Below are positions 1-64,000 of a stretch of 64,000 bases of DNA, piece after piece (within the stretch, counting starts at the first letter, position 1; every line of letters starts with the position of its first letter). The stretch lies in the NCBI GenBank assembly GCA_029258795.1, contig JAPDKB010000002.1, positions 96,001 to 160,000 on the forward strand, read 5' to 3'. This stretch comes from an archaeon (GTDB lineage: Archaea; EX4484-52; WAPT01). The position numbers and the translations under genes are program-made. Below the pieces are notes generated by a model that did not search any database, was not told the DNA's origin, and worked only from the letters and a program-made list of their open reading frames with translations.

Positions 1-5
1 ATTAA

Positions 6-467
6 ATGATGAGGAAAGGTCTGACGCCTATCATAGCGATGGTTTTGCTTTTAATGCTGGCTATAGCCGCAGGAGGTATGCTTTTTGTTTTTGCACAAAA
101 GATGCAGTCGAGTTTACAGGAAAATGTCCAAAAAGAAATGTTGTCTGAAGCAGAGAGGCAGGCGATGAGGGTTGCTATAGTTAGTGTCTACAAGACAAGT
201 GAGGGTAAAATTGGTGTGGCTGTAAGAAATATAGGAAGGAAAGATATTCCTACAGATTACATAAGTCTTTATCTAAATGGACAACCCGTATCCGATGTTA
301 CCTTCAATTGCGACGGCACAATTCAAGTTTTTAAAACCTGTGGATTGAAATTAGACAACATGGACTTTCCGGGAGATGGTGAGCGGTTTACTATCAGAGT
401 GGATGCTCCCGGGAACACTGATACTAAAGTATGTAAATCAGAGGGCGGGATGTGCGTTCCTCCATAA
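6..467 (+). CDS. Archaeal type IV pilin / archaellin-like protein (class III signal peptide)
   Basis: N-terminus RKG|LTPIIAMVLLLMLAIAAGG is a class III signal peptide followed by a hydrophobic helix; C-terminal beta-domain with Cys residues. Confidence 0.85.
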   Translation: MMRKGLTPIIAMVLLLMLAIAAGGMLFVFAQKMQSSLQENVQKEMLSEAERQAMRVAIVSVYKTSEGKIGVAVRNIGRKDIPTDYISLYLNGQPVSDVTFNCDGTIQVFKTCGLKLDNMDFPGDGERFTIRVDAPGNTDTKVCKSEGGMCVPP

Positions 468-491
468 ACCTTTTATTTTGTGGTGTTGAGT

Positions 492-1136
492 ATGAGGCCG
501 AAAGCTCAGGTTCAGGCAGTTTCCTATGTATTGGTGTTGGGAATAATCTTAGCCACGGTATCAGCAACCTATTTTTGGGGGTTACCCCTTCTTCAGAAAG
601 GAGAGGCGACAAGCAAGCTCGAATCTGCAAAAAATACAGCAATGGAAATAGCAGACACTCTTAATGATGTTGCTACAACTGGCTCTCAGAAAACCCTGAC
701 CTTTAATCTTTACGGGATGGTTAAAATAGATCCAAACGATAATTCCATTTATTACATTATCAGGTCTCAAAAAAGCCCCTATGCCCTGAATGTGTGGATT
801 CCGCTGGGTAGTGATGAACCACATGGTGTGAAAGGTACGGAATGGGAAAATTCAACCGCGGTTTTGGGTCAGGATCCACCAGCAACTGTTCTTGTCAGGG
901 CTGAAAGGTATGGTTCAGAATATGTTATTCTCTACAGGATCGCATTTAGAGAACTTTACGATTTGGATAGTGGGGAGAGTTATTATTATAATCTAACAGC
1001 AGGAGGTAATACTCAGGTGACGGCAGGAAGGGCCACATTAACTCTTACTAAAGGAGAACCAACAAGAAGTGGAAGCAACAGTTTAGGCGGCAAAAGGATA
1101 AATGTACCGATCTATGCAGGAGTGAATTCTGGATAG
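492..1136 (+). CDS. Pilin-like protein (class III signal peptide, Gln at +1)
   Basis: MRPKA|QVQAVSYVLVLGIILATVSATYFWG; ATG at 492 preferred over GTG 480; clustered with other pilin-like genes. Confidence 0.7.
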   Translation: MRPKAQVQAVSYVLVLGIILATVSATYFWGLPLLQKGEATSKLESAKNTAMEIADTLNDVATTGSQKTLTFNLYGMVKIDPNDNSIYYIIRSQKSPYALNVWIPLGSDEPHGVKGTEWENSTAVLGQDPPATVLVRAERYGSEYVILYRIAFRELYDLDSGESYYYNLTAGGNTQVTAGRATLTLTKGEPTRSGSNSLGGKRINVPIYAGVNSG

Positions 1137-1153
1137 TTTTTTTTAGTTTTAAG

Positions 1154-1588
1154 TTGGTGAGTGAATTGAAAAGAAAGGGTCAGACTTTAACCCTAGAACA
1201 GGTGCTCGTTTTCAGTATAGGTATTACTATGATTATATCTCTTTTAATTTTAGTTTCCAATATTTATCAGCAGTTGGGGAGAGAAGCCGATGCCGTAATG
1301 GGAGAAACAACGCTCATGTACATTTACGCTGCAGCAAGCCAGCTGGATAAAGAATCATTGCAGAATTACATAAAGATTCCACTTCCAACAACTTCCACAT
1401 TTAGAGATTACCGAATAACAGGGATGGGAGAACTAGGTATAGGAATAGAATTACCCACCTATTCCATCGGTCTGCATTTATCGCTTCATGGAATTAAGGG
1501 CTTTTACGGAGCGGTTGAGAGTGATGATAAATATGCTGTGATTTCGACTGGTGGGGGTTCTCAATTTGTGGGGATCTCCCCACCATAG
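1154..1588 (+). CDS. Pilin-like protein (class III signal peptide)
   Basis: KRKG|QTLTLEQVLVFSIGITMIISLLIL; third co-oriented pilin-like ORF. Confidence 0.7.
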   Translation: MVSELKRKGQTLTLEQVLVFSIGITMIISLLILVSNIYQQLGREADAVMGETTLMYIYAAASQLDKESLQNYIKIPLPTTSTFRDYRITGMGELGIGIELPTYSIGLHLSLHGIKGFYGAVESDDKYAVISTGGGSQFVGISPP

Positions 1589-1590
1589 TT

Positions 1591-2265
1591 CTATTTAACA
1601 ATGGAAAGAAGGTCTTCTATGTCATCGATAATATAGTCGGGCTCAACCTTTCCTTCAAACTTCATCCCCCCATATTTTGCAAAACAGGTTTTCATCCCAA
1701 CGGCTTTAGCTCCGGCTATGTCCACTTCTTCTCTGTCCCCGACATAAAGCGATTCTTCTGGATTTACTCCTGCAATTTTTAAACCAAGCATGAATGGTTC
1801 CGGAGAAGGTTTTCTCTTTCCAGTGTCATCCAGCGTGACCACTATCTTGAAAAAGTGATGTAACTTGAGAGTGCACAATCTTATCCATGCTTTGAGGCGC
1901 GGAGCATCCGTTATTATACCCAGCTTGACTCCACGCCTCATTAGCTCAAGTAATGTGGGTATCACGTGTGGATATGGCTCAAGAAAGCTAACCCTTCTTT
2001 GTCTGTATGCAACGATGGCAGCAGCCAGAATTTTTGGATCGGGCGTGTCCATCACTTCCTTAAGGAAATCATCGAAGATGTGTTTGTACTCCATGCCGTG
2101 CTTATCATAAAGTTTGTAGAGGAGTTCCATCGCCTTATCCCTCTCTATTTTCAGCCCTGCATCCACCATCGCTTCCACACTTCCCTCGAGACACATTCTC
2201 TTGAATCGCATGAAATCCACAAGCGTGTTGTCCAGATCGAAAAACACCGCCTTGATTCGAGTCAT
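1591..2265 (-). CDS. HAD-superfamily hydrolase, subfamily IA
   Basis: Motifs FFDLDNTL, IITD, KPSP, YVGDREEVDI. Confidence 0.9.
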   Translation of the reverse strand: MTRIKAVFFDLDNTLVDFMRFKRMCLEGSVEAMVDAGLKIERDKAMELLYKLYDKHGMEYKHIFDDFLKEVMDTPDPKILAAAIVAYRQRRVSFLEPYPHVIPTLLELMRRGVKLGIITDAPRLKAWIRLCTLKLHHFFKIVVTLDDTGKRKPSPEPFMLGLKIAGVNPEESLYVGDREEVDIAGAKAVGMKTCFAKYGGMKFEGKVEPDYIIDDIEDLLSIVK

Positions 2266-2322
2266 AAATTTTTAAGAGTGAACAACATTCTTAAAATTAT
2301 AATAACTACAGAAAGATAGAGG

Positions 2323-2898
2323 GTGGATAATGTGGGTCTGCCGTCGGTCATAAAGGTTAAGGGATACAGGTTGGTGAGGAACGACAGTTATGACGAGCCT
2401 CTTTACTCTGTAGTTTTGGAAGCCAGAGCCAAGTCGCTGTCTTCAGCTATAACTAGGTGTATAAGTAAAGCAAAATCAATCGAGGAGATGATACAAGACA
2501 GCTACGGCCTTATATACTATGGATTTGAGGTGCTAACTCAAGTTAAGGATGAGAATTGCTGGCATGCGGTGGTTAGAGCGGACTACATCCCTGATGAATC
2601 AATAAATGACGAAAGTGAGGAGTACGATTACAAGGAATTGTATGATGGGAGGGACGATCTCAGCGTCAAGAAAACCAAGATTGATGTGCGTGGCCAGGCA
2701 GATATAGTCGAATCGATGATTCTTCTCAACATAATCGATGAGCTGGAAATGATATTGATGAGGCCACCACTCATCAGAGATGTTACGCAGGTGGCTAGGG
2801 ATTTAGGTATCAGGAATGCCGCATCTAAACTCATTAATTTATCCAAGAAAGGATTGGTAAGTATAAAAAAAGGGAGAGTGTCCAGAGAGAATTTGTAA
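2323..2898 (+). CDS. Hypothetical protein with possible C-terminal winged helix
   Basis: 191-aa ORF; acidic linker; C-terminus (IIDELE...VARDLGI...LINLSKKGLV) looks wHTH-like. Confidence 0.55.
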   Translation: MDNVGLPSVIKVKGYRLVRNDSYDEPLYSVVLEARAKSLSSAITRCISKAKSIEEMIQDSYGLIYYGFEVLTQVKDENCWHAVVRADYIPDESINDESEEYDYKELYDGRDDLSVKKTKIDVRGQADIVESMILLNIIDELEMILMRPPLIRDVTQVARDLGIRNAASKLINLSKKGLVSIKKGRVSRENL

Positions 2899-2905
2899 GT
2901 TGAGA

Positions 2906-3301
2906 TTATTGTTGCTTCTTCTTTTTTTCGTACTCCTCAATAAGCTTCTGTAACCCTTCAACAGCCATTTTTGTGCAGTGGACCTTTACTGGAGGCAATC
3001 CACCGAGCTCCTTAACCAGCGATTCGTACGAGAGTTTCTTCGCTTCTTCAATCGTTTTTCCCTTTGCAAGCTCCGCCAGTATGTCGCTGCTTGCTATGGC
3101 TGCAGCACATCCAAATGTTTTGAATTTGATGTCTTCAATTATCTCCTTATCTCCCTCTTTCCTGACTTTCATTGTGAAGCTCATCACATCTCCACACACA
3201 GGATTTCCAACTGTCACTTTGGCATCTGCATCCTCAATTTCTCCTGTATTTCTGGGATTGCGGAAGTGTTCTATGAGCTTCTCAGTGTAAACATCACTCA
3301 A
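2906..3301 (-). CDS. iscU: Fe-S cluster scaffold IscU/NifU
   Basis: HFRNPRN, GNPVCGD, FGCAAAIAS, PPVKVHC; TTG start at 3301 after SD GGGGTGA. Confidence 0.95.
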   Translation of the reverse strand: MSDVYTEKLIEHFRNPRNTGEIEDADAKVTVGNPVCGDVMSFTMKVRKEGDKEIIEDIKFKTFGCAAAIASSDILAELAKGKTIEEAKKLSYESLVKELGGLPPVKVHCTKMAVEGLQKLIEEYEKKKKQQ

Positions 3302-3323
3302 TATTATCACCCCTCTTTATGTT

Positions 3324-4496
3324 TCACCCTTTCCATAGCGGCGAGATTTCACGCAACTTATTAACGACTTCCGGAAAGACCTCGAGGAAATAATCCACAT
3401 CCTCATCCGTGTTGAATCTTCCGGCACTTATTCTGATTGAGCCATGCGCTATCTCCGGCCTCAACCCTATCGCTATGAGGACGTGGGACGGCACGAGCTT
3501 GGTGGAAGAGCAAGCGGAGCCAGTGGATACCTCTATTCCGTACTCATCAAGCATCATGACCGTGCTCTCCCCTTCCACCCCCTCTATTGAAAAGTTAACG
3601 TTTCCCGGCAATCTTTTGTTGAGGTCAGAAGGACCATTGAGATAAACCTTTTCCAATCTGCTTGTAATACCTTCTATTATCCTCTTCTGAAGTCTTCTCA
3701 ACTTTTCCTTGTCCTTGCTCACTTCCTCCATAACAAGCTCTGCGGCCTTCCCCATACCGACTATACCCGCAACGTTCTCCGTTCCTGACCTCCTGCCCTT
3801 TTCCTGTCCACCTCCATGCAAGAGAGGGTCGATTTTCACACCGTTCCTGATGTACAAAGCGCCTATTCCTTTCGGAGCGTAGAATTTGTGCCCGCTTATC
3901 GTCATCAAATCCACGCCCAGCTCTTCAACATCCACCTCCGTCTTACCAATTGCCTGACACGCATCCGTATGGAAGTACGCGTCGCTTTTTTCCTTTACAA
4001 TCTGGCACGCTTCCTTCACGGGTTCAAGCGTACCTATCTCATTATTGGCAAGCATTATGGAAACGAGAATTGTATCCTTCCTAAGCGCGTTCTCCAGCTC
4101 TTCCAAGTTTATGAACCCTTCCTTATCCACCTTAAGATACGTGATGTCAAATCCCTGCTTCTCAAGCCACTTGCATGTGTTGAGTATGCATTTGTGCTCT
4201 ATTGGTGTGGCGATTATGTGCTTTCCTTTATCCTTATTGGCAAAAGCAACCCCTTTCAATGCCCAGTTGTTGCTTTCAGTACCGCCGCTGGTAAAGTAAA
4301 CACCACCATCCTTACAGTTTATCATCTTCTCCACCTTTTCCCTGGCATCCTCAACAGCTTCTCTGGCTTCCCTTCCCTTTCTGTGAACATTGTTTGGATT
4401 ACCCCATTTTTCCTTTAGAAAGGGCAACATAGCATCCAAAACTCTCGGATCAACGGGTGTGGTTGAGTTATTGTCCAGATAAACATATCTGTTCAT
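3324..4496 (-). CDS. iscS: Cysteine desulfurase IscS/NifS
   Basis: YLDNNSTTP, SGGTESNN, HTDACQ, SGHKF (PLP Lys), STGSAC (catalytic Cys); directly upstream of iscU. Confidence 0.95.
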   Translation of the reverse strand: MNRYVYLDNNSTTPVDPRVLDAMLPFLKEKWGNPNNVHRKGREAREAVEDAREKVEKMINCKDGGVYFTSGGTESNNWALKGVAFANKDKGKHIIATPIEHKCILNTCKWLEKQGFDITYLKVDKEGFINLEELENALRKDTILVSIMLANNEIGTLEPVKEACQIVKEKSDAYFHTDACQAIGKTEVDVEELGVDLMTISGHKFYAPKGIGALYIRNGVKIDPLLHGGGQEKGRRSGTENVAGIVGMGKAAELVMEEVSKDKEKLRRLQKRIIEGITSRLEKVYLNGPSDLNKRLPGNVNFSIEGVEGESTVMMLDEYGIEVSTGSACSSTKLVPSHVLIAIGLRPEIAHGSIRISAGRFNTDEDVDYFLEVFPEVVNKLREISPLWKG

Positions 4497-4561
4497 GGTG
4501 AGTTCACCTATAACACTGTTATACAAAAAGCTTATATCGTAAAAATTTATAAATGTGTGTA

Positions 4562-6121
4562 TCAGAGAAACGCGCTCACATCCTCCTGCTTTTTCTTCTT
4601 TTCCTCAACCCATTTTCTGACCGCATCTTCCAGCGTGTCCTCAAACAAACTTGCACTGCATTTCCTCTTCCTGATTTTAACGAACACAGGGACATTCACA
4701 GCTTCTCCAACCATCACCGCTTCTCCCGGCTGGAGGGAGGTTATGAGTTCAAGCGCTTCTCTCGTGAGACCTTCCGAACTCTCCTTTATATGATTGAGGT
4801 CGTTCGGGTTTGTTATTCTCATTATGATGTGTGTGTTGCACTGTGCAAGTGCTGTCTGTGAGAGATAGTAGGGGCGCTGAGACACGAGGCATAGACATGC
4901 ATAAAACTTCCTTCCCTCCCTTGCCAGCGTTTCTATGGGCTCCTTTGCCAGCGCTTCATATTTGCTGGCTATAGAAGGGACAAAATTATGTGCTTCCTCC
5001 ACCACCAGCAGGAACGGAGGAACGACACCAGTTACTCTCATCCTGAAAAGCTGCTGTGTGAGGAGCCGCACAATCAGCAGCTTCTTTCTCACGTTTTCCG
5101 TATCGCTCAGATCTATCACGTAGAGATGTGCATGCATTATATCCCTCAGGTTTGGATACGCAACTTTTGAAAACAGGTTTAAGGAAGCAAGAGCGTTCAT
5201 TATTTCTTCCCCCACTTCTCGCTCCTTCTTCTCCAACCCCATGGAATCAAGATTTGCAAGCACGTCTTCCACATCATAACTGCCGTGTTCTTTGAAAAAC
5301 TCTCTTACTTTTGAAATGAAGGAGGATGCTGCCCTTCTTTTTTTGTCTTTTAAGTCAGGAAAAAGCAGTTTTATGAGCTCGACATCCACCACGTCAGTAA
5401 GGGAAAATGACACCTCCCTACCTTTAATTACTGTTGTCATTCTAGCATAATTTGCATCTTCCGCATAGACAGTGTATTCTCCGTGGGGGTCCACAACCAC
5501 CACAGCCGGAACATATCCTCCGTTTTTAGCGATGTCGAACAATTCTTCTATGATCACACTTACCGTGTGGCTTTTACCAGCTCCAGACATCGCAAGAATC
5601 GCAAGGTGTTTCCGAAGCAGTTTTGTCGGATCAACCACCAGGTCTACCTCAGGCTGGAAAAGGAACTTACCGAGCTTAATCCCCGATTCAGCCGTACCTG
5701 TCAGCTTTTTCACATGGTTTGGTGGAGATGGCACCACTTTATCTCCAGGTATGGGTGGAGAAAAACACTTGACGAGATAAAAATCACCATCTCCTTCTTT
5801 TATTTCCCCGATAATTCTGGCATTAGCATATACGGATTGCCATCTCTGCAGATAGGAGCTGCTGCTTGAACTCTCATCAAGCATGTCCGTCATAACAACT
5901 TTATCTTCCATATAGGGGTTATATGCAACTATATCTTCAACAACTGCAACGATTCTATGCCCACGAGAGGTAAGGACCTCCACATACTGATTCTTTCTCA
6001 CTGTATTCATTTCATCTTCATTCTCCTTTATCACGAAAGTAAGGTTTGTGGTGGATGGAGACTTTTCGGCTGACACCACATATCCTATGACTTGATCATC
6101 TTGTAACTCTTTCCCTTTCAT
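4562..6121 (-). CDS. herA: HerA-family ATPase/helicase
   Basis: N-terminal HAS-barrel-like region, Walker A AMSGAGKS, DPHGEY, Walker B VVEEAH, REGRKF, SQRP. Confidence 0.85.
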   Translation of the reverse strand: MKGKELQDDQVIGYVVSAEKSPSTTNLTFVIKENEDEMNTVRKNQYVEVLTSRGHRIVAVVEDIVAYNPYMEDKVVMTDMLDESSSSSSYLQRWQSVYANARIIGEIKEGDGDFYLVKCFSPPIPGDKVVPSPPNHVKKLTGTAESGIKLGKFLFQPEVDLVVDPTKLLRKHLAILAMSGAGKSHTVSVIIEELFDIAKNGGYVPAVVVVDPHGEYTVYAEDANYARMTTVIKGREVSFSLTDVVDVELIKLLFPDLKDKKRRAASSFISKVREFFKEHGSYDVEDVLANLDSMGLEKKEREVGEEIMNALASLNLFSKVAYPNLRDIMHAHLYVIDLSDTENVRKKLLIVRLLTQQLFRMRVTGVVPPFLLVVEEAHNFVPSIASKYEALAKEPIETLAREGRKFYACLCLVSQRPYYLSQTALAQCNTHIIMRITNPNDLNHIKESSEGLTREALELITSLQPGEAVMVGEAVNVPVFVKIRKRKCSASLFEDTLEDAVRKWVEEKKKKQEDVSAFL

Positions 6122-6190
6122 AAAGAGAGATGTTGCACGTCAAAATTTTTAAACAGAATATACCCTCTCGACATATTTGCAGTCGCAACT

Positions 6191-6198
6191 TTTATATA
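6191..6198 (+). promoter_or_regulatory. TATA box upstream of pilin gene
   Basis: TTTATATA about 50 nt before the ATG; SD-like GAGGTGA before the start. Confidence 0.6.
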
Positions 6199-6246
6199 TG
6201 GGCAAATCCATAAACATCAGTAAGCTAAGCCCAAAGAGGTGAGTGA

Positions 6247-6675
6247 ATGATGGCAAGGAAAGGTATATCTCCATTGATAGCGGTAGTGTTGCTCGTGGTC
6301 TTTACAGTGGGTATTAGTGTAGTGATATCCAGCTGGCTGAGCAGCTATGCCAAGCAAACCACAGAACAGGCAGGACAGGGCACACAGCAGGCCATAGAGT
6401 GTGCAAAAGCTGTGGTTGACATAACCGATGCAACGAACAACGGCGTGTTTGTGGCAAATGTGGGTGCTACAGACATAACGGTTACGAGATTATACCTCTA
6501 CGACGATAACAACAATATCTGTTCGCAGGATGTGAATCAGAACCTCCAGATAGGAGAAGAAGTGTACATCAACTATAACTTCACAGGATGTCCTGCAGGC
6601 TTTAACAGCGCAGCACTAACAAAGGTCAGAGCAGTGACGAACTGCCCAGGAGTAACAGATGAATACACTTACTAA
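6247..6675 (+). CDS. Archaeal type IV pilin (class III signal peptide)
   Basis: RKG|ISPLIAVVLLVVFTVGISVVISSW; stand-alone gene with own TATA and T-rich terminator. Confidence 0.9.
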   Translation: MMARKGISPLIAVVLLVVFTVGISVVISSWLSSYAKQTTEQAGQGTQQAIECAKAVVDITDATNNGVFVANVGATDITVTRLYLYDDNNNICSQDVNQNLQIGEEVYINYNFTGCPAGFNSAALTKVRAVTNCPGVTDEYTY

Positions 6676-6698
6676 CCGACAAAAATTAGAAAGCAAGA

Positions 6699-6730
6699 TT
6701 TTTCCTCTTTTCTTCTTTTTCATTTATTTT
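6699..6730 (+). terminator. T-rich archaeal terminator after pilin
   Basis: Repeated oligo-T tracts immediately downstream of the stop. Confidence 0.45.
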
Positions 6731-6805
6731 GTGGAGCATCCCATACGGAGTTTCAAAAACTTTAAATACCTTATTGCAATTATAAGAAATATCATCTTCT
6801 GCAGA

Positions 6806-6929
6806 CCCGCCGTAGCTTAGTCTGGTAGAGCGCTCGGCTGTAGGTCTGTGCCGCGTGGTATGGCGCAGCCACGCAGCCAGTTGCTCAGAAACCGAGAGGT
6901 CCCCGGTTCGAATCCGGGCGGCGGGACCA
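6806..6929 (+). tRNA. tRNA-Tyr(GUA) with 47-nt intron at about 37/38 (6844-6890), CCA encoded
   Basis: Acceptor CCCGCCG/CGGCGGG (C1-G72, typical of archaeal Tyr), anticodon stem CTCGG/CCGAG, GTA at 6840-6842, GGTTCGAATCC T-arm. Confidence 0.95.
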
Positions 6930-7253
6930 AATTGAAAATGCTAGATTTTTCATAACAAACATGTATTCAAAATCCAATCGGTAATTTTTTATAAGTAAAA
7001 ATGAACGGATATGAAAGGGGATTTGAACACTTCTGACTGTTCAAGAAATATTCTGAAAAAGATTAGAAATATTTCCACCTTATCTATGAGACCACAAAAC
7101 TTATTAAGCACTTTTTGACGAATTATGAGAAAAGCTAGTTATTTAGAAGTGAATAACTCATTTTGTAAAGGACTCCCCACAAAAGAAATTAGAAACACAG
7201 AGGGAAAATTAAACATTTTTTACAAATGGTCTATTAAGTAATGAATGAGGAAA

Positions 7254-8684
7254 CTACCCAAAGGGTGAGTTAGGAATATTCAGCTTTTTGTACAAATATG
7301 CGCAACTTTCTCCTTTACATATTTCTTTTATAATTTTTAATGAAGAGTCGTTACACCTGAAAAATGCTATCTTATATTCAATTGGAGATTCTAAAAATTC
7401 TTTCTCAGAATATACCACATGTATCTTTTTATTTGAATAGAATGCAATTGGAGGACAATTTCCAATACAGACAACTTCAGGAATATTAGTGGTGTTGAGA
7501 TAGAGACCCATTTCTTTAGTAACATATCTTAATCCTTGCTCAAATTCTATTTGAGGAGTGTAACATCTTTGGTATTGTGTAATTAAAAAAGAAAATGAAA
7601 ACAGAATAAAAAATGAAAATATAATAAAGAATATTGGGCGATCCAACTTAAAATATTTTCCAAACTCTACAAAAAAATAAGATATGAAACACACTAGAAA
7701 AGATACCAGAAGAAGAAAAAACCTTTCTACTTCCCAAGGAATTGTAGGAGGCTTCGCAACATTTCTAAAAACTATACTTGAAGAGTATACAAATAGTGTC
7801 AAAGAGGCATAGATTAGAATAAGATTATATTTTCTTTCATATGGAGATAATTGTCTGTTGAATATTTTTTCTTTCATAAAAATAAGTATTCCAAGAAAAG
7901 AAAAAAGCACAAAACCAGTTCCTAGAGAATCGTTAAAAAGATAAACTAAAAAACTAAGCTCAGACTTGTCTCCTTCGGAAATTACATGTGATGCCTTTAT
8001 GAAGGTATAGAAAGGGTTTCCAAATTTTAGATAATTGAACAATATATACGGTAACATTCCCATGAAAAAGATAAAAATGAAGAAAAATATCTCTTTTATT
8101 TTCTTTCTTCTAATTAATTCTAGAACTAGTGGCAATATTAGAACCCAAATCAAAAGATTTGTGAATTTCATCAAAACTGCTAAACTCAAGAACAATGCAC
8201 TTGCATAAATATGTACTGGGTTTTGGTTTTTTGTTCCATAATACATAAGAATGAAACTCATTAAACCAAGAACACACGCGGGATGATCTGTAAGGACATA
8301 CCTACTGTGGAGTATGCTAAGCGGAAATATCGCAATAAGAGAGGAACTAAATCTTGCAACTCTTTCATCAAATAATTTACCTAAATAGTATACAGGAAAA
8401 ACAATTAAAGAATTAAAAAAGGCAAGAAACACTTTAGAATATACGAGATAATTTTGTGGAGATAATTTCCATATAATGGCTAAGAATAGAGATATCAATG
8501 GAGGCCTTAAAGAGATTTCTTCATACCCAATTTCTTCCCCTCCAAATAATTTTCCGTGGAGTAAATATACGGCTTCGTCCCATATCACATACGTTGTATC
8601 TATAAATGTGAGTCTCAAAAATAAAGCTATTCCAAAAATAAATAGGAGGAATGTCACATCCTTTCTGCCCATCTTCAATCTCAT
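7254..8684 (-). CDS. GT-C fold membrane glycosyltransferase (ArnT/PMT, GT39/83-like)
   Basis: IWDEAVY first-loop motif, RPPL, LMKFT, about 11-13 TM segments; strongly AT-rich. Confidence 0.8.
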   Translation of the reverse strand: MRLKMGRKDVTFLLFIFGIALFLRLTFIDTTYVIWDEAVYLLHGKLFGGEEIGYEEISLRPPLISLFLAIIWKLSPQNYLVYSKVFLAFFNSLIVFPVYYLGKLFDERVARFSSSLIAIFPLSILHSRYVLTDHPACVLGLMSFILMYYGTKNQNPVHIYASALFLSLAVLMKFTNLLIWVLILPLVLELIRRKKIKEIFFFIFIFFMGMLPYILFNYLKFGNPFYTFIKASHVISEGDKSELSFLVYLFNDSLGTGFVLFSFLGILIFMKEKIFNRQLSPYERKYNLILIYASLTLFVYSSSIVFRNVAKPPTIPWEVERFFLLLVSFLVCFISYFFVEFGKYFKLDRPIFFIIFSFFILFSFSFLITQYQRCYTPQIEFEQGLRYVTKEMGLYLNTTNIPEVVCIGNCPPIAFYSNKKIHVVYSEKEFLESPIEYKIAFFRCNDSSLKIIKEICKGESCAYLYKKLNIPNSPFG

Positions 8685-8911
8685 AATAGTTTGTTTTTCG
8701 TTCGTTTAAATTAATTATAATTATCACGGAAATTATCGACCTGTTCTCTGAAATTCAATTTATGGGATAAATGATATTAATTGAATCTAGATTTTTGGAG
8801 ATGACAAAATAAAATAAATTCGTAACGATTAAATCCAAGAGGAGAGGATAAGAGTGCTGGCATTATGATATAATTACCAGAAGTAGGTTTAGAAGCGCCT
8901 TCTCATTTTCA

Positions 8912-10336
8912 TCATTCAATCATTATCTCAGAACTTCTGGTTCTTATCTTTCTTCTTCCAACCTGTGCTCGCACTTCTACTGGTGGAAGCTTTATTTTGC
9001 CCTCCACGTGCAAAAGCGGCTTTATTTTGTAAGCGAGCACCTTCTCCTCTCCCGGTTTCAAACTTGCGAATCTCCACACTATTCTTGTCTTTCCATGCAA
9101 TTTTTTGATTTCCACGGGCTTTCCAGCCTCAAATTCTCTTATCACCTGGAACATTCCGGGCACGTCATCCACGACTTCAACGTTCTTAAGCGTGCGTTTG
9201 CCACGGTTTCTTATGGTTACATAAACTTTGTGTATGTCCTCATGTCTCCTGTGTTTTTTATGCACACGCGGATATTGCACGACCTCAAAAACAATGAAAA
9301 AGATGATAAGTGCAGCCAGAATCATGAACAAGAACGGCCAGTAGTTTATTCCGTATCGTATCGTGCATGATTCAAGCGGTTTTAGTTTGCATTCCCACAC
9401 GAAATAAGTGCTTCCATCCTCCTCCACAATCTCTGGCTTGGTGATTATTATGTACGCAAAGTCAGGATATCTTTTTGGTTCTTGAATAGTGAATGTTCCT
9501 TCCTCATTACCTTTGTTGGTTACAGTTATGATTATTTCTTTCTCCATGAACTTTTTCTCCACTGCTTTGGATTTATCCATCACAGCTTTGCTCTCGATGG
9601 TAAAGGATGTTCTTTTTTCATCCAGCGTGTCACCTATATCATCAACGAGTTTTGCCACCACACTATATTCTCCCTTTGCTTTATACGGATCGAGGGTGAA
9701 GTTGAAAGTCAGTAACTTTGTCTCGTTGACCTTTAGATCAGGCACACGTTTTTTCGCAACTTCTTTGCCAGTTATACCTTCAACCTCAACAACCACGTAG
9801 ATGTTGTAGCCTTCTGTGCTCTCAGAACCCTCGTTTTTGACACCCACCATAACCGTTATCGGCTCGCCCATCGAATAAAGTTGCTTGGATGTTTCGAGCT
9901 TTTTCATCACGAGCTTTATAGATTTTTCCACGTAGACAGTGTCTTTAATTTCTATTTTCTGAGCATGATTATTTTTGTTCCTGACTATAATTATGAACTG
10001 GTAAAGACCGGACGGTGTTCCTTCGGGAGGAGAGATGGTGATGGAGACCTTTTTAGTTTCATGGGGCGCAAGTCGCAGGTATGATGGCTCGACATTATAC
10101 CACGCGATCTGAGAAGCGCTCAGAAGCACCTCCAGTTCTAAAGGTGTGTCTTCAAGGTTGGTTATAATCGCGGTGTATTTTACGCTTTCAGGTGGTTTGA
10201 CAACCTTCACATCCGCTAAAATTTTCACCTGAAACGGATTTGTTTGAGAAAAACCAACAGGCATCAGGTTAACTATGAAAATCCCCAGCACCGCGAATAG
10301 CAAAATATACCTCTTCACATCGCTCCCCTCAATCAT
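8912..10336 (-). CDS. Surface/membrane protein with Ig-like (NEW3/CARDB-like) domains
   Basis: Signal peptide, beta-sandwich-type repeats (V.N.G), internal TM helix, cytoplasmic Ig-like domain; start 10336 or GTG 10318. Confidence 0.7.
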   Translation of the reverse strand: MIEGSDVKRYILLFAVLGIFIVNLMPVGFSQTNPFQVKILADVKVVKPPESVKYTAIITNLEDTPLELEVLLSASQIAWYNVEPSYLRLAPHETKKVSITISPPEGTPSGLYQFIIIVRNKNNHAQKIEIKDTVYVEKSIKLVMKKLETSKQLYSMGEPITVMVGVKNEGSESTEGYNIYVVVEVEGITGKEVAKKRVPDLKVNETKLLTFNFTLDPYKAKGEYSVVAKLVDDIGDTLDEKRTSFTIESKAVMDKSKAVEKKFMEKEIIITVTNKGNEEGTFTIQEPKRYPDFAYIIITKPEIVEEDGSTYFVWECKLKPLESCTIRYGINYWPFLFMILAALIIFFIVFEVVQYPRVHKKHRRHEDIHKVYVTIRNRGKRTLKNVEVVDDVPGMFQVIREFEAGKPVEIKKLHGKTRIVWRFASLKPGEEKVLAYKIKPLLHVEGKIKLPPVEVRAQVGRRKIRTRSSEIMIE

Positions 10337-10524
10337 TCTGTGGGCGAGTAGTAGCATCTCTTGGGAACACATACCAATCCTTTCTTTTTAAGCTTGCTCA
10401 TTATTCTGGACACCTCCTTGACTTCCATCCCCGGCATTCTGGCCACTTCTCCCGGTCTAACGGGTTTGCCAGCTTTTTTCATGGCGTCCAGCAACAACTT
10501 TTCCTCCTCGCTTATGTTGCTCAT
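10333..10524 (-). CDS. Small winged-helix (MarR-like) DNA-binding protein
   Basis: LDAMKKAGKPVRPGEVA...VSRIMSKLKKKGLV.. PKRCYY pattern; ATGA overlap with downstream gene. Confidence 0.75.
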   Translation of the reverse strand: MSNISEEEKLLLDAMKKAGKPVRPGEVARMPGMEVKEVSRIMSKLKKKGLVCVPKRCYYSPTE

Positions 10525-10670
10525 TAACTCGCCCCCACTTTACATAGAAAATTGCCAGCAAAATGATAAATATGTTTTGTCATGTTTTGAAAGAAGATGA
10601 GATTCGAAATATCGGTTAGGACCTAAGGCGGGAGTGATGGTCTAAAATTAGGAAAAATCCGTGATATGAT

Positions 10671-10794
10671 TGGAGCCCCGGCCGGGATTTTCATGGAAGA
10701 TTACTCGACCCTTAAAGCGGCGTCGAGCAGCCATTTTGAACCCGGGACCTCTTCCTTACCAGGGAAGCGCTCCACCAGGCTGAGCTACCGGGGC
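10671..10794 (-). tRNA. tRNA-Thr(GGU) with 47-nt intron in the T-loop (59/60; 10688-10734), CCA encoded
   Basis: GCCCCGG/CCGGGGC acceptor, CTTCC-CT-GGT-AA-GGAAG anticodon arm; strict BHB (TTCA/TGAA central helix, AAA and AAT bulges). Confidence 0.93.
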
Positions 10795-10855
10795 GTAAAT
10801 GAAAGACATTTCAACAAACGAGACGAAATTTTAAAATAGTTTTTATGTTTTTGCG

Positions 10856-11653
10856 TCAGGCTGCAAGGGCTTCTATGAAAAGTGCAGCCAGCATGAATAT
10901 GGAAAAGGACGCTCCCAAAACATAACTTTCCTTTGCATATTTTTCGGGGTCAAGCAACATTTTGTAAGCACAGTAAAAAAGCACAGCCATAAAAATAGCT
11001 CCAACCTTCACATGCACCATCCCGAACAACTTGACCGGGAGCAGAAGGATTGTTCCGCCCACGAAAAGAAAAATAGAAGCCACCATGCCCGTAATTTTCT
11101 CACCGTACAGCGCTGAGAGGGTCTCATAGCGGTATTTATCAGTATCTAACGACACCTCCCACATGAGTTCCAAAGCCGCGAAAACGAAAAATATGGTAAT
11201 GCTGAGCAACGCAAGTGTTTCATTTATTCCAAAAACAGAACCTCCAGCCAGAAAGATCAGAGCTGCTGCAAAAGAGCGGAGGATGAAAGATAGCCATTTA
11301 TCTCGGAGCAGAAAGTGAAGCATACTCATCACAAAGAGGAGCGAGTATAACAATCCAGATGTTGTGGAGATTGTGAAGAACATGAGGATCATCGCAAATG
11401 GAAGGGCGAGTAACGCAATTCCGGGAACCCATTTGAACTTTTCTCCGTTTCTCATTCTTGAATCCAGAATGATGAGGAATCCTATTGAGATCAGACCCAG
11501 CGGAATCACATGCAGCGTGTCCCTCACACCAATTCCGGAATTTCTTGCACTCACCAAAGCACCAGTAATGAATAAAGAAAGAGCAAGAAGCATCTTTTCT
11601 ATTGTGTGTCCATTACTGCTTTCAGCATCGTCCATGATCCCCACTCTTTCCAA
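10856..11653 (-). CDS. Divergent UbiA-family (DGGGP synthase-like) membrane protein
   Basis: About 8-9 TM helices; ELMWEVSLDTDKYRYETLSALYG resembles the second UbiA motif, but the Asp-rich motifs are eroded. Confidence 0.55.
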   Translation of the reverse strand: MERVGIMDDAESSNGHTIEKMLLALSLFITGALVSARNSGIGVRDTLHVIPLGLISIGFLIILDSRMRNGEKFKWVPGIALLALPFAMILMFFTISTTSGLLYSLLFVMSMLHFLLRDKWLSFILRSFAAALIFLAGGSVFGINETLALLSITIFFVFAALELMWEVSLDTDKYRYETLSALYGEKITGMVASIFLFVGGTILLLPVKLFGMVHVKVGAIFMAVLFYCAYKMLLDPEKYAKESYVLGASFSIFMLAALFIEALAA

Positions 11654-11668
11654 ATAAAATAGCAGGAA

Positions 11669-11845
11669 TTACTTCTTGGATGCTCCTCTCATCTGTTTCT
11701 TCTTCGGTCTTAATCTTTTAGAACCACATTTCCTGCACTTCGCTTTAGCAGGATTCTTAACCCTGATTCTCGCATTGCACCTCATGCAAACATAAACATT
11801 CCTGAACATTCTCTCCTCCACAACTTCCGGTCTGGGCGTGGCCAT
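11669..11845 (-). CDS. rpl40e: 50S ribosomal protein L40e (not in the ORF track, 58 aa)
   Basis: Own translation: MATPRPEVVEERMFRNVYVCMRCNARIRVKNPAKAKCRKCGSKRLRPKKKQMRGASKK; SD GGTGA upstream. Confidence 0.93.
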   Translation of the reverse strand: MATPRPEVVEERMFRNVYVCMRCNARIRVKNPAKAKCRKCGSKRLRPKKKQMRGASKK

Positions 11846-11922
11846 GAGACATCACCATCAAAAACTGAACACGGAGTTTGAACACAATTATGCTGTTGTG
11901 TAAATTTTATAAATATTTGGCA

Positions 11923-12522
11923 TTATGGCTGTCCTTTTTCATGTTTCTCATTCCTCACCAGCTTCTCAAGCTCATCGGACCAGCTAACCGATCCAATTTC
12001 GTACTCTTCCTCTTTTACCCCGCGCTCAAGGAGAGCAAGCATAACTTCCACCACGTCATCAGGCGGGGTGGATGTGGTGTCTATTTCGTAAGCCATTTTC
12101 CATCTTTTCAAGTGATACGCTTCTTGAGTTATCACATCCAGTATCTCCGCCTCAACGTTTTCCCTGATTTTTTCCGGACCCCATCCTTTCGCTTCAAGAC
12201 GTTTTCTAAGTTCATTCGGGTGGCACCTTAGAATGAAAAGAGCATCGACCTTTATGAAGTGCGCCAGGTGTCCCTCTACCACAACATGTCTGGAAAGGTT
12301 AGCCTTTTCCAGCGCGTTTTCCAGCTTTTCAACATCAACAATATAGCATTTTCTTTTCTTATCATAACCTTCTATTGCTTTAAGTTTCTCAGCAAGCTCA
12401 TTAACTTCAACTACTTTCCATCCCAGCCTTCTTGCAAGTTTTTGGGCAAGAGTGGTCTTACCAGTTCCGGGAGTGCCTGTTATCCCGATGCTTTTTACGT
12501 TCACATCCATAGACGTTCTCAA
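11923..12522 (-). CDS. Adenylate kinase AK6/Fap7 family
   Basis: GTPGTGKT, VEGHLAHF, LRCHP, KIRENVEAE. Confidence 0.9.
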   Translation of the reverse strand: MRTSMDVNVKSIGITGTPGTGKTTLAQKLARRLGWKVVEVNELAEKLKAIEGYDKKRKCYIVDVEKLENALEKANLSRHVVVEGHLAHFIKVDALFILRCHPNELRKRLEAKGWGPEKIRENVEAEILDVITQEAYHLKRWKMAYEIDTTSTPPDDVVEVMLALLERGVKEEEYEIGSVSWSDELEKLVRNEKHEKGQP

Positions 12523-14732
12523 CCTCTTATTGTTTGAAAAATGAGCTTGATGATTGTGTTCAGCTGTTGAATTAATTCAGATAATAAGGTGGAAATGTTT
12601 TCTTTCATCTGACCGATGAAAATGCGGACCCCATTACCTTTCAATTCTCCCCGCCACACAACTTTTGACCCCACTTCATCAAAACATACAATCTCAGCGT
12701 TCTTTCCGGAGAGAGGCGCATCTATCATCACTCTGTTATCTCCAGCCAAAAGTTTGTTAGGGATGGGAACATAGTTTTTGCCATCAACCAAAACACTCAG
12801 ATTGTGACATACATTGTTGATGGAAATTAACAGGAATGTTCTGTTATCGCGTGCATACACATCTTTAACTTTCATCTCAGTCTTCTCTATGATCTTGTAT
12901 ACAACGGGTATGGCATCAACGACCTCATCATTCATTAGGAGCTTCACCCAAACCATTCTTTCACCAGTTCCTCTGGGTTTGATGTTTGCCTCAAGCTCAT
13001 TTTTACCATTTTCGAGTTTGAATTCTTCAGCACCGATTTTGATGGTTAGATTTTGGGCTTTGGAAGGGTTGAAAATCTCAACTTTGATGGTGATCTCGCT
13101 TCCGTTATACACAGTACTGGGATGGAACACACTACCAATGTACGGAAGCTTAACATCGCTGGTGGTGTAGCTTAGCACTTGATAACCACCATGTTCATCG
13201 AACACAAACATCCTCTGGGATGGAGTTTGGGGGAGGTAAAATATTCGAGACTCACTTTGAAGATCATAAGATTCCAGCATGACATCATTACCCACATATA
13301 ATTTGAGGGGAGTTACACACCCTTCTGCGTTCACAATAACACCCACATCCGCATTACTTTGCACCTCTTGCCTGAGAAGTGATGCACGCCAGCATTTTGC
13401 ATGCGGTTTTTGGAGCGGTGATACTTTAATTTCAACCGGCAGGGCTCGTGGTTCAGTGTAGTATGTGTTGAGCGTGAGGGGGCAGATGTATTCGTAGTGG
13501 GGGTCCAGCTGATTTGAGGCTTTGACGATCCAGTAGTGGTATGCATTCTTTCCCGCCGCTTCCGTAACATATGCTGTGCTGTCCTCAATTTCCAAAATGC
13601 TGGCGCCTTTACATGGCAGAAGAATGAGTTTATCCACTTTTGTCGTGGTTGGAGTTATCTTAACCCATACAACACCCGAGCCACCAAGAGGTAAGGTTAA
13701 AGGGGCAGCGTACAGCGCAACATCATCTCTTGGAAACTGCTTTTCAACCAAGCTTACTTCAAATTGGGGTTCTTCCGAGTTCCAGTTTATATCTCGTATG
13801 TTGTACCCTTCCACTTTTATGTTGTTCGATATCTTGTTGTCCAGATACGATCCCATATATATGTGGGTTGCATCCACATTACCCACTTCAAGCCATAAGA
13901 CATCCACGGGAATCCATCTATCACCCACATAGACCTCTGCTATGGCATGACTTTCCCATCCATTTTTGCCAAAAGCATAAACATGAGCATATCTTGCAGG
14001 AATGCCTATTGCTCTTGCAAGCGCTATGAAAAGGGTTGTATATTCAGCGCACACACCTCTCCTGTTTTTCAGAACCCACAACGCATCTTTGTTTTCATCA
14101 GCATATCCCTCATCATACTCAACATTTTCGTTTACCCAGATAGCCAACGCTGCAACCTTCTCAAAATCATTTGTGGCATTTTGCGTTAATCTCCGGGCCA
14201 GCGATCGGATTTCGGGGGCGTTGCTTTGAATGTTCTCTGTCGGCAGGAGGTACTGCTGAATTTCTGCAGGATATGCGCTACCGATTAGATTGCTGCTTTC
14301 CAATGGGTGTTTCACCTCAAAGGATTTCGAAACCACATGAAACTTGAGTTCATATCTGTAAGTGTTGGGCGGATTCTTTATTTTCAGGCTGCATATTGTG
14401 TTCCCATCCTTATCCTTCAACAACTCACATTCCGAAGGGTATGAAATTACGTTCTGCCATTTGTTGCTGTAAGGTATGCTCAGGTTGATTTCGAGAAGTT
14501 TACCTTCTCCATGAAAGCTTACCTCTCCTTTAAACGTGATCCACGCATCCAGCTCTGACACATACCTTGCCTCAGTTGAATTTAAAACAACATTTTCCCG
14601 AGCCAAGGATAAATTGCTCACAAAACTCAGGAAAATCATTGCTGCAAAGACGGATAAAATGGAGATGTTAATCCATCTACGGTTCCAGATAACAGATTTA
14701 AAAGTTAAGCACTCACTTACTATCATACGCAT
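12519..14732 (-). CDS. Secreted transglutaminase-like (Cys-His-Asp) domain protein
   Basis: Signal peptide; GVCAEYTTLFIALARAIGIPAR, HAIAEVY, WIPVD; long C-terminal beta-rich region; start uncertain. Confidence 0.85.
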   Translation of the reverse strand: MRMIVSECLTFKSVIWNRRWINISILSVFAAMIFLSFVSNLSLARENVVLNSTEARYVSELDAWITFKGEVSFHGEGKLLEINLSIPYSNKWQNVISYPSECELLKDKDGNTICSLKIKNPPNTYRYELKFHVVSKSFEVKHPLESSNLIGSAYPAEIQQYLLPTENIQSNAPEIRSLARRLTQNATNDFEKVAALAIWVNENVEYDEGYADENKDALWVLKNRRGVCAEYTTLFIALARAIGIPARYAHVYAFGKNGWESHAIAEVYVGDRWIPVDVLWLEVGNVDATHIYMGSYLDNKISNNIKVEGYNIRDINWNSEEPQFEVSLVEKQFPRDDVALYAAPLTLPLGGSGVVWVKITPTTTKVDKLILLPCKGASILEIEDSTAYVTEAAGKNAYHYWIVKASNQLDPHYEYICPLTLNTYYTEPRALPVEIKVSPLQKPHAKCWRASLLRQEVQSNADVGVIVNAEGCVTPLKLYVGNDVMLESYDLQSESRIFYLPQTPSQRMFVFDEHGGYQVLSYTTSDVKLPYIGSVFHPSTVYNGSEITIKVEIFNPSKAQNLTIKIGAEEFKLENGKNELEANIKPRGTGERMVWVKLLMNDEVVDAIPVVYKIIEKTEMKVKDVYARDNRTFLLISINNVCHNLSVLVDGKNYVPIPNKLLAGDNRVMIDAPLSGKNAEIVCFDEVGSKVVWRGELKGNGVRIFIGQMKENISTLLSELIQQLNTIIKLIFQTIRG

Positions 14733-14762
14733 ATCAATTTATGTTCGCGAGGTGATTAATAA

Positions 14763-15728
14763 ATGTTTGAGATATGGACCGAAAAATACCGACCAAAACG
14801 ACTGGATGAAGTTATCGGACAGGAACATGTTGTCTCACGTCTCAAAGCTTTTGTAAAAAGCAAGAACATACCAAACATGCTTTTTGCTGGGCCAGCGGGT
14901 GTAGGTAAGACAACATGTGCTATCGCCCTCGCAAGAGAGCTTTATGGAGAGGAGAACTGGAAACAGAACTTTCTGGAAACAAATGCTTCAGACGAGAGAG
15001 GCATAAATGTTATAAGGGGTAAGATCAAAGAATTCGCGAGAACAAAGCCCATAGGAGATGTGGGCTTCAAGATAATCTTTCTGGATGAGAGCGATGCTCT
15101 CACACAGGAAGCTCAGCAGGCGTTAAGGAGAACCATGGAAAAATACGCCAACACAACTCGCTTTATCCTTTCCTGTAATTATTCATCTAAGATTATTCCT
15201 CCAATACAATCGAGGTGTGCTGTTTTTCGCTTCAAACCGATAGATCCGGAGAAGATGAAAGCACACCTGAAGAAGATATGCGAATCCGAGGGTATTGAGG
15301 TGACGGAGGAAGGACTGGATGCGGTGGTGAGGGTTTCAGAGGGGGACATGAGGCAGGCGATAAACATTCTTCAGGCGGTTTCCATCACCACCAAAAAGCT
15401 TACAGTCCAAAACGTTTACGAGGTGGCAGCTTCCCTTAAACCAGAGGAAGTAAAGGAGATACTGGAACTTGCTTTAAAGGGTAATTTCACTCAGGCGAGA
15501 GATAAGCTCATCGAGGTTATGGTTGAGCGTGGTATGTCGGGAGTGGATGTGATTAAGGGGATACACAGGGAGATTCTCGGCCTGAACATAGAGGAAAGAG
15601 AGAAGGCGCATCTTATTGATAGACTTGGGGAATATGAGTTCAGAATTGTAGAGGGGGGTAGTGAGGATCTGCAAATTGAAGCATTTCTTGCAGAAGTGGT
15701 AGCGCTAAAATCAAAATTGATTAGATGA
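14763..15728 (+). CDS. rfcS: Replication factor C small subunit
   Basis: WTEKYRP, GPAGVGKT, NASDERG, LDESD, SRC motif; no intein. Confidence 0.97.
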   Translation: MFEIWTEKYRPKRLDEVIGQEHVVSRLKAFVKSKNIPNMLFAGPAGVGKTTCAIALARELYGEENWKQNFLETNASDERGINVIRGKIKEFARTKPIGDVGFKIIFLDESDALTQEAQQALRRTMEKYANTTRFILSCNYSSKIIPPIQSRCAVFRFKPIDPEKMKAHLKKICESEGIEVTEEGLDAVVRVSEGDMRQAINILQAVSITTKKLTVQNVYEVAASLKPEEVKEILELALKGNFTQARDKLIEVMVERGMSGVDVIKGIHREILGLNIEEREKAHLIDRLGEYEFRIVEGGSEDLQIEAFLAEVVALKSKLIR

Positions 15729-15823
15729 TACTGCTCCTCAAAAGACCTCTTCTTTTCTTTTTAATCTTCGTGTCAAAATAAAATAAAAAGAAAGAGAAAT
15801 TCAGTGCTTGCCCTTTATCTCGT

Positions 15824-16288
15824 TTAAGCGTACTTGCCGCTCAAGGTTCCTGTGTTCGCTATATCCTGAGTAAATCCTTCAGGTGTGTAGTATATTGTTG
15901 TTTGCAATGTGTAGCACTTTCCTTCCTTTGCATCGGAAATAGTTGCTGACCCCGAAATAACCGCTTTGCTTCCTGGCTGTAGGTTGGTTCCTCCGTTTAT
16001 GTTCGTTACCTCAACATCACCCAGCTTCACTCGGGTGATATTCACCACTCTATCCATTCTGTTTTCCACTTCAATCTGAAAAGTCACTGTACCGGTATTG
16101 TCAGCATCCAAGGAAAATGTCCCTGTAGGAACAACTGCATTCACCATTTCAAAGCCATTCGCTCCTCCCGGTCCACAGGCCCTGTTAGAGAACACTTGGG
16201 TATAGAGTAAAGCACCCACTATTGCTATCGCTAGCAACGCCCAGCCATACGTCATTAAGTATTCGGTTGCTGCCTGACCTTTTCTCAT
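15824..16288 (-). CDS. Type IV pilin (KGQxxxE class), probable major pilin of the adjacent pilus system
   Basis: MRKG|QAATEYLMTYGWALLAIAIVGALL; own BRE/TATA and SD GGAGGTG. Confidence 0.9.
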   Translation of the reverse strand: MRKGQAATEYLMTYGWALLAIAIVGALLYTQVFSNRACGPGGANGFEMVNAVVPTGTFSLDADNTGTVTFQIEVENRMDRVVNITRVKLGDVEVTNINGGTNLQPGSKAVISGSATISDAKEGKCYTLQTTIYYTPEGFTQDIANTGTLSGKYA

Positions 16289-16334
16289 GCTAACACCTCC
16301 TAAGAGCTGCTTAATGTTTTTATGCCATAAACCC

Positions 16335-16350
16335 CTATATAAATCTTTTC
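16335..16350 (-). promoter_or_regulatory. BRE-TATA promoter of pilin
   Basis: GAAAAGATTTATATAG on the minus strand; identical 16-mer at 26735-26750. Confidence 0.7.
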
Positions 16351-16382
16351 CGCGGATATCTTCTCATTCGACAGCCAACTAA

Positions 16383-17432
16383 TTACAATATGATGCTGAA
16401 TATCTTTTCCATAACCTTTATCGTGCCATAATATATGCTGAGCGAAAGGATTATGAAGGGAGGTATGTATTTTATTGCCTCTTTTGCAGAACCGTTCTGA
16501 ATTATGGAAATCAGTATGCTGGCGAATATTATGTTTATGACCAAACAGAGAATGGAGAAAATGGAAAAGCTATGGACATCCAGCTGAACAGGTTTCATGG
16601 TTATGAACCCTCCTCCCAAGAATTGAGACGCTTCCTCCCCTATGGTTACACCACCCCACACAGACGTTGTGGTGGATAACAACACATTAGAAATCGCGAA
16701 AAGAAATGGAGCTGCTATGACTCCTGCTATGAATATAAACATCATGTACATGGAAACATTCGACCTTATTTCCCGCTGGAGCACCTCAGCAGTCCTTAAA
16801 TCGTTGGCAGTTTCCTCAAGCAAATTTGCTATTGTTCCACCTGATTTTATACCTTCAAGCAGCAGTTTTACTGTTCTTTCAAGGGATACAGATTTTACTC
16901 TATTAACCAGTTTTTTAAACGCCGTGCCGACATCCTCTCCTCCATAAATCTCGAATGCGACCTTCTTAAACTCCTGGGCAAGCTCCCCAAACTCGGGACG
17001 GGAAGCGAAAAGAATGGCACGGTCTATGGTAAGCCCTGACTTTATGTTGGCCGCTATCAGCATCAGGATGTCGGGAAGCACCGCTTCCATCCTTTTTCTT
17101 CTCCCCTCAGCCATGTAGGTGAAGAGAAGGTAAGGTAGGTAGTATCCGAAGGGAAGCATGATGAATGAAGGAATCAGGGCAAGATGAATCGGTACATGAA
17201 ATGTAACGAAAAGAACAGCACTTTCTATCAATCCCACGAGCCACATTATGAGAATTAAAGCTCCACAAAAAACACTTTTATCTCCCTCTATCCCCGCATA
17301 TATTTTTTCTTTTTCAATCTTTTTCCTGTATTTTCTTGGCAGATAAGAGTAGAAGGTGTACGCTATATCCTTTAAATTCTGTTTTACATTCAATTTCCTT
17401 ATCTTCCTGTGTGTGAATTTCAATTGCTTCAT
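16383..17432 (-). CDS. Pilus assembly membrane platform protein (TadC / T2SS-F family)
   Basis: LPDILMLIAANIKSGLT, EFGELAQEF, multiple TM helices; operon with ATPase. Confidence 0.88.
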   Translation of the reverse strand: MKQLKFTHRKIRKLNVKQNLKDIAYTFYSYLPRKYRKKIEKEKIYAGIEGDKSVFCGALILIMWLVGLIESAVLFVTFHVPIHLALIPSFIMLPFGYYLPYLLFTYMAEGRRKRMEAVLPDILMLIAANIKSGLTIDRAILFASRPEFGELAQEFKKVAFEIYGGEDVGTAFKKLVNRVKSVSLERTVKLLLEGIKSGGTIANLLEETANDLRTAEVLQREIRSNVSMYMMFIFIAGVIAAPFLFAISNVLLSTTTSVWGGVTIGEEASQFLGGGFITMKPVQLDVHSFSIFSILCLVINIIFASILISIIQNGSAKEAIKYIPPFIILSLSIYYGTIKVMEKIFSIIL

Positions 17433-18292
17433 ATTTTCACCGATGGACGTTTACTTCTAACCACCTGAACGAACATGTACTGAAAGACGAGCAGGGTGAA
17501 CAAACCCACCGCAAGCATACTCTTATCCACCACCAAACCGACAAATGATGAAAGTATCATGAGGAAAGTTATGCCCAGCGAAGGCACGATTATCCCGAAC
17601 ATCATGTACATCAGGGTCCATGGGTTGAGTTCCTGTCCGTATTTCTTTATCGCGATGAGCTGCTCTTTCAAAATTTCATCCACCACTGCTTCAAGCGATT
17701 TGGTGAGGTCTGCTCCGGTCTTCACGGCAGTGAGCAGCTGCCACAGAGCCCTTCTTAAAGGGAGAGACGGATTTTTGGATATGCTGTCCTCAAGCGCTTC
17801 CACCTGACTCTTACCGGCATTTATGTTCTCGATTATATGTCTGAACTCCTTTGACGCTTCTCCATACCCTTCGGAGACGGCAACCATGGCATGGTAGAGA
17901 GGCACACCCGCTTTAACCTGAATCAGCAAATGCCTCAGAGCGTAGGGGAGATCCTCCTCTATCTTTCTGCCGCGCTTTCTCACGAGGAGTCGTGGATAGT
18001 AAAGTGAGGAATAGAAGTTGACCAGAAAAAATAGAGGATATGAAATTAACCCCACTTTTATGATGAGGTTATCCTGCATTATAATTCCTCCAAGCAGAAT
18101 GATGGTGCCAATCATGAATGAAGTATATACACCTTTGTAAAGCGAGACGGCTATATGCTCAACCAAATTAAGCTTTGATCTGGCTTTGACGAGATCGGCA
18201 TTGAGATGAAAGAGGGATGGCTCGAGCTTCTTTGCAAGCGGAAAGAACTTCCTCGCTTTTTTGAGCATTATCTCATCATCGACACGAGGCAT
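17429..18292 (-). CDS. Pilus assembly membrane platform protein (TadB/TadC family)
   Basis: LPYALRHLLIQVKAGVPL, YGEASKEF, TM helices; ATGA overlap. Confidence 0.88.
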   Translation of the reverse strand: MPRVDDEIMLKKARKFFPLAKKLEPSLFHLNADLVKARSKLNLVEHIAVSLYKGVYTSFMIGTIILLGGIIMQDNLIIKVGLISYPLFFLVNFYSSLYYPRLLVRKRGRKIEEDLPYALRHLLIQVKAGVPLYHAMVAVSEGYGEASKEFRHIIENINAGKSQVEALEDSISKNPSLPLRRALWQLLTAVKTGADLTKSLEAVVDEILKEQLIAIKKYGQELNPWTLMYMMFGIIVPSLGITFLMILSSFVGLVVDKSMLAVGLFTLLVFQYMFVQVVRSKRPSVKI

Positions 18293-18298
18293 CGCACA

Positions 18299-19864
18299 TC
18301 ACAGCGCTATAATTTTGAGTTCTTCAAGCAGGTCTTCGTCCAGAAGCACTCTTGGGTCTTCATCTTTCTGTGCCATCCTCACTATTTCCTCTTCATTTCT
18401 GTAGTATTCTGCCGTTATCTTGCCTATGGTGTTCACGGTTTTAATTCCATGTTTTTTCAACCACTCCAGAATCATCACTTTCTTTCGTATGTCTTCATCA
18501 ATTTCTCGCTCAGTTAAGCCGGTGTAAAGATTTATCTCTCTGTAAATGCGCCAGCATTTGTTGAGCCGCTTAAAGGTATCATTTCCAGCATTCCATCTAT
18601 AAATCACATTAAGACCAAGTTCCTTATCACCCGGCATTATCTCAACCATTTCCAGAGTTTTTCTAACTCCCAACCTCCTGTGACGGAACTGCACAACTAT
18701 CATGTGCAGAGCACTGAGTATGGAGGGTGGCAGTTCCATGGGGGGATTTGTGAGTCTTTTCACAACCTCCTCAGCCCTGTCTCCATGGAAGGTGGCGTAA
18801 GCGCTGTGACCCGTCCTTATGGCTTCAAACATGACTTCTGCTTCCTCCTTCCTCCTTATTTCTCCTATGACTATTCTATCCGGTCTCATTCTGAGAGCGT
18901 TTACAAGAAGGTCGAGCATGGTCACAGCACCTTTACCTTCAGGGTTTGCTTCTCTGCTGGAGAACGGAACCCAGTGCAGGAATCTGGGGAGATTTATCTC
19001 TCTCGTGTCCTCTATGGAGATTATTCTCTGATTTGGTGGAATGAATGGCAAGAGTGTTGAGAGCATAGACGTTTTACCTGAAGCTGTTCCACCAGCGACT
19101 ATGATGTTCATCTCGTACTGCATGGCAAGCCAGAGCATAGCAGCCATTTCAGCAGAAAGCGTGTTGTTTTCCACAAGATGTATGATGGTCCAGGGCGATC
19201 GGGAGAATTTTCGGATGGTCAGGGTGTTGCCATGAGTGGAGATGGGAAAAAGAGTGGCATTAACCCTGTCTCCTGTGGGTAGATAAGCGTCCATGAGCGG
19301 ATGGAGGTTGGTTATTTGCCTCCCAACTCTCCTGCCTATGGCTGAAGCGTAATTGTAGATTTTCTCCTCACTGTCCACATACAGGTTGGTTTTCAACCAC
19401 CCGTACTTTTTGTGGTACACCCATACCGGCTCTTTGGAGGAGTTAACAACTATTTCTTCCAGATGAGGGTCAGCTATGAAGAACTCTATATCCTCCAAAC
19501 CCAACATCTCATGAATCAAGCTGCCCGCAAGAATATTCTTTTCTCTTTCCGAAAGGGTGGGGAGGTAGCTTTCTATCATTTCAAGGGCTTTAGCTCTAAA
19601 CCTCTTTTTCAGGTTTGTAACCGCGCCGGGGTCCACGAATTCTTTGGTGGATATCTCCACCATCTTTATGAGCTCTTCCCTTATAGCATTCAATATGGCT
19701 TTGGTCGCAACATCTATTTTGGGGCTTTTGAGAATGTACATTGGCACGTATTCGGATATGGACTCAACTATCTCCACTTCCGCTTCCACTCCATCCGCTT
19801 CCACTTTATAACTCTCAATGACTCTGATATCCTCCTTTGGCTTGCTTTTGGAAGTGCGAACCAT
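18299..19864 (-). CDS. Pilus assembly ATPase (CpaF/TadA/VirB11 family)
   Basis: GGTASGKT, SIEDTRE, LRMRPDRIVIGEIR, TGH...TFH. Confidence 0.95.
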   Translation of the reverse strand: MVRTSKSKPKEDIRVIESYKVEADGVEAEVEIVESISEYVPMYILKSPKIDVATKAILNAIREELIKMVEISTKEFVDPGAVTNLKKRFRAKALEMIESYLPTLSEREKNILAGSLIHEMLGLEDIEFFIADPHLEEIVVNSSKEPVWVYHKKYGWLKTNLYVDSEEKIYNYASAIGRRVGRQITNLHPLMDAYLPTGDRVNATLFPISTHGNTLTIRKFSRSPWTIIHLVENNTLSAEMAAMLWLAMQYEMNIIVAGGTASGKTSMLSTLLPFIPPNQRIISIEDTREINLPRFLHWVPFSSREANPEGKGAVTMLDLLVNALRMRPDRIVIGEIRRKEEAEVMFEAIRTGHSAYATFHGDRAEEVVKRLTNPPMELPPSILSALHMIVVQFRHRRLGVRKTLEMVEIMPGDKELGLNVIYRWNAGNDTFKRLNKCWRIYREINLYTGLTEREIDEDIRKKVMILEWLKKHGIKTVNTIGKITAEYYRNEEEIVRMAQKDEDPRVLLDEDLLEELKIIAL

Positions 19865-19926
19865 GATTCAGAATATGTTTGCGCTCCTATATTAATGTTT
19901 CTCAATCCTGTTTCAAGAATCCGGAT

Positions 19927-20514
19927 TTACACCTTCCTTTTATCTCCAATTACGGATGAGCATTTGAGATACCACACATACCAATAAGCTATCACCACTG
20001 CCGTGAGCCCCCACCTCCATAGATGGATGTGGACAACATCCATGAGGTCTGTGCCGTATTTTATGCCCACCATTATGGTTGTGACGAGGCGCATGATATT
20101 CATTACAAATATGATCAGCGCTCCACCGAGTATTCCAGCCAACCTGTGCTCCCATCTCACTCTGGGAGATGCGATTATTAATCCGAAAATGGCCAGAAAG
20201 GATTTCCAGCCCACACAGTCCCGTATTATCTCAACAGAAACGCCGGAAGCATGCACAATTACTCCATTCGCTATGGCTGCATAACCAACCAGATTGAGCA
20301 CATGAGCCACACATCCAGCAACGATTTCCTGAAGCCAGGTCATATCGACGTTCATCCACAGAAGAAAATGGAGCAAGCCAGCGGTCATTGTGAACTTAAT
20401 CAAAAATATGAGCACCTCATACAGCTTTTTGTCTCGCTCACTCAGATTTTCCACAAACTTTCGTTCTTTCTTTTTGAGCTTCCGAAACGTTTTCAAGAGA
20501 ATATTTGAGCGCAT
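19927..20514 (-). CDS. Archaeosortase/exosortase-family membrane peptidase
   Basis: EIIRDCVGWK (Cys), NIMRL (Arg), VVHIHLW (His) on TM helices. Confidence 0.85.
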   Translation of the reverse strand: MRSNILLKTFRKLKKKERKFVENLSERDKKLYEVLIFLIKFTMTAGLLHFLLWMNVDMTWLQEIVAGCVAHVLNLVGYAAIANGVIVHASGVSVEIIRDCVGWKSFLAIFGLIIASPRVRWEHRLAGILGGALIIFVMNIMRLVTTIMVGIKYGTDLMDVVHIHLWRWGLTAVVIAYWYVWYLKCSSVIGDKRKV

Positions 20515-20590
20515 ACAAATATTTTACTTCGAAGAAAACATTAATAATGGTGATCACAAGGAAAGCAGCCTTCTGGGTGCTCAGTTAAAT

Positions 20591-20725
20591 TCAGCTGGCT
20601 ATCATCATTCTTTCTCCACAGCATTCTGGAGGAGAATTGAATGCATGACACTCTCTATGCTCCTCACGCTCCACCGTCTTCCCGCATCTGGTACACACAT
20701 ATTTTCTCTTTTTTACAGCACTCAT
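20591..20725 (-). CDS. Small metal-binding protein (desulforedoxin-like CxxC...CCG), 44 aa
   Basis: MSAVKKRKYVCTRCG...PPECCGERMMIAS; TATA about 25 nt upstream suggests a near-leaderless transcript. Confidence 0.7.
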   Translation of the reverse strand: MSAVKKRKYVCTRCGKTVEREEHRECHAFNSPPECCGERMMIAS

Positions 20726-20813
20726 ACTGCATAGTAATGCTCTTGCCCGTATATAAAGCTTGGTCTTGATACATCGAGATACCGGAAAATAAAAAATAAG
20801 AGGACTGGAGTGA

Positions 20814-21641
20814 TCACAGCTCCGGCTCTTCCGCGTGATTCCACAGAATTTCGAAGACGCTGTGCGCAAAGTTGCGAGCGAAATGCTCCGAGCCAGTCCA
20901 CAAAGACACTTCCTGTGAGGGGTGTGTATCCTCTCCACTCAAAGTCATGATTGCTCCTTTTCCGTCAGCGATGAACATCTTACCGTAAGGTATCTTTGGC
21001 ATCTTACCCTGCAAGGTGTTCAAATCTTTTATCTCTGCAACACCTTTAAGCATCTCTGCCGCCTTTACATTGTTCGGAGTTATGGGTGCAAGAATTCTTA
21101 TTCTAACTCCCTTGTCAGCAGCTTTTTGCAGAACTCCGGAATGAACATTCACGAGCTCCTTCAACCCCTCTTCTGTGGTTATGATATCCAGAGTTTTTTC
21201 AGCACTTTTAGCCATGTTTTCGAATCTCTGGTAGAGAGCATATCTGCCCTTAAGTGAGCCAGTGAGGTCGGCAGGTTCAACCAAGCTAACACCCTTGGAA
21301 TAGAGGTTCTTAAGCTCTACAAAAGCATCACTCGTCTTGAACTCCTCAATCCTGCTCACCATCTCCTTCAATTCCTCATGCAGCCTTGCCTTAACTCTTT
21401 CAAGAGCTTCCTCCGGCTCGACAGCAACATATTTTATGGGCTTGGAGTGCTGAATAATGACAAAACCCTTTTCAGCAAGGGACTCAAGCACATCATACGT
21501 TCTGGAGCGAGGAACGTTAGAAAGCTCGGCGAGCTCTCCAGCAGTTGCAGCACCTCTCGCAAGAAGAGCGGCATAAAGCTTCCTTTCATAAAGATTCAAA
21601 CCAAGCATTTTCAAAGCATCCATGGCTTTTCTGCTTATCAT
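20814..21641 (-). CDS. TrmB-family transcriptional regulator
   Basis: LGLNLYERKLY...SNVPRSRTYDVLESLAEKGF wHTH plus PLD-like effector domain (GVRIRIL, FIADG). Confidence 0.92.
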   Translation of the reverse strand: MISRKAMDALKMLGLNLYERKLYAALLARGAATAGELAELSNVPRSRTYDVLESLAEKGFVIIQHSKPIKYVAVEPEEALERVKARLHEELKEMVSRIEEFKTSDAFVELKNLYSKGVSLVEPADLTGSLKGRYALYQRFENMAKSAEKTLDIITTEEGLKELVNVHSGVLQKAADKGVRIRILAPITPNNVKAAEMLKGVAEIKDLNTLQGKMPKIPYGKMFIADGKGAIMTLSGEDTHPSQEVSLWTGSEHFARNFAHSVFEILWNHAEEPEL

Positions 21642-21842
21642 GCTCTCACCACACCACGCCTCTTTTTATCGTTTTTCATTATTTTTTCCGAAACGAATCT
21701 ATATAAAGATTACCTTTAAAGAGTTGTCCTACAAAGTTCAAACTTGTTGCTCTATATTTTATTGAGACATCTTTTTAAACCTTTCTATTTTCACCACTCA
21801 TAGGTGACTACTCAAGCAACAAGTGAGAGCTTGAAGCTTTCC

Positions 21843-23825
21843 TTACCCGGATCTGTGACGCTGTATCGTGTACAAGTGTTCTATCCTGCCTAATGTATCT
21901 ATCTCCTCAACACTTTTATCGGCGCGTAATCTAACGAATCTGGGGAATCTCAGGGCATAGCCAGAGGTGTAGTGAGGAGATTTTTGGATTTCCTCGTAGC
22001 TGACCTCAACTACCACCTGAGGCATAACCTCCACTTCTTTCCCCTTCTCCTTGATTATTAGCGGTTTGAGCAGATTCGTCATTTCCTCGTATGTTGTGCC
22101 CTCCTCACTCTTTTCTTTCAGACCCGTTGACATCTTGCCCACAGTTAACAGCTCTCCTGTGTCCTCATCTCTACACGCGAGAATGTAAGAGGTGAGCCAT
22201 CCGGAACGCTTACCTTCACCCCATTCCGCACCCACTATAACCAGATCAAGGGTTTCCAGCGTGGTCTTCAGCTTCACCATGTATCCAACTCTTGAGCCGG
22301 GTTTGTAGACCGCATCAAGATTTTTGAACATCACGCCCTCATTTCCGAGATCAAGAGCTTCCTCAAAGAAGCGCTGAGCTTCTTCATCCTTGTCCGTTAT
22401 CAGTTGCTTTGCAAGCACCATAACGTATGGCTCTTCCTTTATTATGCTTTTCAGCAGCTCTCTCCTCTTTCGGAAGGGAAGGTCGATGGTGAGCTCACCC
22501 TCCAGATAAACTATGTCGAAAAGGTTGGTCATCACGGGAATTTCTTTAGCCATCTTCTCTATCTCATACTTTCTCTTTATTCTTCTCGAAATCTTCTGGA
22601 AAGGCAACCACTTCTTCGTTTCCTTATCGTAGCCAATGGTTTCACCCTCTATCACACACCGTTTTGCAGTAACGTGTTTTCTGACCGCTTCAACAACATC
22701 CGGAAACTGCTTTGTGACATCTTCCAGCCTCCTGGTGAATATCTTCACTTTATCTCCATCCTTGTGTATCTGCACCCTGAATCCATCGTACTTGTATTCA
22801 AGTGCTGCTGGTCTCCCCACCATATCAAACGCTTCTCTGACGGAGTAAGCGCGTTGAGCGAGCATGACCCTTATGGGCCTGAACAGGATCAGCTTGACTC
22901 TCTTTAAGCCATCTTCACCCTCGTTTTTTGCAACCTTTGCCACAAGTGCGAGGTCATTGGTGAGGGCATAAGCCCTCTCAAGCAAATCAATTATTTTCTG
23001 CTTCATCTCGCTTCCCTTCTCAGCCGAAGAAAGGATGAGGATATCCACATTGCTTTTTTTCTTCCACAGTACATCGAGTTTCTCAATTTCCTCCTTACCT
23101 ACAATCTTAACATCATTGTTCTTCAGGAACTCCTGAAACTTGAGGGAACTCATTCTTTCGAGGGAGATGTAAGCACTTTTTTCCACCCACACCATCTTGC
23201 CCTTTTCTTCGAAAAGCGCATCATACCTCTTCTTTCCATCTCCGTATGGTTGAGTAAGTAGGGCTTCCCATATCACATCTGTGAAATAAGCTTTAGCTAT
23301 TCCATCCCTGATTATCCCTTCCGCCACACCAACTCTCAGATCTCCCAGCACAGTCCTAACTATGTACTTCGCTTCAGCGGGAGAAGCGTGTATTAGAAGC
23401 TCGGATATGAGCATGATCTTCCTTTCCTGCGAGCCCCCCCCCTCCAGCTGCGCCGCTTTTTTCAAATTCTCAAACACCTTATCCACGCTCAGCTCCTGCC
23501 TGAATAATGTCACCTGCTTTCTGCGAGAAGCCAATTCCTCCACTATCAAACCCAGATCTCCCTTTTCCTTCCATTTTGCCTCAATTTCACTCTCACTCAC
23601 GCCGTAAGCCCTTGACACCGCCCTTATAGTCAGCTTGGTGGCAACGCCTATCTCTTCTTCACTCCATGGAGGAAACACCGTGCCCATTATCAGCAGTATG
23701 GATTTTTCAAGAAGGTCATCCTCCTCTATTTTTTCCAAAAATCTTGCAAGAATTTCGGTTTTTTTTATCTTGGAAGTTGTAGATGCCAACGCATCGTACA
23801 GCTTCACGAACTCAGCGTACTTCAT
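21843..23825 (-). CDS. lig: ATP-dependent DNA ligase with ~90-aa insertion
   Basis: EYKYDGFR, EGE, FDIVY, EGVMFK, ALRFPRF. Confidence 0.96.
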   Translation of the reverse strand: MKYAEFVKLYDALASTTSKIKKTEILARFLEKIEEDDLLEKSILLIMGTVFPPWSEEEIGVATKLTIRAVSRAYGVSESEIEAKWKEKGDLGLIVEELASRRKQVTLFRQELSVDKVFENLKKAAQLEGGGSQERKIMLISELLIHASPAEAKYIVRTVLGDLRVGVAEGIIRDGIAKAYFTDVIWEALLTQPYGDGKKRYDALFEEKGKMVWVEKSAYISLERMSSLKFQEFLKNNDVKIVGKEEIEKLDVLWKKKSNVDILILSSAEKGSEMKQKIIDLLERAYALTNDLALVAKVAKNEGEDGLKRVKLILFRPIRVMLAQRAYSVREAFDMVGRPAALEYKYDGFRVQIHKDGDKVKIFTRRLEDVTKQFPDVVEAVRKHVTAKRCVIEGETIGYDKETKKWLPFQKISRRIKRKYEIEKMAKEIPVMTNLFDIVYLEGELTIDLPFRKRRELLKSIIKEEPYVMVLAKQLITDKDEEAQRFFEEALDLGNEGVMFKNLDAVYKPGSRVGYMVKLKTTLETLDLVIVGAEWGEGKRSGWLTSYILACRDEDTGELLTVGKMSTGLKEKSEEGTTYEEMTNLLKPLIIKEKGKEVEVMPQVVVEVSYEEIQKSPHYTSGYALRFPRFVRLRADKSVEEIDTLGRIEHLYTIQRHRSG

Positions 23826-23893
23826 GAAAGGAATTTGTGCGGTGGAATTTTAAATAAGTTAAAACAAGAGAATCGGAAAAGCGCTTGTGGGTT

Positions 23894-24730
23894 TTATCTT
23901 TTGCTGCGTTTTTCCCTATCACCGAGAATGGTGCTCACAACTTCAAATGGCAGGAGGAATATAACTTTCTGGTTTGGATCGCTTGCAGTATCCGCAAGGG
24001 TGTGCAGCGTTCTCAAATGCAGAGCTTCAGGAACGCTTGCTATCTTCTTTCCAGCTTTCACAAGATTCTCGGCAGCTTTAACCTCACCCTCTGACTTTAT
24101 GATCACCGCTCTCTTCTCCCTTTCCGCCTCTGCCTGCCTTGCCATGGCCCTTCTCATTTCCTCCGGTAATTCTATGTCCTGAAGCCTCACACCAGTGACA
24201 TCTATACCCCAATCATCCGTGATCTCATCCACAACCTTTCTTATCTCTTCAGCAATCTCATCCCTCTTCTGCAGAACGTCATCCAGCTCTTTACCGCCTA
24301 TCACATCCCTCAGCACGGTCTGGGAGTACATCATGGTAGCGTATTTATAATCTTCCACATTCAGCACGGCTTTGTCTGGATACTGCACCCTGAAGAACAC
24401 GGTTGCGTTTATTTTTACAGGCACGTTGTCCTTGGTTATCACTTCCTGCTTGGGCAGGTCAATTGTCTGTATTCTCATATCGATTTTGCGAAGGTTCTGG
24501 ATGATCGGCGCGACCCACACCAGCCCGGCATCAAGCAAACCCTTATACTTACCAAGGGTGAATATCACACCCTTCTCGTACTGATAGATTATTTTGATAC
24601 CTGCTAGGGCATACAGGACTATGAGAATCCCAACAATAATCGCTTTCCCACCTATAGCAAATATAAGCGCTATGCCAACAAGAAGCAAAATTAAGAACGC
24701 GCTCATTTGAAGTGTGTTTTTGTACGCCAT
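23894..24730 (-). CDS. SPFH/stomatin (slipin) family protein
   Basis: N-terminal TM, PKQEVITKDNV, QTVLRDVIG, AMARQAEAEREKRA; start 24730 or 24706. Confidence 0.92.
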   Translation of the reverse strand: MAYKNTLQMSAFLILLLVGIALIFAIGGKAIIVGILIVLYALAGIKIIYQYEKGVIFTLGKYKGLLDAGLVWVAPIIQNLRKIDMRIQTIDLPKQEVITKDNVPVKINATVFFRVQYPDKAVLNVEDYKYATMMYSQTVLRDVIGGKELDDVLQKRDEIAEEIRKVVDEITDDWGIDVTGVRLQDIELPEEMRRAMARQAEAEREKRAVIIKSEGEVKAAENLVKAGKKIASVPEALHLRTLHTLADTASDPNQKVIFLLPFEVVSTILGDREKRSKR

Positions 24731-24872
24731 AAGCTCTTTAGGGGAGCTTAATTTTATATGTTTTTTCAGGATGGGAAAAACGGTCATCATGACGGAAAAC
24801 TTGATTATGGAGGCGTTTCTAATTGAAATTTTTTAATAAATGACAATATATAGTGTAAACGTGGGTGAAAAA

Positions 24873-25205
24873 ATGGATGATGAAATTAGATTTAAAGATT
24901 CGAGACGCGAAACGAAAGAATCAAGGTATAAATTCGCAAAATACGCTTTTCCAATAAGTGCTCTTCCTATAGGTGTGGCAGCGGAAGTTGTATGGCTCAA
25001 GGTACTTGGTGAAATGAACTATGAACCAGAAATTCTGGGGTACGTTCAAGAAATAATACCATTATTTGATCCGCTTACAGGAATTGGAATGATGATAATA
25101 GGAATTGGAACAGGACTGGGTGCAGAAAGGGCTTACAAATATTTTGACAGAAAGGAGAAAGAAGCGAAATACCACGAAAACCTAATGGACCGCTACGATT
25201 ACTGA
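24873..25205 (+). CDS. Hypothetical two-TM membrane protein
   Basis: SD GGGTGA before ATG 24873; two hydrophobic segments. Confidence 0.6.
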   Translation: MDDEIRFKDSRRETKESRYKFAKYAFPISALPIGVAAEVVWLKVLGEMNYEPEILGYVQEIIPLFDPLTGIGMMIIGIGTGLGAERAYKYFDRKEKEAKYHENLMDRYDY

Positions 25206-25300
25206 GGTCAAGTCTCGAGTATGGATGAGCCCACAATCTTACTCATCTACACTTCAATTCTTAAAGTCAATAACAAGAACAAGTCCAAAAAACAATTGGT

Positions 25301-25355
25301 TGCGGGCGCGTCCTTGGATGCGACCGGGGAGAAGAAAAAAGCGGACGCGCCCACA
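25301..25355 (-). repeat. GC-rich inverted repeat immediately 3' of ftsZ
   Basis: GGGCGCGTCC (25304-25313) / GGACGCGCCC (25343-25352), extendable to 13 bp with one G-U pair on the minus strand. Confidence 0.75.
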
Positions 25356-25363
25356 CGATCTGT

Positions 25364-26473
25364 TCAGTGTCTGATTATCTCTATACCCAGTGCCTCGCCC
25401 AAGCTCTTTTTCTCAAGCTCTTCAGCGGTTTCTGAAGGCCCGAGCACATACGGGCTCTTTACACCGGTTATGATGGTTATCACTCTTATCTTTCCATCCA
25501 TACCAGGGTCAATTCTTGCACCCCAGATGGTCTGAGCGTTTGCATCCAGATGTTTCTGCACATACGTTCCTATTTCGTTTATCTCGCTGAGCTTGAGGTC
25601 TTTTCCACCAGATATGTGTATCAGAGCTCCATTTGCTCCAGTGTAATCCACATCAAGTAACGGATTTTCAAGCGCTCTCTCGACAGCTTCCCTTGCTCTT
25701 GACGCGGATGAACTCTCTCCGATACCTATCATTGCCACGCCTCCAACGCTCATCACGGCTTTCACATCAGCGAAATCCAGATTGACGAGGGATGGCTGAG
25801 ATATGGTTTCCGTTATACCTTTTATCATTGTCACGATAATTTCATCCGCAACAGCAAACGCCTGATCAAGCGACATCTCTCCTGCTATATCCAGCAGGCG
25901 GTCGTTTTCTATCACAATTACGGTGTCTGTAACTTTTCTCAGGTTAACAAGCCCTTCTTCCGCCTTGTGGATTCTCGCACCCTCTATCCTGAAGGGCATT
26001 GTAACAACACCAATCACTATAGCTCCTTGACTTTTTGCAATCTCAGCCACAACCGGAGCTGCTCCTGTTCCGGTACCGCCACCCATACCTGCTACCACGA
26101 AAACCATGTCCACTCCACGTAGAACATCTTTAATTTCGTTAATGGACTCTTCAGCCGCTTTTTTACCAACATCAGGATATCCCCCCGCTCCAAGCCCCCT
26201 CGTAACCTCTTGTCCGAGGAGTATCTTCCTATCCGCTTTAATCATTTTGAGGTGTTTCGCGTCGGTGTTCATGGCTATCGTTTCTGCTCCTATAATTCCG
26301 ATTGTACTTAGCCGATTAATGGCATTACATCCCATGCCTCCTATCCCCACCACTGCAATTCTGGCCTCCTGTGGTGTCTCAAATTCAGGATTTTCGTCCT
26401 GATAATAGATAGGTACCGCATCTTTATTCATTTGCCTTTCGATTGCCTTCTGAATAATTGACTCCATCTTCAA
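25364..26473 (-). CDS. ftsZ: Cell division protein FtsZ
   Basis: GIGGMGCNA, NTDAKHL, GMGGGTGTG tubulin signature, NLDFAD. Confidence 0.97.
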   Translation of the reverse strand: MKMESIIQKAIERQMNKDAVPIYYQDENPEFETPQEARIAVVGIGGMGCNAINRLSTIGIIGAETIAMNTDAKHLKMIKADRKILLGQEVTRGLGAGGYPDVGKKAAEESINEIKDVLRGVDMVFVVAGMGGGTGTGAAPVVAEIAKSQGAIVIGVVTMPFRIEGARIHKAEEGLVNLRKVTDTVIVIENDRLLDIAGEMSLDQAFAVADEIIVTMIKGITETISQPSLVNLDFADVKAVMSVGGVAMIGIGESSSASRAREAVERALENPLLDVDYTGANGALIHISGGKDLKLSEINEIGTYVQKHLDANAQTIWGARIDPGMDGKIRVITIITGVKSPYVLGPSETAEELEKKSLGEALGIEIIRH

Positions 26474-26561
26474 TCCCCCTCCACCAGTTTTTTTGTGAAC
26501 ATGAACCTATAGCTCACACTACCGAAATGTTTAAATTCTCCAGTTTGCACACTATTCCTTA

Positions 26562-26712
26562 CCCGCAAGAAACCGAGCCGTCTGCCCGCTAGGAAGAGCT
26601 GCAGACTGCCAAATAATTCAAACCCACTTCAAAGCCCGCAAGTTTTAAGCCCGCAAGGAAATTTTGCCCGCGTGTAGTGAAAAGTTTTTAAATCTCCTTC
26701 TCAGCCCGCTTA
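26562..26712. repeat. Six dispersed direct repeats of (G)CCCGC(AAG) upstream of ftsZ
   Basis: Copies at about 26562, 26584, 26634, 26649, 26666 and 26704, all in one orientation. Confidence 0.8.
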
Positions 26713-26734
26713 ATTTAAAACCATGATTTATTTA

Positions 26735-26750
26735 CTATATAAATCTTTTC
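26735..26750 (-). promoter_or_regulatory. BRE-TATA promoter, probably of ftsZ
   Basis: GAAAAGATTTATATAG, identical to the pilin promoter at 16335-16350. Confidence 0.65.
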
Positions 26751-26794
26751 GTAAGGGTAACTATAGTTTTAAAAATATATTTTGGTATAGTGTG

Positions 26795-26867
26795 ACCTTT
26801 ATTTCTTGTGGAACTAACCTTAGTTTCATGTGGAAAATACAACCTTTATTAAAATACAACCTTTATT
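26795..26867 (-). promoter_or_regulatory. Candidate replication origin: two tandem ORB-like boxes plus a 17-bp tandem duplication
   Basis: Minus strand TTTCCACATGAAACTAAGGT (26817-26836) and GTTCCACAAGAAATAAAGGT (26795-26814); AAAATACAACCTTTATT x2 (26834-26867); AT-rich flank; cdc6 2.5 kb away. Confidence 0.6.
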
Positions 26868-26920
26868 TAAGAATTTCCACCGAGTGAGAATTTAACCCTC
26901 AATCCTTGTAAGGTGAGCAT

Positions 26921-27937
26921 ATGCAGTGTAAAGACGTAATTCCACCACACGGCCATGGCCTGATGACCAACAATCGACTTATCTTCATCATGTGGGGCAG
27001 GGTGCTGTTCGGCAATGATCCGTTGTATGTTCTGAAGTATGTACCATCCAAAGGGTCAGGAGAAGATGTTCGAATTTTTAATGGTATGCGTTATCTGAAG
27101 GTGAGATCACCCATTTACGGCTACAGCAACATGATCGAAGTTCTCACGAGTGTTTGTCCAAAATATGTCGGCCAATCCCCATATTTTACTAGGAGGGTTG
27201 TTTGCATTCCGGAAGAGGACATCTCCCGCATTTTCTCGCCCGTCGAGATTGCAGAAAAAATAATCTCTGATCCTCAGGACCCGGTGGAAGAAAAATTTGT
27301 AGATTACTGCGAGTTTTTTAGAGAGCAGATTGGAGGGGGTGTAGGATTCGGCATCACTGCTTCACTTATGTTCGGAATGCACACCACCAAATCTGACATA
27401 GATCTGATAATTTACAGCCAAAACCCGCAGCAGGTCCAGCTGAAAATTTTTGAACTGATTGAAGAAGGGATGGTGTGCACAGCTCTCAGAGAAAACGAAA
27501 AGGAGAAGAGAATCGTTGAGAACGTGTTTCAGCAGAAGGTGGATGAAAGTTTCATAAAATGGCTTGTGGAGCAAAGAAGATATTACGGCTCATTGAGACA
27601 TCCGGAGATTGGTGTGGAGTGCCACCTCATGCTCCTGTCCAAGCAAACTAAGGTGATTGAACACAAGCCATGTGAAGTTAGACGCGTATGCGTTGAGGGA
27701 GAGGTGGTGAATGCTGATGAGACCTGCTTATCCGCGCCTGAATTTGAAATAAGGTGTGGGAATGAAACTTTCTGGGTGGTGTGCTATCACAGAGGTGGAG
27801 AGCTTGTGAAAACAGGTGATAGAGTTTCATTAGCGGGAGACATGATGAAATTTTCTGATGGCTCAGCATTAATAGCTCTCGTGGACTGGAACGATGACTG
27901 GCTCAGGATTTTGAGAACTGAGCAAAGCTTGCGCTGA
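26921..27937 (+). CDS. Predicted nucleotidyltransferase (COG1665-like)
   Basis: YVLKYVPS N-terminal motif, GITASLMFG...SDIDLIIY pol-beta-type motif, C-terminal OB-like region. Confidence 0.7.
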   Translation: MQCKDVIPPHGHGLMTNNRLIFIMWGRVLFGNDPLYVLKYVPSKGSGEDVRIFNGMRYLKVRSPIYGYSNMIEVLTSVCPKYVGQSPYFTRRVVCIPEEDISRIFSPVEIAEKIISDPQDPVEEKFVDYCEFFREQIGGGVGFGITASLMFGMHTTKSDIDLIIYSQNPQQVQLKIFELIEEGMVCTALRENEKEKRIVENVFQQKVDESFIKWLVEQRRYYGSLRHPEIGVECHLMLLSKQTKVIEHKPCEVRRVCVEGEVVNADETCLSAPEFEIRCGNETFWVVCYHRGGELVKTGDRVSLAGDMMKFSDGSALIALVDWNDDWLRILRTEQSLR

Positions 27938-28012
27938 GCTTCGGAAAAGAACCCTATGAAATTTTTTAAAATTACCTGCCATACTATACTCACGTTGTTA
28001 TCGTGTTTTCAC

Positions 28013-28172
28013 GGTCCCGTAGCTCAGCTGGTTGGAGCGCCGGTCTTATATGACCGCGGGAGCTAAAAATAACGGCTGTTGCTCCCGTGTCTAGGCCAGC
28101 CGGAGGTCGGGGGTTCGAAAGCCATCTAGAGAAACTGGAAAGAGAATATGGCAGAAAATCCCCCCGGGACCA
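28013..28172 (+). tRNA. tRNA-Ile(UAU) with two introns (37/38: 28051-28097; T-loop 59/60: 28120-28158)
   Basis: GGTCCCG/CGGGACC acceptor, A73, anticodon TAT 28047-28049, BHB-like motifs at both introns, GGGGG/CCCCC T-stem; no encoded CCA. Confidence 0.88.
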
Positions 28173-28213
28173 TCCTTATTCTGCCCGCATTGATATCCTA
28201 AGATTCTTAAAAT

Positions 28214-29287
28214 TTGGAGTATTATACTCACTATATGATAGTTACAGATGATGCGAAAGTATTGAAAGTTGAGGGGCACCAGCGGCATGGATATTTGATC
28301 GTTGGTGCTAAAATTTCTCCCGATATGAAGAAATACTTGGAAACGAAAGGAGAGGCAGGATACAAACCGGCTGTCAGCTTCTCTTTAAGAAGCAAGCTGG
28401 CCAGATGCGGTGCTGATGCTCGGCTATCGGGGTGGGAAATTCATGAGGACCTTCTCATGGGCAAACTGGAATATATCAATAGGGGATTGCCAATTGAATA
28501 TCGTCCGGGAGATGAGATAGGGAGGTTCTTCGGATACCATCAGAAGGAAGCTTTGAGAGGGCAAGAACTGTATGATATGGTACGTAAATGGACTCCGCAA
28601 GAGAGTGTCAGAATGAATCCTGAGGAATGGAACGAGTTTAGGGATTCCACAATAGCGCTGGAACTCCAACCCTACAAGGTATATGAGGTTAGGAAATCAA
28701 AAGAACCAGTGAGAGCACCATATATAATCGATAGCAACGAGCTTTATCTGAAGATTAAGGAAGTAACGCCAGAAGAGGTCGTTGAGGAGCTGCCTTTCGA
28801 ATCAAAAGAGCGGATGTTATCGCAGATGATGGAGGATAAGTCCCTTAAGGACACACTGTTCTGGGAGTGGCTTGCCATACAGCTATCCAAGAATGGCTTC
28901 TGTGTTGTGGAAAGCGTGGCTGAGATCGAGATTCCCGAAGGACATTATGGTCTGATACCAAGAAGGACTTCACTCTGGGGCAGCACCAATCAAGCATCTT
29001 CAGTCATAGTTGATCCTGCTCCCAAGTTTCAGGGCAAGCTACTCTATGAGATCGTTTCGGGCACGCCGGGAGAGCATCTCTCTCCAAAACGCTACGGATA
29101 CCTGCGCATCTATCCAGATACGCTCTCCCACACAGAAGAGCGCTACAGACCGGAAAAGCCGGAGAAGATGGAAACAAGGAGGGAAAGGAAGGAGAGAATG
29201 ACGACCATCTCCACAGGCGTGGCAGCATGTCCATGGCGTGGAAGATGTGAGGAGGAATCAGTTGAGGAAATTCTGGGAATGATATAG
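28214..29287 (+). CDS. Divergent two-domain dCTP deaminase/dUTPase-fold protein
   Basis: LRSKLARCG in the N-terminal half; GFCVVESVAEIEIPEGHYG and IVDPAPKFQGKLLYEI in the C-terminal half. Confidence 0.55.
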   Translation: MEYYTHYMIVTDDAKVLKVEGHQRHGYLIVGAKISPDMKKYLETKGEAGYKPAVSFSLRSKLARCGADARLSGWEIHEDLLMGKLEYINRGLPIEYRPGDEIGRFFGYHQKEALRGQELYDMVRKWTPQESVRMNPEEWNEFRDSTIALELQPYKVYEVRKSKEPVRAPYIIDSNELYLKIKEVTPEEVVEELPFESKERMLSQMMEDKSLKDTLFWEWLAIQLSKNGFCVVESVAEIEIPEGHYGLIPRRTSLWGSTNQASSVIVDPAPKFQGKLLYEIVSGTPGEHLSPKRYGYLRIYPDTLSHTEERYRPEKPEKMETRRERKERMTTISTGVAACPWRGRCEEESVEEILGMI

Positions 29288-29331
29288 CTTATGATTATGT
29301 TTTATACTTTTTCTCATCCAAAAATTCTCAC

Positions 29332-30342
29332 ATGGTTGATGATGGAGGCATCATTATTAAGGAAGAGGTGTTCGAGGAAGCTTATATACCATCCCGAATG
29401 CTTCACCGGGAGGGGCAAATTCGGGAAGTGGCGAGATGTCTTGAGCCGGTGGTGGAAGGAAGAAGAGCGCTCAACCTGTTTCTTTATGGTCCGCCGGGCA
29501 CGGGTAAAACCACCCTTGTGAAATACATGTTCGATGATCTCTCATCAAGAAGCATGAAGTTCAAGCCGATCTACATAAACTGCTGGGAGCGCAACAGCAA
29601 GCATGCTGTAGCATCGGCATTGCTGAGCAGCGTTGACCCTCTGGCTCCACTCAAGAGAACTCCGGCTGAATTGCTTGAGGACTTTCTCGGGAGTGTGGAG
29701 AGAAAGGAGTACAACGTTGTTGTGTGTCTGGACGAGGTGGACAGAATGGAGGATAAGGACATGCTCTATGATCTCTCTCGAGCCGGGATAGGGCTTGTGC
29801 TCGTCTCCAACGATCCCTACGCGCTCGTTGACCTTGACCCGCGCATAAAGAGCTCCCTCTTTCTCAACTTCGTGGAATTCCCGAAGTACAGGCCGGACGA
29901 GCTCGTTGACATTCTTAAGGACAGGGCTGAAATCGGACTGAGACCGGGAGCCATAGAGCCCCATTTGCTGCGGGTCATAGCTGTGAGTGCTGAAGGGGAT
30001 GCACGGGTTGCCATAGCCACGCTGAGGAACGCTGCCAAGCTTGCTGAAAGCAGAGGAGCAAGCAAGATAGAAAAGGATGATGTGATGCAGTCCGTTAAGG
30101 CAGCCAGAAAGCTCAAGGTGCAGCAGATATTAAGCACGCTGAATGAAGAAATGCGGCTCCTTTATTCAATTGTGGAGGAGCACGGCGAGATAAGCTCAGC
30201 GGAGCTTTACCAGATTTACAGGGAGCGCAGCAAGAAGCCGGTGGCTGAGAGAACCTACCGAAATTACATGGACAGGCTGGTTGAGCTGAAGCTTGTGAAA
30301 GCTGAGGGAGATGTGAGGTGGAGGAGGTATAAGGTAGTGTGA
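29332..30342 (+). CDS. cdc6: Orc1/Cdc6 replication initiator
   Basis: YIPSRMLHRE, GPPGTGKT, YINC, LDEVD, GDARVAI, C-terminal wHTH. Confidence 0.93.
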   Translation: MVDDGGIIIKEEVFEEAYIPSRMLHREGQIREVARCLEPVVEGRRALNLFLYGPPGTGKTTLVKYMFDDLSSRSMKFKPIYINCWERNSKHAVASALLSSVDPLAPLKRTPAELLEDFLGSVERKEYNVVVCLDEVDRMEDKDMLYDLSRAGIGLVLVSNDPYALVDLDPRIKSSLFLNFVEFPKYRPDELVDILKDRAEIGLRPGAIEPHLLRVIAVSAEGDARVAIATLRNAAKLAESRGASKIEKDDVMQSVKAARKLKVQQILSTLNEEMRLLYSIVEEHGEISSAELYQIYRERSKKPVAERTYRNYMDRLVELKLVKAEGDVRWRRYKVV

Positions 30343-30356
30343 GAATAGGAACAACT

Positions 30357-30800
30357 TCAAGTCAATCCATACTCTTTTAGAAAGGTCTTGATTTCCTCCT
30401 CCCTCTTCATCAAATTCTCCACCGGCAGAAACAGCGGCTCCAGCTTTTCTATTTCCTCCCAGCTTTTCCACTCCCATCCCTCACATTTCTCTGGCTCCAT
30501 GACTTTTGGCTCACCACTTTTCCATCTTGCGATCATCCAGACGGTTATGTAGTGCTTACCCTCCTTCTCAAACACGTCGTTGGTGGCTGTCAGAAACCTG
30601 ATGTCAGCGATCTCTACTCCAGCTTCCTCTCTAACCTCTCTTCTCGCACATTCCTCAAAACTCTCTCCAAATTCCAAATGCCCTCCGGGCGTGTGCCACG
30701 TGCCATGGCCATGGCTTGTGGATTTCCTTTTACCAATCAAGAGCTTTCCGTCCTTAACGACTATAACCGCAACACCAACTCTTGGCCTGTCTCCTGACAT
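30357..30800 (-). CDS. Nudix hydrolase (NUDT15/MutT-like)
   Basis: PGGHLEFGESFEECARREVREEAG Nudix box; EPEKCEGWEW. Confidence 0.92.
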   Translation of the reverse strand: MSGDRPRVGVAVIVVKDGKLLIGKRKSTSHGHGTWHTPGGHLEFGESFEECARREVREEAGVEIADIRFLTATNDVFEKEGKHYITVWMIARWKSGEPKVMEPEKCEGWEWKSWEEIEKLEPLFLPVENLMKREEEIKTFLKEYGLT

Positions 30801-30867
30801 TAATTCTGACTGGAAACTCAAAAGTTAAATGTTTAAAAAGCCCACCGAACTTCTAGGAGGTGGTGTC

Positions 30868-31095
30868 ATGGAAAATGAAAAAATCCTCGAAGCGCTGAAG
30901 GATCTGATCTGGATAAATGCGGTCATAGCCACCGAAATAATCCGGGTGGTGGAGAACACGAAAGCTGCTCTTGGTTCTGATGTGCCAGCAAGCTGTAAAG
31001 ATGAGCACAGGCAGATACTCCAGAAGGTTATAGAGCTGGCGGAGAAATGGAGGAAAGAAGATATTTTGAGGGAGCACAATCTCAAACATCCTTGA
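30868..31095 (+). CDS. Small helical hypothetical protein
   Basis: SD GGAGGTGG before ATG 30868; TATA-like TTTAAAAA upstream. Confidence 0.65.
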   Translation: MENEKILEALKDLIWINAVIATEIIRVVENTKAALGSDVPASCKDEHRQILQKVIELAEKWRKEDILREHNLKHP

Positions 31096-31101
31096 TCCGA
31101 G

Positions 31102-31389
31102 CTATTTAAGCACTTCCCTCACCACATCAACAAAATCCTGTACGGAAGCGCCCACAACAACAACATCCGTAGAAGAGAACCACTTTTCAACAGCTTTTCC
31201 GACCTCGCTTACGTTCACCCCTTTGAGAAAGTTCTCCAGCTCCACTATTTTCTCTTCAGGATGCATGAAGAAATCTCCGGTTATCCTGATATCCTCGATC
31301 TTGTCGTCATCAACAACAACCCTAACCCTTATTAGTTTACCTCCAGCAACCTTTTTCTCAGCTCTTTTTTCTACCTCCAAAAGTTCCAC
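31102..31389 (-). CDS. lplB: Lipoate-protein ligase accessory (C-terminal) subunit LplB
   Basis: KVAGGKLIRV, ITGDFFMHPEE; overlaps the lplA stop. Confidence 0.88.
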   Translation of the reverse strand: MELLEVEKRAEKKVAGGKLIRVRVVVDDDKIEDIRITGDFFMHPEEKIVELENFLKGVNVSEVGKAVEKWFSSTDVVVVGASVQDFVDVVREVLK

Positions 31390-32156
31390 CCCCGTGTTGA
31401 GTACTTTTCGTTATAGAGCTTCTCAGCAAGCTCCAGCTCGTAAGGAGTGAGCTTTCCATCCACGAACCTGACTCCAAGCACATCTTCAAACGATTCTCTC
31501 ATCAAGCTTGAAAATTCATCGAAGGACGGCACGTAGCCCAACTGCTCTTTTACCGTGGTCACCACCCTTTTAAGATCATCCACAACCTTGTCCTTAAGCT
31601 TTTCCCTGCTTATTTTCAGCACGTTGAGCATCGTATCAACATCGAAATCCAGCAGAATGGTGCCGTGCTGAAACACCACACCTTTCTTGCGGGTTTGTGC
31701 GTTGCCCGAGATTTTTCTGCCCGCAACCACCACATCGTTCACGGGCCTGAACGAAGCATCCATACCCAGCTTTTTGAGCGCATCGATTATCGGCTGACAC
31801 AACACCCCGTATGATGTAACGATATCCCTCAGCTCGGGCATGAAGTTCTCCGGAATAATGATCGAATAGTTCAGCTCGCCTTCCGGATACTTGTACACGG
31901 CTCCACCCCCCGTCATCCTTCTGAAGATTCTTATGCTGTGCTGCACACAGTACTCCACATTCACCTCCTCCTCCACACTCTGAAAGAATCCGATTGCTAC
32001 AGCCCTTTCCGGCCACGGATGAATGTAGAGGGAAGGCATGCTTTTGCCTTCGGCAACAGCAATCATCACAGCTTCATCTACAGCCATCTGATGGTACGAA
32101 TCCTTTATTTCCGGCAGCTCCACAAATCTGAAGGACGGCAAAGCCATACACATCAC
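31371..32156 (-). CDS. lplA: Lipoate-protein ligase A, catalytic subunit
   Basis: MAVDEA, RRMTGGGAVY, NDVVVAGRKISGNAQ, QHGTIL. Confidence 0.93.
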   Translation of the reverse strand: MMCMALPSFRFVELPEIKDSYHQMAVDEAVMIAVAEGKSMPSLYIHPWPERAVAIGFFQSVEEEVNVEYCVQHSIRIFRRMTGGGAVYKYPEGELNYSIIIPENFMPELRDIVTSYGVLCQPIIDALKKLGMDASFRPVNDVVVAGRKISGNAQTRKKGVVFQHGTILLDFDVDTMLNVLKISREKLKDKVVDDLKRVVTTVKEQLGYVPSFDEFSSLMRESFEDVLGVRFVDGKLTPYELELAEKLYNEKYSTRGWNFWR

Positions 32157-33484
32157 TTCAGTTCAAGCTTCTTTCTGCATGCCATTGCAAGTTTTTCCAC
32201 TATGTGGAACACGTCCGAAACGAGCGGGTGGTAGTTGAACATGTACTCCTCCACATCGTAAACGCTGGCTCTGTTTCTTATCATCACACTAGCAAGATTC
32301 AGCAGTTCCGGAATGACCATGCTTCTTCCCGCTGCCTGTAGGCCGAGAAGCTTACCATCTTTACCAGAGCACACGAGCTTTACCACCTCCCTACCCTTAC
32401 CGCGTGTCGTTGAACTTACCACATAATCGAAATGTGCTCTGGCATCTTTCTCCGTGAGACCGCACCCACCAAAATAAAACCCGTCAAGCACGCTTATCCA
32501 GTTCTCCAAGAAGCCCGCATATTTCACGCTTTTCTCTCCACCGATTATTCTTGCAAGCATCATGGCTTGTTTTGCTGCAGATGGTGCAAATTTTGAGAGC
32601 GCACGTTTGCCAGTGAGAAAATGCGTAACCTCGGCACAGTCCCCGCATGCGTAAACAGAAGGGATATTCGTGCGGAACTTATCATCAACAATTATCCCCA
32701 CATCACATTCTATACCCGCCTTTCTAACCATTTCCAGATCGGGAACGAAGCCGGTGCAGTTAACTGCAAAATCAACCTTCAGCTTCTTCCCTCCTTCAAG
32801 CAAGACACTCCCATCCTTTATCCCCAGAACCCTCACACCCGTTACGACCTCCACACCCCCTCTAACCTTTTCTTCCACAACTTCCGCAATATTACTATCG
32901 AGCAAAGCGGGCAATATCGTGGGCTGAGCTTCAACCATCACAACTTTCAGTCCCCTCTTCTTCAGAGCCTCGCTCACCTCAAGTCCGATGAGACCGCTCC
33001 CAATGATTGCAACACTCTCGCTGTTACCAGCAAGTTCAATGATCCTGTCCGCATCCCTGACATTCTGAAGTTTGGTTAGAGGAACGGAACCATCGTGCTG
33101 GAGCTTTATCTTCGGCTTGGTGGCTCCGACACAGAGACAAAGAACGTCGTAACCTATTTCTCTATTCTTGCCATCGCTTTCTTCCGTTTCCACCTTAACG
33201 ATCTTCTCCCCAACGTCTATTTCTCTCAACTTCGATCCCAGCGCAACCTCAATTCCCTTCGAATTTATATCCTCCACTCCAAATCTGAAGAGATCTTTTC
33301 TGCTAACCTCTCCGGCTATATAATACGGAAGAAGGCAGGGCGAAAAGCCTATCTCATTACGCTCATTCACCAGCGTAACCTCAAACTTTCCCCGCTTGGC
33401 AAGCTCCAGAGCAAGGGTTATCCCCGCAACACCCGCGCCAATAACCACAACCCTTTTCCTGCTGAAGTTATCATCCCTTCGCAT
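32153..33484 (-). CDS. FAD-dependent pyridine nucleotide oxidoreductase (NADH oxidase / CoA-disulfide reductase type, single Cys)
   Basis: GAGVAG, FSPCLLPY, GSGLIGLE, YACGDC; ATG 33484 overlaps the upstream gene. Confidence 0.9.
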   Translation of the reverse strand: MRRDDNFSRKRVVVIGAGVAGITLALELAKRGKFEVTLVNERNEIGFSPCLLPYYIAGEVSRKDLFRFGVEDINSKGIEVALGSKLREIDVGEKIVKVETEESDGKNREIGYDVLCLCVGATKPKIKLQHDGSVPLTKLQNVRDADRIIELAGNSESVAIIGSGLIGLEVSEALKKRGLKVVMVEAQPTILPALLDSNIAEVVEEKVRGGVEVVTGVRVLGIKDGSVLLEGGKKLKVDFAVNCTGFVPDLEMVRKAGIECDVGIIVDDKFRTNIPSVYACGDCAEVTHFLTGKRALSKFAPSAAKQAMMLARIIGGEKSVKYAGFLENWISVLDGFYFGGCGLTEKDARAHFDYVVSSTTRGKGREVVKLVCSGKDGKLLGLQAAGRSMVIPELLNLASVMIRNRASVYDVEEYMFNYHPLVSDVFHIVEKLAMACRKKLELK

Positions 33485-33839
33485 AATTTCCTTTCCCCTC
33501 GAATTCATTGAGCGCTTCCATGACATGCTGCAAGTACATCAGCGCTGGACCACCGCCCATCAACACGGCAACCCATGCCGCCTCCAGAATCTCTGCTCTC
33601 GTTGCACCGGCGTCCATTGCGTTCTTAACGTGCAGAACTATGCACGACTTGCACTGCGATTTCACGGCAAGCGCTACGGATATGAGTTCCTTCACCTTTT
33701 TTGAAAGTACGCCATCCTTCTCGCACACCTCCAGCAAATTCTGAAATGCTTCCCAGTGCTCAGCGTTTTCTTTCCCTATCAATCCGATGTTTCTGATAAT
33801 CTTTCTCATGAGATCTTCATACTCTCCCATTGCAACCAC
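33471..33839 (-). CDS. AhpD / carboxymuconolactone decarboxylase family protein
   Basis: LSKKVKELISVALAVKSQCKSCIVLH (CxxC plus His), GATRAEILEA, MGGGPA. Confidence 0.92.
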   Translation of the reverse strand: MVAMGEYEDLMRKIIRNIGLIGKENAEHWEAFQNLLEVCEKDGVLSKKVKELISVALAVKSQCKSCIVLHVKNAMDAGATRAEILEAAWVAVLMGGGPALMYLQHVMEALNEFEGKGNYAKG

Positions 33840-33852
33840 CTCAATTCGATAC

Positions 33853-34251
33853 TCACCCTTCAGCGAGCATTCTTCTTTTTTCTTCCGCAGTATGAAGCGC
33901 TTTCAGCTCCCCCTCATTCTCAAGCTTAACCTTCATTATCCAGCTTCCATATGGATCGTGGTTTATGCGCGAGGGCTCGTCAAACAGCTCCTCATTGACA
34001 TCAACTATCTCTCCGCTTACAGGGCTTGAAATATGCCCGCTCCACTTTATCGCTTCAAGCGAAACGTACACATCACCTTTTTTTATCCTTTTTCCTTTTT
34101 CCGGCAGTTTTACGAACACAAACTCATCAACTTTTTTCACCGCCGGCTCAATTAATCCGACGCTAACAACACCATCTTTCTCAACCTTCACCCACGAGTA
34201 CTCATCATCGTAGAGCAGGTCTTCGGGCAGGTTGAACTCTCCGCTCATCAC
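33853..34251 (-). CDS. GcvH-like lipoyl-carrier protein
   Basis: LEAIKWSGHISSPVSGEIVDVN (lipoyl Lys), INHDPYGSW. Confidence 0.9.
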   Translation of the reverse strand: MMSGEFNLPEDLLYDDEYSWVKVEKDGVVSVGLIEPAVKKVDEFVFVKLPEKGKRIKKGDVYVSLEAIKWSGHISSPVSGEIVDVNEELFDEPSRINHDPYGSWIMKVKLENEGELKALHTAEEKRRMLAEG

Positions 34252-35834
34252 GACTCACCCTTTCTTTTCATTTTCATGCTCTCTTTTTTATTTTTACTTG
34301 CACCGCCACTCTTTTCTTTATTTTTCTCTCTATCTTTGCTTTCCTTTTCCTGTCCTTTCACAATACCCAGCTTGAGAGACACGAGAGCGATGATAAGAGC
34401 AAGCCCTATCGCTCCAAGGAGAATAGCTACAGAGGTCAGCACGTTAGTGAGCAAGTTTGGATTGATGAGCAGCACCAGACCCAGAGCGAGCATCATCATG
34501 CCTGAAATGAGTTTCAACACTCTTCCCTGAAATTCGGTGAGCTTTCTCGCCCCCAAGGTCAGTGTGAAAGCAATCACGATCATCGCAAGAGGAATGACAT
34601 AGACAATGTTGTAAAGCACGAGGTAAGCATAATAATGGAGTGTGGGTAGCTCTCTTAGAGTGAGGATTCTTGTGAAGAGCATGGGGAAACCGGCTGTGCA
34701 CAGCAGCTCGTAGGTGTTTGCTGAAACCGCGAGCACGATTGTTCCCGCAAGCATGGCGGGCAAGGATTCAGATTTGAGGAGTTGTCTCATCCTTTTGAAG
34801 AGCTTTGGCTTTGCGCTCTCCGGAATGGTGAGCGAAACACCCTTCTTAAACGCAAAGAAGTCCTTTATGTTGATGAGAGCCATGACGACAGCCACCAATC
34901 CAGCTATCGTGGTGATGAAGGACACGCTGCCAGCTATCAGGAAAAAGTTGAGCCAAGCAGCCATGAAAAGGAAGTATATAAATCCGGAAAAGAAGACAAA
35001 AACACCACCTATCAGCAGCATTCTTTTGCGGGAGTTGGCATAGATGAGCATGCTCAGCAGGAAAAATAGCACGAAGAACGCACACGGGTTTATGCTGTCC
35101 AGCGCGCCCAATATGATCGTTATTAGCACCAAGCTTGAGGTTTGGGGGTTAAGGGAGGAAAGAAGAGGGACTTTGTTGAACTCGTTCCTGAGCTGGGAAA
35201 ACGGCGCTGAAATATTTGTACTTACATTTTCTTCCGTGCTTGGTGTACTCCACTCCTGCTCTTTCGCGATTTTTCCCGTTTCCTCATATTTTTTCAACAC
35301 CTCAAGTGGTGAGGGGCAGCCGTTTTTCAGACAAGAGACAATCATGCTTTCAATCTTGGTTCCTGTGGTGGAATCATCTCCGTATCCCACAACAGGATCG
35401 AACGTGCCTATGAATGTTGTGGGCACGCCCATGGCCTTCGTGCCATAAGCGACGGCCATTTTTTGAAAAAGAACAGCATTCGTTCGGTTATACCATACCT
35501 CCATATAATGTACTTTAAGGTAGGGCGCGTATTTTTCTTCAAGCTTCTGCAGGAATGGCTTCTCTTTTGCACAGTGCGGACAGCCATTACCCCAGAAGAA
35601 ATACACTTCTATGTAATGAAAAGATTGTGAGGTGGGTGAAGCTGTTGTGGTTGCGTGTTCGTTCTGCTCTGCTTTTGTAGGAATCTTCAAGGTGCAGGTT
35701 GTGGAGGAGGAAGTTGAAACGGAACATGTAGCTGCGGTGGGCTGAATAGAATGGCTGAATCCCAAGCTTGCACTCGCTATGAACACCAGAACGATTAAAG
35801 AGAGTATTGCCGGCAGAGAGATTTTGGTCTGCAT
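34248..35834 (-). CDS. Extracytoplasmic thioredoxin domain fused to CcdA/DsbD-type TM domain
   Basis: Signal peptide, Ser/Thr linker, FWGNGCPHC, cis-Pro GVPT, TM domain with DSINPC and ELLCT. Confidence 0.85.
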   Translation of the reverse strand: MQTKISLPAILSLIVLVFIASASLGFSHSIQPTAATCSVSTSSSTTCTLKIPTKAEQNEHATTTASPTSQSFHYIEVYFFWGNGCPHCAKEKPFLQKLEEKYAPYLKVHYMEVWYNRTNAVLFQKMAVAYGTKAMGVPTTFIGTFDPVVGYGDDSTTGTKIESMIVSCLKNGCPSPLEVLKKYEETGKIAKEQEWSTPSTEENVSTNISAPFSQLRNEFNKVPLLSSLNPQTSSLVLITIILGALDSINPCAFFVLFFLLSMLIYANSRKRMLLIGGVFVFFSGFIYFLFMAAWLNFFLIAGSVSFITTIAGLVAVVMALINIKDFFAFKKGVSLTIPESAKPKLFKRMRQLLKSESLPAMLAGTIVLAVSANTYELLCTAGFPMLFTRILTLRELPTLHYYAYLVLYNIVYVIPLAMIVIAFTLTLGARKLTEFQGRVLKLISGMMMLALGLVLLINPNLLTNVLTSVAILLGAIGLALIIALVSLKLGIVKGQEKESKDREKNKEKSGGASKNKKESMKMKRKGES

Positions 35835-35904
35835 ATATCAACACTACCACTGAAACCTTATAAATATCTTGGTTTCAAAATCGGAAACCTTTTAATGATT
35901 TGAG

Positions 35905-36906
35905 ATGATATTTGCAGAAATGTACGAACCAAGGCTTGATGAGATTCTCGAATTGCTGAAGAAAAATGTGAATCATGGCAGCAGGGTGTTTCTGCAGCTT
36001 CCGGAAGGACTGAAGAAAAAAGCACAGATAATAGTAGAGGGAATTGAAAAGAAAGGTTATGAAGTGGTTGTGGACATAGAACCGTGTTTTGGAGCTTGCG
36101 ATGTTCCTGTGGCAAGAGCTAAGGTGGAGGGTTGCGATGTTGTTCTTCATCTGGGGCACACGCCCATTCTGGAGCTTGATTCTCAGATAAAAGAAATGCA
36201 CGGCATTAAGGTGGTATACTATCCCGTCCATGCTATAGTGGACTTAACACCTCTGCTTGAGAGGGCTGCGGGTCTTTTGGAGAGAGGGTCAAAAGTTAGT
36301 GTAGCGACAACCATCCAGTTCCACCACGTGCTGGAAAGCATAACCGAAGAGCTTAAAAAGCAAGGTTTCACGCCCTTGATAGGAAAGAGTGCGAGAACCG
36401 GTCTGGAAGGCGTGGTTCTGGGCTGTGATTATGCCGCGATGAAGAAGATGGATGGGGAAGTAATGTCACACCTTTTCATTGCGGGAGGAGAGTTCCATGT
36501 AAAGGGTGCGATTAGAGAGGTGAACAAGTCAATTGTACACATTAATCCTGAGAGAAATGAAGTCAAGTTGATTGGAAAGGAAGAGAGGGAAAAGATCATG
36601 AGAAGGGAAATGTTGCTAGTGGAGAAGTTCAAGGAAGCGGAAAAGATAGGCATATTGACCTCCACCAAGCTCGGGCAGAGGTTCGGAGATCCATTTAAGG
36701 TTAAGAGGGCTGTGGAGAAGCTGGGCAAAAAATGCTTCGTCCTGAGTGGAGATTTGATCAGCAGAGAGAAGCTGGAAGGTTTGGATGTTGATTTTTATAT
36801 AATACTGGCTTGTCCGCGTCTGGAAGAAGATACCACCATATTCAGTGCTCCTGCCATCGCATGGGGCACTCTAGTTAAACATTTAAAGATTACAGGTATT
36901 GATTAA
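35905..36906 (+). CDS. dph2: Diphthamide biosynthesis enzyme Dph2
   Basis: LQLPEGLK, CFGACD, VLGCD, ACPR (three Fe-S ligands). Confidence 0.92.
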   Translation: MIFAEMYEPRLDEILELLKKNVNHGSRVFLQLPEGLKKKAQIIVEGIEKKGYEVVVDIEPCFGACDVPVARAKVEGCDVVLHLGHTPILELDSQIKEMHGIKVVYYPVHAIVDLTPLLERAAGLLERGSKVSVATTIQFHHVLESITEELKKQGFTPLIGKSARTGLEGVVLGCDYAAMKKMDGEVMSHLFIAGGEFHVKGAIREVNKSIVHINPERNEVKLIGKEEREKIMRREMLLVEKFKEAEKIGILTSTKLGQRFGDPFKVKRAVEKLGKKCFVLSGDLISREKLEGLDVDFYIILACPRLEEDTTIFSAPAIAWGTLVKHLKITGID

Positions 36907-36931
36907 ATGTTCAAATCCACGGGGTGAAATC

Positions 36932-37207
36932 ATGGAGATAAACGTGAAGAAGGAGAAGGACGGCACACTCATCGTGGAGGTGAAAGGTGTTGATGCTTAT
37001 CTTCCCAACCTTCTCAGACAGGAGCTGTGGAATGATGATGGAGTAACCTTTGCGGCTTTTGATAAGGATCACCCTTACATAGGAACACCGAAACTCATCG
37101 TGAGGGGAAAGAACCCGGAGAAATCCCTGATGGATGCCATTGAAAGACTTAAAAACATGTTCAAACAGCTGGAAGATTCGTTTAAATCTTCCTTTCAATC
37201 TCAGTAA
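36932..37207 (+). CDS. rpoL: RNA polymerase subunit Rpo11 (RpoL)
   Basis: NLLRQELW, FAAFDKDHP, PKLIV; SD GGGGTGA. Confidence 0.88.
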   Translation: MEINVKKEKDGTLIVEVKGVDAYLPNLLRQELWNDDGVTFAAFDKDHPYIGTPKLIVRGKNPEKSLMDAIERLKNMFKQLEDSFKSSFQSQ

Positions 37208-37319
37208 ATTTCGTTTATCGACGAAATATTATTTGTGCATTTAGATAACATTTAAAAAGTTTTTTATACTAATAGGAGCTCCACGTGAAAATTTTCTTGT
37301 GAATTGATAAAAGCTAGCG

Positions 37320-37817
37320 GTGATTATGTCCATGGAAGCACAAACCCGTATAAATCACAAAAGGAGATTCAGGATACCTGAAAAGCTGGAAGACCTGTTC
37401 TATTTATTGCTGGGAATGTTCATAGCATTCCTTATATACCACTTGATGGCATTTGCTCTGCATACTTCCGATCCAATAGTTTCGGTGGTATCATGCTCCA
37501 TGTTGCCAACACTGGATAGAGGAGACTTGCTCGTTGTTAAGGGCGTTACTTTTGAAGAGATAGTGGCGGGAAGAAAAAACGGCACCATCATAGTTTACCG
37601 CCATCCTGTGGATGGCAGGCTTATAGTTCACAGAGTATACGAGAAATTACCTGATGGGACGCTGCGAACATGGGGAGACAACAATCCCGTTCCCGACCCA
37701 TGGGTTGTACCAATCGAAAATGTGGTTGGTAAGGTTATGTATAGGATACCGTATTTGGGATATCCTAAAATAATCCTGTCGGAGCTTGTGGGAGCTACCC
37801 CTTCCATCTCATGCTGA
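37320..37817 (+). CDS. Signal peptidase I (Sec11 type)
   Basis: TM anchor, VVSCSMLPTL (Ser), RGDL, IVHRV (His), GDNN..D. Confidence 0.92.
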   Translation: MIMSMEAQTRINHKRRFRIPEKLEDLFYLLLGMFIAFLIYHLMAFALHTSDPIVSVVSCSMLPTLDRGDLLVVKGVTFEEIVAGRKNGTIIVYRHPVDGRLIVHRVYEKLPDGTLRTWGDNNPVPDPWVVPIENVVGKVMYRIPYLGYPKIILSELVGATPSISC

Positions 37818-38188
37818 ACGTTAATCTCAAGACCCGGGGGTGGTGCAGTATCAAACTGTGTAAGAAGTGTGGTAGTTTAATGCAGCCAATAAAGAAGGAT
37901 GGAAAAGTTATACTGGTGTGTATGAGGTGTGGTAGGAAAGAGAAGATGACCTCTAATGATAACTTCAAGATAACTGAAAGGATAGAGCATGATGCTGCTA
38001 GGGATAGCATTCCTGTGGTGGATGAGGAAAATGAGGTTAAACAATTACCCACAACCACAATCGAATGTCCAAAATGCGGACATAACGAGGCAGAATGGTG
38101 GACGATGCAAACCAGAAGCAGTGATGAACCGGAAACAAGGTTCTACAGATGCACAAAATGCAAGCATACATGGAGAGAATACAGCTGA
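37811..38188 (+). CDS. tfs: Transcription factor S (TFS/RpoM)
   Basis: Two Zn ribbons; QTRSSDEPETRFYRC acidic hairpin; true start uncertain (see findings). Confidence 0.93.
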   Translation: MLNVNLKTRGWCSIKLCKKCGSLMQPIKKDGKVILVCMRCGRKEKMTSNDNFKITERIEHDAARDSIPVVDEENEVKQLPTTTIECPKCGHNEAEWWTMQTRSSDEPETRFYRCTKCKHTWREYS

Positions 38189-38254
38189 ACACCCTTTTCT
38201 ACCACCTTTCTTAATTATATCATTTAAAAAAATTTACGTGCCATTAACTTCTCC

Positions 38255-38542
38255 ATGCAGCTGGATGAGGAGACGGTGCGGAGGGTGGCATTTCTTGCGC
38301 GTCTGAAGCTTGACGAGGAGGAGGTAGAGAAATACAGGAGAGAGCTGGAGAGCATACTGGAAAGCTTTCACGTTCTGAACGAAGCAAAGGTTGATGGTCT
38401 TGAGCCTGCCTTCCAGCCCATTCCCGTAAAAAACGTTTTCAGGAGGGACGATGTTGGGGAAAGTGTGCCTCAGGATCTGGCTCTTTCAAACACAAAAAAT
38501 CGAGAAGGAGGTTTTTTTAAAGGTCCAAAAGTCATGGATTGA
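38255..38542 (+). CDS. gatC: Asp/Glu-tRNA amidotransferase subunit C
   Basis: VAFLARLKL, NVFRRD, FFKGPK; adjacent to gatA. Confidence 0.92.
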   Translation: MQLDEETVRRVAFLARLKLDEEEVEKYRRELESILESFHVLNEAKVDGLEPAFQPIPVKNVFRRDDVGESVPQDLALSNTKNREGGFFKGPKVMD

Positions 38543-38550
38543 TGGTGTGA

Positions 38551-39978
38551 ATGATGACAAAAGTACAGCCTCTTCGGGAATTCATTCAGGATGTTCGGGC
38601 AGGAAATGTTGATGAGGAGGAGTTCCTGCACAGCGTTATGGAAGCTTGTAGCAAGCTTGATGAGGAGTATGAGCCGTTCATAACTCTCAGGAATGTAGAA
38701 GAGGTGTTAGAGGAAGGTAGAGGTTTGCTAAAAACTAAAGGAAAGATGCCTCTCGTACCCTTCAGCGTGAAGGACAATATATGTACCGCTGGTGTTAGAA
38801 CCACCGCCGGTAGCAAAATATTGCACGACTACATTCCGTTTTTCGATGCCACCTGCGTTAAAGCTCTCAAGGATGAAGGTGCTGTTCTGATAGGCAAAAC
38901 CGCCACAGACGAGTTCGGATTTGGCACTTTCTGCACCAACTGCGCTTTTTGCACACCTAAAAATCCGCACGACAAGAGCAGGGTTTGTGGCGGTTCTTCC
39001 GGAGGAGCTGCATGTATAACAGCATTGGCGTCATTTCCGCACGTTGCAATCGCTGAAAGTACCGGCGGTTCTATAGCGTGTCCCGCAAGTTTCTGTGGAG
39101 TGTTCGGTTTCACCCCCACTTATGGTGTTGTGAGCAGGTACGGGCTGGTGGATTACGCTAACTCACTGGATAAAATAGGTCTGATGGCGAAATATATTGA
39201 TGACATCATGCTCGCATTTGAGTTCATATCCCGCAGGGATGAGCGTGATTCCACATGCGTTGGACTTGATAAGGAAGATCACGACATAACTCTTGAGAGG
39301 ATTACACTCGGGATTCCGAAAGAGTTTGTGGAAGCTGTAACGGATGAGAAAGTGCTGAAGACCTTCCAGAGCTTTGTGAAGAAGCTTGAGGGAAACGGCG
39401 TCAACATCGTTCAGGTGAGCATTCCATCCGTGAAATACGCTCTTGCAGCTTACTACATAGTTGCAACGGCTGAAGCTTCCACCAATCTAGCGAAGTTCTG
39501 CGGGATGAGGTACGGCTATGAGAAGAATCCGGAGGGAAAGCATTACAACGAGTATTTCAGCGAGGTGAGAAGCGAAGGTTTTGGGGAGGAGGCAAAACGA
39601 AGAATCCTCTTGGGTACATTTGCAAGGATGGCCGGTTACAGAGATGCTTACTACCTGAGAGCCTTGAAGGTCAGAACACTTGTGATCAGAGAGTTTGAGA
39701 AAGCTCTGAAGAATGCGGACTTTTTGCTGGCTCCAACTATGCCTGTACTTCCTCCACGTTTTGAAGATGTGAAGGAGATGAGCCCTGCCGAAGTTTACGC
39801 CATGGATGTGCTCACCGTGCCCGCCAACTTTGCTGGCTTACCTCACATTTCCCTGCCGTGCGGAAGCGTCGCTGGACTTCCGGTTGGGGTGCAGCTGATG
39901 GGCAGGCACTTTTCCGACTGGAAAATGCTTTCTCTGGCAAAAATAATGGAGGAAGCTGAACTCACGCATTCCTTCTGA
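38551..39978 (+). CDS. gatA: Asp/Glu-tRNA amidotransferase subunit A
   Basis: SVKDN, GGSSGG, STGGSI, RSEGFGEEAKRRILLGT. Confidence 0.95.
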   Translation: MMTKVQPLREFIQDVRAGNVDEEEFLHSVMEACSKLDEEYEPFITLRNVEEVLEEGRGLLKTKGKMPLVPFSVKDNICTAGVRTTAGSKILHDYIPFFDATCVKALKDEGAVLIGKTATDEFGFGTFCTNCAFCTPKNPHDKSRVCGGSSGGAACITALASFPHVAIAESTGGSIACPASFCGVFGFTPTYGVVSRYGLVDYANSLDKIGLMAKYIDDIMLAFEFISRRDERDSTCVGLDKEDHDITLERITLGIPKEFVEAVTDEKVLKTFQSFVKKLEGNGVNIVQVSIPSVKYALAAYYIVATAEASTNLAKFCGMRYGYEKNPEGKHYNEYFSEVRSEGFGEEAKRRILLGTFARMAGYRDAYYLRALKVRTLVIREFEKALKNADFLLAPTMPVLPPRFEDVKEMSPAEVYAMDVLTVPANFAGLPHISLPCGSVAGLPVGVQLMGRHFSDWKMLSLAKIMEEAELTHSF

Positions 39979-42900
39979 GCAGGAGTATAAGTGTGGACAT
40001 GACCATCACAGCCATGAGTTGTACGAGCTCTATTCCCGGAGCTTGTGTTTCTGCTCCTTCTGCAACCAGCTCCTTAAAGTTTAGAGTTACGTCTGCAACT
40101 TGTTTTTGAGATGTGCTCCAGCTGGTTGCAGTGATTTTTAAAATACACGATGGTTTGGTTGGATCGTAGACTGGCGTATAGACCTTGACAGGAATCCTCG
40201 TGATTTTGCCTGGAGGAATTGTGAAGCTCGTCTCTTTCTCGTATGGTGTGCCTTCATAACCAGCAAACCACGCTCTCACAAACTTGGAGCATCCTGAAGT
40301 ATTCAGTTTGAGGTCTATTAACTCATTAAATGTGTTGGGGTTTTTTATAGTAACAACGAGCCTCTTTTCAACACCTACTGTAATGTCTAGATTAGATGTT
40401 ACTATAAGTGAAGCCGACTTCGGCACGGAAGCGGATTCTACGCATTTAGACCTCACACAGCTTCCTGTTGCACAATCGCTTGATGTGCTGCATTTACAAT
40501 CTTTATCAGCCTGAACTTTGATGTCAAGGGCAGTGTAGTTCTTGTTGCCTGCTTTGTCCCATGCAACAATATAATATTCTTTGGTTTCTGAAGTACATCT
40601 ATCTAACGATATTTTACATACCTTGTCCTTGTCTACCTGATACTTCCATTCACAAATCACCTGATCGCAGTTGGGTGTAGGACACACTCTTATAATATCG
40701 ACCCCGCTCTTCCCGACGGTCGGCGATGTCTCATTATCATAGACATCCTCCACATTTGGATATTTGAAGGTGATGACCCACACTCTACTCACATCATCAA
40801 ATGTGAGGTTGTATGCTGTTTCAGGGCTGTGAATCACCGGAGGAAGCACATCCGGCAGGAAGAGCGACTCTCCCTTATAAGTATTTGCTTCACACACATA
40901 GCCCTGCCCGTTCTCGTCAAATACCAGTGTACCCTGATGTACTTGCTTAACGAGAGGCACACCGGTAGCTATCTCCACATTTTCATCACCATCAGGAGCA
41001 CTTTCGCACTTCCAGACAGTATGGAACCCTTTATAACCTGAAGCCGCACTTGCATTGCATGCGTAACGTCCGGCAGGTAGTTCTGCAGCAAGGCTATCTG
41101 GTGTGTCATCACCTATCTTTTCAATTTCATGCGATACCCAATGCTCACCATCCTTACATGAGCGATACACTGGAATGGGTTGCTTAGATTCGATATGACC
41201 CAGTGCACTATCGAGACCCTTTGAGTTATAAAGCTTTTTCGCATCTTCAGCCAAAAAATTATTCGCTGGTCCAAAACCACAGAGAGCAACCTCGTAATAG
41301 TTTCCAGTTTTACCGTTCACTTCAAGTGTTACGGGATTCATCAAACATTCCTCCCAGTTATATATGCATGCTGCAAGCACAGCAGGATCGAGACCTGCGA
41401 GCTCACCATAATTCCAATTTATGTTTGCCATCTGTTTCACGTCGCAGGTAGTATTTATGGTCAATGTCAGATTAACCATATCTATATTTAACGAACAATC
41501 ATACCCTACCGTTATGTTAACATGTATAGATGCGTCACTTCCATACTCTATTTTGTACTTATCTGGCACGCAGGTAAATTTTGGAGTATCACAACCTGCA
41601 GGTTCCACGTTGAATGCTTCCAGAACTTCCGTGGTGGATGGTTTGGGCATATCGCTACTCAGCACTTCTTCAAGATCGTCTGAACTCTTAATTGAAGTAT
41701 AAAACTCCGATGCATTTTCAAAGCCATACTTTGTTACATCAACATTAGAAAGCTTTACTTCGATATCTTCTCTTTCTAGAACATCCGTAAGTTCTCCTCT
41801 AAAAACGACATCGTCTAGTTTTTCACTACAAATTTGGTCAGAGTAGAAAGCAAAATCTGCAACCGTTTCCAAAACGCTTAAAGTATCTTCCTTATTGGCA
41901 TTATAAGCGTCAACAAGATCTGACGCGTCGCATATTTCCATCCCGTTAATTTTTGGTATGTCGAAAACAGAGAGGATTACATTTGTTTTCCTTTGTCTGG
42001 TTGATGTGCCAGATAGTTGTTGAGGAGTCACTTGTTCATTCACACCGATTAAGAAGTCCTGAGAATAAAACACTCTATTATATCCATCTCCCACGACCAA
42101 TCCCGGACCGGTAGTCACGGATACGCTACCCCACCCACCGTCTGGTTCCGGTGCTGTGAGGCTCTTACGAGCCACAACATTTTCTATACCCTGTCTTAAT
42201 CTCTTTCTGAAAGCCCACGCCCTGTAAGCATCAACTTTCCAGCTTAAATTATAGTACTTTTTGAACACTTTCTGCGTGTCTGGAATTTTCAGTCCAAGCA
42301 TAGGATGGGATAAAGTTACACTTAAGTTTTTGTGTCTAGCGTAAATTCCAGTGAGAATGCTTTCAACTCCACCGCTCTCATTTACAAGGCTCACTTTTAC
42401 TCTCATCATAGGAATCCTGTTCTGACACGCCTGTATGAAAGCGTTAAAAGTAACATTGACAGTCTCGTTGGTGAGTGGCCATCCCGGAATCAAGGAGTCC
42501 ACACCACCCGGATTAAATTCAAACGTCAGCTCCGGATGCTTGGTAATACCACGCATTAACAGCCAGTAACCAAAAGTAGCACATCCTTTACAGTAATTAA
42601 ACTCATTGTTATATTCCCAGGGTTCTATCCACGCTTCTGGACTGTCACATGTGGGGTTACTATCGACTATACACATAAATTTGTTCGAGCTCGAAGCAAA
42701 TTGTTGTGTTGTGGTTGTTGCACTAGAACTAGATGAGGATGACGCAGATGCTGTATTATCTATGACTTCCCACACATCACATGTTGGGGGGTTGGCGCAC
42801 TTAACCTCTGCCCATTCAGCACAAGTCGGCGGATCTGCACAGCCGCTTACAGGTTTCCCGCTCCCGTCCGTGACATTTAATAATTTACCCTCCTGCCCTT

Positions 42901-43213
42901 CTACCCATTTCCAATTAGTTACGTAGGTGCCACCATGCCAGTCGCGCCTCTCATAACTCCAACACAGATAGCCATTACATTTAATACACAATCTTAGTGT
43001 GCCCTCACTGGTAGTGCCGGCAGTAGAATAAAGTGCGTTTTCAGGACAGATTCTGGCATCTGAACAGTCCCTGGTGTCTATTACGTTAACTAAGCTACAT
43101 AGAGATTGAGGGTTTTGCTTAACACATTTATCTGCAAAAACCTGCGAGACGAGGTGTGTATACATTATACCTGCAATCAACATTGTTAAAATAAAGACTC
43201 TTATCTTTCTCAT
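39962..43213 (-). CDS. Large Cys-rich secreted surface protein with C-terminal PG-motif/TM/basic tail
   Basis: 1083 aa; signal peptide, many Cys, Ser/Thr linker, AWDKAGN Ig-like motif, ends APGIELVQLMAVMVMSTLILLLRRNA. Confidence 0.75.
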   Translation of the reverse strand: MRKIRVFILTMLIAGIMYTHLVSQVFADKCVKQNPQSLCSLVNVIDTRDCSDARICPENALYSTAGTTSEGTLRLCIKCNGYLCWSYERRDWHGGTYVTNWKWVEGQEGKLLNVTDGSGKPVSGCADPPTCAEWAEVKCANPPTCDVWEVIDNTASASSSSSSSATTTTQQFASSSNKFMCIVDSNPTCDSPEAWIEPWEYNNEFNYCKGCATFGYWLLMRGITKHPELTFEFNPGGVDSLIPGWPLTNETVNVTFNAFIQACQNRIPMMRVKVSLVNESGGVESILTGIYARHKNLSVTLSHPMLGLKIPDTQKVFKKYYNLSWKVDAYRAWAFRKRLRQGIENVVARKSLTAPEPDGGWGSVSVTTGPGLVVGDGYNRVFYSQDFLIGVNEQVTPQQLSGTSTRQRKTNVILSVFDIPKINGMEICDASDLVDAYNANKEDTLSVLETVADFAFYSDQICSEKLDDVVFRGELTDVLEREDIEVKLSNVDVTKYGFENASEFYTSIKSSDDLEEVLSSDMPKPSTTEVLEAFNVEPAGCDTPKFTCVPDKYKIEYGSDASIHVNITVGYDCSLNIDMVNLTLTINTTCDVKQMANINWNYGELAGLDPAVLAACIYNWEECLMNPVTLEVNGKTGNYYEVALCGFGPANNFLAEDAKKLYNSKGLDSALGHIESKQPIPVYRSCKDGEHWVSHEIEKIGDDTPDSLAAELPAGRYACNASAASGYKGFHTVWKCESAPDGDENVEIATGVPLVKQVHQGTLVFDENGQGYVCEANTYKGESLFLPDVLPPVIHSPETAYNLTFDDVSRVWVITFKYPNVEDVYDNETSPTVGKSGVDIIRVCPTPNCDQVICEWKYQVDKDKVCKISLDRCTSETKEYYIVAWDKAGNKNYTALDIKVQADKDCKCSTSSDCATGSCVRSKCVESASVPKSASLIVTSNLDITVGVEKRLVVTIKNPNTFNELIDLKLNTSGCSKFVRAWFAGYEGTPYEKETSFTIPPGKITRIPVKVYTPVYDPTKPSCILKITATSWSTSQKQVADVTLNFKELVAEGAETQAPGIELVQLMAVMVMSTLILLLRRNA

Positions 43214-43216
43214 CTC

Positions 43217-44581
43217 TCATCCCCTCCGTTTCACCAGTAGTATAAGTGTGAGGATCATGAATATGGCCATCGCTGCAATGCTGATCAACACCTTCTTGTG
43301 CATTGGTATTTTTTCCTCTTCTTTTGTTTGCGCTTTAAGAGTCAAACAGTCCAAACAGCCGTATCCAATTTCACTCTCCTCACACACACCATCAGTAAAA
43401 CATGGTACTGAAAGGTCTCTTATGCGCCCGTCGGGATAAATGATTTTTTCTGGTTCAAGTTTGTGGTACTCCACAATCTTGCTATCAAGGAGATTATTGT
43501 TTGCATCATAAAGATCAACCTTTAAAGTATACTTGTCAAGTTTTTCTGGTGCTTTCATCCTGACCTCTGTAACATAACTCTCTGGAGGAAGTTCTTTGAT
43601 TTCGAGCGTTTTACTCTTTAGGGTATTGCCATCTTTCATGATACTGACGACAAGTTTCACATCTCTTACCTCGCTATATCCATCAGCTGCACCAACCAGA
43701 TAAATCTGAAGCACAATATCTTCACCTTTCTCGTAAACATCTTTAGAATTAATAACATCGACAATTCTCCCGCTTACTCCCCTCACAACAATTCTCACTC
43801 TTTGCATCCCCACTCTTTCGAGGGTGTTCGCATCTTTCAGCACTACCACAATATCGTATGTTCCGGACCTTCCGATTTTAAGTGGTTCAGAAAACTCCTT
43901 TTCCTCTCTAGCATCAAGTTTGACACTCTCCTCCTTCAAAACTTCTCCATTATTTATATCTCCGTTTGCAGTAGTGAGGATATACTCGATCTTCATATGT
44001 CTTGGGTTATCCGCACGGCTTATAAGAGAGAACTTCACGTCGAACAGCTCATTAATATTAACAGACTCTCCTCTCAACCCATAGGACGGGATATAAAGGG
44101 TTGTACTACCCGCGTGCCTCGGAATCACAACATGGACCGGGTTAGATAAGTTAAAATAAATATCATACTTACAGGGTGAGAGAGGAAGGGAATTTTCATC
44201 TAGATCTAATATCTTGTCATAAATTGGATCGCCTCCGCCCGAGTAAAATTTGACCACCAATTTATAGTCTTCGCCCTTACACAGGTTAGGCAAGGAGAGT
44301 TTATAACTGAGCTCTTTCACTTCTCGAGGCGCGAGCAAGATGCTTGTAGAAAGCACAGTGAACATCTCCGCATTGTCTTTACTCCTCAAAATAATGGCCC
44401 TTAATATTACTTTTTTCACAGAATCATCATAATTAATCAACATTCCGTTGAGTTCATTACCTGAAATTTTAACACCGGTCACGCCGACGTATTTGGCCGC
44501 GGAAATTGGAGCCATAAAAGTAAGCGCAAGCATGAGCGCCAGTACAGAAAACAAAGTATAAGACAAATTTGAGAGTCGCAT
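43217..44581 (-). CDS. Secreted Ig-like domain protein with C-terminal membrane anchor
   Basis: Signal peptide, beta-sandwich repeats, CFTDGVCEESEIGYGCLDC, TM plus KRR. Confidence 0.75.
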   Translation of the reverse strand: MRLSNLSYTLFSVLALMLALTFMAPISAAKYVGVTGVKISGNELNGMLINYDDSVKKVILRAIILRSKDNAEMFTVLSTSILLAPREVKELSYKLSLPNLCKGEDYKLVVKFYSGGGDPIYDKILDLDENSLPLSPCKYDIYFNLSNPVHVVIPRHAGSTTLYIPSYGLRGESVNINELFDVKFSLISRADNPRHMKIEYILTTANGDINNGEVLKEESVKLDAREEKEFSEPLKIGRSGTYDIVVVLKDANTLERVGMQRVRIVVRGVSGRIVDVINSKDVYEKGEDIVLQIYLVGAADGYSEVRDVKLVVSIMKDGNTLKSKTLEIKELPPESYVTEVRMKAPEKLDKYTLKVDLYDANNNLLDSKIVEYHKLEPEKIIYPDGRIRDLSVPCFTDGVCEESEIGYGCLDCLTLKAQTKEEEKIPMHKKVLISIAAMAIFMILTLILLVKRRG

Positions 44582-44631
44582 GATTATCTTAGAGATTTAA
44601 GGTATATATAAAAATTACGCCTTCTCTCGGC

Positions 44632-45423
44632 GAGTGCGTCCGGATAACTAAGAATTTCTCCACCACAATATAAAAATCAAAATAAGAAGGCATCACCTCC
44701 CGAGGAAGTAATACGGGGGAGGAATGTGATGCCAGATGGAAATCTACTCCCTGATAAAAAACATTCTCTCAAACATATTTAAACGTAACAGAATCCCGCT
44801 TGAAATAAAACTCCTTGCCGTAACTTTATTCTTGCATGGTATGGGTGTGAGAAGGATAAGGAAAGTGGTTCAATCCTCCAAATCTTCAGTACACGAATGG
44901 ACCTTAAAGTTCAGGCAGGTTCTGAACTTTAAGGTGGAAAAGAAGAGAAGGAGATGCATAGCAATAGATGAAACCAAGCTGAGAGTGAATCAAGCATGGT
45001 ATTACATCCATGCTGCCATGGACGCGGAAACAAAAGAATTGATAGTGATGAAAGCATACACATCAAGAAATTACTTGAACACACTCGATTTCATAAAACG
45101 GGTTACGAGATTTTGCACAAACAGGGATTTTGAGATAATAACGGATAAGATGCCGTGTTATGAACAGGTATGCAGAAGGCTTGGAGTAAGGTGGAGACAT
45201 GAGACTTTTGGAAGGAGGAATTGTATTGAGCATGTGTTCAGATCATTCAAGTTTTTCACGATGAGGTTTAATCACTGTCTGTGCGTTGATTTACGTAAGG
45301 TGAGTTTGAGACTGGACAGGGATTACTGGTTTAAGAGGGTGCTGTATTTGCTTGAATTGTGGTGTGGAATGTTTATGTTTTATTGGAATGTTTTTAGGAG
45401 GTGAGGCTTATCCGGACGCACTC
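44632..45423 (+). mobile_element. IS6-family insertion sequence (792 bp)
   Basis: Perfect 16-bp terminal IRs GAGTGCGTCCGGATAA (44632-44647 and 45408-45423) around a transposase; no flanking direct repeat. Confidence 0.92.
44736..45404 (+). CDS. IS6-family DDE transposase
   Basis: HTH (GVRRI...SSVHEW), IAIDET, IITDK, NCIE. Confidence 0.9.
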   Translation: MEIYSLIKNILSNIFKRNRIPLEIKLLAVTLFLHGMGVRRIRKVVQSSKSSVHEWTLKFRQVLNFKVEKKRRRCIAIDETKLRVNQAWYYIHAAMDAETKELIVMKAYTSRNYLNTLDFIKRVTRFCTNRDFEIITDKMPCYEQVCRRLGVRWRHETFGRRNCIEHVFRSFKFFTMRFNHCLCVDLRKVSLRLDRDYWFKRVLYLLELWCGMFMFYWNVFRR

Positions 45424-46049
45424 CTCCGGTCAATCTCGTTGTGCACCACAGCTATGCAGCTTGATGCCAGATAGGGTAAAGGTCCAACGGAGATTTTTTC
45501 AGCTCCCAGCTTGTTGATTACGTAGTCCTCAACTTTTTTGGGCATGCCTATATGATCCCCGAGAATGAAGCAACAGTTATCTCCGAAATCCTCAACCTCT
45601 CTTATGTCCTCTCCTTTCTCGTGCAGCACAAAAAGCTTGAAATTGCACATCTCCTTCAATTCCTTAACGAGAGGCACAACATCTTTCCTAGCAATATAAA
45701 TCCCATCCTGAACCTTAACCCATTCCTCCCCCCTTTCCTGCGCTTTCCTTCCTTCTCTCTCCCATTTTTCAAGAGCTTTCTTTATCCAGCTACCCACATT
45801 TCGTTCATCCAGGGACAAGCGTTTGATGCTATCGGAAAAAAATCCGATGGTTTTGGGCGGGTCCGGAGGACCGTTCAGCACCGCGTAAAAAGCCACATTC
45901 TCCCTCAAATCATGACTCAGCCAGAGCGCCTGAGTAACACATCTCGCCACCAGGTCCATCCTGCCCCCGCTCCCCGGCAGGTCATTTAAAGAAAAGATCG
46001 GGGCTGTAGCACCCTTTCTGGAATAAAGCACGAACGCTCTTGTACTCAT
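45408..46049 (-). CDS. trmY: tRNA (pseudouridine54-N1)-methyltransferase TrmY
   Basis: LNDLPGSGGRMDLVARC, SHDLR, DER, ILGDHIG, VHNEID; ATG 46049. Confidence 0.93.
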   Translation of the reverse strand: MSTRAFVLYSRKGATAPIFSLNDLPGSGGRMDLVARCVTQALWLSHDLRENVAFYAVLNGPPDPPKTIGFFSDSIKRLSLDERNVGSWIKKALEKWEREGRKAQERGEEWVKVQDGIYIARKDVVPLVKELKEMCNFKLFVLHEKGEDIREVEDFGDNCCFILGDHIGMPKKVEDYVINKLGAEKISVGPLPYLASSCIAVVHNEIDRRSASG

Positions 46050-46135
46050 GTTGTAATGGAAGTGTGAAAAAATTGTTAAATCTTCCGCCGAAACGATAGA
46101 AATGTGTGCATCACCTTTTGGAGGTGAATTAGGGA

Positions 46136-46372
46136 ATGGAGGGGGACAAGATAGTGTACCTCTCACCAAACGAGAAGCTTAAAGTGACGCCCAACGGATA
46201 CGTTGTGAAGGAGAATACGTTGTTTGGTGAAAGGGAAGTGCTGGGGACATTCGAAGCCAACCTCGGTATTGGAGATCCGGATGGAATGAGGTATGCCCTG
46301 AGACACGGGTGCAGGGTCGTCATCAGCCCGGCGGAAGGGTTCAAAGCACTCGCGTACAGACCGCTTGAATGA
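46136..46372 (+). CDS. Small hypothetical protein (78 aa)
   Basis: Strong SD GGAGGTGA; occupies the gap between trmY and gatB. Confidence 0.6.
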   Translation: MEGDKIVYLSPNEKLKVTPNGYVVKENTLFGEREVLGTFEANLGIGDPDGMRYALRHGCRVVISPAEGFKALAYRPLE

Positions 46373-46469
46373 TAACTTAAATAATGGCTTACGAATTTTC
46401 TTTTCTTTCCTCTTTTATCGGCAGGGATGAGCTTCAACCTTTAAAAATGTGAGTTTGCACTTTTCAACC

Positions 46470-47978
46470 ATGGTCGCTTCTGTATCCTCACCTTCAAAAA
46501 CAACTCAGAGCAACATTGTTACTTCTGGCGAGAAGGAGAGTGTGAAGGTCAAGATAGGACTGGAGACGCACGTTCAGCTCATAACCAACTCCAAGCTTTT
46601 CTGTTCCTGCAGGAATCCTGTGACGCTTGAAAAAGAACCGGAACCAAACACGCTTGTGTGCGATGTCTGCCTTGGAATGCCCGGAACGAAGCCGAGGGTA
46701 AACGAAAAAGTTATCGAGTATGCCATAAAAGTTGCTCTTGCTCTCAATTGTGAGGTTGCAGCCAGAACTTTCTTCTCAAGAAAGACGTACTTCTATCCGG
46801 ACATGAACAAGAACTTTCAGATAACGCAGTACGAAATACCAATAGCCAAAGGTGGATGGGTGGAAATAGAGGGGGATGATGGTAAAAGGAAGAGGATCAG
46901 GATAAGGCGCGTACATATAGAGGAGGACCCGGCCAAGCTGGTGCATAAAGAGGGCCACACCCTCGGGGATTATAATAGGGCGGGTGTACCTCTCCTTGAG
47001 ATAGTCACCGAGCCGGATTTTTCCAGCCCTAAGGAGGCGAGGGCATACCTTCAAAAGCTGGTGCAGATTCTGGAATATCTGGGGATTTATGATTCAACCA
47101 CACAGGCCACTGTGAAGAGTGATGCCAACATTTCCATCGTTTACAACGGAATGCAGGGCGAAAGAGTCGAGCTAAAGAACATAAGCGGCACAAAGGAGAT
47201 AGAGAGAGCTCTGAGCTACGAGGTTATAAGGCAGGTTAACGTGTTCAGGAGAGGCGGGGCTGTTGCCAGAGAGACCCGAAACTGGGATGAGAATGCCGGT
47301 GTGAGCAGACCCATGAGAATGAAGGAGGAAGAGGAAGAGTATGGCTATATTTTTGAGCCGGATCTGCCGATGGTGGAGTTTGAAAGGAAGTTTATTGAGA
47401 AAATAAAGGCATCGCTGCCAGAGCTTCCAGATGAGAAGAGGAAGAGGTTTGTCAAGCAATACAGCTTGAAGGAGAAAACCGCAGAATCGTTGACCAGCGA
47501 GATGGAAATTGCGGACCTTTTTGAGAAGCTCGTTTCTCACGTTTCTGTTAAGAACGCCGTGGCGTGGACACTTGTGCTGTTAAAAACTCTCAATTATCAC
47601 AATATCAAATACAGGGAAGCGGGTATAAAGGATGAATGGTTTATCGAGCTTGTGAGAGCTTACGAAAATAAAGAATACTCTGACCTTGTCACCGAAGAGA
47701 TTTTGAGAAGGATGGTGGAGGAGAAGCAGCCCTTGGAAAAAATTGTGAAAAAATACAAGTATCCTAAGCTTGGGGAAGGTGTGAAGCTGGAGGAGATTGT
47801 GGAGAACGTGATTGAGGAAAACAGAAAGGCAGTGGAGGATTATGTGGCTGGTAGGATGGAGGCACTTAACTTCCTGGTGGGGCAGGTGATGAGGGCAACG
47901 AAAGGGGCTGCGGATCCGAAAAAGGTAAGGGAAGTTATGATTTCAAAGCTTGAAAACCAGAAGAAGGAAAATAAATAG
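46470..47978 (+). CDS. gatB: Asp/Glu-tRNA amidotransferase subunit B
   Basis: IGLETHVQL, RKTYFYPD, HIEEDPAK, DYNRAGVPLLEIVTEPD, FLVGQVM; alternative start GTG 46542. Confidence 0.96.
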   Translation: MVASVSSPSKTTQSNIVTSGEKESVKVKIGLETHVQLITNSKLFCSCRNPVTLEKEPEPNTLVCDVCLGMPGTKPRVNEKVIEYAIKVALALNCEVAARTFFSRKTYFYPDMNKNFQITQYEIPIAKGGWVEIEGDDGKRKRIRIRRVHIEEDPAKLVHKEGHTLGDYNRAGVPLLEIVTEPDFSSPKEARAYLQKLVQILEYLGIYDSTTQATVKSDANISIVYNGMQGERVELKNISGTKEIERALSYEVIRQVNVFRRGGAVARETRNWDENAGVSRPMRMKEEEEEYGYIFEPDLPMVEFERKFIEKIKASLPELPDEKRKRFVKQYSLKEKTAESLTSEMEIADLFEKLVSHVSVKNAVAWTLVLLKTLNYHNIKYREAGIKDEWFIELVRAYENKEYSDLVTEEILRRMVEEKQPLEKIVKKYKYPKLGEGVKLEEIVENVIEENRKAVEDYVAGRMEALNFLVGQVMRATKGAADPKKVREVMISKLENQKKENK

Positions 47979-48021
47979 TCCAATATGCTTCCTCAAGTTT
48001 ATAGAATGGAGGGTAGAAACG

Positions 48022-48103
48022 TTTATATATGTGTGGTGTCCAATTATACATCGAGACACAATTTGTAGGGTGCGACCGGGGAGGATAGCCCTACATATTG
48101 TGT
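48022..48103 (+). promoter_or_regulatory. TATA box followed by two NrdR boxes
   Basis: TTTATATA 48022-48029; ACACAATTTGTAGGGT (48056-48071) and GCCCTACATATTGTGT (48088-48103), starts 32 bp apart, matching acaCwAtATaTwGtgt. Confidence 0.85.
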
Positions 48104-48178
48104 GGTGTATTAATTGGATTAGTCCTACCTATCTCGATAAGGGCTGAAATTTCAACAAAAACACCGGAGGTGCTCGAA

Positions 48179-48685
48179 TTGCACTGTCCTTACTGCGGAT
48201 ATCATGAAACAAAGGTTATAGAAACGAGAGACGTAGGGGATGAGGCCATAAGGAGAAGAAGAGTGTGCCTGAGGTGTGATAAGCGTTTCACCACCTACGA
48301 AAGGATAGAGAGAATGGACATCTTCGTGATAAAGAAGGATGGCAGAAGGGAGAGATTCAGCAGGAACAAAGTGATGAAGGGCATACTTAAAGCATGCGAA
48401 AAAAGACCGATAAGCATAGAGGAAATAGAGAGGCTGGTGGAAAACGTAGAGAGCGAGATAAGGAAGAAGGATGGTGTTGAAGTGAGCAGCAGGGAGATAG
48501 GGGAGATAGTGATGCGCAAACTTAAAGAGCTGGATCACGTTGCATACATACGCTTTGCTTCGGTTTACAAAGAATTCAAAGATATAGATTCTTTTGCAAG
48601 GGAGGTGTTGATGCTCAAAAATGAGGTTAATAAAAAGGAGGATGTCGTAAAGGAGAATGTCGTGGTGAAGGGTGATACGGTATGA
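48179..48685 (+). CDS. nrdR: Transcriptional repressor NrdR
   Basis: CPYC...[18 protein letters not shown] plus ATP cone, [10 protein letters not shown]; TTG start after SD GGAGGTG. Confidence 0.96.
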
Positions 48686-50844
48686 ACGAGAGGAGAAGGG
48701 TAGAGAATGCGGAGATGGAGGGGAAGGAAAAGCCGAAGGCACGGGTTAAGAACCACATAAAGAAGATAAGGAAGCGTGATGGCAGGATAGTGAAGTTCGA
48801 AAAAGAAAAGATTGTGAATGCTGTGTTTAAGGCTGCGCAGGCAGTTGGTGGTAAAGATAGAAAGATGGCTGAGGAAATTGCGGATGAAGTTGTAATGGTT
48901 CTGAATGAGCGATTCAAACCGGGTGAGATTCCCAGCGTGGAGGACGTGCAGGATGTTGTGGAGGAGGTGCTGATAAAGAGGGGACATGACAGAACCGCGA
49001 GAGCTTATATAGCTTACAGGAGGGAGCGTGCAAGAATAAGAGAGGCAAAGGCAGCTCTGGGTGTGGTTGACGAGCTGAAGCTTCCGCTCAACGCCATAGT
49101 GGTGCTCAAGAACCGCTACCTGCAGAAGGATGAGACGGGCAAGCCGATAGAGAGCGTTGCCCAGATGTTCAGGAGGGTGGCACGAAACATAGCCAAGGCG
49201 GACAGGTTTTATGGAAAGACCCCTGCTGAGGTGAAAGAAACGGAGGAGAGGTTCTACAAACTCATGACCTCTCTTGAGTTCTTACCGAACTCGCCCACGC
49301 TTATGAATGCTGGCACACCTCTTCAGCAGCTCTCCGCATGCTTTGTTTTACCCATAGAGGATGATATAGAGAGCATTTTCGATGCGGTGAAATATACAGC
49401 CATGATACACAAGAGTGGGGGAGGCACCGGATTCAGCTTCTCGAGATTAAGGCCAAAAGGCGATATAGTTAAAAGCACGCACGGCGTTGCTTCAGGCCCC
49501 GTTTCTTTTATGCGTATATTCGATGTGACCACAGAGGTCATCAAGCAGGGCGGCAGGAGAAGAGGAGCCAACATGGGTGTGCTGCGTGTTGACCATCCAG
49601 ATGTGCTGGAGTTCATCACCTGCAAGGAGCAGGAAGGCATGTTCTCGAACTTTAACATATCTGTGGCTATAACCGACGCGTTTATGGATGCCGTCAAGAG
49701 CAACGACACTTACCCTCTCATAAACCCGCGCACCGGAAAAGTTGTGAAGGAGTTGCCGGCCAGAGAGGTCTGGGATCTTATCATTCTCATGGCCTGGAAG
49801 AACGGTGAGCCGGGAGTGATATTCATAGACACGATAAACAGGCATAACCCGACACCCAAGATTGGGATGATAGAGTCCACAAATCCCTGCGGAGAACAAC
49901 CGCTCTTGCCTTACGAATCCTGTAATCTTGGATCGATAAATCTTGGAAAGTTCGTGGTGATGGATGGTGGCAAGCCCTACATTGACTGGGAAAGGTTGGG
50001 GGATGCTGTCAAAACTGCAACGCACTTTCTTGACAATGTCATAGACATGAACAAATACCCGCTAAAGCAAATAGAGAAAATGACCAAGGCAAACAGAAAG
50101 ATAGGGCTCGGTGTGATGGGATTTGCTGACCTGCTCATAAAACTCAGAATTCCGTACAACTCCAACAGAGCGGTTAGAATGGCGGAGAAGGTTATGAAAT
50201 TCATAAATGAAAAGAGCAAGGAAGCTTCGGTGGAACTTGCTGAGGAAAGAGGAAGCTTTCCAAACTTTGAGTTGAGCGTGTGGCCTGAAAGGGGTTACGA
50301 CAAGCTGAGAAACGCAACAACCACAACGATAGCTCCAACGGGCACGATAAGTATAATTGCTGGAGCATCGAGCGGAATCGAGCCAATCTTTGCCATCTCC
50401 TATGTCAGGAAGAACATACTGGGTGGGGAGGAGCTAATAGAGGTCAACCCGCTCTTCATAGAGATGGCCAAGGAAATGGGACTTTACAGTGAGGAGCTGA
50501 TGAAAAAAGTAGCGAAGATGGGCTCCATACAGAAGATCGATGGTGTGCCGGACGAGCTGAAGGAAATATTTGTAACTGCACATGACATAGCGCCGGAGTG
50601 GCACGTGAAGGTGCAGGCCGCGTTCCAGAAGCATACAGATAACGCGGTATCCAAAACCATAAACTTCCCCCACTACGCTACACCTCAGGATGTGGAGAAG
50701 GCATACTGGCTTGCTTACAAGCTCGGATGTAAGGGAATAACCGTCTACAGAGACAGAAGCAGGAGCCAGCAGGTGCTCAACATAGAGTATAAGGAGAACA
50801 ACAAGGATAACAAAAAGGAGGGTAAATCATGCCCCTCCTGCTAA
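48682..50844 (+). CDS. nrdJ: Class II (AdoCbl-dependent) ribonucleotide reductase with ATP cone
   Basis: ATP cone, [32 protein letters not shown]-terminal CPSC; no intein. Confidence 0.94.
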
Positions 50845-50878
50845 CCCTTCCCATTATTAATCCCAAAGGTGTTGCGAT

Positions 50879-51616
50879 GTGAGCTTCGCTAACGGTGTGA
50901 AGGATACTCCTCAAAATACTGCTCCACATATTGATGAAGCTGCAGTGTCTTCCGTGGATTCGGCAGCTCAAACACCGGTTGATGTGAGGGGTCCGGGTCT
51001 AGTGCAGGTTTATACGGGAGATGGAAAAGGCAAGACCACAGCAGCGTTAGGACTTGCTTTGAGGGCTGCAGGCCACGGCTACAAAGTTTTCATTTTCCAG
51101 TTCCTGAAAGGCGGGCAGTACACAGGAGAATTAAAATCAATAAACATGGTGCTTCACCCACTCATAAAGATAGAGCAGTTTGGCACTGGTTGCATCAAGA
51201 CATCGAAACAGGTTAAGATCTCAGCTTACAATGGGAAGAGTGGCTTGTGTCCGCGCAATTATACTGCTGAGAGAGATGTGCTTAACTGCGGAGCATGCCG
51301 TTATTGTTTCCTGATTCATGATGAGGATTATGTAAGAACAAGAAAAGCGATAAAGATGTTCAGAGAGTTTGCAGCTTCAGGCAGCTATGATATCATAATT
51401 CTGGACGAACTGACACATGCCATAAACAAAGGGCTCGTAAGTGCGGAGGAAGTGGTGGATATAATCAAATCCAGAAAGAAGGGTGTGGAAATTGTGATTA
51501 CAGGCAGGGATGCTCCCCCAGAGCTTTTGGAGATAGCTGATCTTGTCACGGAGATGCATGAAGTGAAGCATCCATGGAAAAAAGGTGTGCCCGCCAGAAA
51601 GGGCATAGAATACTAA
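50879..51616 (+). CDS. cobA: Cob(I)alamin adenosyltransferase (CobA/BtuR/CobO) with Cys-rich insertion
   Basis: YTGDGKGKTTAALG, QFLKG, ILDE, ITGR, ADLVTEM..KHP...ARKGIEY. Confidence 0.92.
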   Translation: MSFANGVKDTPQNTAPHIDEAAVSSVDSAAQTPVDVRGPGLVQVYTGDGKGKTTAALGLALRAAGHGYKVFIFQFLKGGQYTGELKSINMVLHPLIKIEQFGTGCIKTSKQVKISAYNGKSGLCPRNYTAERDVLNCGACRYCFLIHDEDYVRTRKAIKMFREFAASGSYDIIILDELTHAINKGLVSAEEVVDIIKSRKKGVEIVITGRDAPPELLEIADLVTEMHEVKHPWKKGVPARKGIEY

Positions 51617-51655
51617 AAGCTTTTCATTCCATTTTCTTCTGGAGGTGGATAAACG

Positions 51656-52495
51656 ATGGGCGATGTTCATCTGGGAGGATTCTTTGCTTTTCATTCGGTA
51701 GAGGAGTTCGAAAAGCTGAAAAGGAACAAGCTTGCCAAAAGCTGTTTAAAAGTTATGGACTTCTGTGAGATCTGGCTTGAGAATGAGAAGGGCAACGTCG
51801 AGCTTACAAAACAGGAAGATTATGTGGTCAACCTGATTAGAGATGTGGTCGGAGATGATAAATACATCGGAATTCACGGCCCTCTCTTTATAATTAACGC
51901 TGCGAACCCATCTCCAACCATGTGGAAAGCGGCTTTCGAGGAGGCAAAAGCCACCATAGATATTGCAAGTAAACTTAACGCGGTCTATGTGCTTTTCCAT
52001 GCAGGCAACTACCCGTTTTTTGTAAAAAGAAAGCGTGTGGATGAAATGATGGTATCACGCTTTAAACAGCTGGTTGAATACGGGAGGAAGAGGAAGGTAT
52101 GCATTGCGGTGGAAAATGTGCCCTATGCTCCCTCTCTTTCAGTTCCATACGGATCAAGTTTAAAAGAAATAGGACTTTTGCTCAGAAAATGCAAGGACCT
52201 TTACTTTGTACTGGATTTTCCGCACCTTTTGCTTGGAAGGGACAGTGAAGCCATAATAAAGAAAATACATCTTGAACGGCTCATAGCACTCCATGTGCAT
52301 GGATTCAACGGGATGGCAGATCATGTAGAGATAAACGATGACAACTTAATCGATTATGGAGAGATATTTGAGCACCTGATTCCAAAGCTTAAGCGCGATC
52401 TTTACGTTAACGTGGAGGTTGTCGGGTTGAGGGAGATGAAGCGCTCCATTTTGGTGGTTAAAGAAATCGTGGACAGCGTGAAAAAATCAAAATAA
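51656..52495 (+). CDS. Xylose-isomerase / AP-endonuclease-2-like TIM barrel protein
   Basis: IHGP, FHAG, VENVP, LDFPH, LHVH, DH, VE metal-ligand pattern. Confidence 0.8.
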   Translation: MGDVHLGGFFAFHSVEEFEKLKRNKLAKSCLKVMDFCEIWLENEKGNVELTKQEDYVVNLIRDVVGDDKYIGIHGPLFIINAANPSPTMWKAAFEEAKATIDIASKLNAVYVLFHAGNYPFFVKRKRVDEMMVSRFKQLVEYGRKRKVCIAVENVPYAPSLSVPYGSSLKEIGLLLRKCKDLYFVLDFPHLLLGRDSEAIIKKIHLERLIALHVHGFNGMADHVEINDDNLIDYGEIFEHLIPKLKRDLYVNVEVVGLREMKRSILVVKEIVDSVKKSK

Positions 52496-52520
52496 ATATT
52501 TTTGTGTCCAACAATCATGC

Positions 52521-52778
52521 ATGCCCGAAGACAATGAAAAGAAAATTTATGTTACGGCTGATATGAGTATAGGGGAGGTTGTATCTAACTATCCGGAAGC
52601 TGTTGCCGTGCTCATGAAGTATGGTTTGCACTGTATAGGTTGCCAGATAGCAGCCTTCGAATCGCTGCGTGATGGACTTGTCGCTCACGGACTGAGTGAG
52701 AAAGATGTTGAAAGAGTGGTGGAGGAGATAAATGCTACCATAGAAGAGGTTAAGAAAACCGTAGAGGAAAAGAAATGA
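52521..52778 (+). CDS. DUF1858-family (hybrid-cluster-associated redox disulfide) protein
   Basis: DMSIGEVVSNYPE, GLHCIGC, ESLRDG..AHG. Confidence 0.88.
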   Translation: MPEDNEKKIYVTADMSIGEVVSNYPEAVAVLMKYGLHCIGCQIAAFESLRDGLVAHGLSEKDVERVVEEINATIEEVKKTVEEKK

Positions 52779-52792
52779 TGAGGTGGTGAGGA

Positions 52793-52984
52793 ATGTACAG
52801 GATAGTGCAGGACCATGAGGCATGCATAGGATGTGGTGCTTGCGTTTCCGTCTGCCCGGACAACTGGGAGATGGGTGATGACGGGAAGGCAAAGCCCATA
52901 AAGACCGAGGTGGAGGAAGCTGGCTGCAATCAGGAAGCAGCGAACATCTGCCCGGTGCAGTGCATCAAAATCGAGGAGGAGTGA
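52793..52984 (+). CDS. Monocluster [4Fe-4S] ferredoxin
   Basis: CIGCGACVSVCP...C...CPVQCI. Confidence 0.93.
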   Translation: MYRIVQDHEACIGCGACVSVCPDNWEMGDDGKAKPIKTEVEEAGCNQEAANICPVQCIKIEEE

Positions 52985-53007
52985 ATTTTCACTTTTTCAC
53001 TTCTTTT

Positions 53008-54240
53008 TTATTTCAACACTCCATACCCTATCAGGCGCCATCTTCCCTCTATCTGGGTTGAAAGCGCGACCTTACTGCCCGGCTGAGCGCATATCGGTAT
53101 CTTCAACTTTGCTTCAATAACATCGCTTCCTCCCTTTGTGCAGACACCAACAGTTCTTGCTGTTCCAACGTTCATTAGGAGAGGCGTTCCGGTTTCAATT
53201 TTTTCTATCATGAATTCCTTCCCGCTCTCTTCAATTCTCTTTATTGGGTAGTATTCCAACGTGACCTCATAGTAAACGGGTGGAAGCTGATTAACGTGAC
53301 CCACAACATTACCCACCATCGTATCCGATTTGGTGAGGGCAGGGTCAAGCAAAGTCCCGACAGCGATAAGGCCGCCGGGTGTGGCTTCATCCAGTTTCTT
53401 GTTTCCCTGCATGAGTCCAGTAACCTCGGTGATGAGGGAGTGGTACTTGCCATCATCTCCCTTTATGCCCGGTCTTATCTCTATCTCATCTCCAACTTTC
53501 AGCACGCCCTGTATCAAGCTACCTCCCAGCACACCTCCGACCAGATTTTGAATAGAGGTGCCGGGTTTGTTCACGTCAAAACTTCTTGCCACGTACATGA
53601 GGGGTGGCTTGTTGAGATCCCTTTTCGGAGTGGGGAATTCCTCCTGAATTGCCTGCAAAAGAACATCTATGTTAACTCGATGCTGGGCTGAAACAGGGAT
53701 TATGGGGGCATTTTCCGCTTTCGTGCCCTTCAGGAATTCCTTTATCTGCTGATAATTCTCCATGGCCTGCTTCTCATCCACAAGATCTATCTTGTTCTGC
53801 ACCACGATGAATTTCTCTATCCCTGCTATCTGCGCAGCCGTGAAGTGCTCGACGGTCTGCGGCCTCGGGCACGGTTCGTTTGCCGCTATAACGAGTATTG
53901 CATAGTCCATCAATGCAGCTCCGGTAAGCGTGGTGGCCATGAGCGTTTCATGACCGGGGCAGTCAACTATGGACACCGTTCTGAGCAGCTCCGTCTTCGA
54001 ACCGCAATAAAAGCAGGTTTCAAAGGTTGTGTAAGCTTGCGGTTCACCACACTTCGGGCATTTCCTGATGGAGAAGTCGGCATAACCCAATCTTATGGAT
54101 ATACCTCTCTTCAGCTCTTCCGTGTGCTCGTCCGTGAACTTGCCTGTCAGCGCTTCAGTCAGGGTTGTCTTACCATGATCGACATGTCCTATCATTCCTA
54201 TATTCATTTCCGAGATTTCCTTCGGGTTAACTTTACTCAT
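53008..54240 (-). CDS. eif2g: Translation initiation factor aIF-2 gamma
   Basis: GHVDHGKT, GISIRLGY, Zn knuckle, DCPGH, QNKID, WRLIGYG. Confidence 0.97.
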   Translation of the reverse strand: MSKVNPKEISEMNIGMIGHVDHGKTTLTEALTGKFTDEHTEELKRGISIRLGYADFSIRKCPKCGEPQAYTTFETCFYCGSKTELLRTVSIVDCPGHETLMATTLTGAALMDYAILVIAANEPCPRPQTVEHFTAAQIAGIEKFIVVQNKIDLVDEKQAMENYQQIKEFLKGTKAENAPIIPVSAQHRVNIDVLLQAIQEEFPTPKRDLNKPPLMYVARSFDVNKPGTSIQNLVGGVLGGSLIQGVLKVGDEIEIRPGIKGDDGKYHSLITEVTGLMQGNKKLDEATPGGLIAVGTLLDPALTKSDTMVGNVVGHVNQLPPVYYEVTLEYYPIKRIEESGKEFMIEKIETGTPLLMNVGTARTVGVCTKGGSDVIEAKLKIPICAQPGSKVALSTQIEGRWRLIGYGVLK

Positions 54241-54325
54241 GAGTCCTTCACCACCACTATCCATTGCTTAAAGCATAGCAGAATACACCTAATTGTGGGT
54301 TCACGTTTTTAAAGTTTAGCCCGCG

Positions 54326-55051
54326 TCAGCCGCGCTTCAAAGGAAATTCCACCAGTTTTTTCTCAAGATTGGGAGAGTGACCATCATTTAAATACCACAC
54401 ACCCATCTCTAGTGGAGTGAAGGGTTCATAACTGTTCTCGGGAACGCTCAGATACACAGATATTTCTTCTGACTTATTTTCCTTTTTCCACCTGTCCAGC
54501 AGTTCTTTTGCACCACGGGGTGCGAACTCGTCTATCAATGTCTGGAACGAGCATGATTTATATCCTACACGCGAGATGATGAGTGGAAACATCCTTGTTT
54601 CATCGAAGAAATGAAGATTTACTTCTCCTGATAGGGTGGAGAAACCCGCGGATCCTAGCTCATCCCACTCCAGATTTTCAAATCCTGCAATCCAGGATTT
54701 GGGATACATTCTGACCCTTACATAATCCAAGTCATACACGGTGGGGCCGTTTTCATCGCGTTTTAAAAGAGTATCTAATGTCACATGTTCGTGATGCCCG
54801 TATGAGCATGAATTACATCTCTCCCCGTAATGAATCATTATCTCGTTTTTATCGAAATAGCTCTCTCCATCCACCCAAGCATAAGCATTAAGGCTCTCTT
54901 TTCCACAAGAGGGGCATATATCTCCCTCCACAACCTCAAGTAATACATTTTCGCAGCTTCCGTCATGCGAAATTGATGCTGCGTCTTTTATTGCGTGATA
55001 CAATTGCTTTAAGAAAAACAGTTTCGGGTTTTCACAGTTTTCCGGATCCAT
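54326..55051 (-). CDS. Hypothetical protein with CxxC...CxxC Zn-ribbon-like motif
   Basis: 241-aa ORF; CPSC and CNSC..GH; SD GGTG. Confidence 0.6.
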   Translation of the reverse strand: MDPENCENPKLFFLKQLYHAIKDAASISHDGSCENVLLEVVEGDICPSCGKESLNAYAWVDGESYFDKNEIMIHYGERCNSCSYGHHEHVTLDTLLKRDENGPTVYDLDYVRVRMYPKSWIAGFENLEWDELGSAGFSTLSGEVNLHFFDETRMFPLIISRVGYKSCSFQTLIDEFAPRGAKELLDRWKKENKSEEISVYLSVPENSYEPFTPLEMGVWYLNDGHSPNLEKKLVEFPLKRG

Positions 55052-55170
55052 GGCTCAGCACCACAGAATGAAGGTGGGCGCAATTAACTTTAAAAAACTT
55101 GCATTATAGAATTGTTGTGTTCTCCTCAAAGGTGTTGTGAAAACGCACTCGATTTTGATGGTGATGCGAG

Positions 55171-55587
55171 ATGAACGTCAAGTTCGTTATAAACGATCCG
55201 AAAACAGGCAAGAGCTATCAGAAAGAAGTGGAGCAGAGCAAAATAGAAGCGCTGTTTGGCCTGAAGATTGGGGACGAGTTTGATGGTGGCATAATCGATT
55301 TGCCCGGATACAAGCTGAAAATAACCGGTGGAAGCGATAAGGACGGGTTCCCCATGAAGAAGGGTGTTGAAGGCACTGGCAGAAAAAGACTTCTTCTTTC
55401 AGGAGGTGTCGGTTACAACCCCAAGGAAAAAGGAGTGAAAAGAAGAAAGACGGTGAGGGGAGAAATGATAGCAGAAGACATAGCACAGATAAACTGCATG
55501 GTTGTGAAGGTGGGTAAGCAGAGCTTGGATGAGCTGTTCGGAAAAGCGGGTGGAGAGCAGGAAGCTCAGGCAGAACAGGCGGCTTAA
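55171..55587 (+). CDS. rps6e: 30S ribosomal protein S6e
   Basis: DPKTGKSY, ITGGSDKDGFPM, RRKTVRG. Confidence 0.96.
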   Translation: MNVKFVINDPKTGKSYQKEVEQSKIEALFGLKIGDEFDGGIIDLPGYKLKITGGSDKDGFPMKKGVEGTGRKRLLLSGGVGYNPKEKGVKRRKTVRGEMIAEDIAQINCMVVKVGKQSLDELFGKAGGEQEAQAEQAA

Positions 55588-55621
55588 TTCCTTCTAATTT
55601 TATCTCATTTGCTTTTTGACC

Positions 55622-56212
55622 TCACACGAGGGAGAACTTGAGGTAAACTCCCCCATCCTTAACTCGGTTCTCCACCAGCCGGTAGGATGAAGGAATATCC
55701 AGAATCTTGAAATACATGGTATCTTTGGCATAAGCTCTGAATTCTGCCGATTCATCCAGCTGAATTATCTCTATGTCCTCAGGACTCTTAACACCTTCCA
55801 CTTCCATTTCAACTTCTATGACGCTTCCTTCCTTCTTTATCGATTTTATCTTGGGCTCTTTCACGCTCTTGAATTTTCTCTCCTTCTTTCCATCCTTTCT
55901 ATCAGTCAGCACGTTAGCCATTTCTGGAGAATTATGAACGTTGCCTCCCTGCTCCACCTTGACGCCAGCCGGCGTTATCCTTATCTTAACTACATGCTTT
56001 TGTGGGGGAGCCGGCATGCGTTCTCTTTCCGCATCCATTCCCATAAAATCGCGTAGCATGTCATTTGCCATCTTCATCATTTTCTCCATCACGTCCTCCA
56101 TCCCGAATTCGAGTATATTTTTCCATCTTGGCTCGATCTTGTTTCCGCAGAATGGACAGTAATTCCATTCCTTGTTCAGCTCGGATCCACAGTTTTTACA
56201 TTTCCTGCTCAT
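55622..56212 (-). CDS. Zinc-ribbon plus Hsp20-like domain protein
   Basis: CKNCG...WNYCPFCG; C-terminal KEP...VEGVKSPEDI...FRAYAKD..YFK alpha-crystallin-like pattern. Confidence 0.75.
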   Translation of the reverse strand: MSRKCKNCGSELNKEWNYCPFCGNKIEPRWKNILEFGMEDVMEKMMKMANDMLRDFMGMDAERERMPAPPQKHVVKIRITPAGVKVEQGGNVHNSPEMANVLTDRKDGKKERKFKSVKEPKIKSIKKEGSVIEVEMEVEGVKSPEDIEIIQLDESAEFRAYAKDTMYFKILDIPSSYRLVENRVKDGGVYLKFSLV

Positions 56213-56230
56213 AACTAAACGCACCACAGA

Positions 56231-56512
56231 TTACTTGTTCAACACGGTTTTCAGGATGTCAAGCGGCTCGTTCGGCTTTATTTCAAAGCCCCTTGCCGTC
56301 AATGCCAGAACCATCCAGAACACATCGGAGATGGTTTTGAGTGATGCTATAAACGATGTGTGCTTCCCCTCAAATATGAGCGTTGTTCCCTCATAATCGA
56401 ATGTTACCTGAGTGAACTCTCCTGCCTTCAGCTCGAGCTCCTGTCCTTCAGCCCCCACTATGGTGAGGTATAGGTTTTCCGGGGGCTTTATGCTTATGGT
56501 ATAATCTGGCAT
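56231..56512 (-). CDS. Hypothetical protein (93 aa)
   Basis: SD GGTGA, TATA upstream, co-oriented with the downstream gene. Confidence 0.6.
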   Translation of the reverse strand: MPDYTISIKPPENLYLTIVGAEGQELELKAGEFTQVTFDYEGTTLIFEGKHTSFIASLKTISDVFWMVLALTARGFEIKPNEPLDILKTVLNK

Positions 56513-56597
56513 ATCACATCACCACTAACATAATTCAGCTTAGCACTTTATATAAGTTTCGAAGAATTTTTATCCGGATTTCTAAAAGAAAATTGTT

Positions 56598-57248
56598 TTA
56601 GCCACTCCTGAAATTCTTTTTCCACCAGTCACAAACATCCCTTATCGGGCACTCTTTGCACTTCGGCTTTAAGGGCTTGCAGATGCTCTGGCCAAAGCGA
56701 ACCATCGTTAAATTGACCTTTCTCCACCATTCCTTCGGCACGAGTTTCTTTAGCTCCTTTTCTGTCTGTTCTGGTGTGACTGTACTCACAATTCCAATCC
56801 TGTTGGAGATGCGATGCACATGCGTATCAACTGGAAGTGCATCCTTGTTGAAACCGTAGGCAAGAACACACCCCGCAGTTTTCCTACCAACACCTGGCAA
56901 TGATAGCAGCTCCTCCTCGCTTGAAGGCACCTTTCCGCCATATTTCTCCAGCAGTATTCTGCTCACCTCCACTATTCGCTTCGCTTTCTGCCTGTAAAAC
57001 CCCGCATTTTTTATCAGCTCCGCCACTTTTTCCTCTCCTGCCTTCACCATCTTTTCTGGAGTATCATATTTTTTGAAGAGTTTCTCGCTTGCCTCGTAGG
57101 TCTGCTCATCTCTGGTGCGCTGCGAGATGATGGTTGAGATGAGAACCCGGAACGGATCGTTGAAATAGAGGTGCTCATCCCAGTACCGAGGCACGAGCTT
57201 TTCAATAATGGCTCTGATTTTCTTTTCAACGTCACTTCCTGCAGGCAT
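56598..57248 (-). CDS. nth: Endonuclease III
   Basis: ISQRT, HhH LPGVGRKTA, VDTHV, C-x6-C-x2-C-x5-C. Confidence 0.95.
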   Translation of the reverse strand: MPAGSDVEKKIRAIIEKLVPRYWDEHLYFNDPFRVLISTIISQRTRDEQTYEASEKLFKKYDTPEKMVKAGEEKVAELIKNAGFYRQKAKRIVEVSRILLEKYGGKVPSSEEELLSLPGVGRKTAGCVLAYGFNKDALPVDTHVHRISNRIGIVSTVTPEQTEKELKKLVPKEWWRKVNLTMVRFGQSICKPLKPKCKECPIRDVCDWWKKNFRSG

Positions 57249-57301
57249 ACTTGAAAAAACTAACAAAAAAACTTTAAATTTCATGGAATAAAAACTGTTT
57301 C

Positions 57302-57487
57302 ATGGAGGGGTATTCGATTAAAGAAGGTCAAACCGACGTGGTATGGGTTGGTGGTGAACCATACCGACTGGGGAAGTTGAACCCGATCAGCGATACAGTG
57401 TTGAACGAGCTTAAGGAGATGAGCGGAAAATATCCTATCATCGCTCTTGGCGATGAACTCTATCTACTTGAAAGAATTGAAAGATAA
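57302..57487 (+). CDS. Small hypothetical protein (61 aa)
   Basis: Fills an intergenic gap; TATA-like CTTTAAAT about 25 nt upstream. Confidence 0.45.
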   Translation: MEGYSIKEGQTDVVWVGGEPYRLGKLNPISDTVLNELKEMSGKYPIIALGDELYLLERIER

Positions 57488-57528
57488 AGGGAGAAAAGCG
57501 AAAGAAAAAATCAGCAAAGTGCTTTTGA

Positions 57529-58011
57529 TTACCTCACCACAGCACCGTCCTTCACGTTTTTTTCAGGCTTTAACTCGTGTCCGTCAGCGAGCAGTTTCTT
57601 ACCGTTCCAAGTCACGCACCCATTCTTTACTGTGAGCTTGTGCTTGGTGAACTTCTCGAAGGATATCTGCTCTGGAAGCGTTTCAACTACACTTTCATCC
57701 ATCCCTTCTGGCAGGGCAACGCTACCGAGATCAGCGTCGCTGGTTATAAGCGTTATTGTGCTGCCATCGTCAGCTGCAAGCACCATGCCCTCGCTCACCA
57801 CACCTCTTATCTTCGCGTGCTTCAGATTGCAAAGCACAGCCACTTTCTTCCCTTTAAGTTCATTTATCTCGTATATTCCTCTCAGTCCTGCGACAAGCTG
57901 CCTTTCCTCATCACCTAGATCCACACTTAAAATATACAGTTTGTCCGCGTCTGGATGATTCTCAACATCCACAATTCTGCCGGTTTTTATGAGGAGAGCG
58001 AAACCTTCCAT
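57529..58011 (-). CDS. tRNA-binding OB-fold protein (Trbp111 / MetRS C-terminal-like)
   Basis: HPDADKLY, QLVAGL, NLKHAKIRGVVSEGMVLAA. Confidence 0.9.
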   Translation of the reverse strand: MEGFALLIKTGRIVDVENHPDADKLYILSVDLGDEERQLVAGLRGIYEINELKGKKVAVLCNLKHAKIRGVVSEGMVLAADDGSTITLITSDADLGSVALPEGMDESVVETLPEQISFEKFTKHKLTVKNGCVTWNGKKLLADGHELKPEKNVKDGAVVR

Positions 58012-58064
58012 GAATTCCACCCCTCTAATAGTTTTTGGATTGAACTGGGTGTGTCTCACCCCAT

Positions 58065-58853
58065 TCAGAACACGCTCACAAGCTCATCAAGCCTTCTTAT
58101 TATTTCAGATGGCTTGTACTCGCCCTTGGCCTTTCTCGCTTCCTCCTCGCTCGTAACGCCTGTCAGAACGAGCACCGATCTGAATCCGCACCGGTTTGCA
58201 AGCACCATGTCAGTGTATATGTCATCTCCAACTATGACTGTATCCTCTGGAAAGCTCTTTATGGTTTTGAGCACTGCCTCTCTCATGGCCTCTGAAGGCT
58301 TACCCAGATTCATGACAGGCACGTGCTTCATGGCCTGCAGAGCTCTTATGATGGGAAGCTCCGCTGGAATCTTTGTGCCGTTGCTTCCTATCTGCCAGTA
58401 GGGATAACTTCCTGTAGCGTAAACGCTTGCTTCTCTTTCCACAAGTTCAAAAGCCCTTTTCAACTTCCAGATGTTGAAGTTTCGATCAACAGAGATGAGG
58501 ACGTGTTTTGCATTTTCATTAACCTTTATATCCTGAATTGAAAGCTCCTTCACCAGACCCTGCTCCCCAATAACATAAACGCTGTTCACTCCCTTTTTGC
58601 GGAAATATCGAGCAGCAGAATAACCGGAGCTTATTATTCTGTCAGGGGATGTCTTTATCCCCATTTTTGCGAGCTTCCTTGCCAGCCCCTCCCTTGAAAG
58701 CACTGTGTTGTTCGTTATGAAATAAACATCTTTGCCATCCTCTTTAAGCTTCTCGACTGTGTATTTTGCTTGTGGGAGGAGTTCATTCCAGTTCCAGATT
58801 GTGCCATCGAGGTCAAATATAACCGTCCTGATATTTTTCATGAAGTTCAGCAT
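58065..58853 (-). CDS. HAD-IIA family hydrolase (NagD-like)
   Basis: FDLDGTIW, ITNN, GKPS, VGDDIYTD, LVLTGV. Confidence 0.92.
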   Translation of the reverse strand: MLNFMKNIRTVIFDLDGTIWNWNELLPQAKYTVEKLKEDGKDVYFITNNTVLSREGLARKLAKMGIKTSPDRIISSGYSAARYFRKKGVNSVYVIGEQGLVKELSIQDIKVNENAKHVLISVDRNFNIWKLKRAFELVEREASVYATGSYPYWQIGSNGTKIPAELPIIRALQAMKHVPVMNLGKPSEAMREAVLKTIKSFPEDTVIVGDDIYTDMVLANRCGFRSVLVLTGVTSEEEARKAKGEYKPSEIIRRLDELVSVF

Positions 58854-58913
58854 GTGACATCACAATAGAGTAGAGGCAGATTAAATTTTTATTTATTCCT
58901 CCAGAGTCAAGTC

Positions 58914-59969
58914 ATGATGAAGGAAGTGGGGAAGGAGACGTTGTTCAACCTTCGCGAGCTCCTCCAGAAGAGGAGGGAAGAGCTGAAAAGGATTGCGCGA
59001 GAGCTGGAGAAAAACGTGAGCTTGAGATCTGTTGTTCGTGAGAAACTGAAGCAGCTGGCATGCGTTGTTGCGGGTGTTGATGGCGGTTGCTACGTTTTTG
59101 AGGAGCTATCGATAAGCTTGCTTGCTTTGCGGGCTGCCTCAGCCATTATGACTATTGATGGTGGGAAGGTAGTTTCGGTGGAGCATGTTCCCGCAGGATA
59201 TATTGCGCCAAAGGTTTTGCTGGTGGAGGATGATGAAGATGATGCTGGCAGGGCACTCTCAATTCAGACGATGAGAGTGCTGGAAGAGGTGGCTCTGGCA
59301 AAAAGGCTTGCTGAAAACAAAAAGCCGGACATCCTGTTTTTGCATGGCCCTCTGCTTCCACATTTTCTCGCAAGAGCCGCAACGCTTGATTCGGGAAATG
59401 GAGAGAAACCTGCACGCTCCCGCTACAGAGCGGTGCTTCAGAATCTGGCTGAAATTGTGAGGCGGGCGGATGAAAGCGGGATGGTGGTGGCGGGAGTGGT
59501 TGAGGATAGCAGGGGAAGAACGCTACTGAGTACGATTGAGGATGAGGTGAGTGCTGGTGGCATGAGCGATACCGCGGCTTTGGACATCATCATGCGCAAG
59601 AACCAGTACACCATGCCGGTTCTTTACACAAATCCAGCGGTGAACAACACGCTTTCTTATCTCTATCCTGAATTGCGCAGAGCTCTTGATAGAGTGTTTG
59701 TGTTCTACCTCAAAAATGCGGAAGCCGACGTTCCGATACGCATCGAGTTCTATAAGCCAGAGGCGTTTACTATTGAGGAGACAGCCGAAAAAATAGCACG
59801 GAGTGTGGTAGCGCAAACACTCACATCTACATACTCCGTTCCAGCGGTTCTTGTGGAAGCGGACAGGAGAGCAAGGATAACTAAGAAGGAAGCGGAACTC
59901 TTACTCCTGCGGGAGCTGGGCAGTGAGGCCCTCAAGCTCGTGAAGAGGAGAAAGCGCAGGTTCGTGTAA
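58914..59969 (+). CDS. nurA: NurA-family nuclease
   Basis: VAGVDGG, MRVLEE, HGPL, GVVEDSR, PIRIEF, P..LVEADRRARI. Confidence 0.82.
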   Translation: MMKEVGKETLFNLRELLQKRREELKRIARELEKNVSLRSVVREKLKQLACVVAGVDGGCYVFEELSISLLALRAASAIMTIDGGKVVSVEHVPAGYIAPKVLLVEDDEDDAGRALSIQTMRVLEEVALAKRLAENKKPDILFLHGPLLPHFLARAATLDSGNGEKPARSRYRAVLQNLAEIVRRADESGMVVAGVVEDSRGRTLLSTIEDEVSAGGMSDTAALDIIMRKNQYTMPVLYTNPAVNNTLSYLYPELRRALDRVFVFYLKNAEADVPIRIEFYKPEAFTIEETAEKIARSVVAQTLTSTYSVPAVLVEADRRARITKKEAELLLLRELGSEALKLVKRRKRRFV

Positions 59970-60023
59970 AACCTTAAAAAGCTTTACTCCAATTTTTTAC
60001 TATCTAATAATGGTGAAAATGGT

Positions 60024-60848
60024 ATGTATGGCACCACTCCTTTAATAGACGTTCTGAGAGAGGGTAAGGAGCGCAATCTTTTCAGGGATGAAGGATTCCG
60101 GCGTGTTTGCAGCGAGATAACGGATAGTGTGTACGCGCACATTAAAAAGTTGAGCGATGAAGATGAGCGTGCTTATTATGGGCTTCGAAGGGAACTGGTC
60201 GAGCTTGCTGTCAAAACCGCCGCCTATGAATCTTCCTACGGTAACGAATCCGAAAGGATTGTGAACAAATATAACTTCCATGAGGTTTTCAAGAGCAGCG
60301 CATCAAGGAGGGGGTATGGAGAGCTCCTCTACCTTTTCGTAAAAACTGTAACTCTCACCGAGGGCGGAGACAGAAGCGTTGATTTCCAGCCGGTGGCGGA
60401 TGCTCGCATTCAAACCACCAGTGGAGAGAGATACATCGCATGCTATGCGATGATGGTATCTCACCCCTCCGATCTTGAAGAAAGTGGGGACATGGTTGTG
60501 GAGTATGTTGGGCACATCAAACTGGATCCGAATGATCCGTTTGAAATAGGAGAAATTGGCGTTTATCGGACTTCAAATGAAGTGATGGAGAAGGAGGAAA
60601 TTGAAGATATGTTGGGATGTCCTTACGAAAATGCACGATGTCTTATCAAAATAGCCGGACCGGAGATCTTCTCTCCGGGAGAGGAGATACCAACATATAA
60701 ATATATTGAAAGTCAACTGATCGATAAGCTTGGAGAACACTTGCTTCAATGGATCAAAAAGCTCAGTATAAAGAAGTTCAGAGAGAGATTGCCGCATGTT
60801 TTCATTCCATCATACTCAAATGATGAATACCCGAGGGAGGTGTGGTGA
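60024..60848 (+). CDS. Hypothetical protein
   Basis: 274-aa ORF with SD GGTGA and upstream TATA-like element; no recognised motif. Confidence 0.65.
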   Translation: MYGTTPLIDVLREGKERNLFRDEGFRRVCSEITDSVYAHIKKLSDEDERAYYGLRRELVELAVKTAAYESSYGNESERIVNKYNFHEVFKSSASRRGYGELLYLFVKTVTLTEGGDRSVDFQPVADARIQTTSGERYIACYAMMVSHPSDLEESGDMVVEYVGHIKLDPNDPFEIGEIGVYRTSNEVMEKEEIEDMLGCPYENARCLIKIAGPEIFSPGEEIPTYKYIESQLIDKLGEHLLQWIKKLSIKKFRERLPHVFIPSYSNDEYPREVW

Positions 60849-60851
60849 GGT

Positions 60852-61667
60852 ATGGAAAGGAAGGACGGTGTGAGGATAAGCAATGAGGTGTATCGGGAAC
60901 TTCTTCACGGAACCAAGCCCGGAATACCTGAAAGTTCATACATCACGAGGTTTCTGGAGCTTGCAAATGAAGAAGTAAGGAAGGATTTGATGGAAAGTGT
61001 GAGGTACGACTACGGAGGAAACACGGAGTTCCTTTATTTGCTGAGCGGGGTGCTGCTCTCTATTGGCCCAACACCCGAAATGGCAGCAAATGAAATCAAC
61101 ATGTCCGAAAGAGTTTATGCTGAGGTGAAAAATACAGCGGAGTATGCATGGAGGAACAAAATAAAACTCGGAAACTTCGACCTGTATCTTCTCACCCAGA
61201 AGGAAGCGGAGGAACTGGGGATTGAGAGACCGATCGCAGTAATAAGGCACGGAAACAGCTACTTTGTGCCGGTAGAGAAGCTTGATGAGAGCGGTTACTG
61301 GTGCGTTAATCTCTCGAATCTGCGAGAAGGAGCGGTGATCAGATTAAAAGACAATAAGATTTCAATCGAAAAGGCAGAAGCACCGAAATTCTACAACAAG
61401 GACATCACGATAAGTCAGGAGAGCTTCATTCACGAGTTTTACGAGAATTTATCTAGAAGTTTTGCCAGAGAAGAACAATTCCCGGACCTACCACCAGAAA
61501 GAAAAATGTTGAAGGAAGAGAGCAGGGGCAGGAACAGGATATTAGATCCTGCGGAGCACGCGATACTCAAGGGTGAGCATCAGAAGGTTAAAGAGCTTCT
61601 GGAAGGGTACGACAAACCGGTTGATTTCAGCGAGCTCTGGGATGATGAAGAAAGCGGTCATCAGTAA
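60852..61667 (+). CDS. Hypothetical protein
   Basis: 271-aa ORF 3 nt after the previous stop, SD GGTGAGG; no recognised motif. Confidence 0.65.
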   Translation: MERKDGVRISNEVYRELLHGTKPGIPESSYITRFLELANEEVRKDLMESVRYDYGGNTEFLYLLSGVLLSIGPTPEMAANEINMSERVYAEVKNTAEYAWRNKIKLGNFDLYLLTQKEAEELGIERPIAVIRHGNSYFVPVEKLDESGYWCVNLSNLREGAVIRLKDNKISIEKAEAPKFYNKDITISQESFIHEFYENLSRSFAREEQFPDLPPERKMLKEESRGRNRILDPAEHAILKGEHQKVKELLEGYDKPVDFSELWDDEESGHQ

Positions 61668-63940
61668 ACTCTCGTGGCTTTCGTCACATCTTTTTTCCCT
61701 TCTCCTCTTTCAAATCTGTAGAGGTGCTCCGCTGCACTTTCCGCAAGCGTTTCATCATGCGTTATGAGTATCACCTGTTTCAGGACTTCAACCGCTCTTT
61801 CTCTGAGCGTTCTGCCCAGCTCTTCAACCGCCTTGCTGTCCAGATTGTGTGTGGGTTCATCCAGAATCATGACCTTGAAGGAAGGAGCGAGCAGGTTGGC
61901 AAGTGCAAGCCTCAGGGTTAGAGCGGCGGTCATTCTCTCTCCTCCAGAAACGAAAGTGTCGGCATCAACCCACACACCCTCGCTGCTGAGAAGCCTTAGC
62001 ACGTAGCCATCCTCCACGAAAAGCTTGACATCCTGATAATCCTCATAAGGATATAGCACTTCCCATATCCTGCTCATCTGGAAGTTGAGGGCAGCGACAA
62101 ATTCTTCCCTTATTTCCACCTGCGCCTTTATGAGCACGTCCTGAAGCTTGATGAGCATCCCAACCTTTTCCTTCAAGCTCTCGATTTCCTCCTCAATCTT
62201 TCGAATGGTTTCTACCCTCTCCTTAATCTCGTTGAGGCGGTGTTCCTTTTCCTTTATCACTTCATTCAGCCTGCTGAGTTCACCTTTCACCGCACCAACC
62301 TTCTGGTTGAGCTCCATCACCACTTTCTCAGCTTCTTTCAGCTCGGCTTCATCAACCTTCAAGCTCATCAATTCCCTTTCAAGTTCGGCAACACCTTTCT
62401 CTATACTTCTTATCCTTCCCGCTTTTTCTATGAGGTCCAGAAGCTTCTCCACCTCTTTAAGCTCCTTCTCAATTTTTTCTTTTTCAACTTCCTTCAACTC
62501 TTTCTCAATCTGCTGAATATTTTTTTCCAAAGAGCCCAGCACCCTCCCACTGTCTTCAACCGATTTTCTCCTTTTTTCTGCCATTTCTGCCATCGATTTC
62601 AGCTTCAGCGCTTCATCCTTTTTCTTTTTCAACTCGTTCAACTCTTCCATAAGCTTTTTCCGCTTTACATTGAGCTCACCAATTTTCCTTCTGAATTCTT
62701 CAATTCTTTTTTCCTTAACCGCAATTAGTTCCTTTTTCTTTGCATATGTTAGCTTGCTCTCACAGACAGGACATGCAGCTTCCGCTTTTTTCAACGCATC
62801 AATGCTTTCTCTTTCATTATCTATGGCCGTCTTGAACATGGATACTTTCTCAATCAGCGACTTCTCCTCCATTTCGAGAGATTTTATAGTATTTTCAATC
62901 TCTTCCACATTTGGCGCTTCCTTTAACTTCTCCTCAAGTTTCCTTATCTCCTCTTCATCCCGCTTTATCTGCTCTTCAATCACGCGCTTTCGGGATTTCA
63001 GAGCTTCAAGCTCTTTTTCCTTCAAGTTAATTTCTTTCAGAGTCCTTTCAAGTTCCGACTTTCTCGCTTCAACTTCATCCTTTTTCTTTTTCTCCAGCTC
63101 CTCTACACTCATTCCATTCCTTTTTATCTCTTCAAGAAGAGCGTTTATCTCACCCTTTAGCGATGAAATTCTGTTGTTCAAGATATCGGCTTTCGCTTTC
63201 TTCTGTTTCAAATCATCCAGTTTGCTTTTTTTGTTTGTCAGCTCGTCTTCCAGCTTTTGGGCTTCTTTTTTCTTCTCCTCCAGCTCCCTTCGTTTTATTT
63301 CCAGATCCTCTTCCATCTTCTTTACATCAACACTTTCCATATCCTTTTTCCATTGAGTGAGCATGCTTTCTTTCGTCTGAATCTCCTTCTTAATGTTGTT
63401 TATTAGGGTTACCAAATTTGACCGTGCGCTCTCTATCTTATCTATCCTCAAAATCTCATCCATCTTGGCTTTTCTTTCAGCCGGTCTGAGGGAGAGAAAA
63501 GCATCTATCCTATTCTGTTCTCCATAAACTATTTGTACGAAAGTGTCGTAATCAACACCCGTGATTTTTTCAACAACTTTGGTAACCTCGTTGGTTTGGG
63601 GTGCCGCCAGAAGCCTGCCATCTTCTCTTATCTCGCTGTGATACGTGCCCTTGTTAATACTGACCTTCCTAACAACTTCGTAAGTTTTCCCGTCTATTTC
63701 CATCCACACTTTAACTTCCGCTTCATGTTTTCGTGTTGGAAACTTCATGACGAGATCCTGAATCTTCAGCTTTCTGGACTGAATGGACGGAGTTGTGCCG
63801 TACAGGCAGAAACAGACGGCTTCAAGCACAGAGCTCTTGCCAGAACCCATTGAGCCAAGAAGACAGTTCACACCCTCTGCGAATTCCAGCTCGCTGTGTA
63901 GATGTGTCTTCCAGTTTTTGAGCTCAACCTTTGTAATCAT
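61661..63940 (-). CDS. rad50: DNA double-strand break repair ATPase Rad50
   Basis: GSMGSGKS, Q-loop, coiled coil with CPVC zinc hook, SGGE signature, ILDEPT, ITHD. Confidence 0.93.
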   Translation of the reverse strand: MITKVELKNWKTHLHSELEFAEGVNCLLGSMGSGKSSVLEAVCFCLYGTTPSIQSRKLKIQDLVMKFPTRKHEAEVKVWMEIDGKTYEVVRKVSINKGTYHSEIREDGRLLAAPQTNEVTKVVEKITGVDYDTFVQIVYGEQNRIDAFLSLRPAERKAKMDEILRIDKIESARSNLVTLINNIKKEIQTKESMLTQWKKDMESVDVKKMEEDLEIKRRELEEKKKEAQKLEDELTNKKSKLDDLKQKKAKADILNNRISSLKGEINALLEEIKRNGMSVEELEKKKKDEVEARKSELERTLKEINLKEKELEALKSRKRVIEEQIKRDEEEIRKLEEKLKEAPNVEEIENTIKSLEMEEKSLIEKVSMFKTAIDNERESIDALKKAEAACPVCESKLTYAKKKELIAVKEKRIEEFRRKIGELNVKRKKLMEELNELKKKKDEALKLKSMAEMAEKRRKSVEDSGRVLGSLEKNIQQIEKELKEVEKEKIEKELKEVEKLLDLIEKAGRIRSIEKGVAELERELMSLKVDEAELKEAEKVVMELNQKVGAVKGELSRLNEVIKEKEHRLNEIKERVETIRKIEEEIESLKEKVGMLIKLQDVLIKAQVEIREEFVAALNFQMSRIWEVLYPYEDYQDVKLFVEDGYVLRLLSSEGVWVDADTFVSGGERMTAALTLRLALANLLAPSFKVMILDEPTHNLDSKAVEELGRTLRERAVEVLKQVILITHDETLAESAAEHLYRFERGEGKKDVTKATRVY

Positions 63941-64000
63941 ACAATTCCTGATAATCCGCAAAATCTTAAAAACCCTTCACCTTACTCAAAAATCAACTCA

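Follow-up and report, generated by a model that had tools for sequence, protein, structure and literature searches.

The reading of AUA by a genome-encoded tRNA-Ile(UAU), in place of the usual pair of tRNA-Ile2(CAU) and TiaS (agmatidine), has been described for a small number of archaea, among them the ARMAN lineages (Micrarchaeota/Parvarchaeota, DPANN), where tRNA-Ile(UAU) is reported to be present, and tRNA-Ile(CAU) and TiaS to be absent, in ARMAN-2, -4 and -5 (Fujishima et al., 2011; PMC3239211). The same source describes splicing of the ARMAN-2 pre-tRNA-Ile(UAU) in vitro, with removal of a 25-nt intron located at position 37/38 within a strict hBHBh' motif, as well as the occurrence in the ARMAN-2 genome of 59/60 introns with relaxed motifs, in other tRNAs (PMC3239211). 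Nanoarchaeum equitans and Korarchaeum cryptofilum are also named as tRNA-Ile(UAU) cases (PMC6000648; tRNAscan-SE 2.0, 10.1101/614032; PMC3895270), their 'tRNA-Ile3' being described as a genome-encoded UAU tRNA that replaces tRNA-Ile2(CAU) (PMC6000648; 10.1101/614032), and the Korarchaeum gene is reported to contain one intron and to resemble that organism's own tRNA-Ile(GAU). Comparable solutions are found in Mycoplasma mobile and other TilS-less bacteria, in which a UAU tRNA makes up for the loss of an enzyme that modifies C34; in M. mobile, an Ile tRNA whose U34 is unmodified reportedly reads AUA with no significant misreading of AUG (PMC3895270; PMC3575796). In the eukaryotic cytoplasm, tRNA-Ile(UAU) carries an obligatory 37/38 intron that pairs with the anticodon, and in yeast this intron is reported to be required for the formation of Psi34 and Psi36 by Pus1, part of the tRNA made from an intron-less gene acquiring Elp-dependent ncm5U34 instead (PMC6582322).

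The tRNA-Ile(UAU) gene analysed here (28013-28172, + strand) is located within a 64,000-nt stretch of archaeal DNA, hereafter the window (G000:C2:96001-160000), which forms part of a 1.17-Mb assembly of 23 contigs that is 96.3% complete. A DNA sequencing run containing this stretch (X1) is labelled hydrothermal vent metagenome, the NCBI labels attached to relatives of the FtsZ protein include Nanobdellati, Nanohaloarchaea/Nanohalarchaeota and Aenigmatarchaeota, and the phylum-level group to which the genome belongs consists of 42 genomes in one order and eight families. Compared with the ARMAN system as published, the locus shares the presence of tRNA-Ile(UAU), the lack of both tRNA-Ile(CAU) and TiaS and the strict 37/38 intron, but differs in having an additional 59/60 intron in the same gene, in the length of the canonical intron (47 nt versus 25 nt in ARMAN) and in its origin, the lineage belonging to another phylum-level group and having been recovered from a hydrothermal vent metagenome; 59/60 introns in other tRNAs of the genome are a further point in common. 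As in the published accounts of the Nanoarchaeum and Korarchaeum 'tRNA-Ile3', the genome-encoded UAU tRNA takes the place of tRNA-Ile2(CAU), and the resemblance to the genome's own tRNA-Ile(GAU) reported for Korarchaeum is also seen here (63 of 75 positions identical), whereas the Korarchaeum gene has one intron rather than two and Korarchaeum is not a member of DPANN. The bacterial counterpart is more distant, the M. mobile gene being described as intron-less and the enzyme lost being TilS, not TiaS. Because the strategy has been published for related archaea (ARMAN, Nanoarchaeum and Korarchaeum), the present locus is a further instance of a mechanism already known. It is set apart by a second intron that interrupts the T loop, by how heavily AUA is used and by its lineage, which adds a DPANN group to those archaea that have exchanged TiaS and agmatidine for a UAU tRNA.

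The gene is composed of three exons and two bulge-helix-bulge (BHB) introns (Table 1), and both splice junctions, as well as the UAU anticodon, agree with those proposed in the earlier note. When the exons are joined by their coordinates, ARAGORN identifies a 74-nt cloverleaf tRNA-Ile(tat) with the anticodon loop CU-UAU-AA and discriminator A, in which a 7-bp acceptor stem, a D arm, a 5-bp anticodon stem, a 7-nt anticodon loop (with U33 and a purine at position 37) and a T loop of the form TTCRA are all present. After deletion of intron 2 alone the program finds the same tRNA together with a 47-nt anticodon-loop intron, and after deletion of intron 1 alone it finds no tRNA. No CCA is encoded, the bases adjacent to exon 3 being TCC. 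The gene sits in a gap of 276 nt between two open reading frames (26921-27937 and 28214-29287), both of which are without a Pfam match, and is preceded by an A/T-rich run (ca. 27963-27975) and a TATA-like element (ca. 27983-27991) that together constitute a putative promoter; a TATA-like element occurs at comparable spacing in two loci of the same genus (L001 and L006).

Table 1. Coordinates of the tRNA-Ile(UAU) gene and its parts (window positions) and of the two CAU tRNA genes of the same genome (contig positions).
Feature	Position	Strand	Description
Putative promoter region	27958-27995	+	A/T-rich TATA-like boxes 5' of the gene; predicted from sequence only
Exon 1	28013-28050	+	Acceptor 5' strand, D arm, anticodon stem 5' strand, loop positions 32-37
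Anticodon T-A-T (UAU), positions 34-36	28047-28049	+	ARAGORN cloverleaf
Intron 1, 47 nt, canonical 37/38	28051-28097	+	Strict hBHBh' motif, score 4,4,3
Exon 2	28098-28119	+	Position 38, anticodon stem 3' strand, variable region, T stem 5' strand, T loop 54-59
Intron 2, 39 nt, T-loop 59/60	28120-28158	+	Relaxed BHB, score 3,4,3
Exon 3	28159-28172	+	T loop position 60, T stem 3' strand, acceptor 3' strand, discriminator A73
Initiator tRNA (CAU)	C2:46756-46833		Has A1:U72; the lower part of the anticodon stem consists of three G-C pairs (by eye)
Elongator Met tRNA (CAU)	C2:176574-176773	-	Two introns; acceptor stem unlike Ile tRNAs

The two introns differ in the quality of their motifs. With the hBHBh' motif defined as two 3-nt bulges separated by a 4-bp helix and bounded by flanking helices, intron 1 is strict and intron 2 relaxed. 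The central helix of intron 1 is formed between CUUA (positions 32-35) and UAGG, the latter located directly before the last two intron bases, with all four positions paired; its outer helix is the anticodon stem (4/4 scored pairs), its inner helix comprises, by eye, 3 bp plus 7 bp (3/3 scored), and its bulges, of 3 nt each, are made up of U36, A37 and the first intron base on one side and of the last two intron bases and A38 on the other. In intron 2 the T stem serves as the outer helix (4/4 scored), GCCAU/AUGGC forms the inner helix, and three of the four positions of the central helix are paired, a G57.A mismatch occupying the other. In a minimum free energy fold of the precursor the acceptor and T stems form, as does the hairpin of intron 2, but the anticodon BHB does not; no weight was given to this result, and little was placed on the observation that the fold of the precursor is more stable than those of all 200 shuffled sequences (z = -3.2).

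The gene is readily overlooked, as the earlier note had anticipated from its introns. Default ARAGORN reports no tRNA in the whole window, and the Rfam tRNA model (RF00005) at its gathering score gives no match to the unspliced gene; when run in E-value mode the same model returns a partial match covering model positions 7-64 with a score of 16.1 bits, which remains under the cut-off of 29 because of the two introns. A single-copy gene that default finders do not see would be responsible for decoding about 3.5% of all codons, and automatic annotation would therefore make it look as if the organism had no means of reading the isoleucine codon that it uses most.

Conservation of the locus was assessed in related loci gathered by way of FtsZ, which is encoded two genes upstream; the FtsZ proteins of L001 and L006 are approximately 90% identical to that of the window. 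In both of these loci the three exons are identical to those of the window at 74 of 74 positions (38 of 38 in exon 1), while identity falls to 68-69% in intron 1, 51-56% in intron 2 and 55-62% in the flanks, and the helices within the introns, including the inner helix of intron 1, show compensatory changes. A contig from a sequencing run of a different study (X2) spans 27900-28173 and contains the same exons, with nine base differences and four indel sites relative to the window, all of which fall in the introns or in the upstream flank. This independent DNA carries T, not C, at 28047, the base on which the earlier note had made the reading of the anticodon depend; run X1, which is possibly the source of the window, was not counted as independent. 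Together with the occurrence of the 5'-exon pattern as a single match in relatives and the lack of matches to a reversed control (below), the conservation of the exons amid drifting introns and flanks indicates that the gene is more than a chance resemblance.

Its isoleucine identity is suggested by comparison with the other tRNAs of the genome. In addition to its overall similarity to tRNA-Ile(GAU), the mature Ile(UAU) sequence has the same base at six of the seven acceptor-stem positions (by eye), as well as A73, while identity to the elongator tRNA-Met is 58 of 74 positions; a UAU anticodon on an Ile(GAU)-like body would be expected to be charged by IleRS. AUA itself is used as an isoleucine codon in this organism: at the 21 AUA positions of FtsZ, the aligned residues in 80 relatives, counted only where the relative uses a codon other than AUA, are I in 47% and V in 23% of cases, compared with I in 48% at AUU positions, I in 48% at AUC positions and M in 61% at AUG positions. 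It is, moreover, the commonest isoleucine codon: of the 20117 Ile codons in 653 long non-overlapping open reading frames, 9718 (48%) are AUA, which corresponds to 35 per 1000 codons.

An inventory of tRNA genes that allows for introns was compiled by enumerating 1,551,303 BHB-like candidate introns genome-wide, removing the 307,073 better candidates singly and 400,623 pairs, and searching every resulting sequence with ARAGORN set to accept canonical introns. This procedure covers genes with one or two introns and leaves out those with at least three introns, those with two non-canonical introns of weak motif and split tRNA genes; it recovers tRNA-Ile(tat) together with many genes that are missed or weakly scored by plain ARAGORN or Infernal. 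Only two CAU tRNAs, the initiator and the elongator tRNA-Met (Table 1), are found in the plain and the intron-aware inventories taken together, and no third CAU tRNA that might serve as tRNA-Ile2(CAU) is detected genome-wide with one or two candidate BHB introns removed. A tRNA-like gene at G000:C3:58968-59096 was considered as a further CAU tRNA and is probably not one: it contains CTCATT but has T where the purine at position 37 belongs, and neither single deletions, ARAGORN structures nor Rfam produced a convincing anticodon arm. When its orthologues were sought in five relatives, only the T arm was matched.

The enzyme that would be required for the usual pathway is likewise not found. Searches with the TiaS domains TiaS_FLD (PF08489) and TiaS_TCKD (PF22641) give no match in this genome, and PF08489 gives none in any of the 42 genomes of the phylum-level group, while both match in four of four archaeal control genomes; as the genome is 96.3% complete, the absence of TiaS is not absolute. 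The TilS domain (PF09179) also has no match in the genome (controls, 12 of 14 matching, three of them over the cut-off), and a lysidine route was rejected on this basis. The proposal of the earlier note that the lineage has dispensed with TiaS is thus borne out, as far as it can be tested, by the domain searches in the genome and the group and by the lack of a third CAU tRNA, and it is very probable that the pair of tRNA-Ile2(CAU) and TiaS is missing throughout the lineage and is replaced by tRNA-Ile(UAU).

The gene occurs in several families of the group. A search pattern made up of the D arm and the 5' half of the anticodon arm has exactly one match in each of 23 of 41 genomes of the group, in families f1, f2, f3 and f6, and a reversed control pattern has no match in the 41 genomes. 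A tRNA-Ile(tat) gene could be resolved at 22 of these 23 loci, the remaining one being truncated by the end of its contig. Each of the 22 genes contains a 37/38 intron, ranging from 45 to 100 nt, and their acceptor stems covary between families; the 59/60 intron is seen only in the genus of the window (G000, G001 and G002) and is absent from f2, f3 and f6. The pattern has no match in families f4, f5, f7 and f8. With a looser pattern, an Ile(UAU) gene with one intron was confirmed in a genome of f7 (G008), a gene with three introns (in the D loop, at 37/38 and in the T loop) was recognised by eye in one of f8 (G009), the same 15-mer was found in G014, and no gene was resolved in G005 (f4) or G006 (f5).

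Outside the group, 20 genomes were sampled by way of named loci, four of which were recognised as members of the same group from their identical contig coordinates and were excluded. TiaS_FLD is absent from 15 of the remaining 16, the exception being a 3.4-Mb genome labelled Methanobacteriota. The UAU 5'-exon pattern occurs in 11 of the 16, the TiaS-positive genome not being among them; eight of these 11 loci have a 37/38 intron, one is doubtful (L131), two have no one-intron solution (L118 and L125), and an intron-less Ile(UAU) gene is found in none of the 11. The earlier note gives the UAU tRNA as rare and as reported for Nanoarchaeum equitans and Korarchaeum; that the trait extends beyond these two is shown by the ARMAN genes reported in 2011 (PMC3239211) and by these 11 genomes. 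Within this small sample, UAU decoding looks routine, and indeed like the rule, in DPANN-labelled genomes, whereas the publications consulted mostly name two or three organisms; no DPANN-wide statement on TiaS loss or UAU decoding was found in the literature searched.

In our best explanation, which we hold with high confidence in its central claim, the locus is a functional, single-copy tRNA-Ile(UAU) gene that provides the AUA-reading tRNA of this DPANN archaeon. The primary transcript would carry two protein-spliced introns, both of which would be cut at their BHB motifs by the archaeal splicing endonuclease, and the three exons would be ligated by RtcB. As the gene does not encode CCA, this would be added after ligation; the tRNA, 74 nt long when mature, would then be charged by IleRS, and its U34 would pair with the A of AUA. 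Genes for both processing steps were found, namely an open reading frame of 197 amino acids at G000:C6 with the N and C domains of the splicing endonuclease (PF01974 and PF02778), and RtcB at G000:C3:134423-135718 (E 2e-175). The 37/38 intron, common to the group, is probably old. Some safeguard against AUG is needed, because Ile tRNAs mutated to U34 in haloarchaea are reported to bind AUG (PMC3895270), and our best guess is that the elongator tRNA-Met, whose C34 is cognate, would outcompete Ile(UAU) at AUG with or without modification of U34. The locus in this way points to a testable question, namely what stops an archaeal Ile tRNA with U34 from reading AUG.

Two alternatives concern the nature of the gene itself. 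If the locus were a pseudogene in decay, or resembled a tRNA only by chance, with AUA being read by something else, this could explain why standard tools do not call the gene and why the motif of intron 2 is imperfect, but such a reading is very improbable in view of the complete conservation of the exons in the genus against drifting introns, the perfect cloverleaf, the orthologues with compensating acceptor-stem changes in at least six families, and the fact that no other decoder was found for what is nevertheless the commonest isoleucine codon. The junctions, for their part, are predicted, and owing to a run of A the 59/60 cut can be shifted to the left by one or two bases with an unchanged product; that other splice junctions might yield a mature anticodon different from UAU is nonetheless equally improbable, since the positions of the 37/38 cuts are dictated by the strict hBHBh' motif, alternative cuts break the 7-nt loop or the stem, and relatives with very different introns all yield the loop CUUAUAA.

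Two further alternatives accept the gene and concern the state of its wobble base. The genome encodes a homologue of Elp3 (521 aa, with ELP3_N, radical SAM and GNAT domains), and U34 might accordingly carry an Elp3-type xm5U of the cm5U, ncm5U or cnm5U family, in which case the tRNA would read AUA and also some AUG or AUU. Consistent with this, haloarchaeal Ile tRNAs mutated to U34 are reported to gain cnm5U in vivo, yet the same cnm5U tRNAs also bind AUG and are associated with slow growth (PMC3895270). Reading of AUG by an xm5U tRNA would be costly here, because AUA occurs at 35 per 1000 codons, and the literature search found no modification data for any DPANN tRNA; such a modification is possible, although on balance we consider it unlikely. 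It is less probable still that the 37/38 intron is needed for maturation of the anticodon, with the helix between anticodon and intron either allowing a modification of U34 (and perhaps of U36), for example to pseudouridine, or blocking access of Elp3, so that the tRNA becomes specific for AUA. This reading is favoured by the presence of the 37/38 intron in all resolved Ile(UAU) genes (22 of the 23 group loci, eight of the 11 outside, G008 and, by eye, G009) as opposed to seven of the 26 Ile(GAU) genes that could be resolved in this group, a contrast that is weakly suggestive of intron dependence, as well as by the Elp3 homologue and by the published requirement of yeast for its Ile(UAU) intron in the formation of Psi34 and Psi36 by Pus1 (PMC6582322). 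The similarity to the eukaryotic cytoplasmic tRNA-Ile(UAU) extends to the anticodon, the pairing of the 37/38 intron with it and the presence of an Elp3-type enzyme, but not to Pus1: the TruA/Pus1-family domain (PF01416) yields no match and no first-look candidate in this genome, while 13 of 14 controls match, and Pus1-type pseudouridylation was rejected as the leading idea for this reason. In addition, the intron ends show ordinary BHB pairing only, U34 is paired, wobble-paired or mismatched depending on the family, and the counts are drawn from related genomes and hence are not independent. The broader proposition that TiaS-less archaea retain the 37/38 intron because the anticodon-intron helix sets the state of U34, through modification or exclusion of Elp3 and by an enzyme outside the Pus1/TruA family, is doubtful and is held with little confidence. 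If true, it would make an intron-set U34 the archaeal counterpart of the eukaryotic intron-dependent PsiAPsi pathway and would explain how AUA is read without misreading of AUG. Intron-dependent maturation would refine the explanation given above and would not replace it.

The endonuclease is a further point of difference from the ARMAN system, which is described as using a three-unit epsilon2 enzyme, in contrast to the one 197-aa alpha-like gene found here. This gene, the only one of its kind detected, looks like the small alpha type. Endonucleases of the small alpha type prefer strict BHB motifs. The mismatch in intron 2 sits poorly with an enzyme of this type, and a second subunit may have been missed.

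Multiple BHB introns within one tRNA gene are familiar from the Thermoproteales, whose multi-intron tRNA genes contain non-canonical BHB introns with 59/60 as a favoured site. The locus resembles such genes in carrying several BHB introns, and nothing in this likeness is specific to Ile(UAU). In the present genome, 28 candidate T-loop introns were identified, one of them doubtful, and the 59/60 intron is for this reason regarded as a genome-wide habit and not as a property of tRNA-Ile(UAU); it probably forms part of a recent, genome-wide spread of T-loop introns in this genus. The T-loop introns of the genome share sequence with each other, and none of the others closely matches intron 2 (at best 27 of 42 aligned positions identical).

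Across the whole genome of the window's assembly (G000), 28 candidate introns were located at the T-loop position 59/60, one of them doubtful. Many of these introns share a common sequence frame, starting with TGCTGCGGAG and ending with CCGCAGCTGAAAA, which, at the level of sequence, suggests the spread of one intron family between the tRNA genes of this organism. Intron 2 of tRNA-Ile(UAU) is a close copy of none of the other candidates.

Introns interrupt further tRNA genes at this and other positions, as listed in the table below; within the window, neither the tRNA-Tyr nor the tRNA-Thr gene was detected by ARAGORN under default settings. The D-loop introns of the two tRNA-Arg genes appear by eye to be closely related to each other. 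In a relative from family f8 (genome G009), inspection by eye places three introns in the tRNA-Ile(UAU) orthologue, in the D loop, at 37/38 and in the T loop, and it is because of this arrangement that the family was missed by the search pattern built from the D arm and the 5' half of the anticodon arm.

Coordinates of tRNA genes, neighbouring genes and the splicing endonuclease (C, contigs of G000; L, loci)
Feature	Location	Strand	Remark
tRNA-Tyr(GTA)	window 6806-6926	+	47-nt canonical intron
tRNA-Thr(GGT)	window 10671-10794	-	47-nt T-loop intron
FtsZ	window 25364-26473	-	flanks tRNA region
Cdc6/Orc1-type AAA+ protein	window 29332-30342	+	flanks tRNA region
Elongator tRNA-Met	G000:C2:176574-176773	-	L108, outside window
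tRNA-like gene	G000:C3:58968-59096	+	L107
tRNA-Arg(CCT)	G000:C3:79312-79436	+	D-loop intron ~50 nt, by eye
tRNA-Arg(TCT)	G000:C5:23285-23410	-	D-loop intron ~50 nt, by eye
Splicing endonuclease	G000:C6:35295-35888	+	also L104:1216-1809; 197 aa, alpha-like
tRNA-Ile(UAU) orthologue, G009	L168:1250-1570	-	by eye

The elongator tRNA-Met gene contains two introns, one of 74 nt at 37/38 and one of 49 nt in the T loop. In the former, sequences resembling C and D boxes are present, and it scores 23.9 bits (E 0.031) against sR11, a family of archaeal C/D-box sRNAs, a match below the gathering score of 39; this intron may be an intron-encoded methylation guide. In the tRNA-like gene, the acceptor stem, D arm and T arm are all intact, and the place of the anticodon arm is occupied by a 9-bp helix around 54 nt; no convincing anticodon loop results from deleting one or two introns, and a search of five relatives turned up no orthologue.

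The alpha-like protein is the sole splicing endonuclease gene detected in G000, with a tRNA-Phe 37 nt upstream; no second subunit was detected in this genome, though several of its introns have imperfect motifs. The TruA/Pus1-family pseudouridine synthase domain (PF01416), present in 13 of 14 control genomes, was not found in the whole genome. The two ORFs adjoining tRNA-Ile(UAU) (window 26921-27937 and 28214-29287) gave no Pfam match.

On contig C11 (9.3 kb), tRNAs for Thr, Gly, Tyr and Thr, all lacking introns, stand in tandem as is typical of bacteria, and the contig is probably a contaminant. The G+C content of contigs C10, C12 and C17 is 28-31%, compared with ~44% for the rest.

Follow-up and report, generated by a model that had tools for sequence, protein, structure and literature searches.

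The window, i.e. a stretch of 64,000 nucleotides of an archaeal contig (GCA_029258795.1, JAPDKB010000002.1, positions 96,001 to 160,000), contains an operon of six open reading frames (ORFs), all located on the minus strand, which code for a membrane protein with a thioredoxin (Trx)-fold domain (TrxTM, 34248-35834), a GcvH-like lipoyl carrier (H protein, 33853-34251), an AhpD-like protein (33471-33839), an FAD/NAD(P)H disulfide oxidoreductase (32153-33526) and the two subunits of a lipoate-protein ligase, LplA (31371-32156) and LplB (31102-31389). The original prediction of six co-oriented genes with overlapping or nearly touching ends is confirmed, including coordinates and junctions: TrxTM and GcvH overlap by 4 nt (34248/34251), GcvH and AhpD are separated by 13 nt (33853/33839), AhpD and the flavoprotein overlap by 14 nt if the latter starts at ATG 33484 and by 56 nt if the longest ORF is used, and the flavoprotein overlaps with LplA by 4 nt (32153/32156), as does LplA with LplB by 19 nt (31371/31389). 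The family assignments hold as well, the label CcdA/DsbD of the membrane domain being weaker, as it is reached via distant paralogs. The operon is bordered by the divergent gene Dph2 (35905, plus strand) and, on the other side, by a convergent small ORF (30829-31095, plus strand). The 70-nt divergent spacer between TrxTM and Dph2 harbours a single putative TATA-like box for the operon, TTTATAA (35858..35864, minus strand), as read from the sequence, 23 nt ahead of the first ATG; in archaea, the TATA box precedes the transcription start by about 26 nt. The assembly across the operon is supported by contigs of sequencing runs: in run X1, from which this DNA may originate, a contig of 23.8 kb covers 28500-36159, and the stretches 30283-32386 and 35051-38000 are bridged by contigs of run X2, which belongs to an independent study. 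At a distance of 4 kb from the operon lies an ORF for a secreted-looking protein of 1084 aa with 41 Cys residues.

The H protein (132 aa, GCV_H 1e-35) has no signal peptide and carries its predicted lipoyl-Lys in the sequence S-L-E-A-I-K-W-S-G-H, this Lys aligning with the lipoyl-Lys region of the solved GcvH 3a8i. It passes the cut-off of PRK01202 (127.5 bits, cut-off 117) and stays under that of TIGR00527 (104, cut-off 115.85). The signature K-W-(S/T)-G-H is found in 59 of 63 homologues and defines a clade, whereas solved GcvH proteins have the canonical K-A-A-S-D at this position. The host, a DPANN archaeon (G000), has a genome of 1.17 Mb that is 96.3% complete, in which neither GcvP (PF02347) nor GcvT (PF01571) gave a match, with controls being positive in 10 and 11 of 14 genomes, respectively. 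Genome-wide, there is also no E2 above the cut-off and no second lipoyl/biotinyl domain besides the H protein, and none of the six Pyr_redox_2 matches is a canonical, class-I lipoamide dehydrogenase (Lpd) with a CxxxxC motif. Thus, the lack of glycine cleavage and E2 genes, originally noticed in the window only, extends to the whole genome, i.e. the lipoyl-Lys of an H protein is present and the P, T and L proteins of the glycine cleavage system are not, and the H protein is indeed an orphan.

The ligase is of the bipartite archaeal type with separate subunits for catalysis and the C-terminal domain. LplA (261 aa, LplA-B_cat 3e-49) contains the motif G-R-K-I-S-G-N-A, although it remains under the cut-off of the model LplA_large NF053750 (228.6 bits, cut-off 480), and LplB (95 aa, Lip_prot_lig_C 3e-08) passes that of NF053749 (72.4 bits, cut-off 65). 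LipA is absent from the genome, as no match exceeded the cut-off and the LipA genes of related clusters found no counterpart by tblastn, so that lipoate must be scavenged, just as had been proposed.

A carrier with its own ligase is also known from the GcvH-L/LplA2/SirTM/macrodomain operon of Staphylococcus and Streptococcus, described in an excerpt of PMC12440151, with which our operon shares the H-type protein, the dedicated salvage ligase and a link to oxidative stress. It differs in that neither SirTM nor a macrodomain occurs among the six proteins or their flanks, that there are no E2 targets for the lipoate, and that the similarity to GcvH-L is distant, the clade profile matching GcvH-L 5a35 at 1.5e-4 only, as compared to 1e-32 for canonical GcvH. 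It is for these reasons, together with the absence of P, T and any other lipoyl acceptor, that we find it hardly credible that the H protein would relay or store lipoyl groups, like its counterparts in Bacillus or Staphylococcus, or that the operon is what remains of a glycine cleavage system, even though GcvH proteins do act as lipoyl relays, GcvH-L from S. aureus buffers lipoate under oxidative stress (excerpt of PMC12440151), and clade members are listed at NCBI under the name 'glycine cleavage system protein GcvH'.

The AhpD-like protein is a cytoplasmic member of the CMD family (122 aa, CMD 7e-18) that passes the cut-off of ahpD_dom (48 bits, cut-off 27.8). Its motif E-x11-C-K-S-C-x3-H provides the Glu, the CxxC and the His expected for AhpD, and among solved structures it is closest to 5dik, an 'alkyl hydroperoxide reductase AhpD' (1e-21), with the CxxC motifs aligned. 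The genome contains no AhpC-type peroxiredoxin, the sole match to PF00578 being a thioredoxin ORF under the cut-off, and no match to OsmC/Ohr (PF02566); there is thus no AhpC or OsmC for AhpD to serve, which changes the step from AhpD to peroxide detoxification that was proposed originally.

The flavoprotein (457 aa, or 443 aa from the internal ATG 33484 that had been chosen as start originally) matches Pyr_redox_2 (9e-54), Pyr_redox and Pyr_redox_dim and has a single active-site Cys in the sequence G-F-S-P-C-L-L-P-Y-Y. This Cys aligns to the motif S-F-A-N-C-G-L-P-Y-Y of the CoA-disulfide reductase (CoADR) 3icr, in accordance with the pattern S-x-x-x-C-x-L-P-Y. The best solved relatives are NoxA-3 (6pfz, 1.5e-42), CoADR 3icr and the CoA-persulfide reductase 8a56, and the nearest models are those of CoADRs, all far below their cut-offs (TIGR03385: 228 bits vs. 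578.8). By sequence, the flavoprotein is hence of the single-Cys CoADR/NADH oxidase/persulfide reductase type, below equivalog cut-offs. An assignment as Lpd was rejected in view of the single Cys, the CoADR type and a score of 114.6 for TIGR01350 (cut-off 408.8). The CoADR class is not known to comprise reductases of lipoyl proteins, which counts against the step from NADH to lipoyl-H. The only other strong Pyr_redox_2 match in the genome is a thioredoxin reductase (TrxR, 308 aa, CATC motif), which is accompanied by two thioredoxins; judging from their N-termini, the remaining matches look like geranylgeranyl reductases or TrkA-type proteins.

TrxTM (528 aa) is composed of an N-terminal membrane anchor, a Ser/Thr-rich linker, a Trx-fold domain, a seven-helix membrane domain and a Lys-rich tail, and has more than 6417 homologues at 63-72% identity. 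The Trx-fold domain is predicted to be extracytoplasmic and contains the motif GCPHC and the conserved pair C168/C173; in Pfam it gives a weak match to Thioredoxin_2 only. Its best solved sequence match is 1fo5, which likewise has a C-P-H-C motif and which we take to be a low-potential archaeal redoxin. The membrane domain has two invariant motifs, D-x2-N-P-C251 and Y-E-L-L-C379-T-A-G-F-P (alignment A1), with C251 and C379 being invariant in 20 and in 33 sequences and both located at helix breaks in an AF2 model (pLDDT 86.6). A conserved Cys pair on kinked membrane helices 1 and 4 (NPC and C-x4-P), the N-out topology after the external domain and the fused external Trx-fold domain with a CxxC motif are features shared with DsbD, CcdA and ScsB. 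On the other hand, the domain has seven helices, finds no Pfam match even at E<=10 and no sequence match to solved CcdA, and its fold matches to CcdA 5vkv are in the noise range for helical bundles, both with Foldseek (rank 11, probability 0.66, TM 0.36/0.42) and with VIA (Z 6.4 over 194 aligned residues, rmsd 4.7, rank 24). However, the distant paralogs L111 and L112, which match the membrane domain at about 1e-15 to 1e-18, pass the cut-off of Pfam DsbD_TM (27.1) with 35.1 and 31.3 bits, respectively, and in the Atlas the closest cluster with a name comprises 56% SfLAP and 33% DsbD_TM (score 0.91). Transitively, i.e. through these paralogs, the domain may thus be placed in the DsbD/CcdA superfamily. 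A further difference is the translational coupling of the TrxTM gene to that of a lipoyl protein, the known donor of DsbD, CcdA and ScsB being thioredoxin.

What the analysis establishes is the set of genes, the lack of the classical lipoyl enzymes, the strict adjacency of GcvH and the membrane gene, and the presence of the expected catalytic residues in the H protein, AhpD, the flavoprotein, LplA and the membrane domain. Our preferred, yet tentative, reading, for which we would not claim even chances, is that the operon is a self-contained thiol redox module based on protein-bound lipoate, in which lipoyl-H feeds both AhpD and the membrane protein. We infer each electron transfer and its direction as follows. 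LplA/LplB would attach scavenged lipoate to the H protein of the K-W-S-G-H clade, the sole lipoyl acceptor of the genome, and the NAD(P)H-dependent flavoprotein would keep the lipoyl arm reduced, possibly through a Cys-S-S-lipoyl mixed disulfide. Dihydrolipoyl-H could then reduce the CxxC of cytoplasmic AhpD, which would need to act on hydroperoxides or disulfides on its own, as AhpC and OsmC are missing, and it could reduce the pair Cys251/Cys379, from where electrons would pass to the external CPHC domain of the same protein for the reduction or isomerisation of surface disulfides. The order of midpoint potentials, about -0.32 V for NADH, -0.29 V for lipoamide and -0.25 V for the DsbD membrane pair, allows electron flow in this direction. 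According to this scheme, transmembrane thiol chemistry may be driven by lipoic acid instead of thioredoxin. The literature searched contains no connection of DsbD/CcdA to GcvH or to lipoyl ligases, in line with the original remark that the combination was not recognised as a described system.

The reverse flow, i.e. quinone-free disulfide formation in which external thiols deliver electrons via CPHC and the membrane Cys pair to lipoyl-H, to be re-oxidised by the flavoprotein (with NAD+ or O2) or by AhpD and peroxide, appears very improbable to us. CPHC is also the active-site motif of oxidising DsbA, which counts against the lipoyl-H relay, members of the TrxTM family are fused to VKOR (P0032) or DSBA (P0050) domains, the Cys-rich secreted-looking ORF lies nearby, and to our knowledge DPANN archaea generally lack quinones for DsbB or VKOR. 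Nevertheless, with about -0.29 V for lipoamide and about -0.12 V for a DsbA-type disulfide, the former is by far the weaker oxidant, rendering the transfer strongly uphill, 1fo5 presumably combines the same motif with a low potential, and we know DsbD-family proteins only as importers of reductant.

The direct succession of TrxTM and GcvH recurs in 18 other distinct loci, mostly from DPANN archaea, so that the arrangement is not a product of chance, and conservation of the cluster in other genomes supports the original interpretation. On the GcvH side the linkage is strict: all nine full-length matches found through GcvH have TrxTM directly upstream, and in a phylum sample the clade profile matched in 11 of 301 genomes, where TrxTM lies upstream of all 9 strong matches (E<=1e-55) and of neither of the 2 weak ones (36-38% identity). 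LplA lies within the examined flank of 14 of the 19 loci, this one counted, the other 5 reaching a contig edge first, and the order TrxTM-GcvH-AhpD-LplA recurs in L061, L068, L090 and L122, with the AhpD motif kept in the first three. GcvP is absent from the genomes of all five relatives with the cluster, the completeness of which is not given. AhpD is found in only 4 and the flavoprotein in only 5 of the 18 related loci; the latter, 6 of 19 counting this operon, speaks against the relay as drawn here. Of the relay predicted originally, the orphan lipoyl-H protein with its own ligase and the conserved cluster stand, but a step from AhpD to the CcdA-like domain receives no support, as AhpD is absent from 14 of the 18 loci while GcvH always adjoins the membrane gene.

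These numbers bear on the possibility that the operon serves cytoplasmic peroxide defence alone, with electrons running from NADH via flavoprotein, lipoyl-H and AhpD to ROOH or with the flavoprotein acting as O2-consuming NADH oxidase, and with TrxTM as co-regulated stress equipment fed by TrxR and Trx. We regard this as unlikely, though as an alternative to be taken seriously. It would resemble a minimal version of two known systems. As a precedent that also favours the lipoyl-H relay, passages of PMC8945050 describe lipoylated proteins as reductants of AhpD, Ohr and OsmC; they cite Bryk et al. 2002 for the mycobacterial NADH peroxidase chain of Lpd, DlaT (SucB), AhpD and AhpC. As in this chain, an AhpD-type protein with E-x11-CxxC-x3-H, here a single CMD domain like 5dik, is encoded near a lipoyl carrier and an NAD(P)H flavoprotein, but the carrier is an orphan H protein instead of an E2, the flavoprotein is of the single-Cys CoADR/Nox type instead of Lpd, AhpC as acceptor is missing, and the constant partner of the carrier is a membrane Trx protein. 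The other system, L-protein/H-protein/OsmC of Trichomonas (Nyvltova et al. 2016), belongs, like GcvH_1-OsmC of Hyphomicrobium, to the orphan H-protein peroxidase systems treated in part of bioRxiv 10.64898/2026.10.01.755906, where a GcvH-like protein without P and T serves as dithiol donor to a thiol peroxidase; the proposal made there of a GcvH-like donor to OsmC is a further precedent for the relay. Compared with these systems, our operon has AhpD instead of OsmC/Ohr, no L protein, and in addition a dedicated ligase and a membrane partner.

Peroxide defence alone would also agree with the NADH oxidases among the relatives of the flavoprotein, with rubrerythrin or Hsp20 adjoining two AhpD-type copies, and with the TrxR and the two thioredoxins. 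The latter are the usual donors of DsbD/CcdA and as such argue against the relay, and due to their presence the operon is no substitute for a missing thioredoxin system, contrary to the replacement of the Trx/TrxR input put forward originally. Moreover, among 80 metagenome loci found by a search starting from the membrane domain, only 5 have a GcvH-type gene in the examined flank; the remaining 75, many of which are short, have varied neighbours (peroxiredoxin, MsrA, cytochromes c, Hsp20), and most members of the TrxTM family therefore use a donor other than GcvH. The membrane domain offers next to no residues by which GcvH-linked (16) and unlinked (32) members could be told apart, with one discriminating position, Tyr265 vs. 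His, which argues against a re-tooled docking surface, and in a tree the linked members are clustered without forming one clade, the domain of this operon grouping with unlinked members at weak support (84/85); both observations speak against the relay, as does the transitive placement of the membrane domain in the DsbD superfamily. Yet peroxide defence predicts GcvH-AhpD as the conserved pair, and the pair observed is GcvH-TrxTM, whose ends overlap or nearly touch in 14 related loci without AhpD and in 13 without the flavoprotein, next to the nine of nine strong GcvH-clade matches with the membrane gene upstream.

The genes that come after the GcvH-TrxTM pair in the majority of related loci code for TusA, a TsuA/YeeE-type thiosulfate transporter, DsrE, DsrH, DGC or DUF169, and a true LipA. 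This would fit a sulfane-sulfur or persulfide module, in which lipoyl-H and the flavoprotein, with CoA-persulfide reductase 8a56 among its relatives, serve to assimilate or detoxify sulfur by reducing persulfides, polysulfides or sulfur derived from thiosulfate, and TrxTM acts on external sulfur species, and the DNA occurs in metagenome runs from hydrothermal vents. A precedent is sHdr-LbpA sulfur oxidation with its sLpl(AB) ligases (portions of PMC6067878 and PMC10332631), which likewise employs, independently of glycine cleavage, a GcvH-like carrier and a dedicated ligase, and DPANN loci related to ours contain TusA and DsrE-type genes. The host genome, however, lacks TsuA/YeeE, DsrE, DsrH, DGC, DUF169 and LipA by tblastn and has a single, weak TusA-like match far from the operon; there is no sHdr or HdrB-type CCG domain (PF02754, 0 matches) and no LipS1/S2, the relatives using true LipA, and the slot after GcvH is occupied by AhpD instead of a sulfur transferase, none of which is encoded in the operon. 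For this operon we thus judge a sulfur function improbable.

Returning to the lipoyl-H relay, we rate the operon among the lipoyl-dependent thiol systems already known, in an altered form. The block is absent at the syntenic site in two genomes of the same genus, and a search of the other 41 genomes of the phylum did not find it either; the operon is an accessory module rather than a lineage-wide adaptation and was probably acquired.

The six co-oriented open reading frames (ORFs) originally described were confirmed on the minus strand, at exactly the coordinates proposed. They encode TrxTM (34248-35834, 528 aa), the H protein GcvH, a lipoyl carrier (33853-34251, 132 aa), an AhpD-like protein (33471-33839, 122 aa), a flavoprotein (32153-33526, 457 aa; 443 aa if translated from the internal ATG at 33484 assumed originally), and the lipoate-protein ligase LplA (31371-32156, 261 aa) and LplB (31102-31389, 95 aa). 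Going down the operon, neighbouring genes overlap by 4 nt, lie 13 nt apart, and then overlap by 14 nt (56 nt with the longer flavoprotein ORF), 4 nt and 19 nt. The operon is bordered upstream by a divergent diphthamide-synthesis gene, dph2 (start at 35905), and downstream by a convergent 88-aa ORF (30829-31095). In the 70-nt upstream spacer TTTATAA is found at 35858-35864, 23 nt ahead of the first ATG, a placement that would suit an archaeal promoter whose leader is very short.

The H protein matches GCV_H of Pfam with 1e-35, scores just above the cut-off of the PRK01202 subfamily model and falls below that of the equivalog TIGR00527 (NCBIfam). It belongs to a small clade (63 clusters at E<=1e-20 in a set of 5.8 billion proteins), and 59 of the 63 clusters carry K-W-(S/T)-G-H at the position of the lipoyl-Lys, where solved GcvH proteins have K-A-A-S-D. 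The lack of GcvP and GcvT, originally noted for the window, extends to the window's genome (1.17 Mb in 23 contigs, 96.3% complete), in which neither an E2 catalytic domain nor a further lipoyl/biotinyl domain was detected. As both the classical partners and a second lipoyl domain are absent, the H protein is, judged from gene content, a true orphan and the ligase, an LplA catalytic domain plus an LplB that scores above its NCBIfam cut-off, has a single target. LipA was not found in this genome, and lipoate must come from outside. Searches of the genome for OsmC/Ohr, a CCG/HdrB domain, canonical Lpd and a peroxiredoxin above cut-off were likewise negative.

TrxTM consists of a membrane anchor, a Ser/Thr-rich linker, a thioredoxin-fold domain with a G-C-P-H-C motif, which gives weak Thioredoxin_2 and glutaredoxin-type matches only, and a membrane domain (34335-35162, minus strand). 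The latter has no Pfam match, even at E<=10, and belongs to a very large, strongly conserved family (>6417 clusters at E<=0.001 among 8000 candidates), in which archaeal and bacterial members, the latter e.g. from Nitrospirota, share 63-72% identity. Its best 120 members, 61-73% identical to the window's protein, come from Aenigmatarchaeota, Altiarchaeota and Nanoarchaeia, but also from Nitrospirota and Thermodesulfovibrionales, and in none of them is the membrane part recognised by Pfam. D246, N249-P250-C251 and Y375-E-L-L-C379-T-A-G-F-P384 are invariant in the alignment, and C251 and C379 stay so once distant members are included. Some family members are fused to VKOR (cluster P0032) or DSBA (cluster P0050) domains or bear a second, C-x-Q-C Trx-like domain.

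The window's phylum also contains weaker paralogs (24-45% identity), two of which, L111 and L112, pass Pfam DsbD_TM (35.1 and 31.3 bits, cut-off 27.1), whereas others give sub-threshold SfLAP or DsbD_2 matches. L111 and L112 match the window's membrane domain with ~1e-15 in BLASTP and ~1e-18 in the genome search. Moreover, the nearest cluster in a protein-language-model search is named cytochrome c biogenesis transmembrane domain (score 0.91), and an AF2 model of the membrane domain built from 33 sequences (pLDDT 86.6) predicts seven helices, interrupted at each of the two Cys residues; a single-sequence model of the whole protein was set aside (pLDDT 47.6). Comparison with solved structures spoke neither for nor against a CcdA fold: a PDB sequence search with the whole-TrxTM profile returned Trx/Grx folds only and not CcdA, Foldseek with the membrane-domain model gave no match at E<=0.001, CcdA (5vkv) having the best TM-score but an E of 0.59, and in VIA-align 5vkv ranked 24th (Z 6.4), below amino-acid transporters (Z ~8). 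Thus, by transitive homology and motif, we assign the domain to the DsbD/CcdA superfamily as a divergent member and do not regard it as a demonstrated CcdA; the original CcdA/DsbD label is supported indirectly, through distant paralogs.

Seen from the GcvH side, the coupling to TrxTM is strict. In a search with one genome per species nine full-length GcvH relatives (54-68% identity) were found, all from DPANN-type metagenome-assembled genomes (Aenigmatarchaeota, Undinarchaeota, Nanobdellota, Woesearchaeota and unnamed archaea), and in all nine the TrxTM gene lies directly upstream; L020, cut by a contig end, and L021, a 34-residue bacterial match, were left out of this count. A sample of 301 genomes from the phylum of one relative (L012) yielded 11 matches to a GcvH-clade profile: TrxTM is upstream in the nine strong ones, five of which are new loci (L121, L122, L123, L125, L127), and not in the two weak ones (36-38% identity). 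Among the best 80 of 551 metagenomic loci with the membrane domain a GcvH-type gene adjoins in five, three with the order TrxTM-GcvH-AhpD-LplA (L061, L068, L090), one with TrxTM-GcvH-LipA (L080) and one with a GcvH of 31% identity upstream (L027). The other 75 have no GcvH in the available, often short, flank, and unlinked members in long loci have varied neighbours (peroxiredoxin, MsrA, cytochromes c, ArsP, Suf, Hsp20). In total, the TrxTM-GcvH pair occurs in 19 distinct loci including the window, with LplA in the available flank of 14, the remaining five stopping at a contig edge. AhpD is present in five (window, L061, L068, L090, L122) and the flavoprotein in only six (window, L012, L017, L018, L019, L125). 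The cluster has constant elements (ligase, H protein, TrxTM) and interchangeable add-ons (AhpD, flavoprotein, sulfur-transfer genes). Five cluster-bearing genomes, whose completeness is not given, likewise lack GcvP.

The sulfur-transfer genes define a second cluster type in DPANN relatives (L011, 6396-12392; L013-L016, L121, L125, L127). Here the genes after GcvH encode a lipoprotein that copies the external Trx domain, proteins of the DGC or DUF169 families, TusA, a thiosulfate transporter of the TsuA/YeeE type, DsrE, DsrH, a true LipA, then a 150-aa protein without a recognised family, and LplA/B. This suggests that the same lipoyl carrier may serve sulfur trafficking in these organisms. 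The radical SAM genes of the relatives were also considered as LipS1/S2, but score 346-351 bits with the LipA equivalog (cut-off 310) and only 34-39 with LipS2. Similarly, the ~150-aa Trx-like protein encoded after GcvH in seven of nine genome loci was rejected as functional equivalent of AhpD: it copies the external Trx domain and has a lipoprotein-type signal (…SGC), which places it outside the cytoplasm, while AhpD lacks a signal sequence. In most relatives a DUF7343 winged-helix gene (~170 aa) lies directly upstream of TrxTM in either orientation (L011:3763-4296, L017:3627-4127, L090:657-1166, and in L121-L127) and likely encodes a dedicated regulator. It is not found beside the window's operon, the only homologue in that genome being far off (C2:75509-75985).

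How might these components work together? Most economically, the H protein would use its lipoyl arm as a cytoplasmic dithiol carrier, whose fixed client would be the Cys pair of the membrane domain and, onward, the external CPHC domain, with AhpD (window) or sulfur transferases (most relatives) as optional clients. The AhpD-like protein has a CMD/AhpD core domain with the motif E-x11-C-K-S-C-x3-H, and its closest solved structure, 5dik (named AhpD; 1e-21), aligns at the CxxC. Textbook midpoint potentials would permit electron flow from NADH via lipoyl and the membrane pair to the external Trx and disfavour the reverse. In the window the flavoprotein would be the sole candidate for NAD(P)H input apart from thioredoxin reductase (TrxR). 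It contains FAD, NAD(P)H and dimerisation domains, its top models are CoA-disulfide reductases, far under their cut-offs, and its closest solved structures are the NADH oxidase NoxA-3 (6pfz), CoADR (3icr) and a CoA-persulfide reductase (8a56). The single Cys lies in S-P-C-L-L-P-Y-Y and aligns with S-F-A-N-C-G-L-P-Y-Y of 3icr. The protein is not a lipoamide dehydrogenase, and for its class no lipoyl-protein activity is known.

Two published sources describe lipoyl proteins as electron donors to AhpD, Ohr and OsmC (PMC8945050) and an orphan GcvH-like protein as donor to OsmC (bioRxiv 10.64898/2026.10.01.755906). In the literature searched, no DsbD-type protein was found for which a lipoyl donor is described. 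Trx/TrxR is the usual donor for DsbD/CcdA-type proteins, and the window's genome encodes a 308-aa TrxR with C-A-T-C and two thioredoxins, so that the original proposal of an operon replacing a missing Trx/TrxR input is not supported. The TrxR gene (L003:1492-3137, contig C4 of the window's genome) overlaps by 4 nt with a downstream 240-aa ORF that is NAD kinase-like by its sequence. Alternatively, the operon may combine a cytoplasmic peroxide module with a co-regulated, Trx-fed membrane protein; we regard this as the less likely reading: the encoded usual donor would favour it, but TrxTM is paired with GcvH in loci with and without AhpD. MdrA, an AhpD-like disulfide reductase of Methanosarcina, may be encoded beside a DsbD homologue, but no paper on this was found in the literature searched and it was not used as evidence.

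Linked and unlinked membrane domains differ at a single position, Tyr265 in GcvH-linked members vs His, at the cytoplasmic end of helix 1. The linked members cluster in a maximum-likelihood tree (4 changes vs a shuffled mean of 13.5, none of 500 shuffles being as low), which kinship alone could yield, yet they do not form one clade, and the window's domain groups with weak support beside unlinked members. Complex prediction for membrane domain and H protein, run without controls, gave ipSAE values of 0.01 and 0.03 (mark 0.32), which speaks neither for nor against contact. We give the full relay from lipoyl-H to both AhpD and the membrane protein slightly less than an even chance because Trx/TrxR is encoded, most members of the membrane family lack GcvH, linked and unlinked domains differ at that position, the linked members are not monophyletic with the window's domain weakly among unlinked ones, and lipoyl-protein activity is not known from the class of the flavoprotein. 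More tentatively, we speculate that in some DPANN archaea a dedicated lipoylated H protein takes the place of thioredoxin as cytoplasmic donor of a DsbD-superfamily protein, so that dihydrolipoate would power thiol-disulfide chemistry at the outer face while the carrier also feeds AhpD or sulfur transferases. Overall, the original observation is confirmed and its interpretation partly supported, all functions being read from sequence and context.

GcvH occurs in one of 42 genomes of the window's phylum, i.e. the window's own, and two genomes of the same genus (90% and 94% complete) contain neither GcvH nor the membrane gene. At the syntenic site Orc1/Cdc6 and Dph2 are adjacent, ~400-500 bp apart, in these two genomes (L116, G041:C13; L117, G040:C3), and are separated in the window by 5.5 kb (30357-35834) comprising a Nudix hydrolase gene, the 88-aa ORF, which has no family, and the six operon genes. 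One contig of sequencing run X1, possibly the source of the window's DNA, spans 28500-36159, and contigs of X2, from an independent study (~2% divergent), bridge 30283-32386 and 35051-38000; thus, the join is not an assembly artefact. No RNA data set containing the operon was listed. Being absent from the syntenic site in same-genus genomes, the block is an accessory module, most economically explained as a gain by the window's lineage. Its GC content (0.46-0.50) is not distinct from that of the flanks, and a recent transfer is therefore not apparent from composition.

Five enzyme complexes are known to use lipoate, as are a few 'moonlighting' carrier systems: the donors to AhpD/Ohr/OsmC, LbpA-sHdr and GcvH-L. 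The operon would belong among the lipoyl-dependent thiol systems. What sets it apart, and is apparently undescribed, is the strict coupling of an orphan H-protein clade to a Trx-membrane protein of the DsbD superfamily in DPANN archaea: a 1.17-Mb genome has a single lipoyl protein, which is devoid of classical partners and, across 19 loci, tied to a membrane thiol-transfer protein. If real, the relay would give lipoate a new physiological role, introduce a further electron donor for DsbD/CcdA proteins and with it a new input to electron transport between thiols across the membrane, explain why host-dependent archaea of minimal metabolism keep lipoate ligases, and provide a function for a membrane family of >6400 clusters without a Pfam model on its membrane domain. 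Since each component is either small and soluble or amenable to reconstitution, the idea can be tested directly.

Located 4 kb from the operon, a 1084-aa ORF (39965-43216, minus strand) has a signal-like N-terminus and 41 Cys residues (3.8%) and might be a client of external thiol-disulfide chemistry. Two small plus-strand ORFs (6-464 and 6247-6672) start with MMRKGLTPIIAMVLLL and MMARKGISPLIAVVLLV, respectively, N-termini which we take to resemble archaeal type IV pilin/archaellin-type signal sequences.
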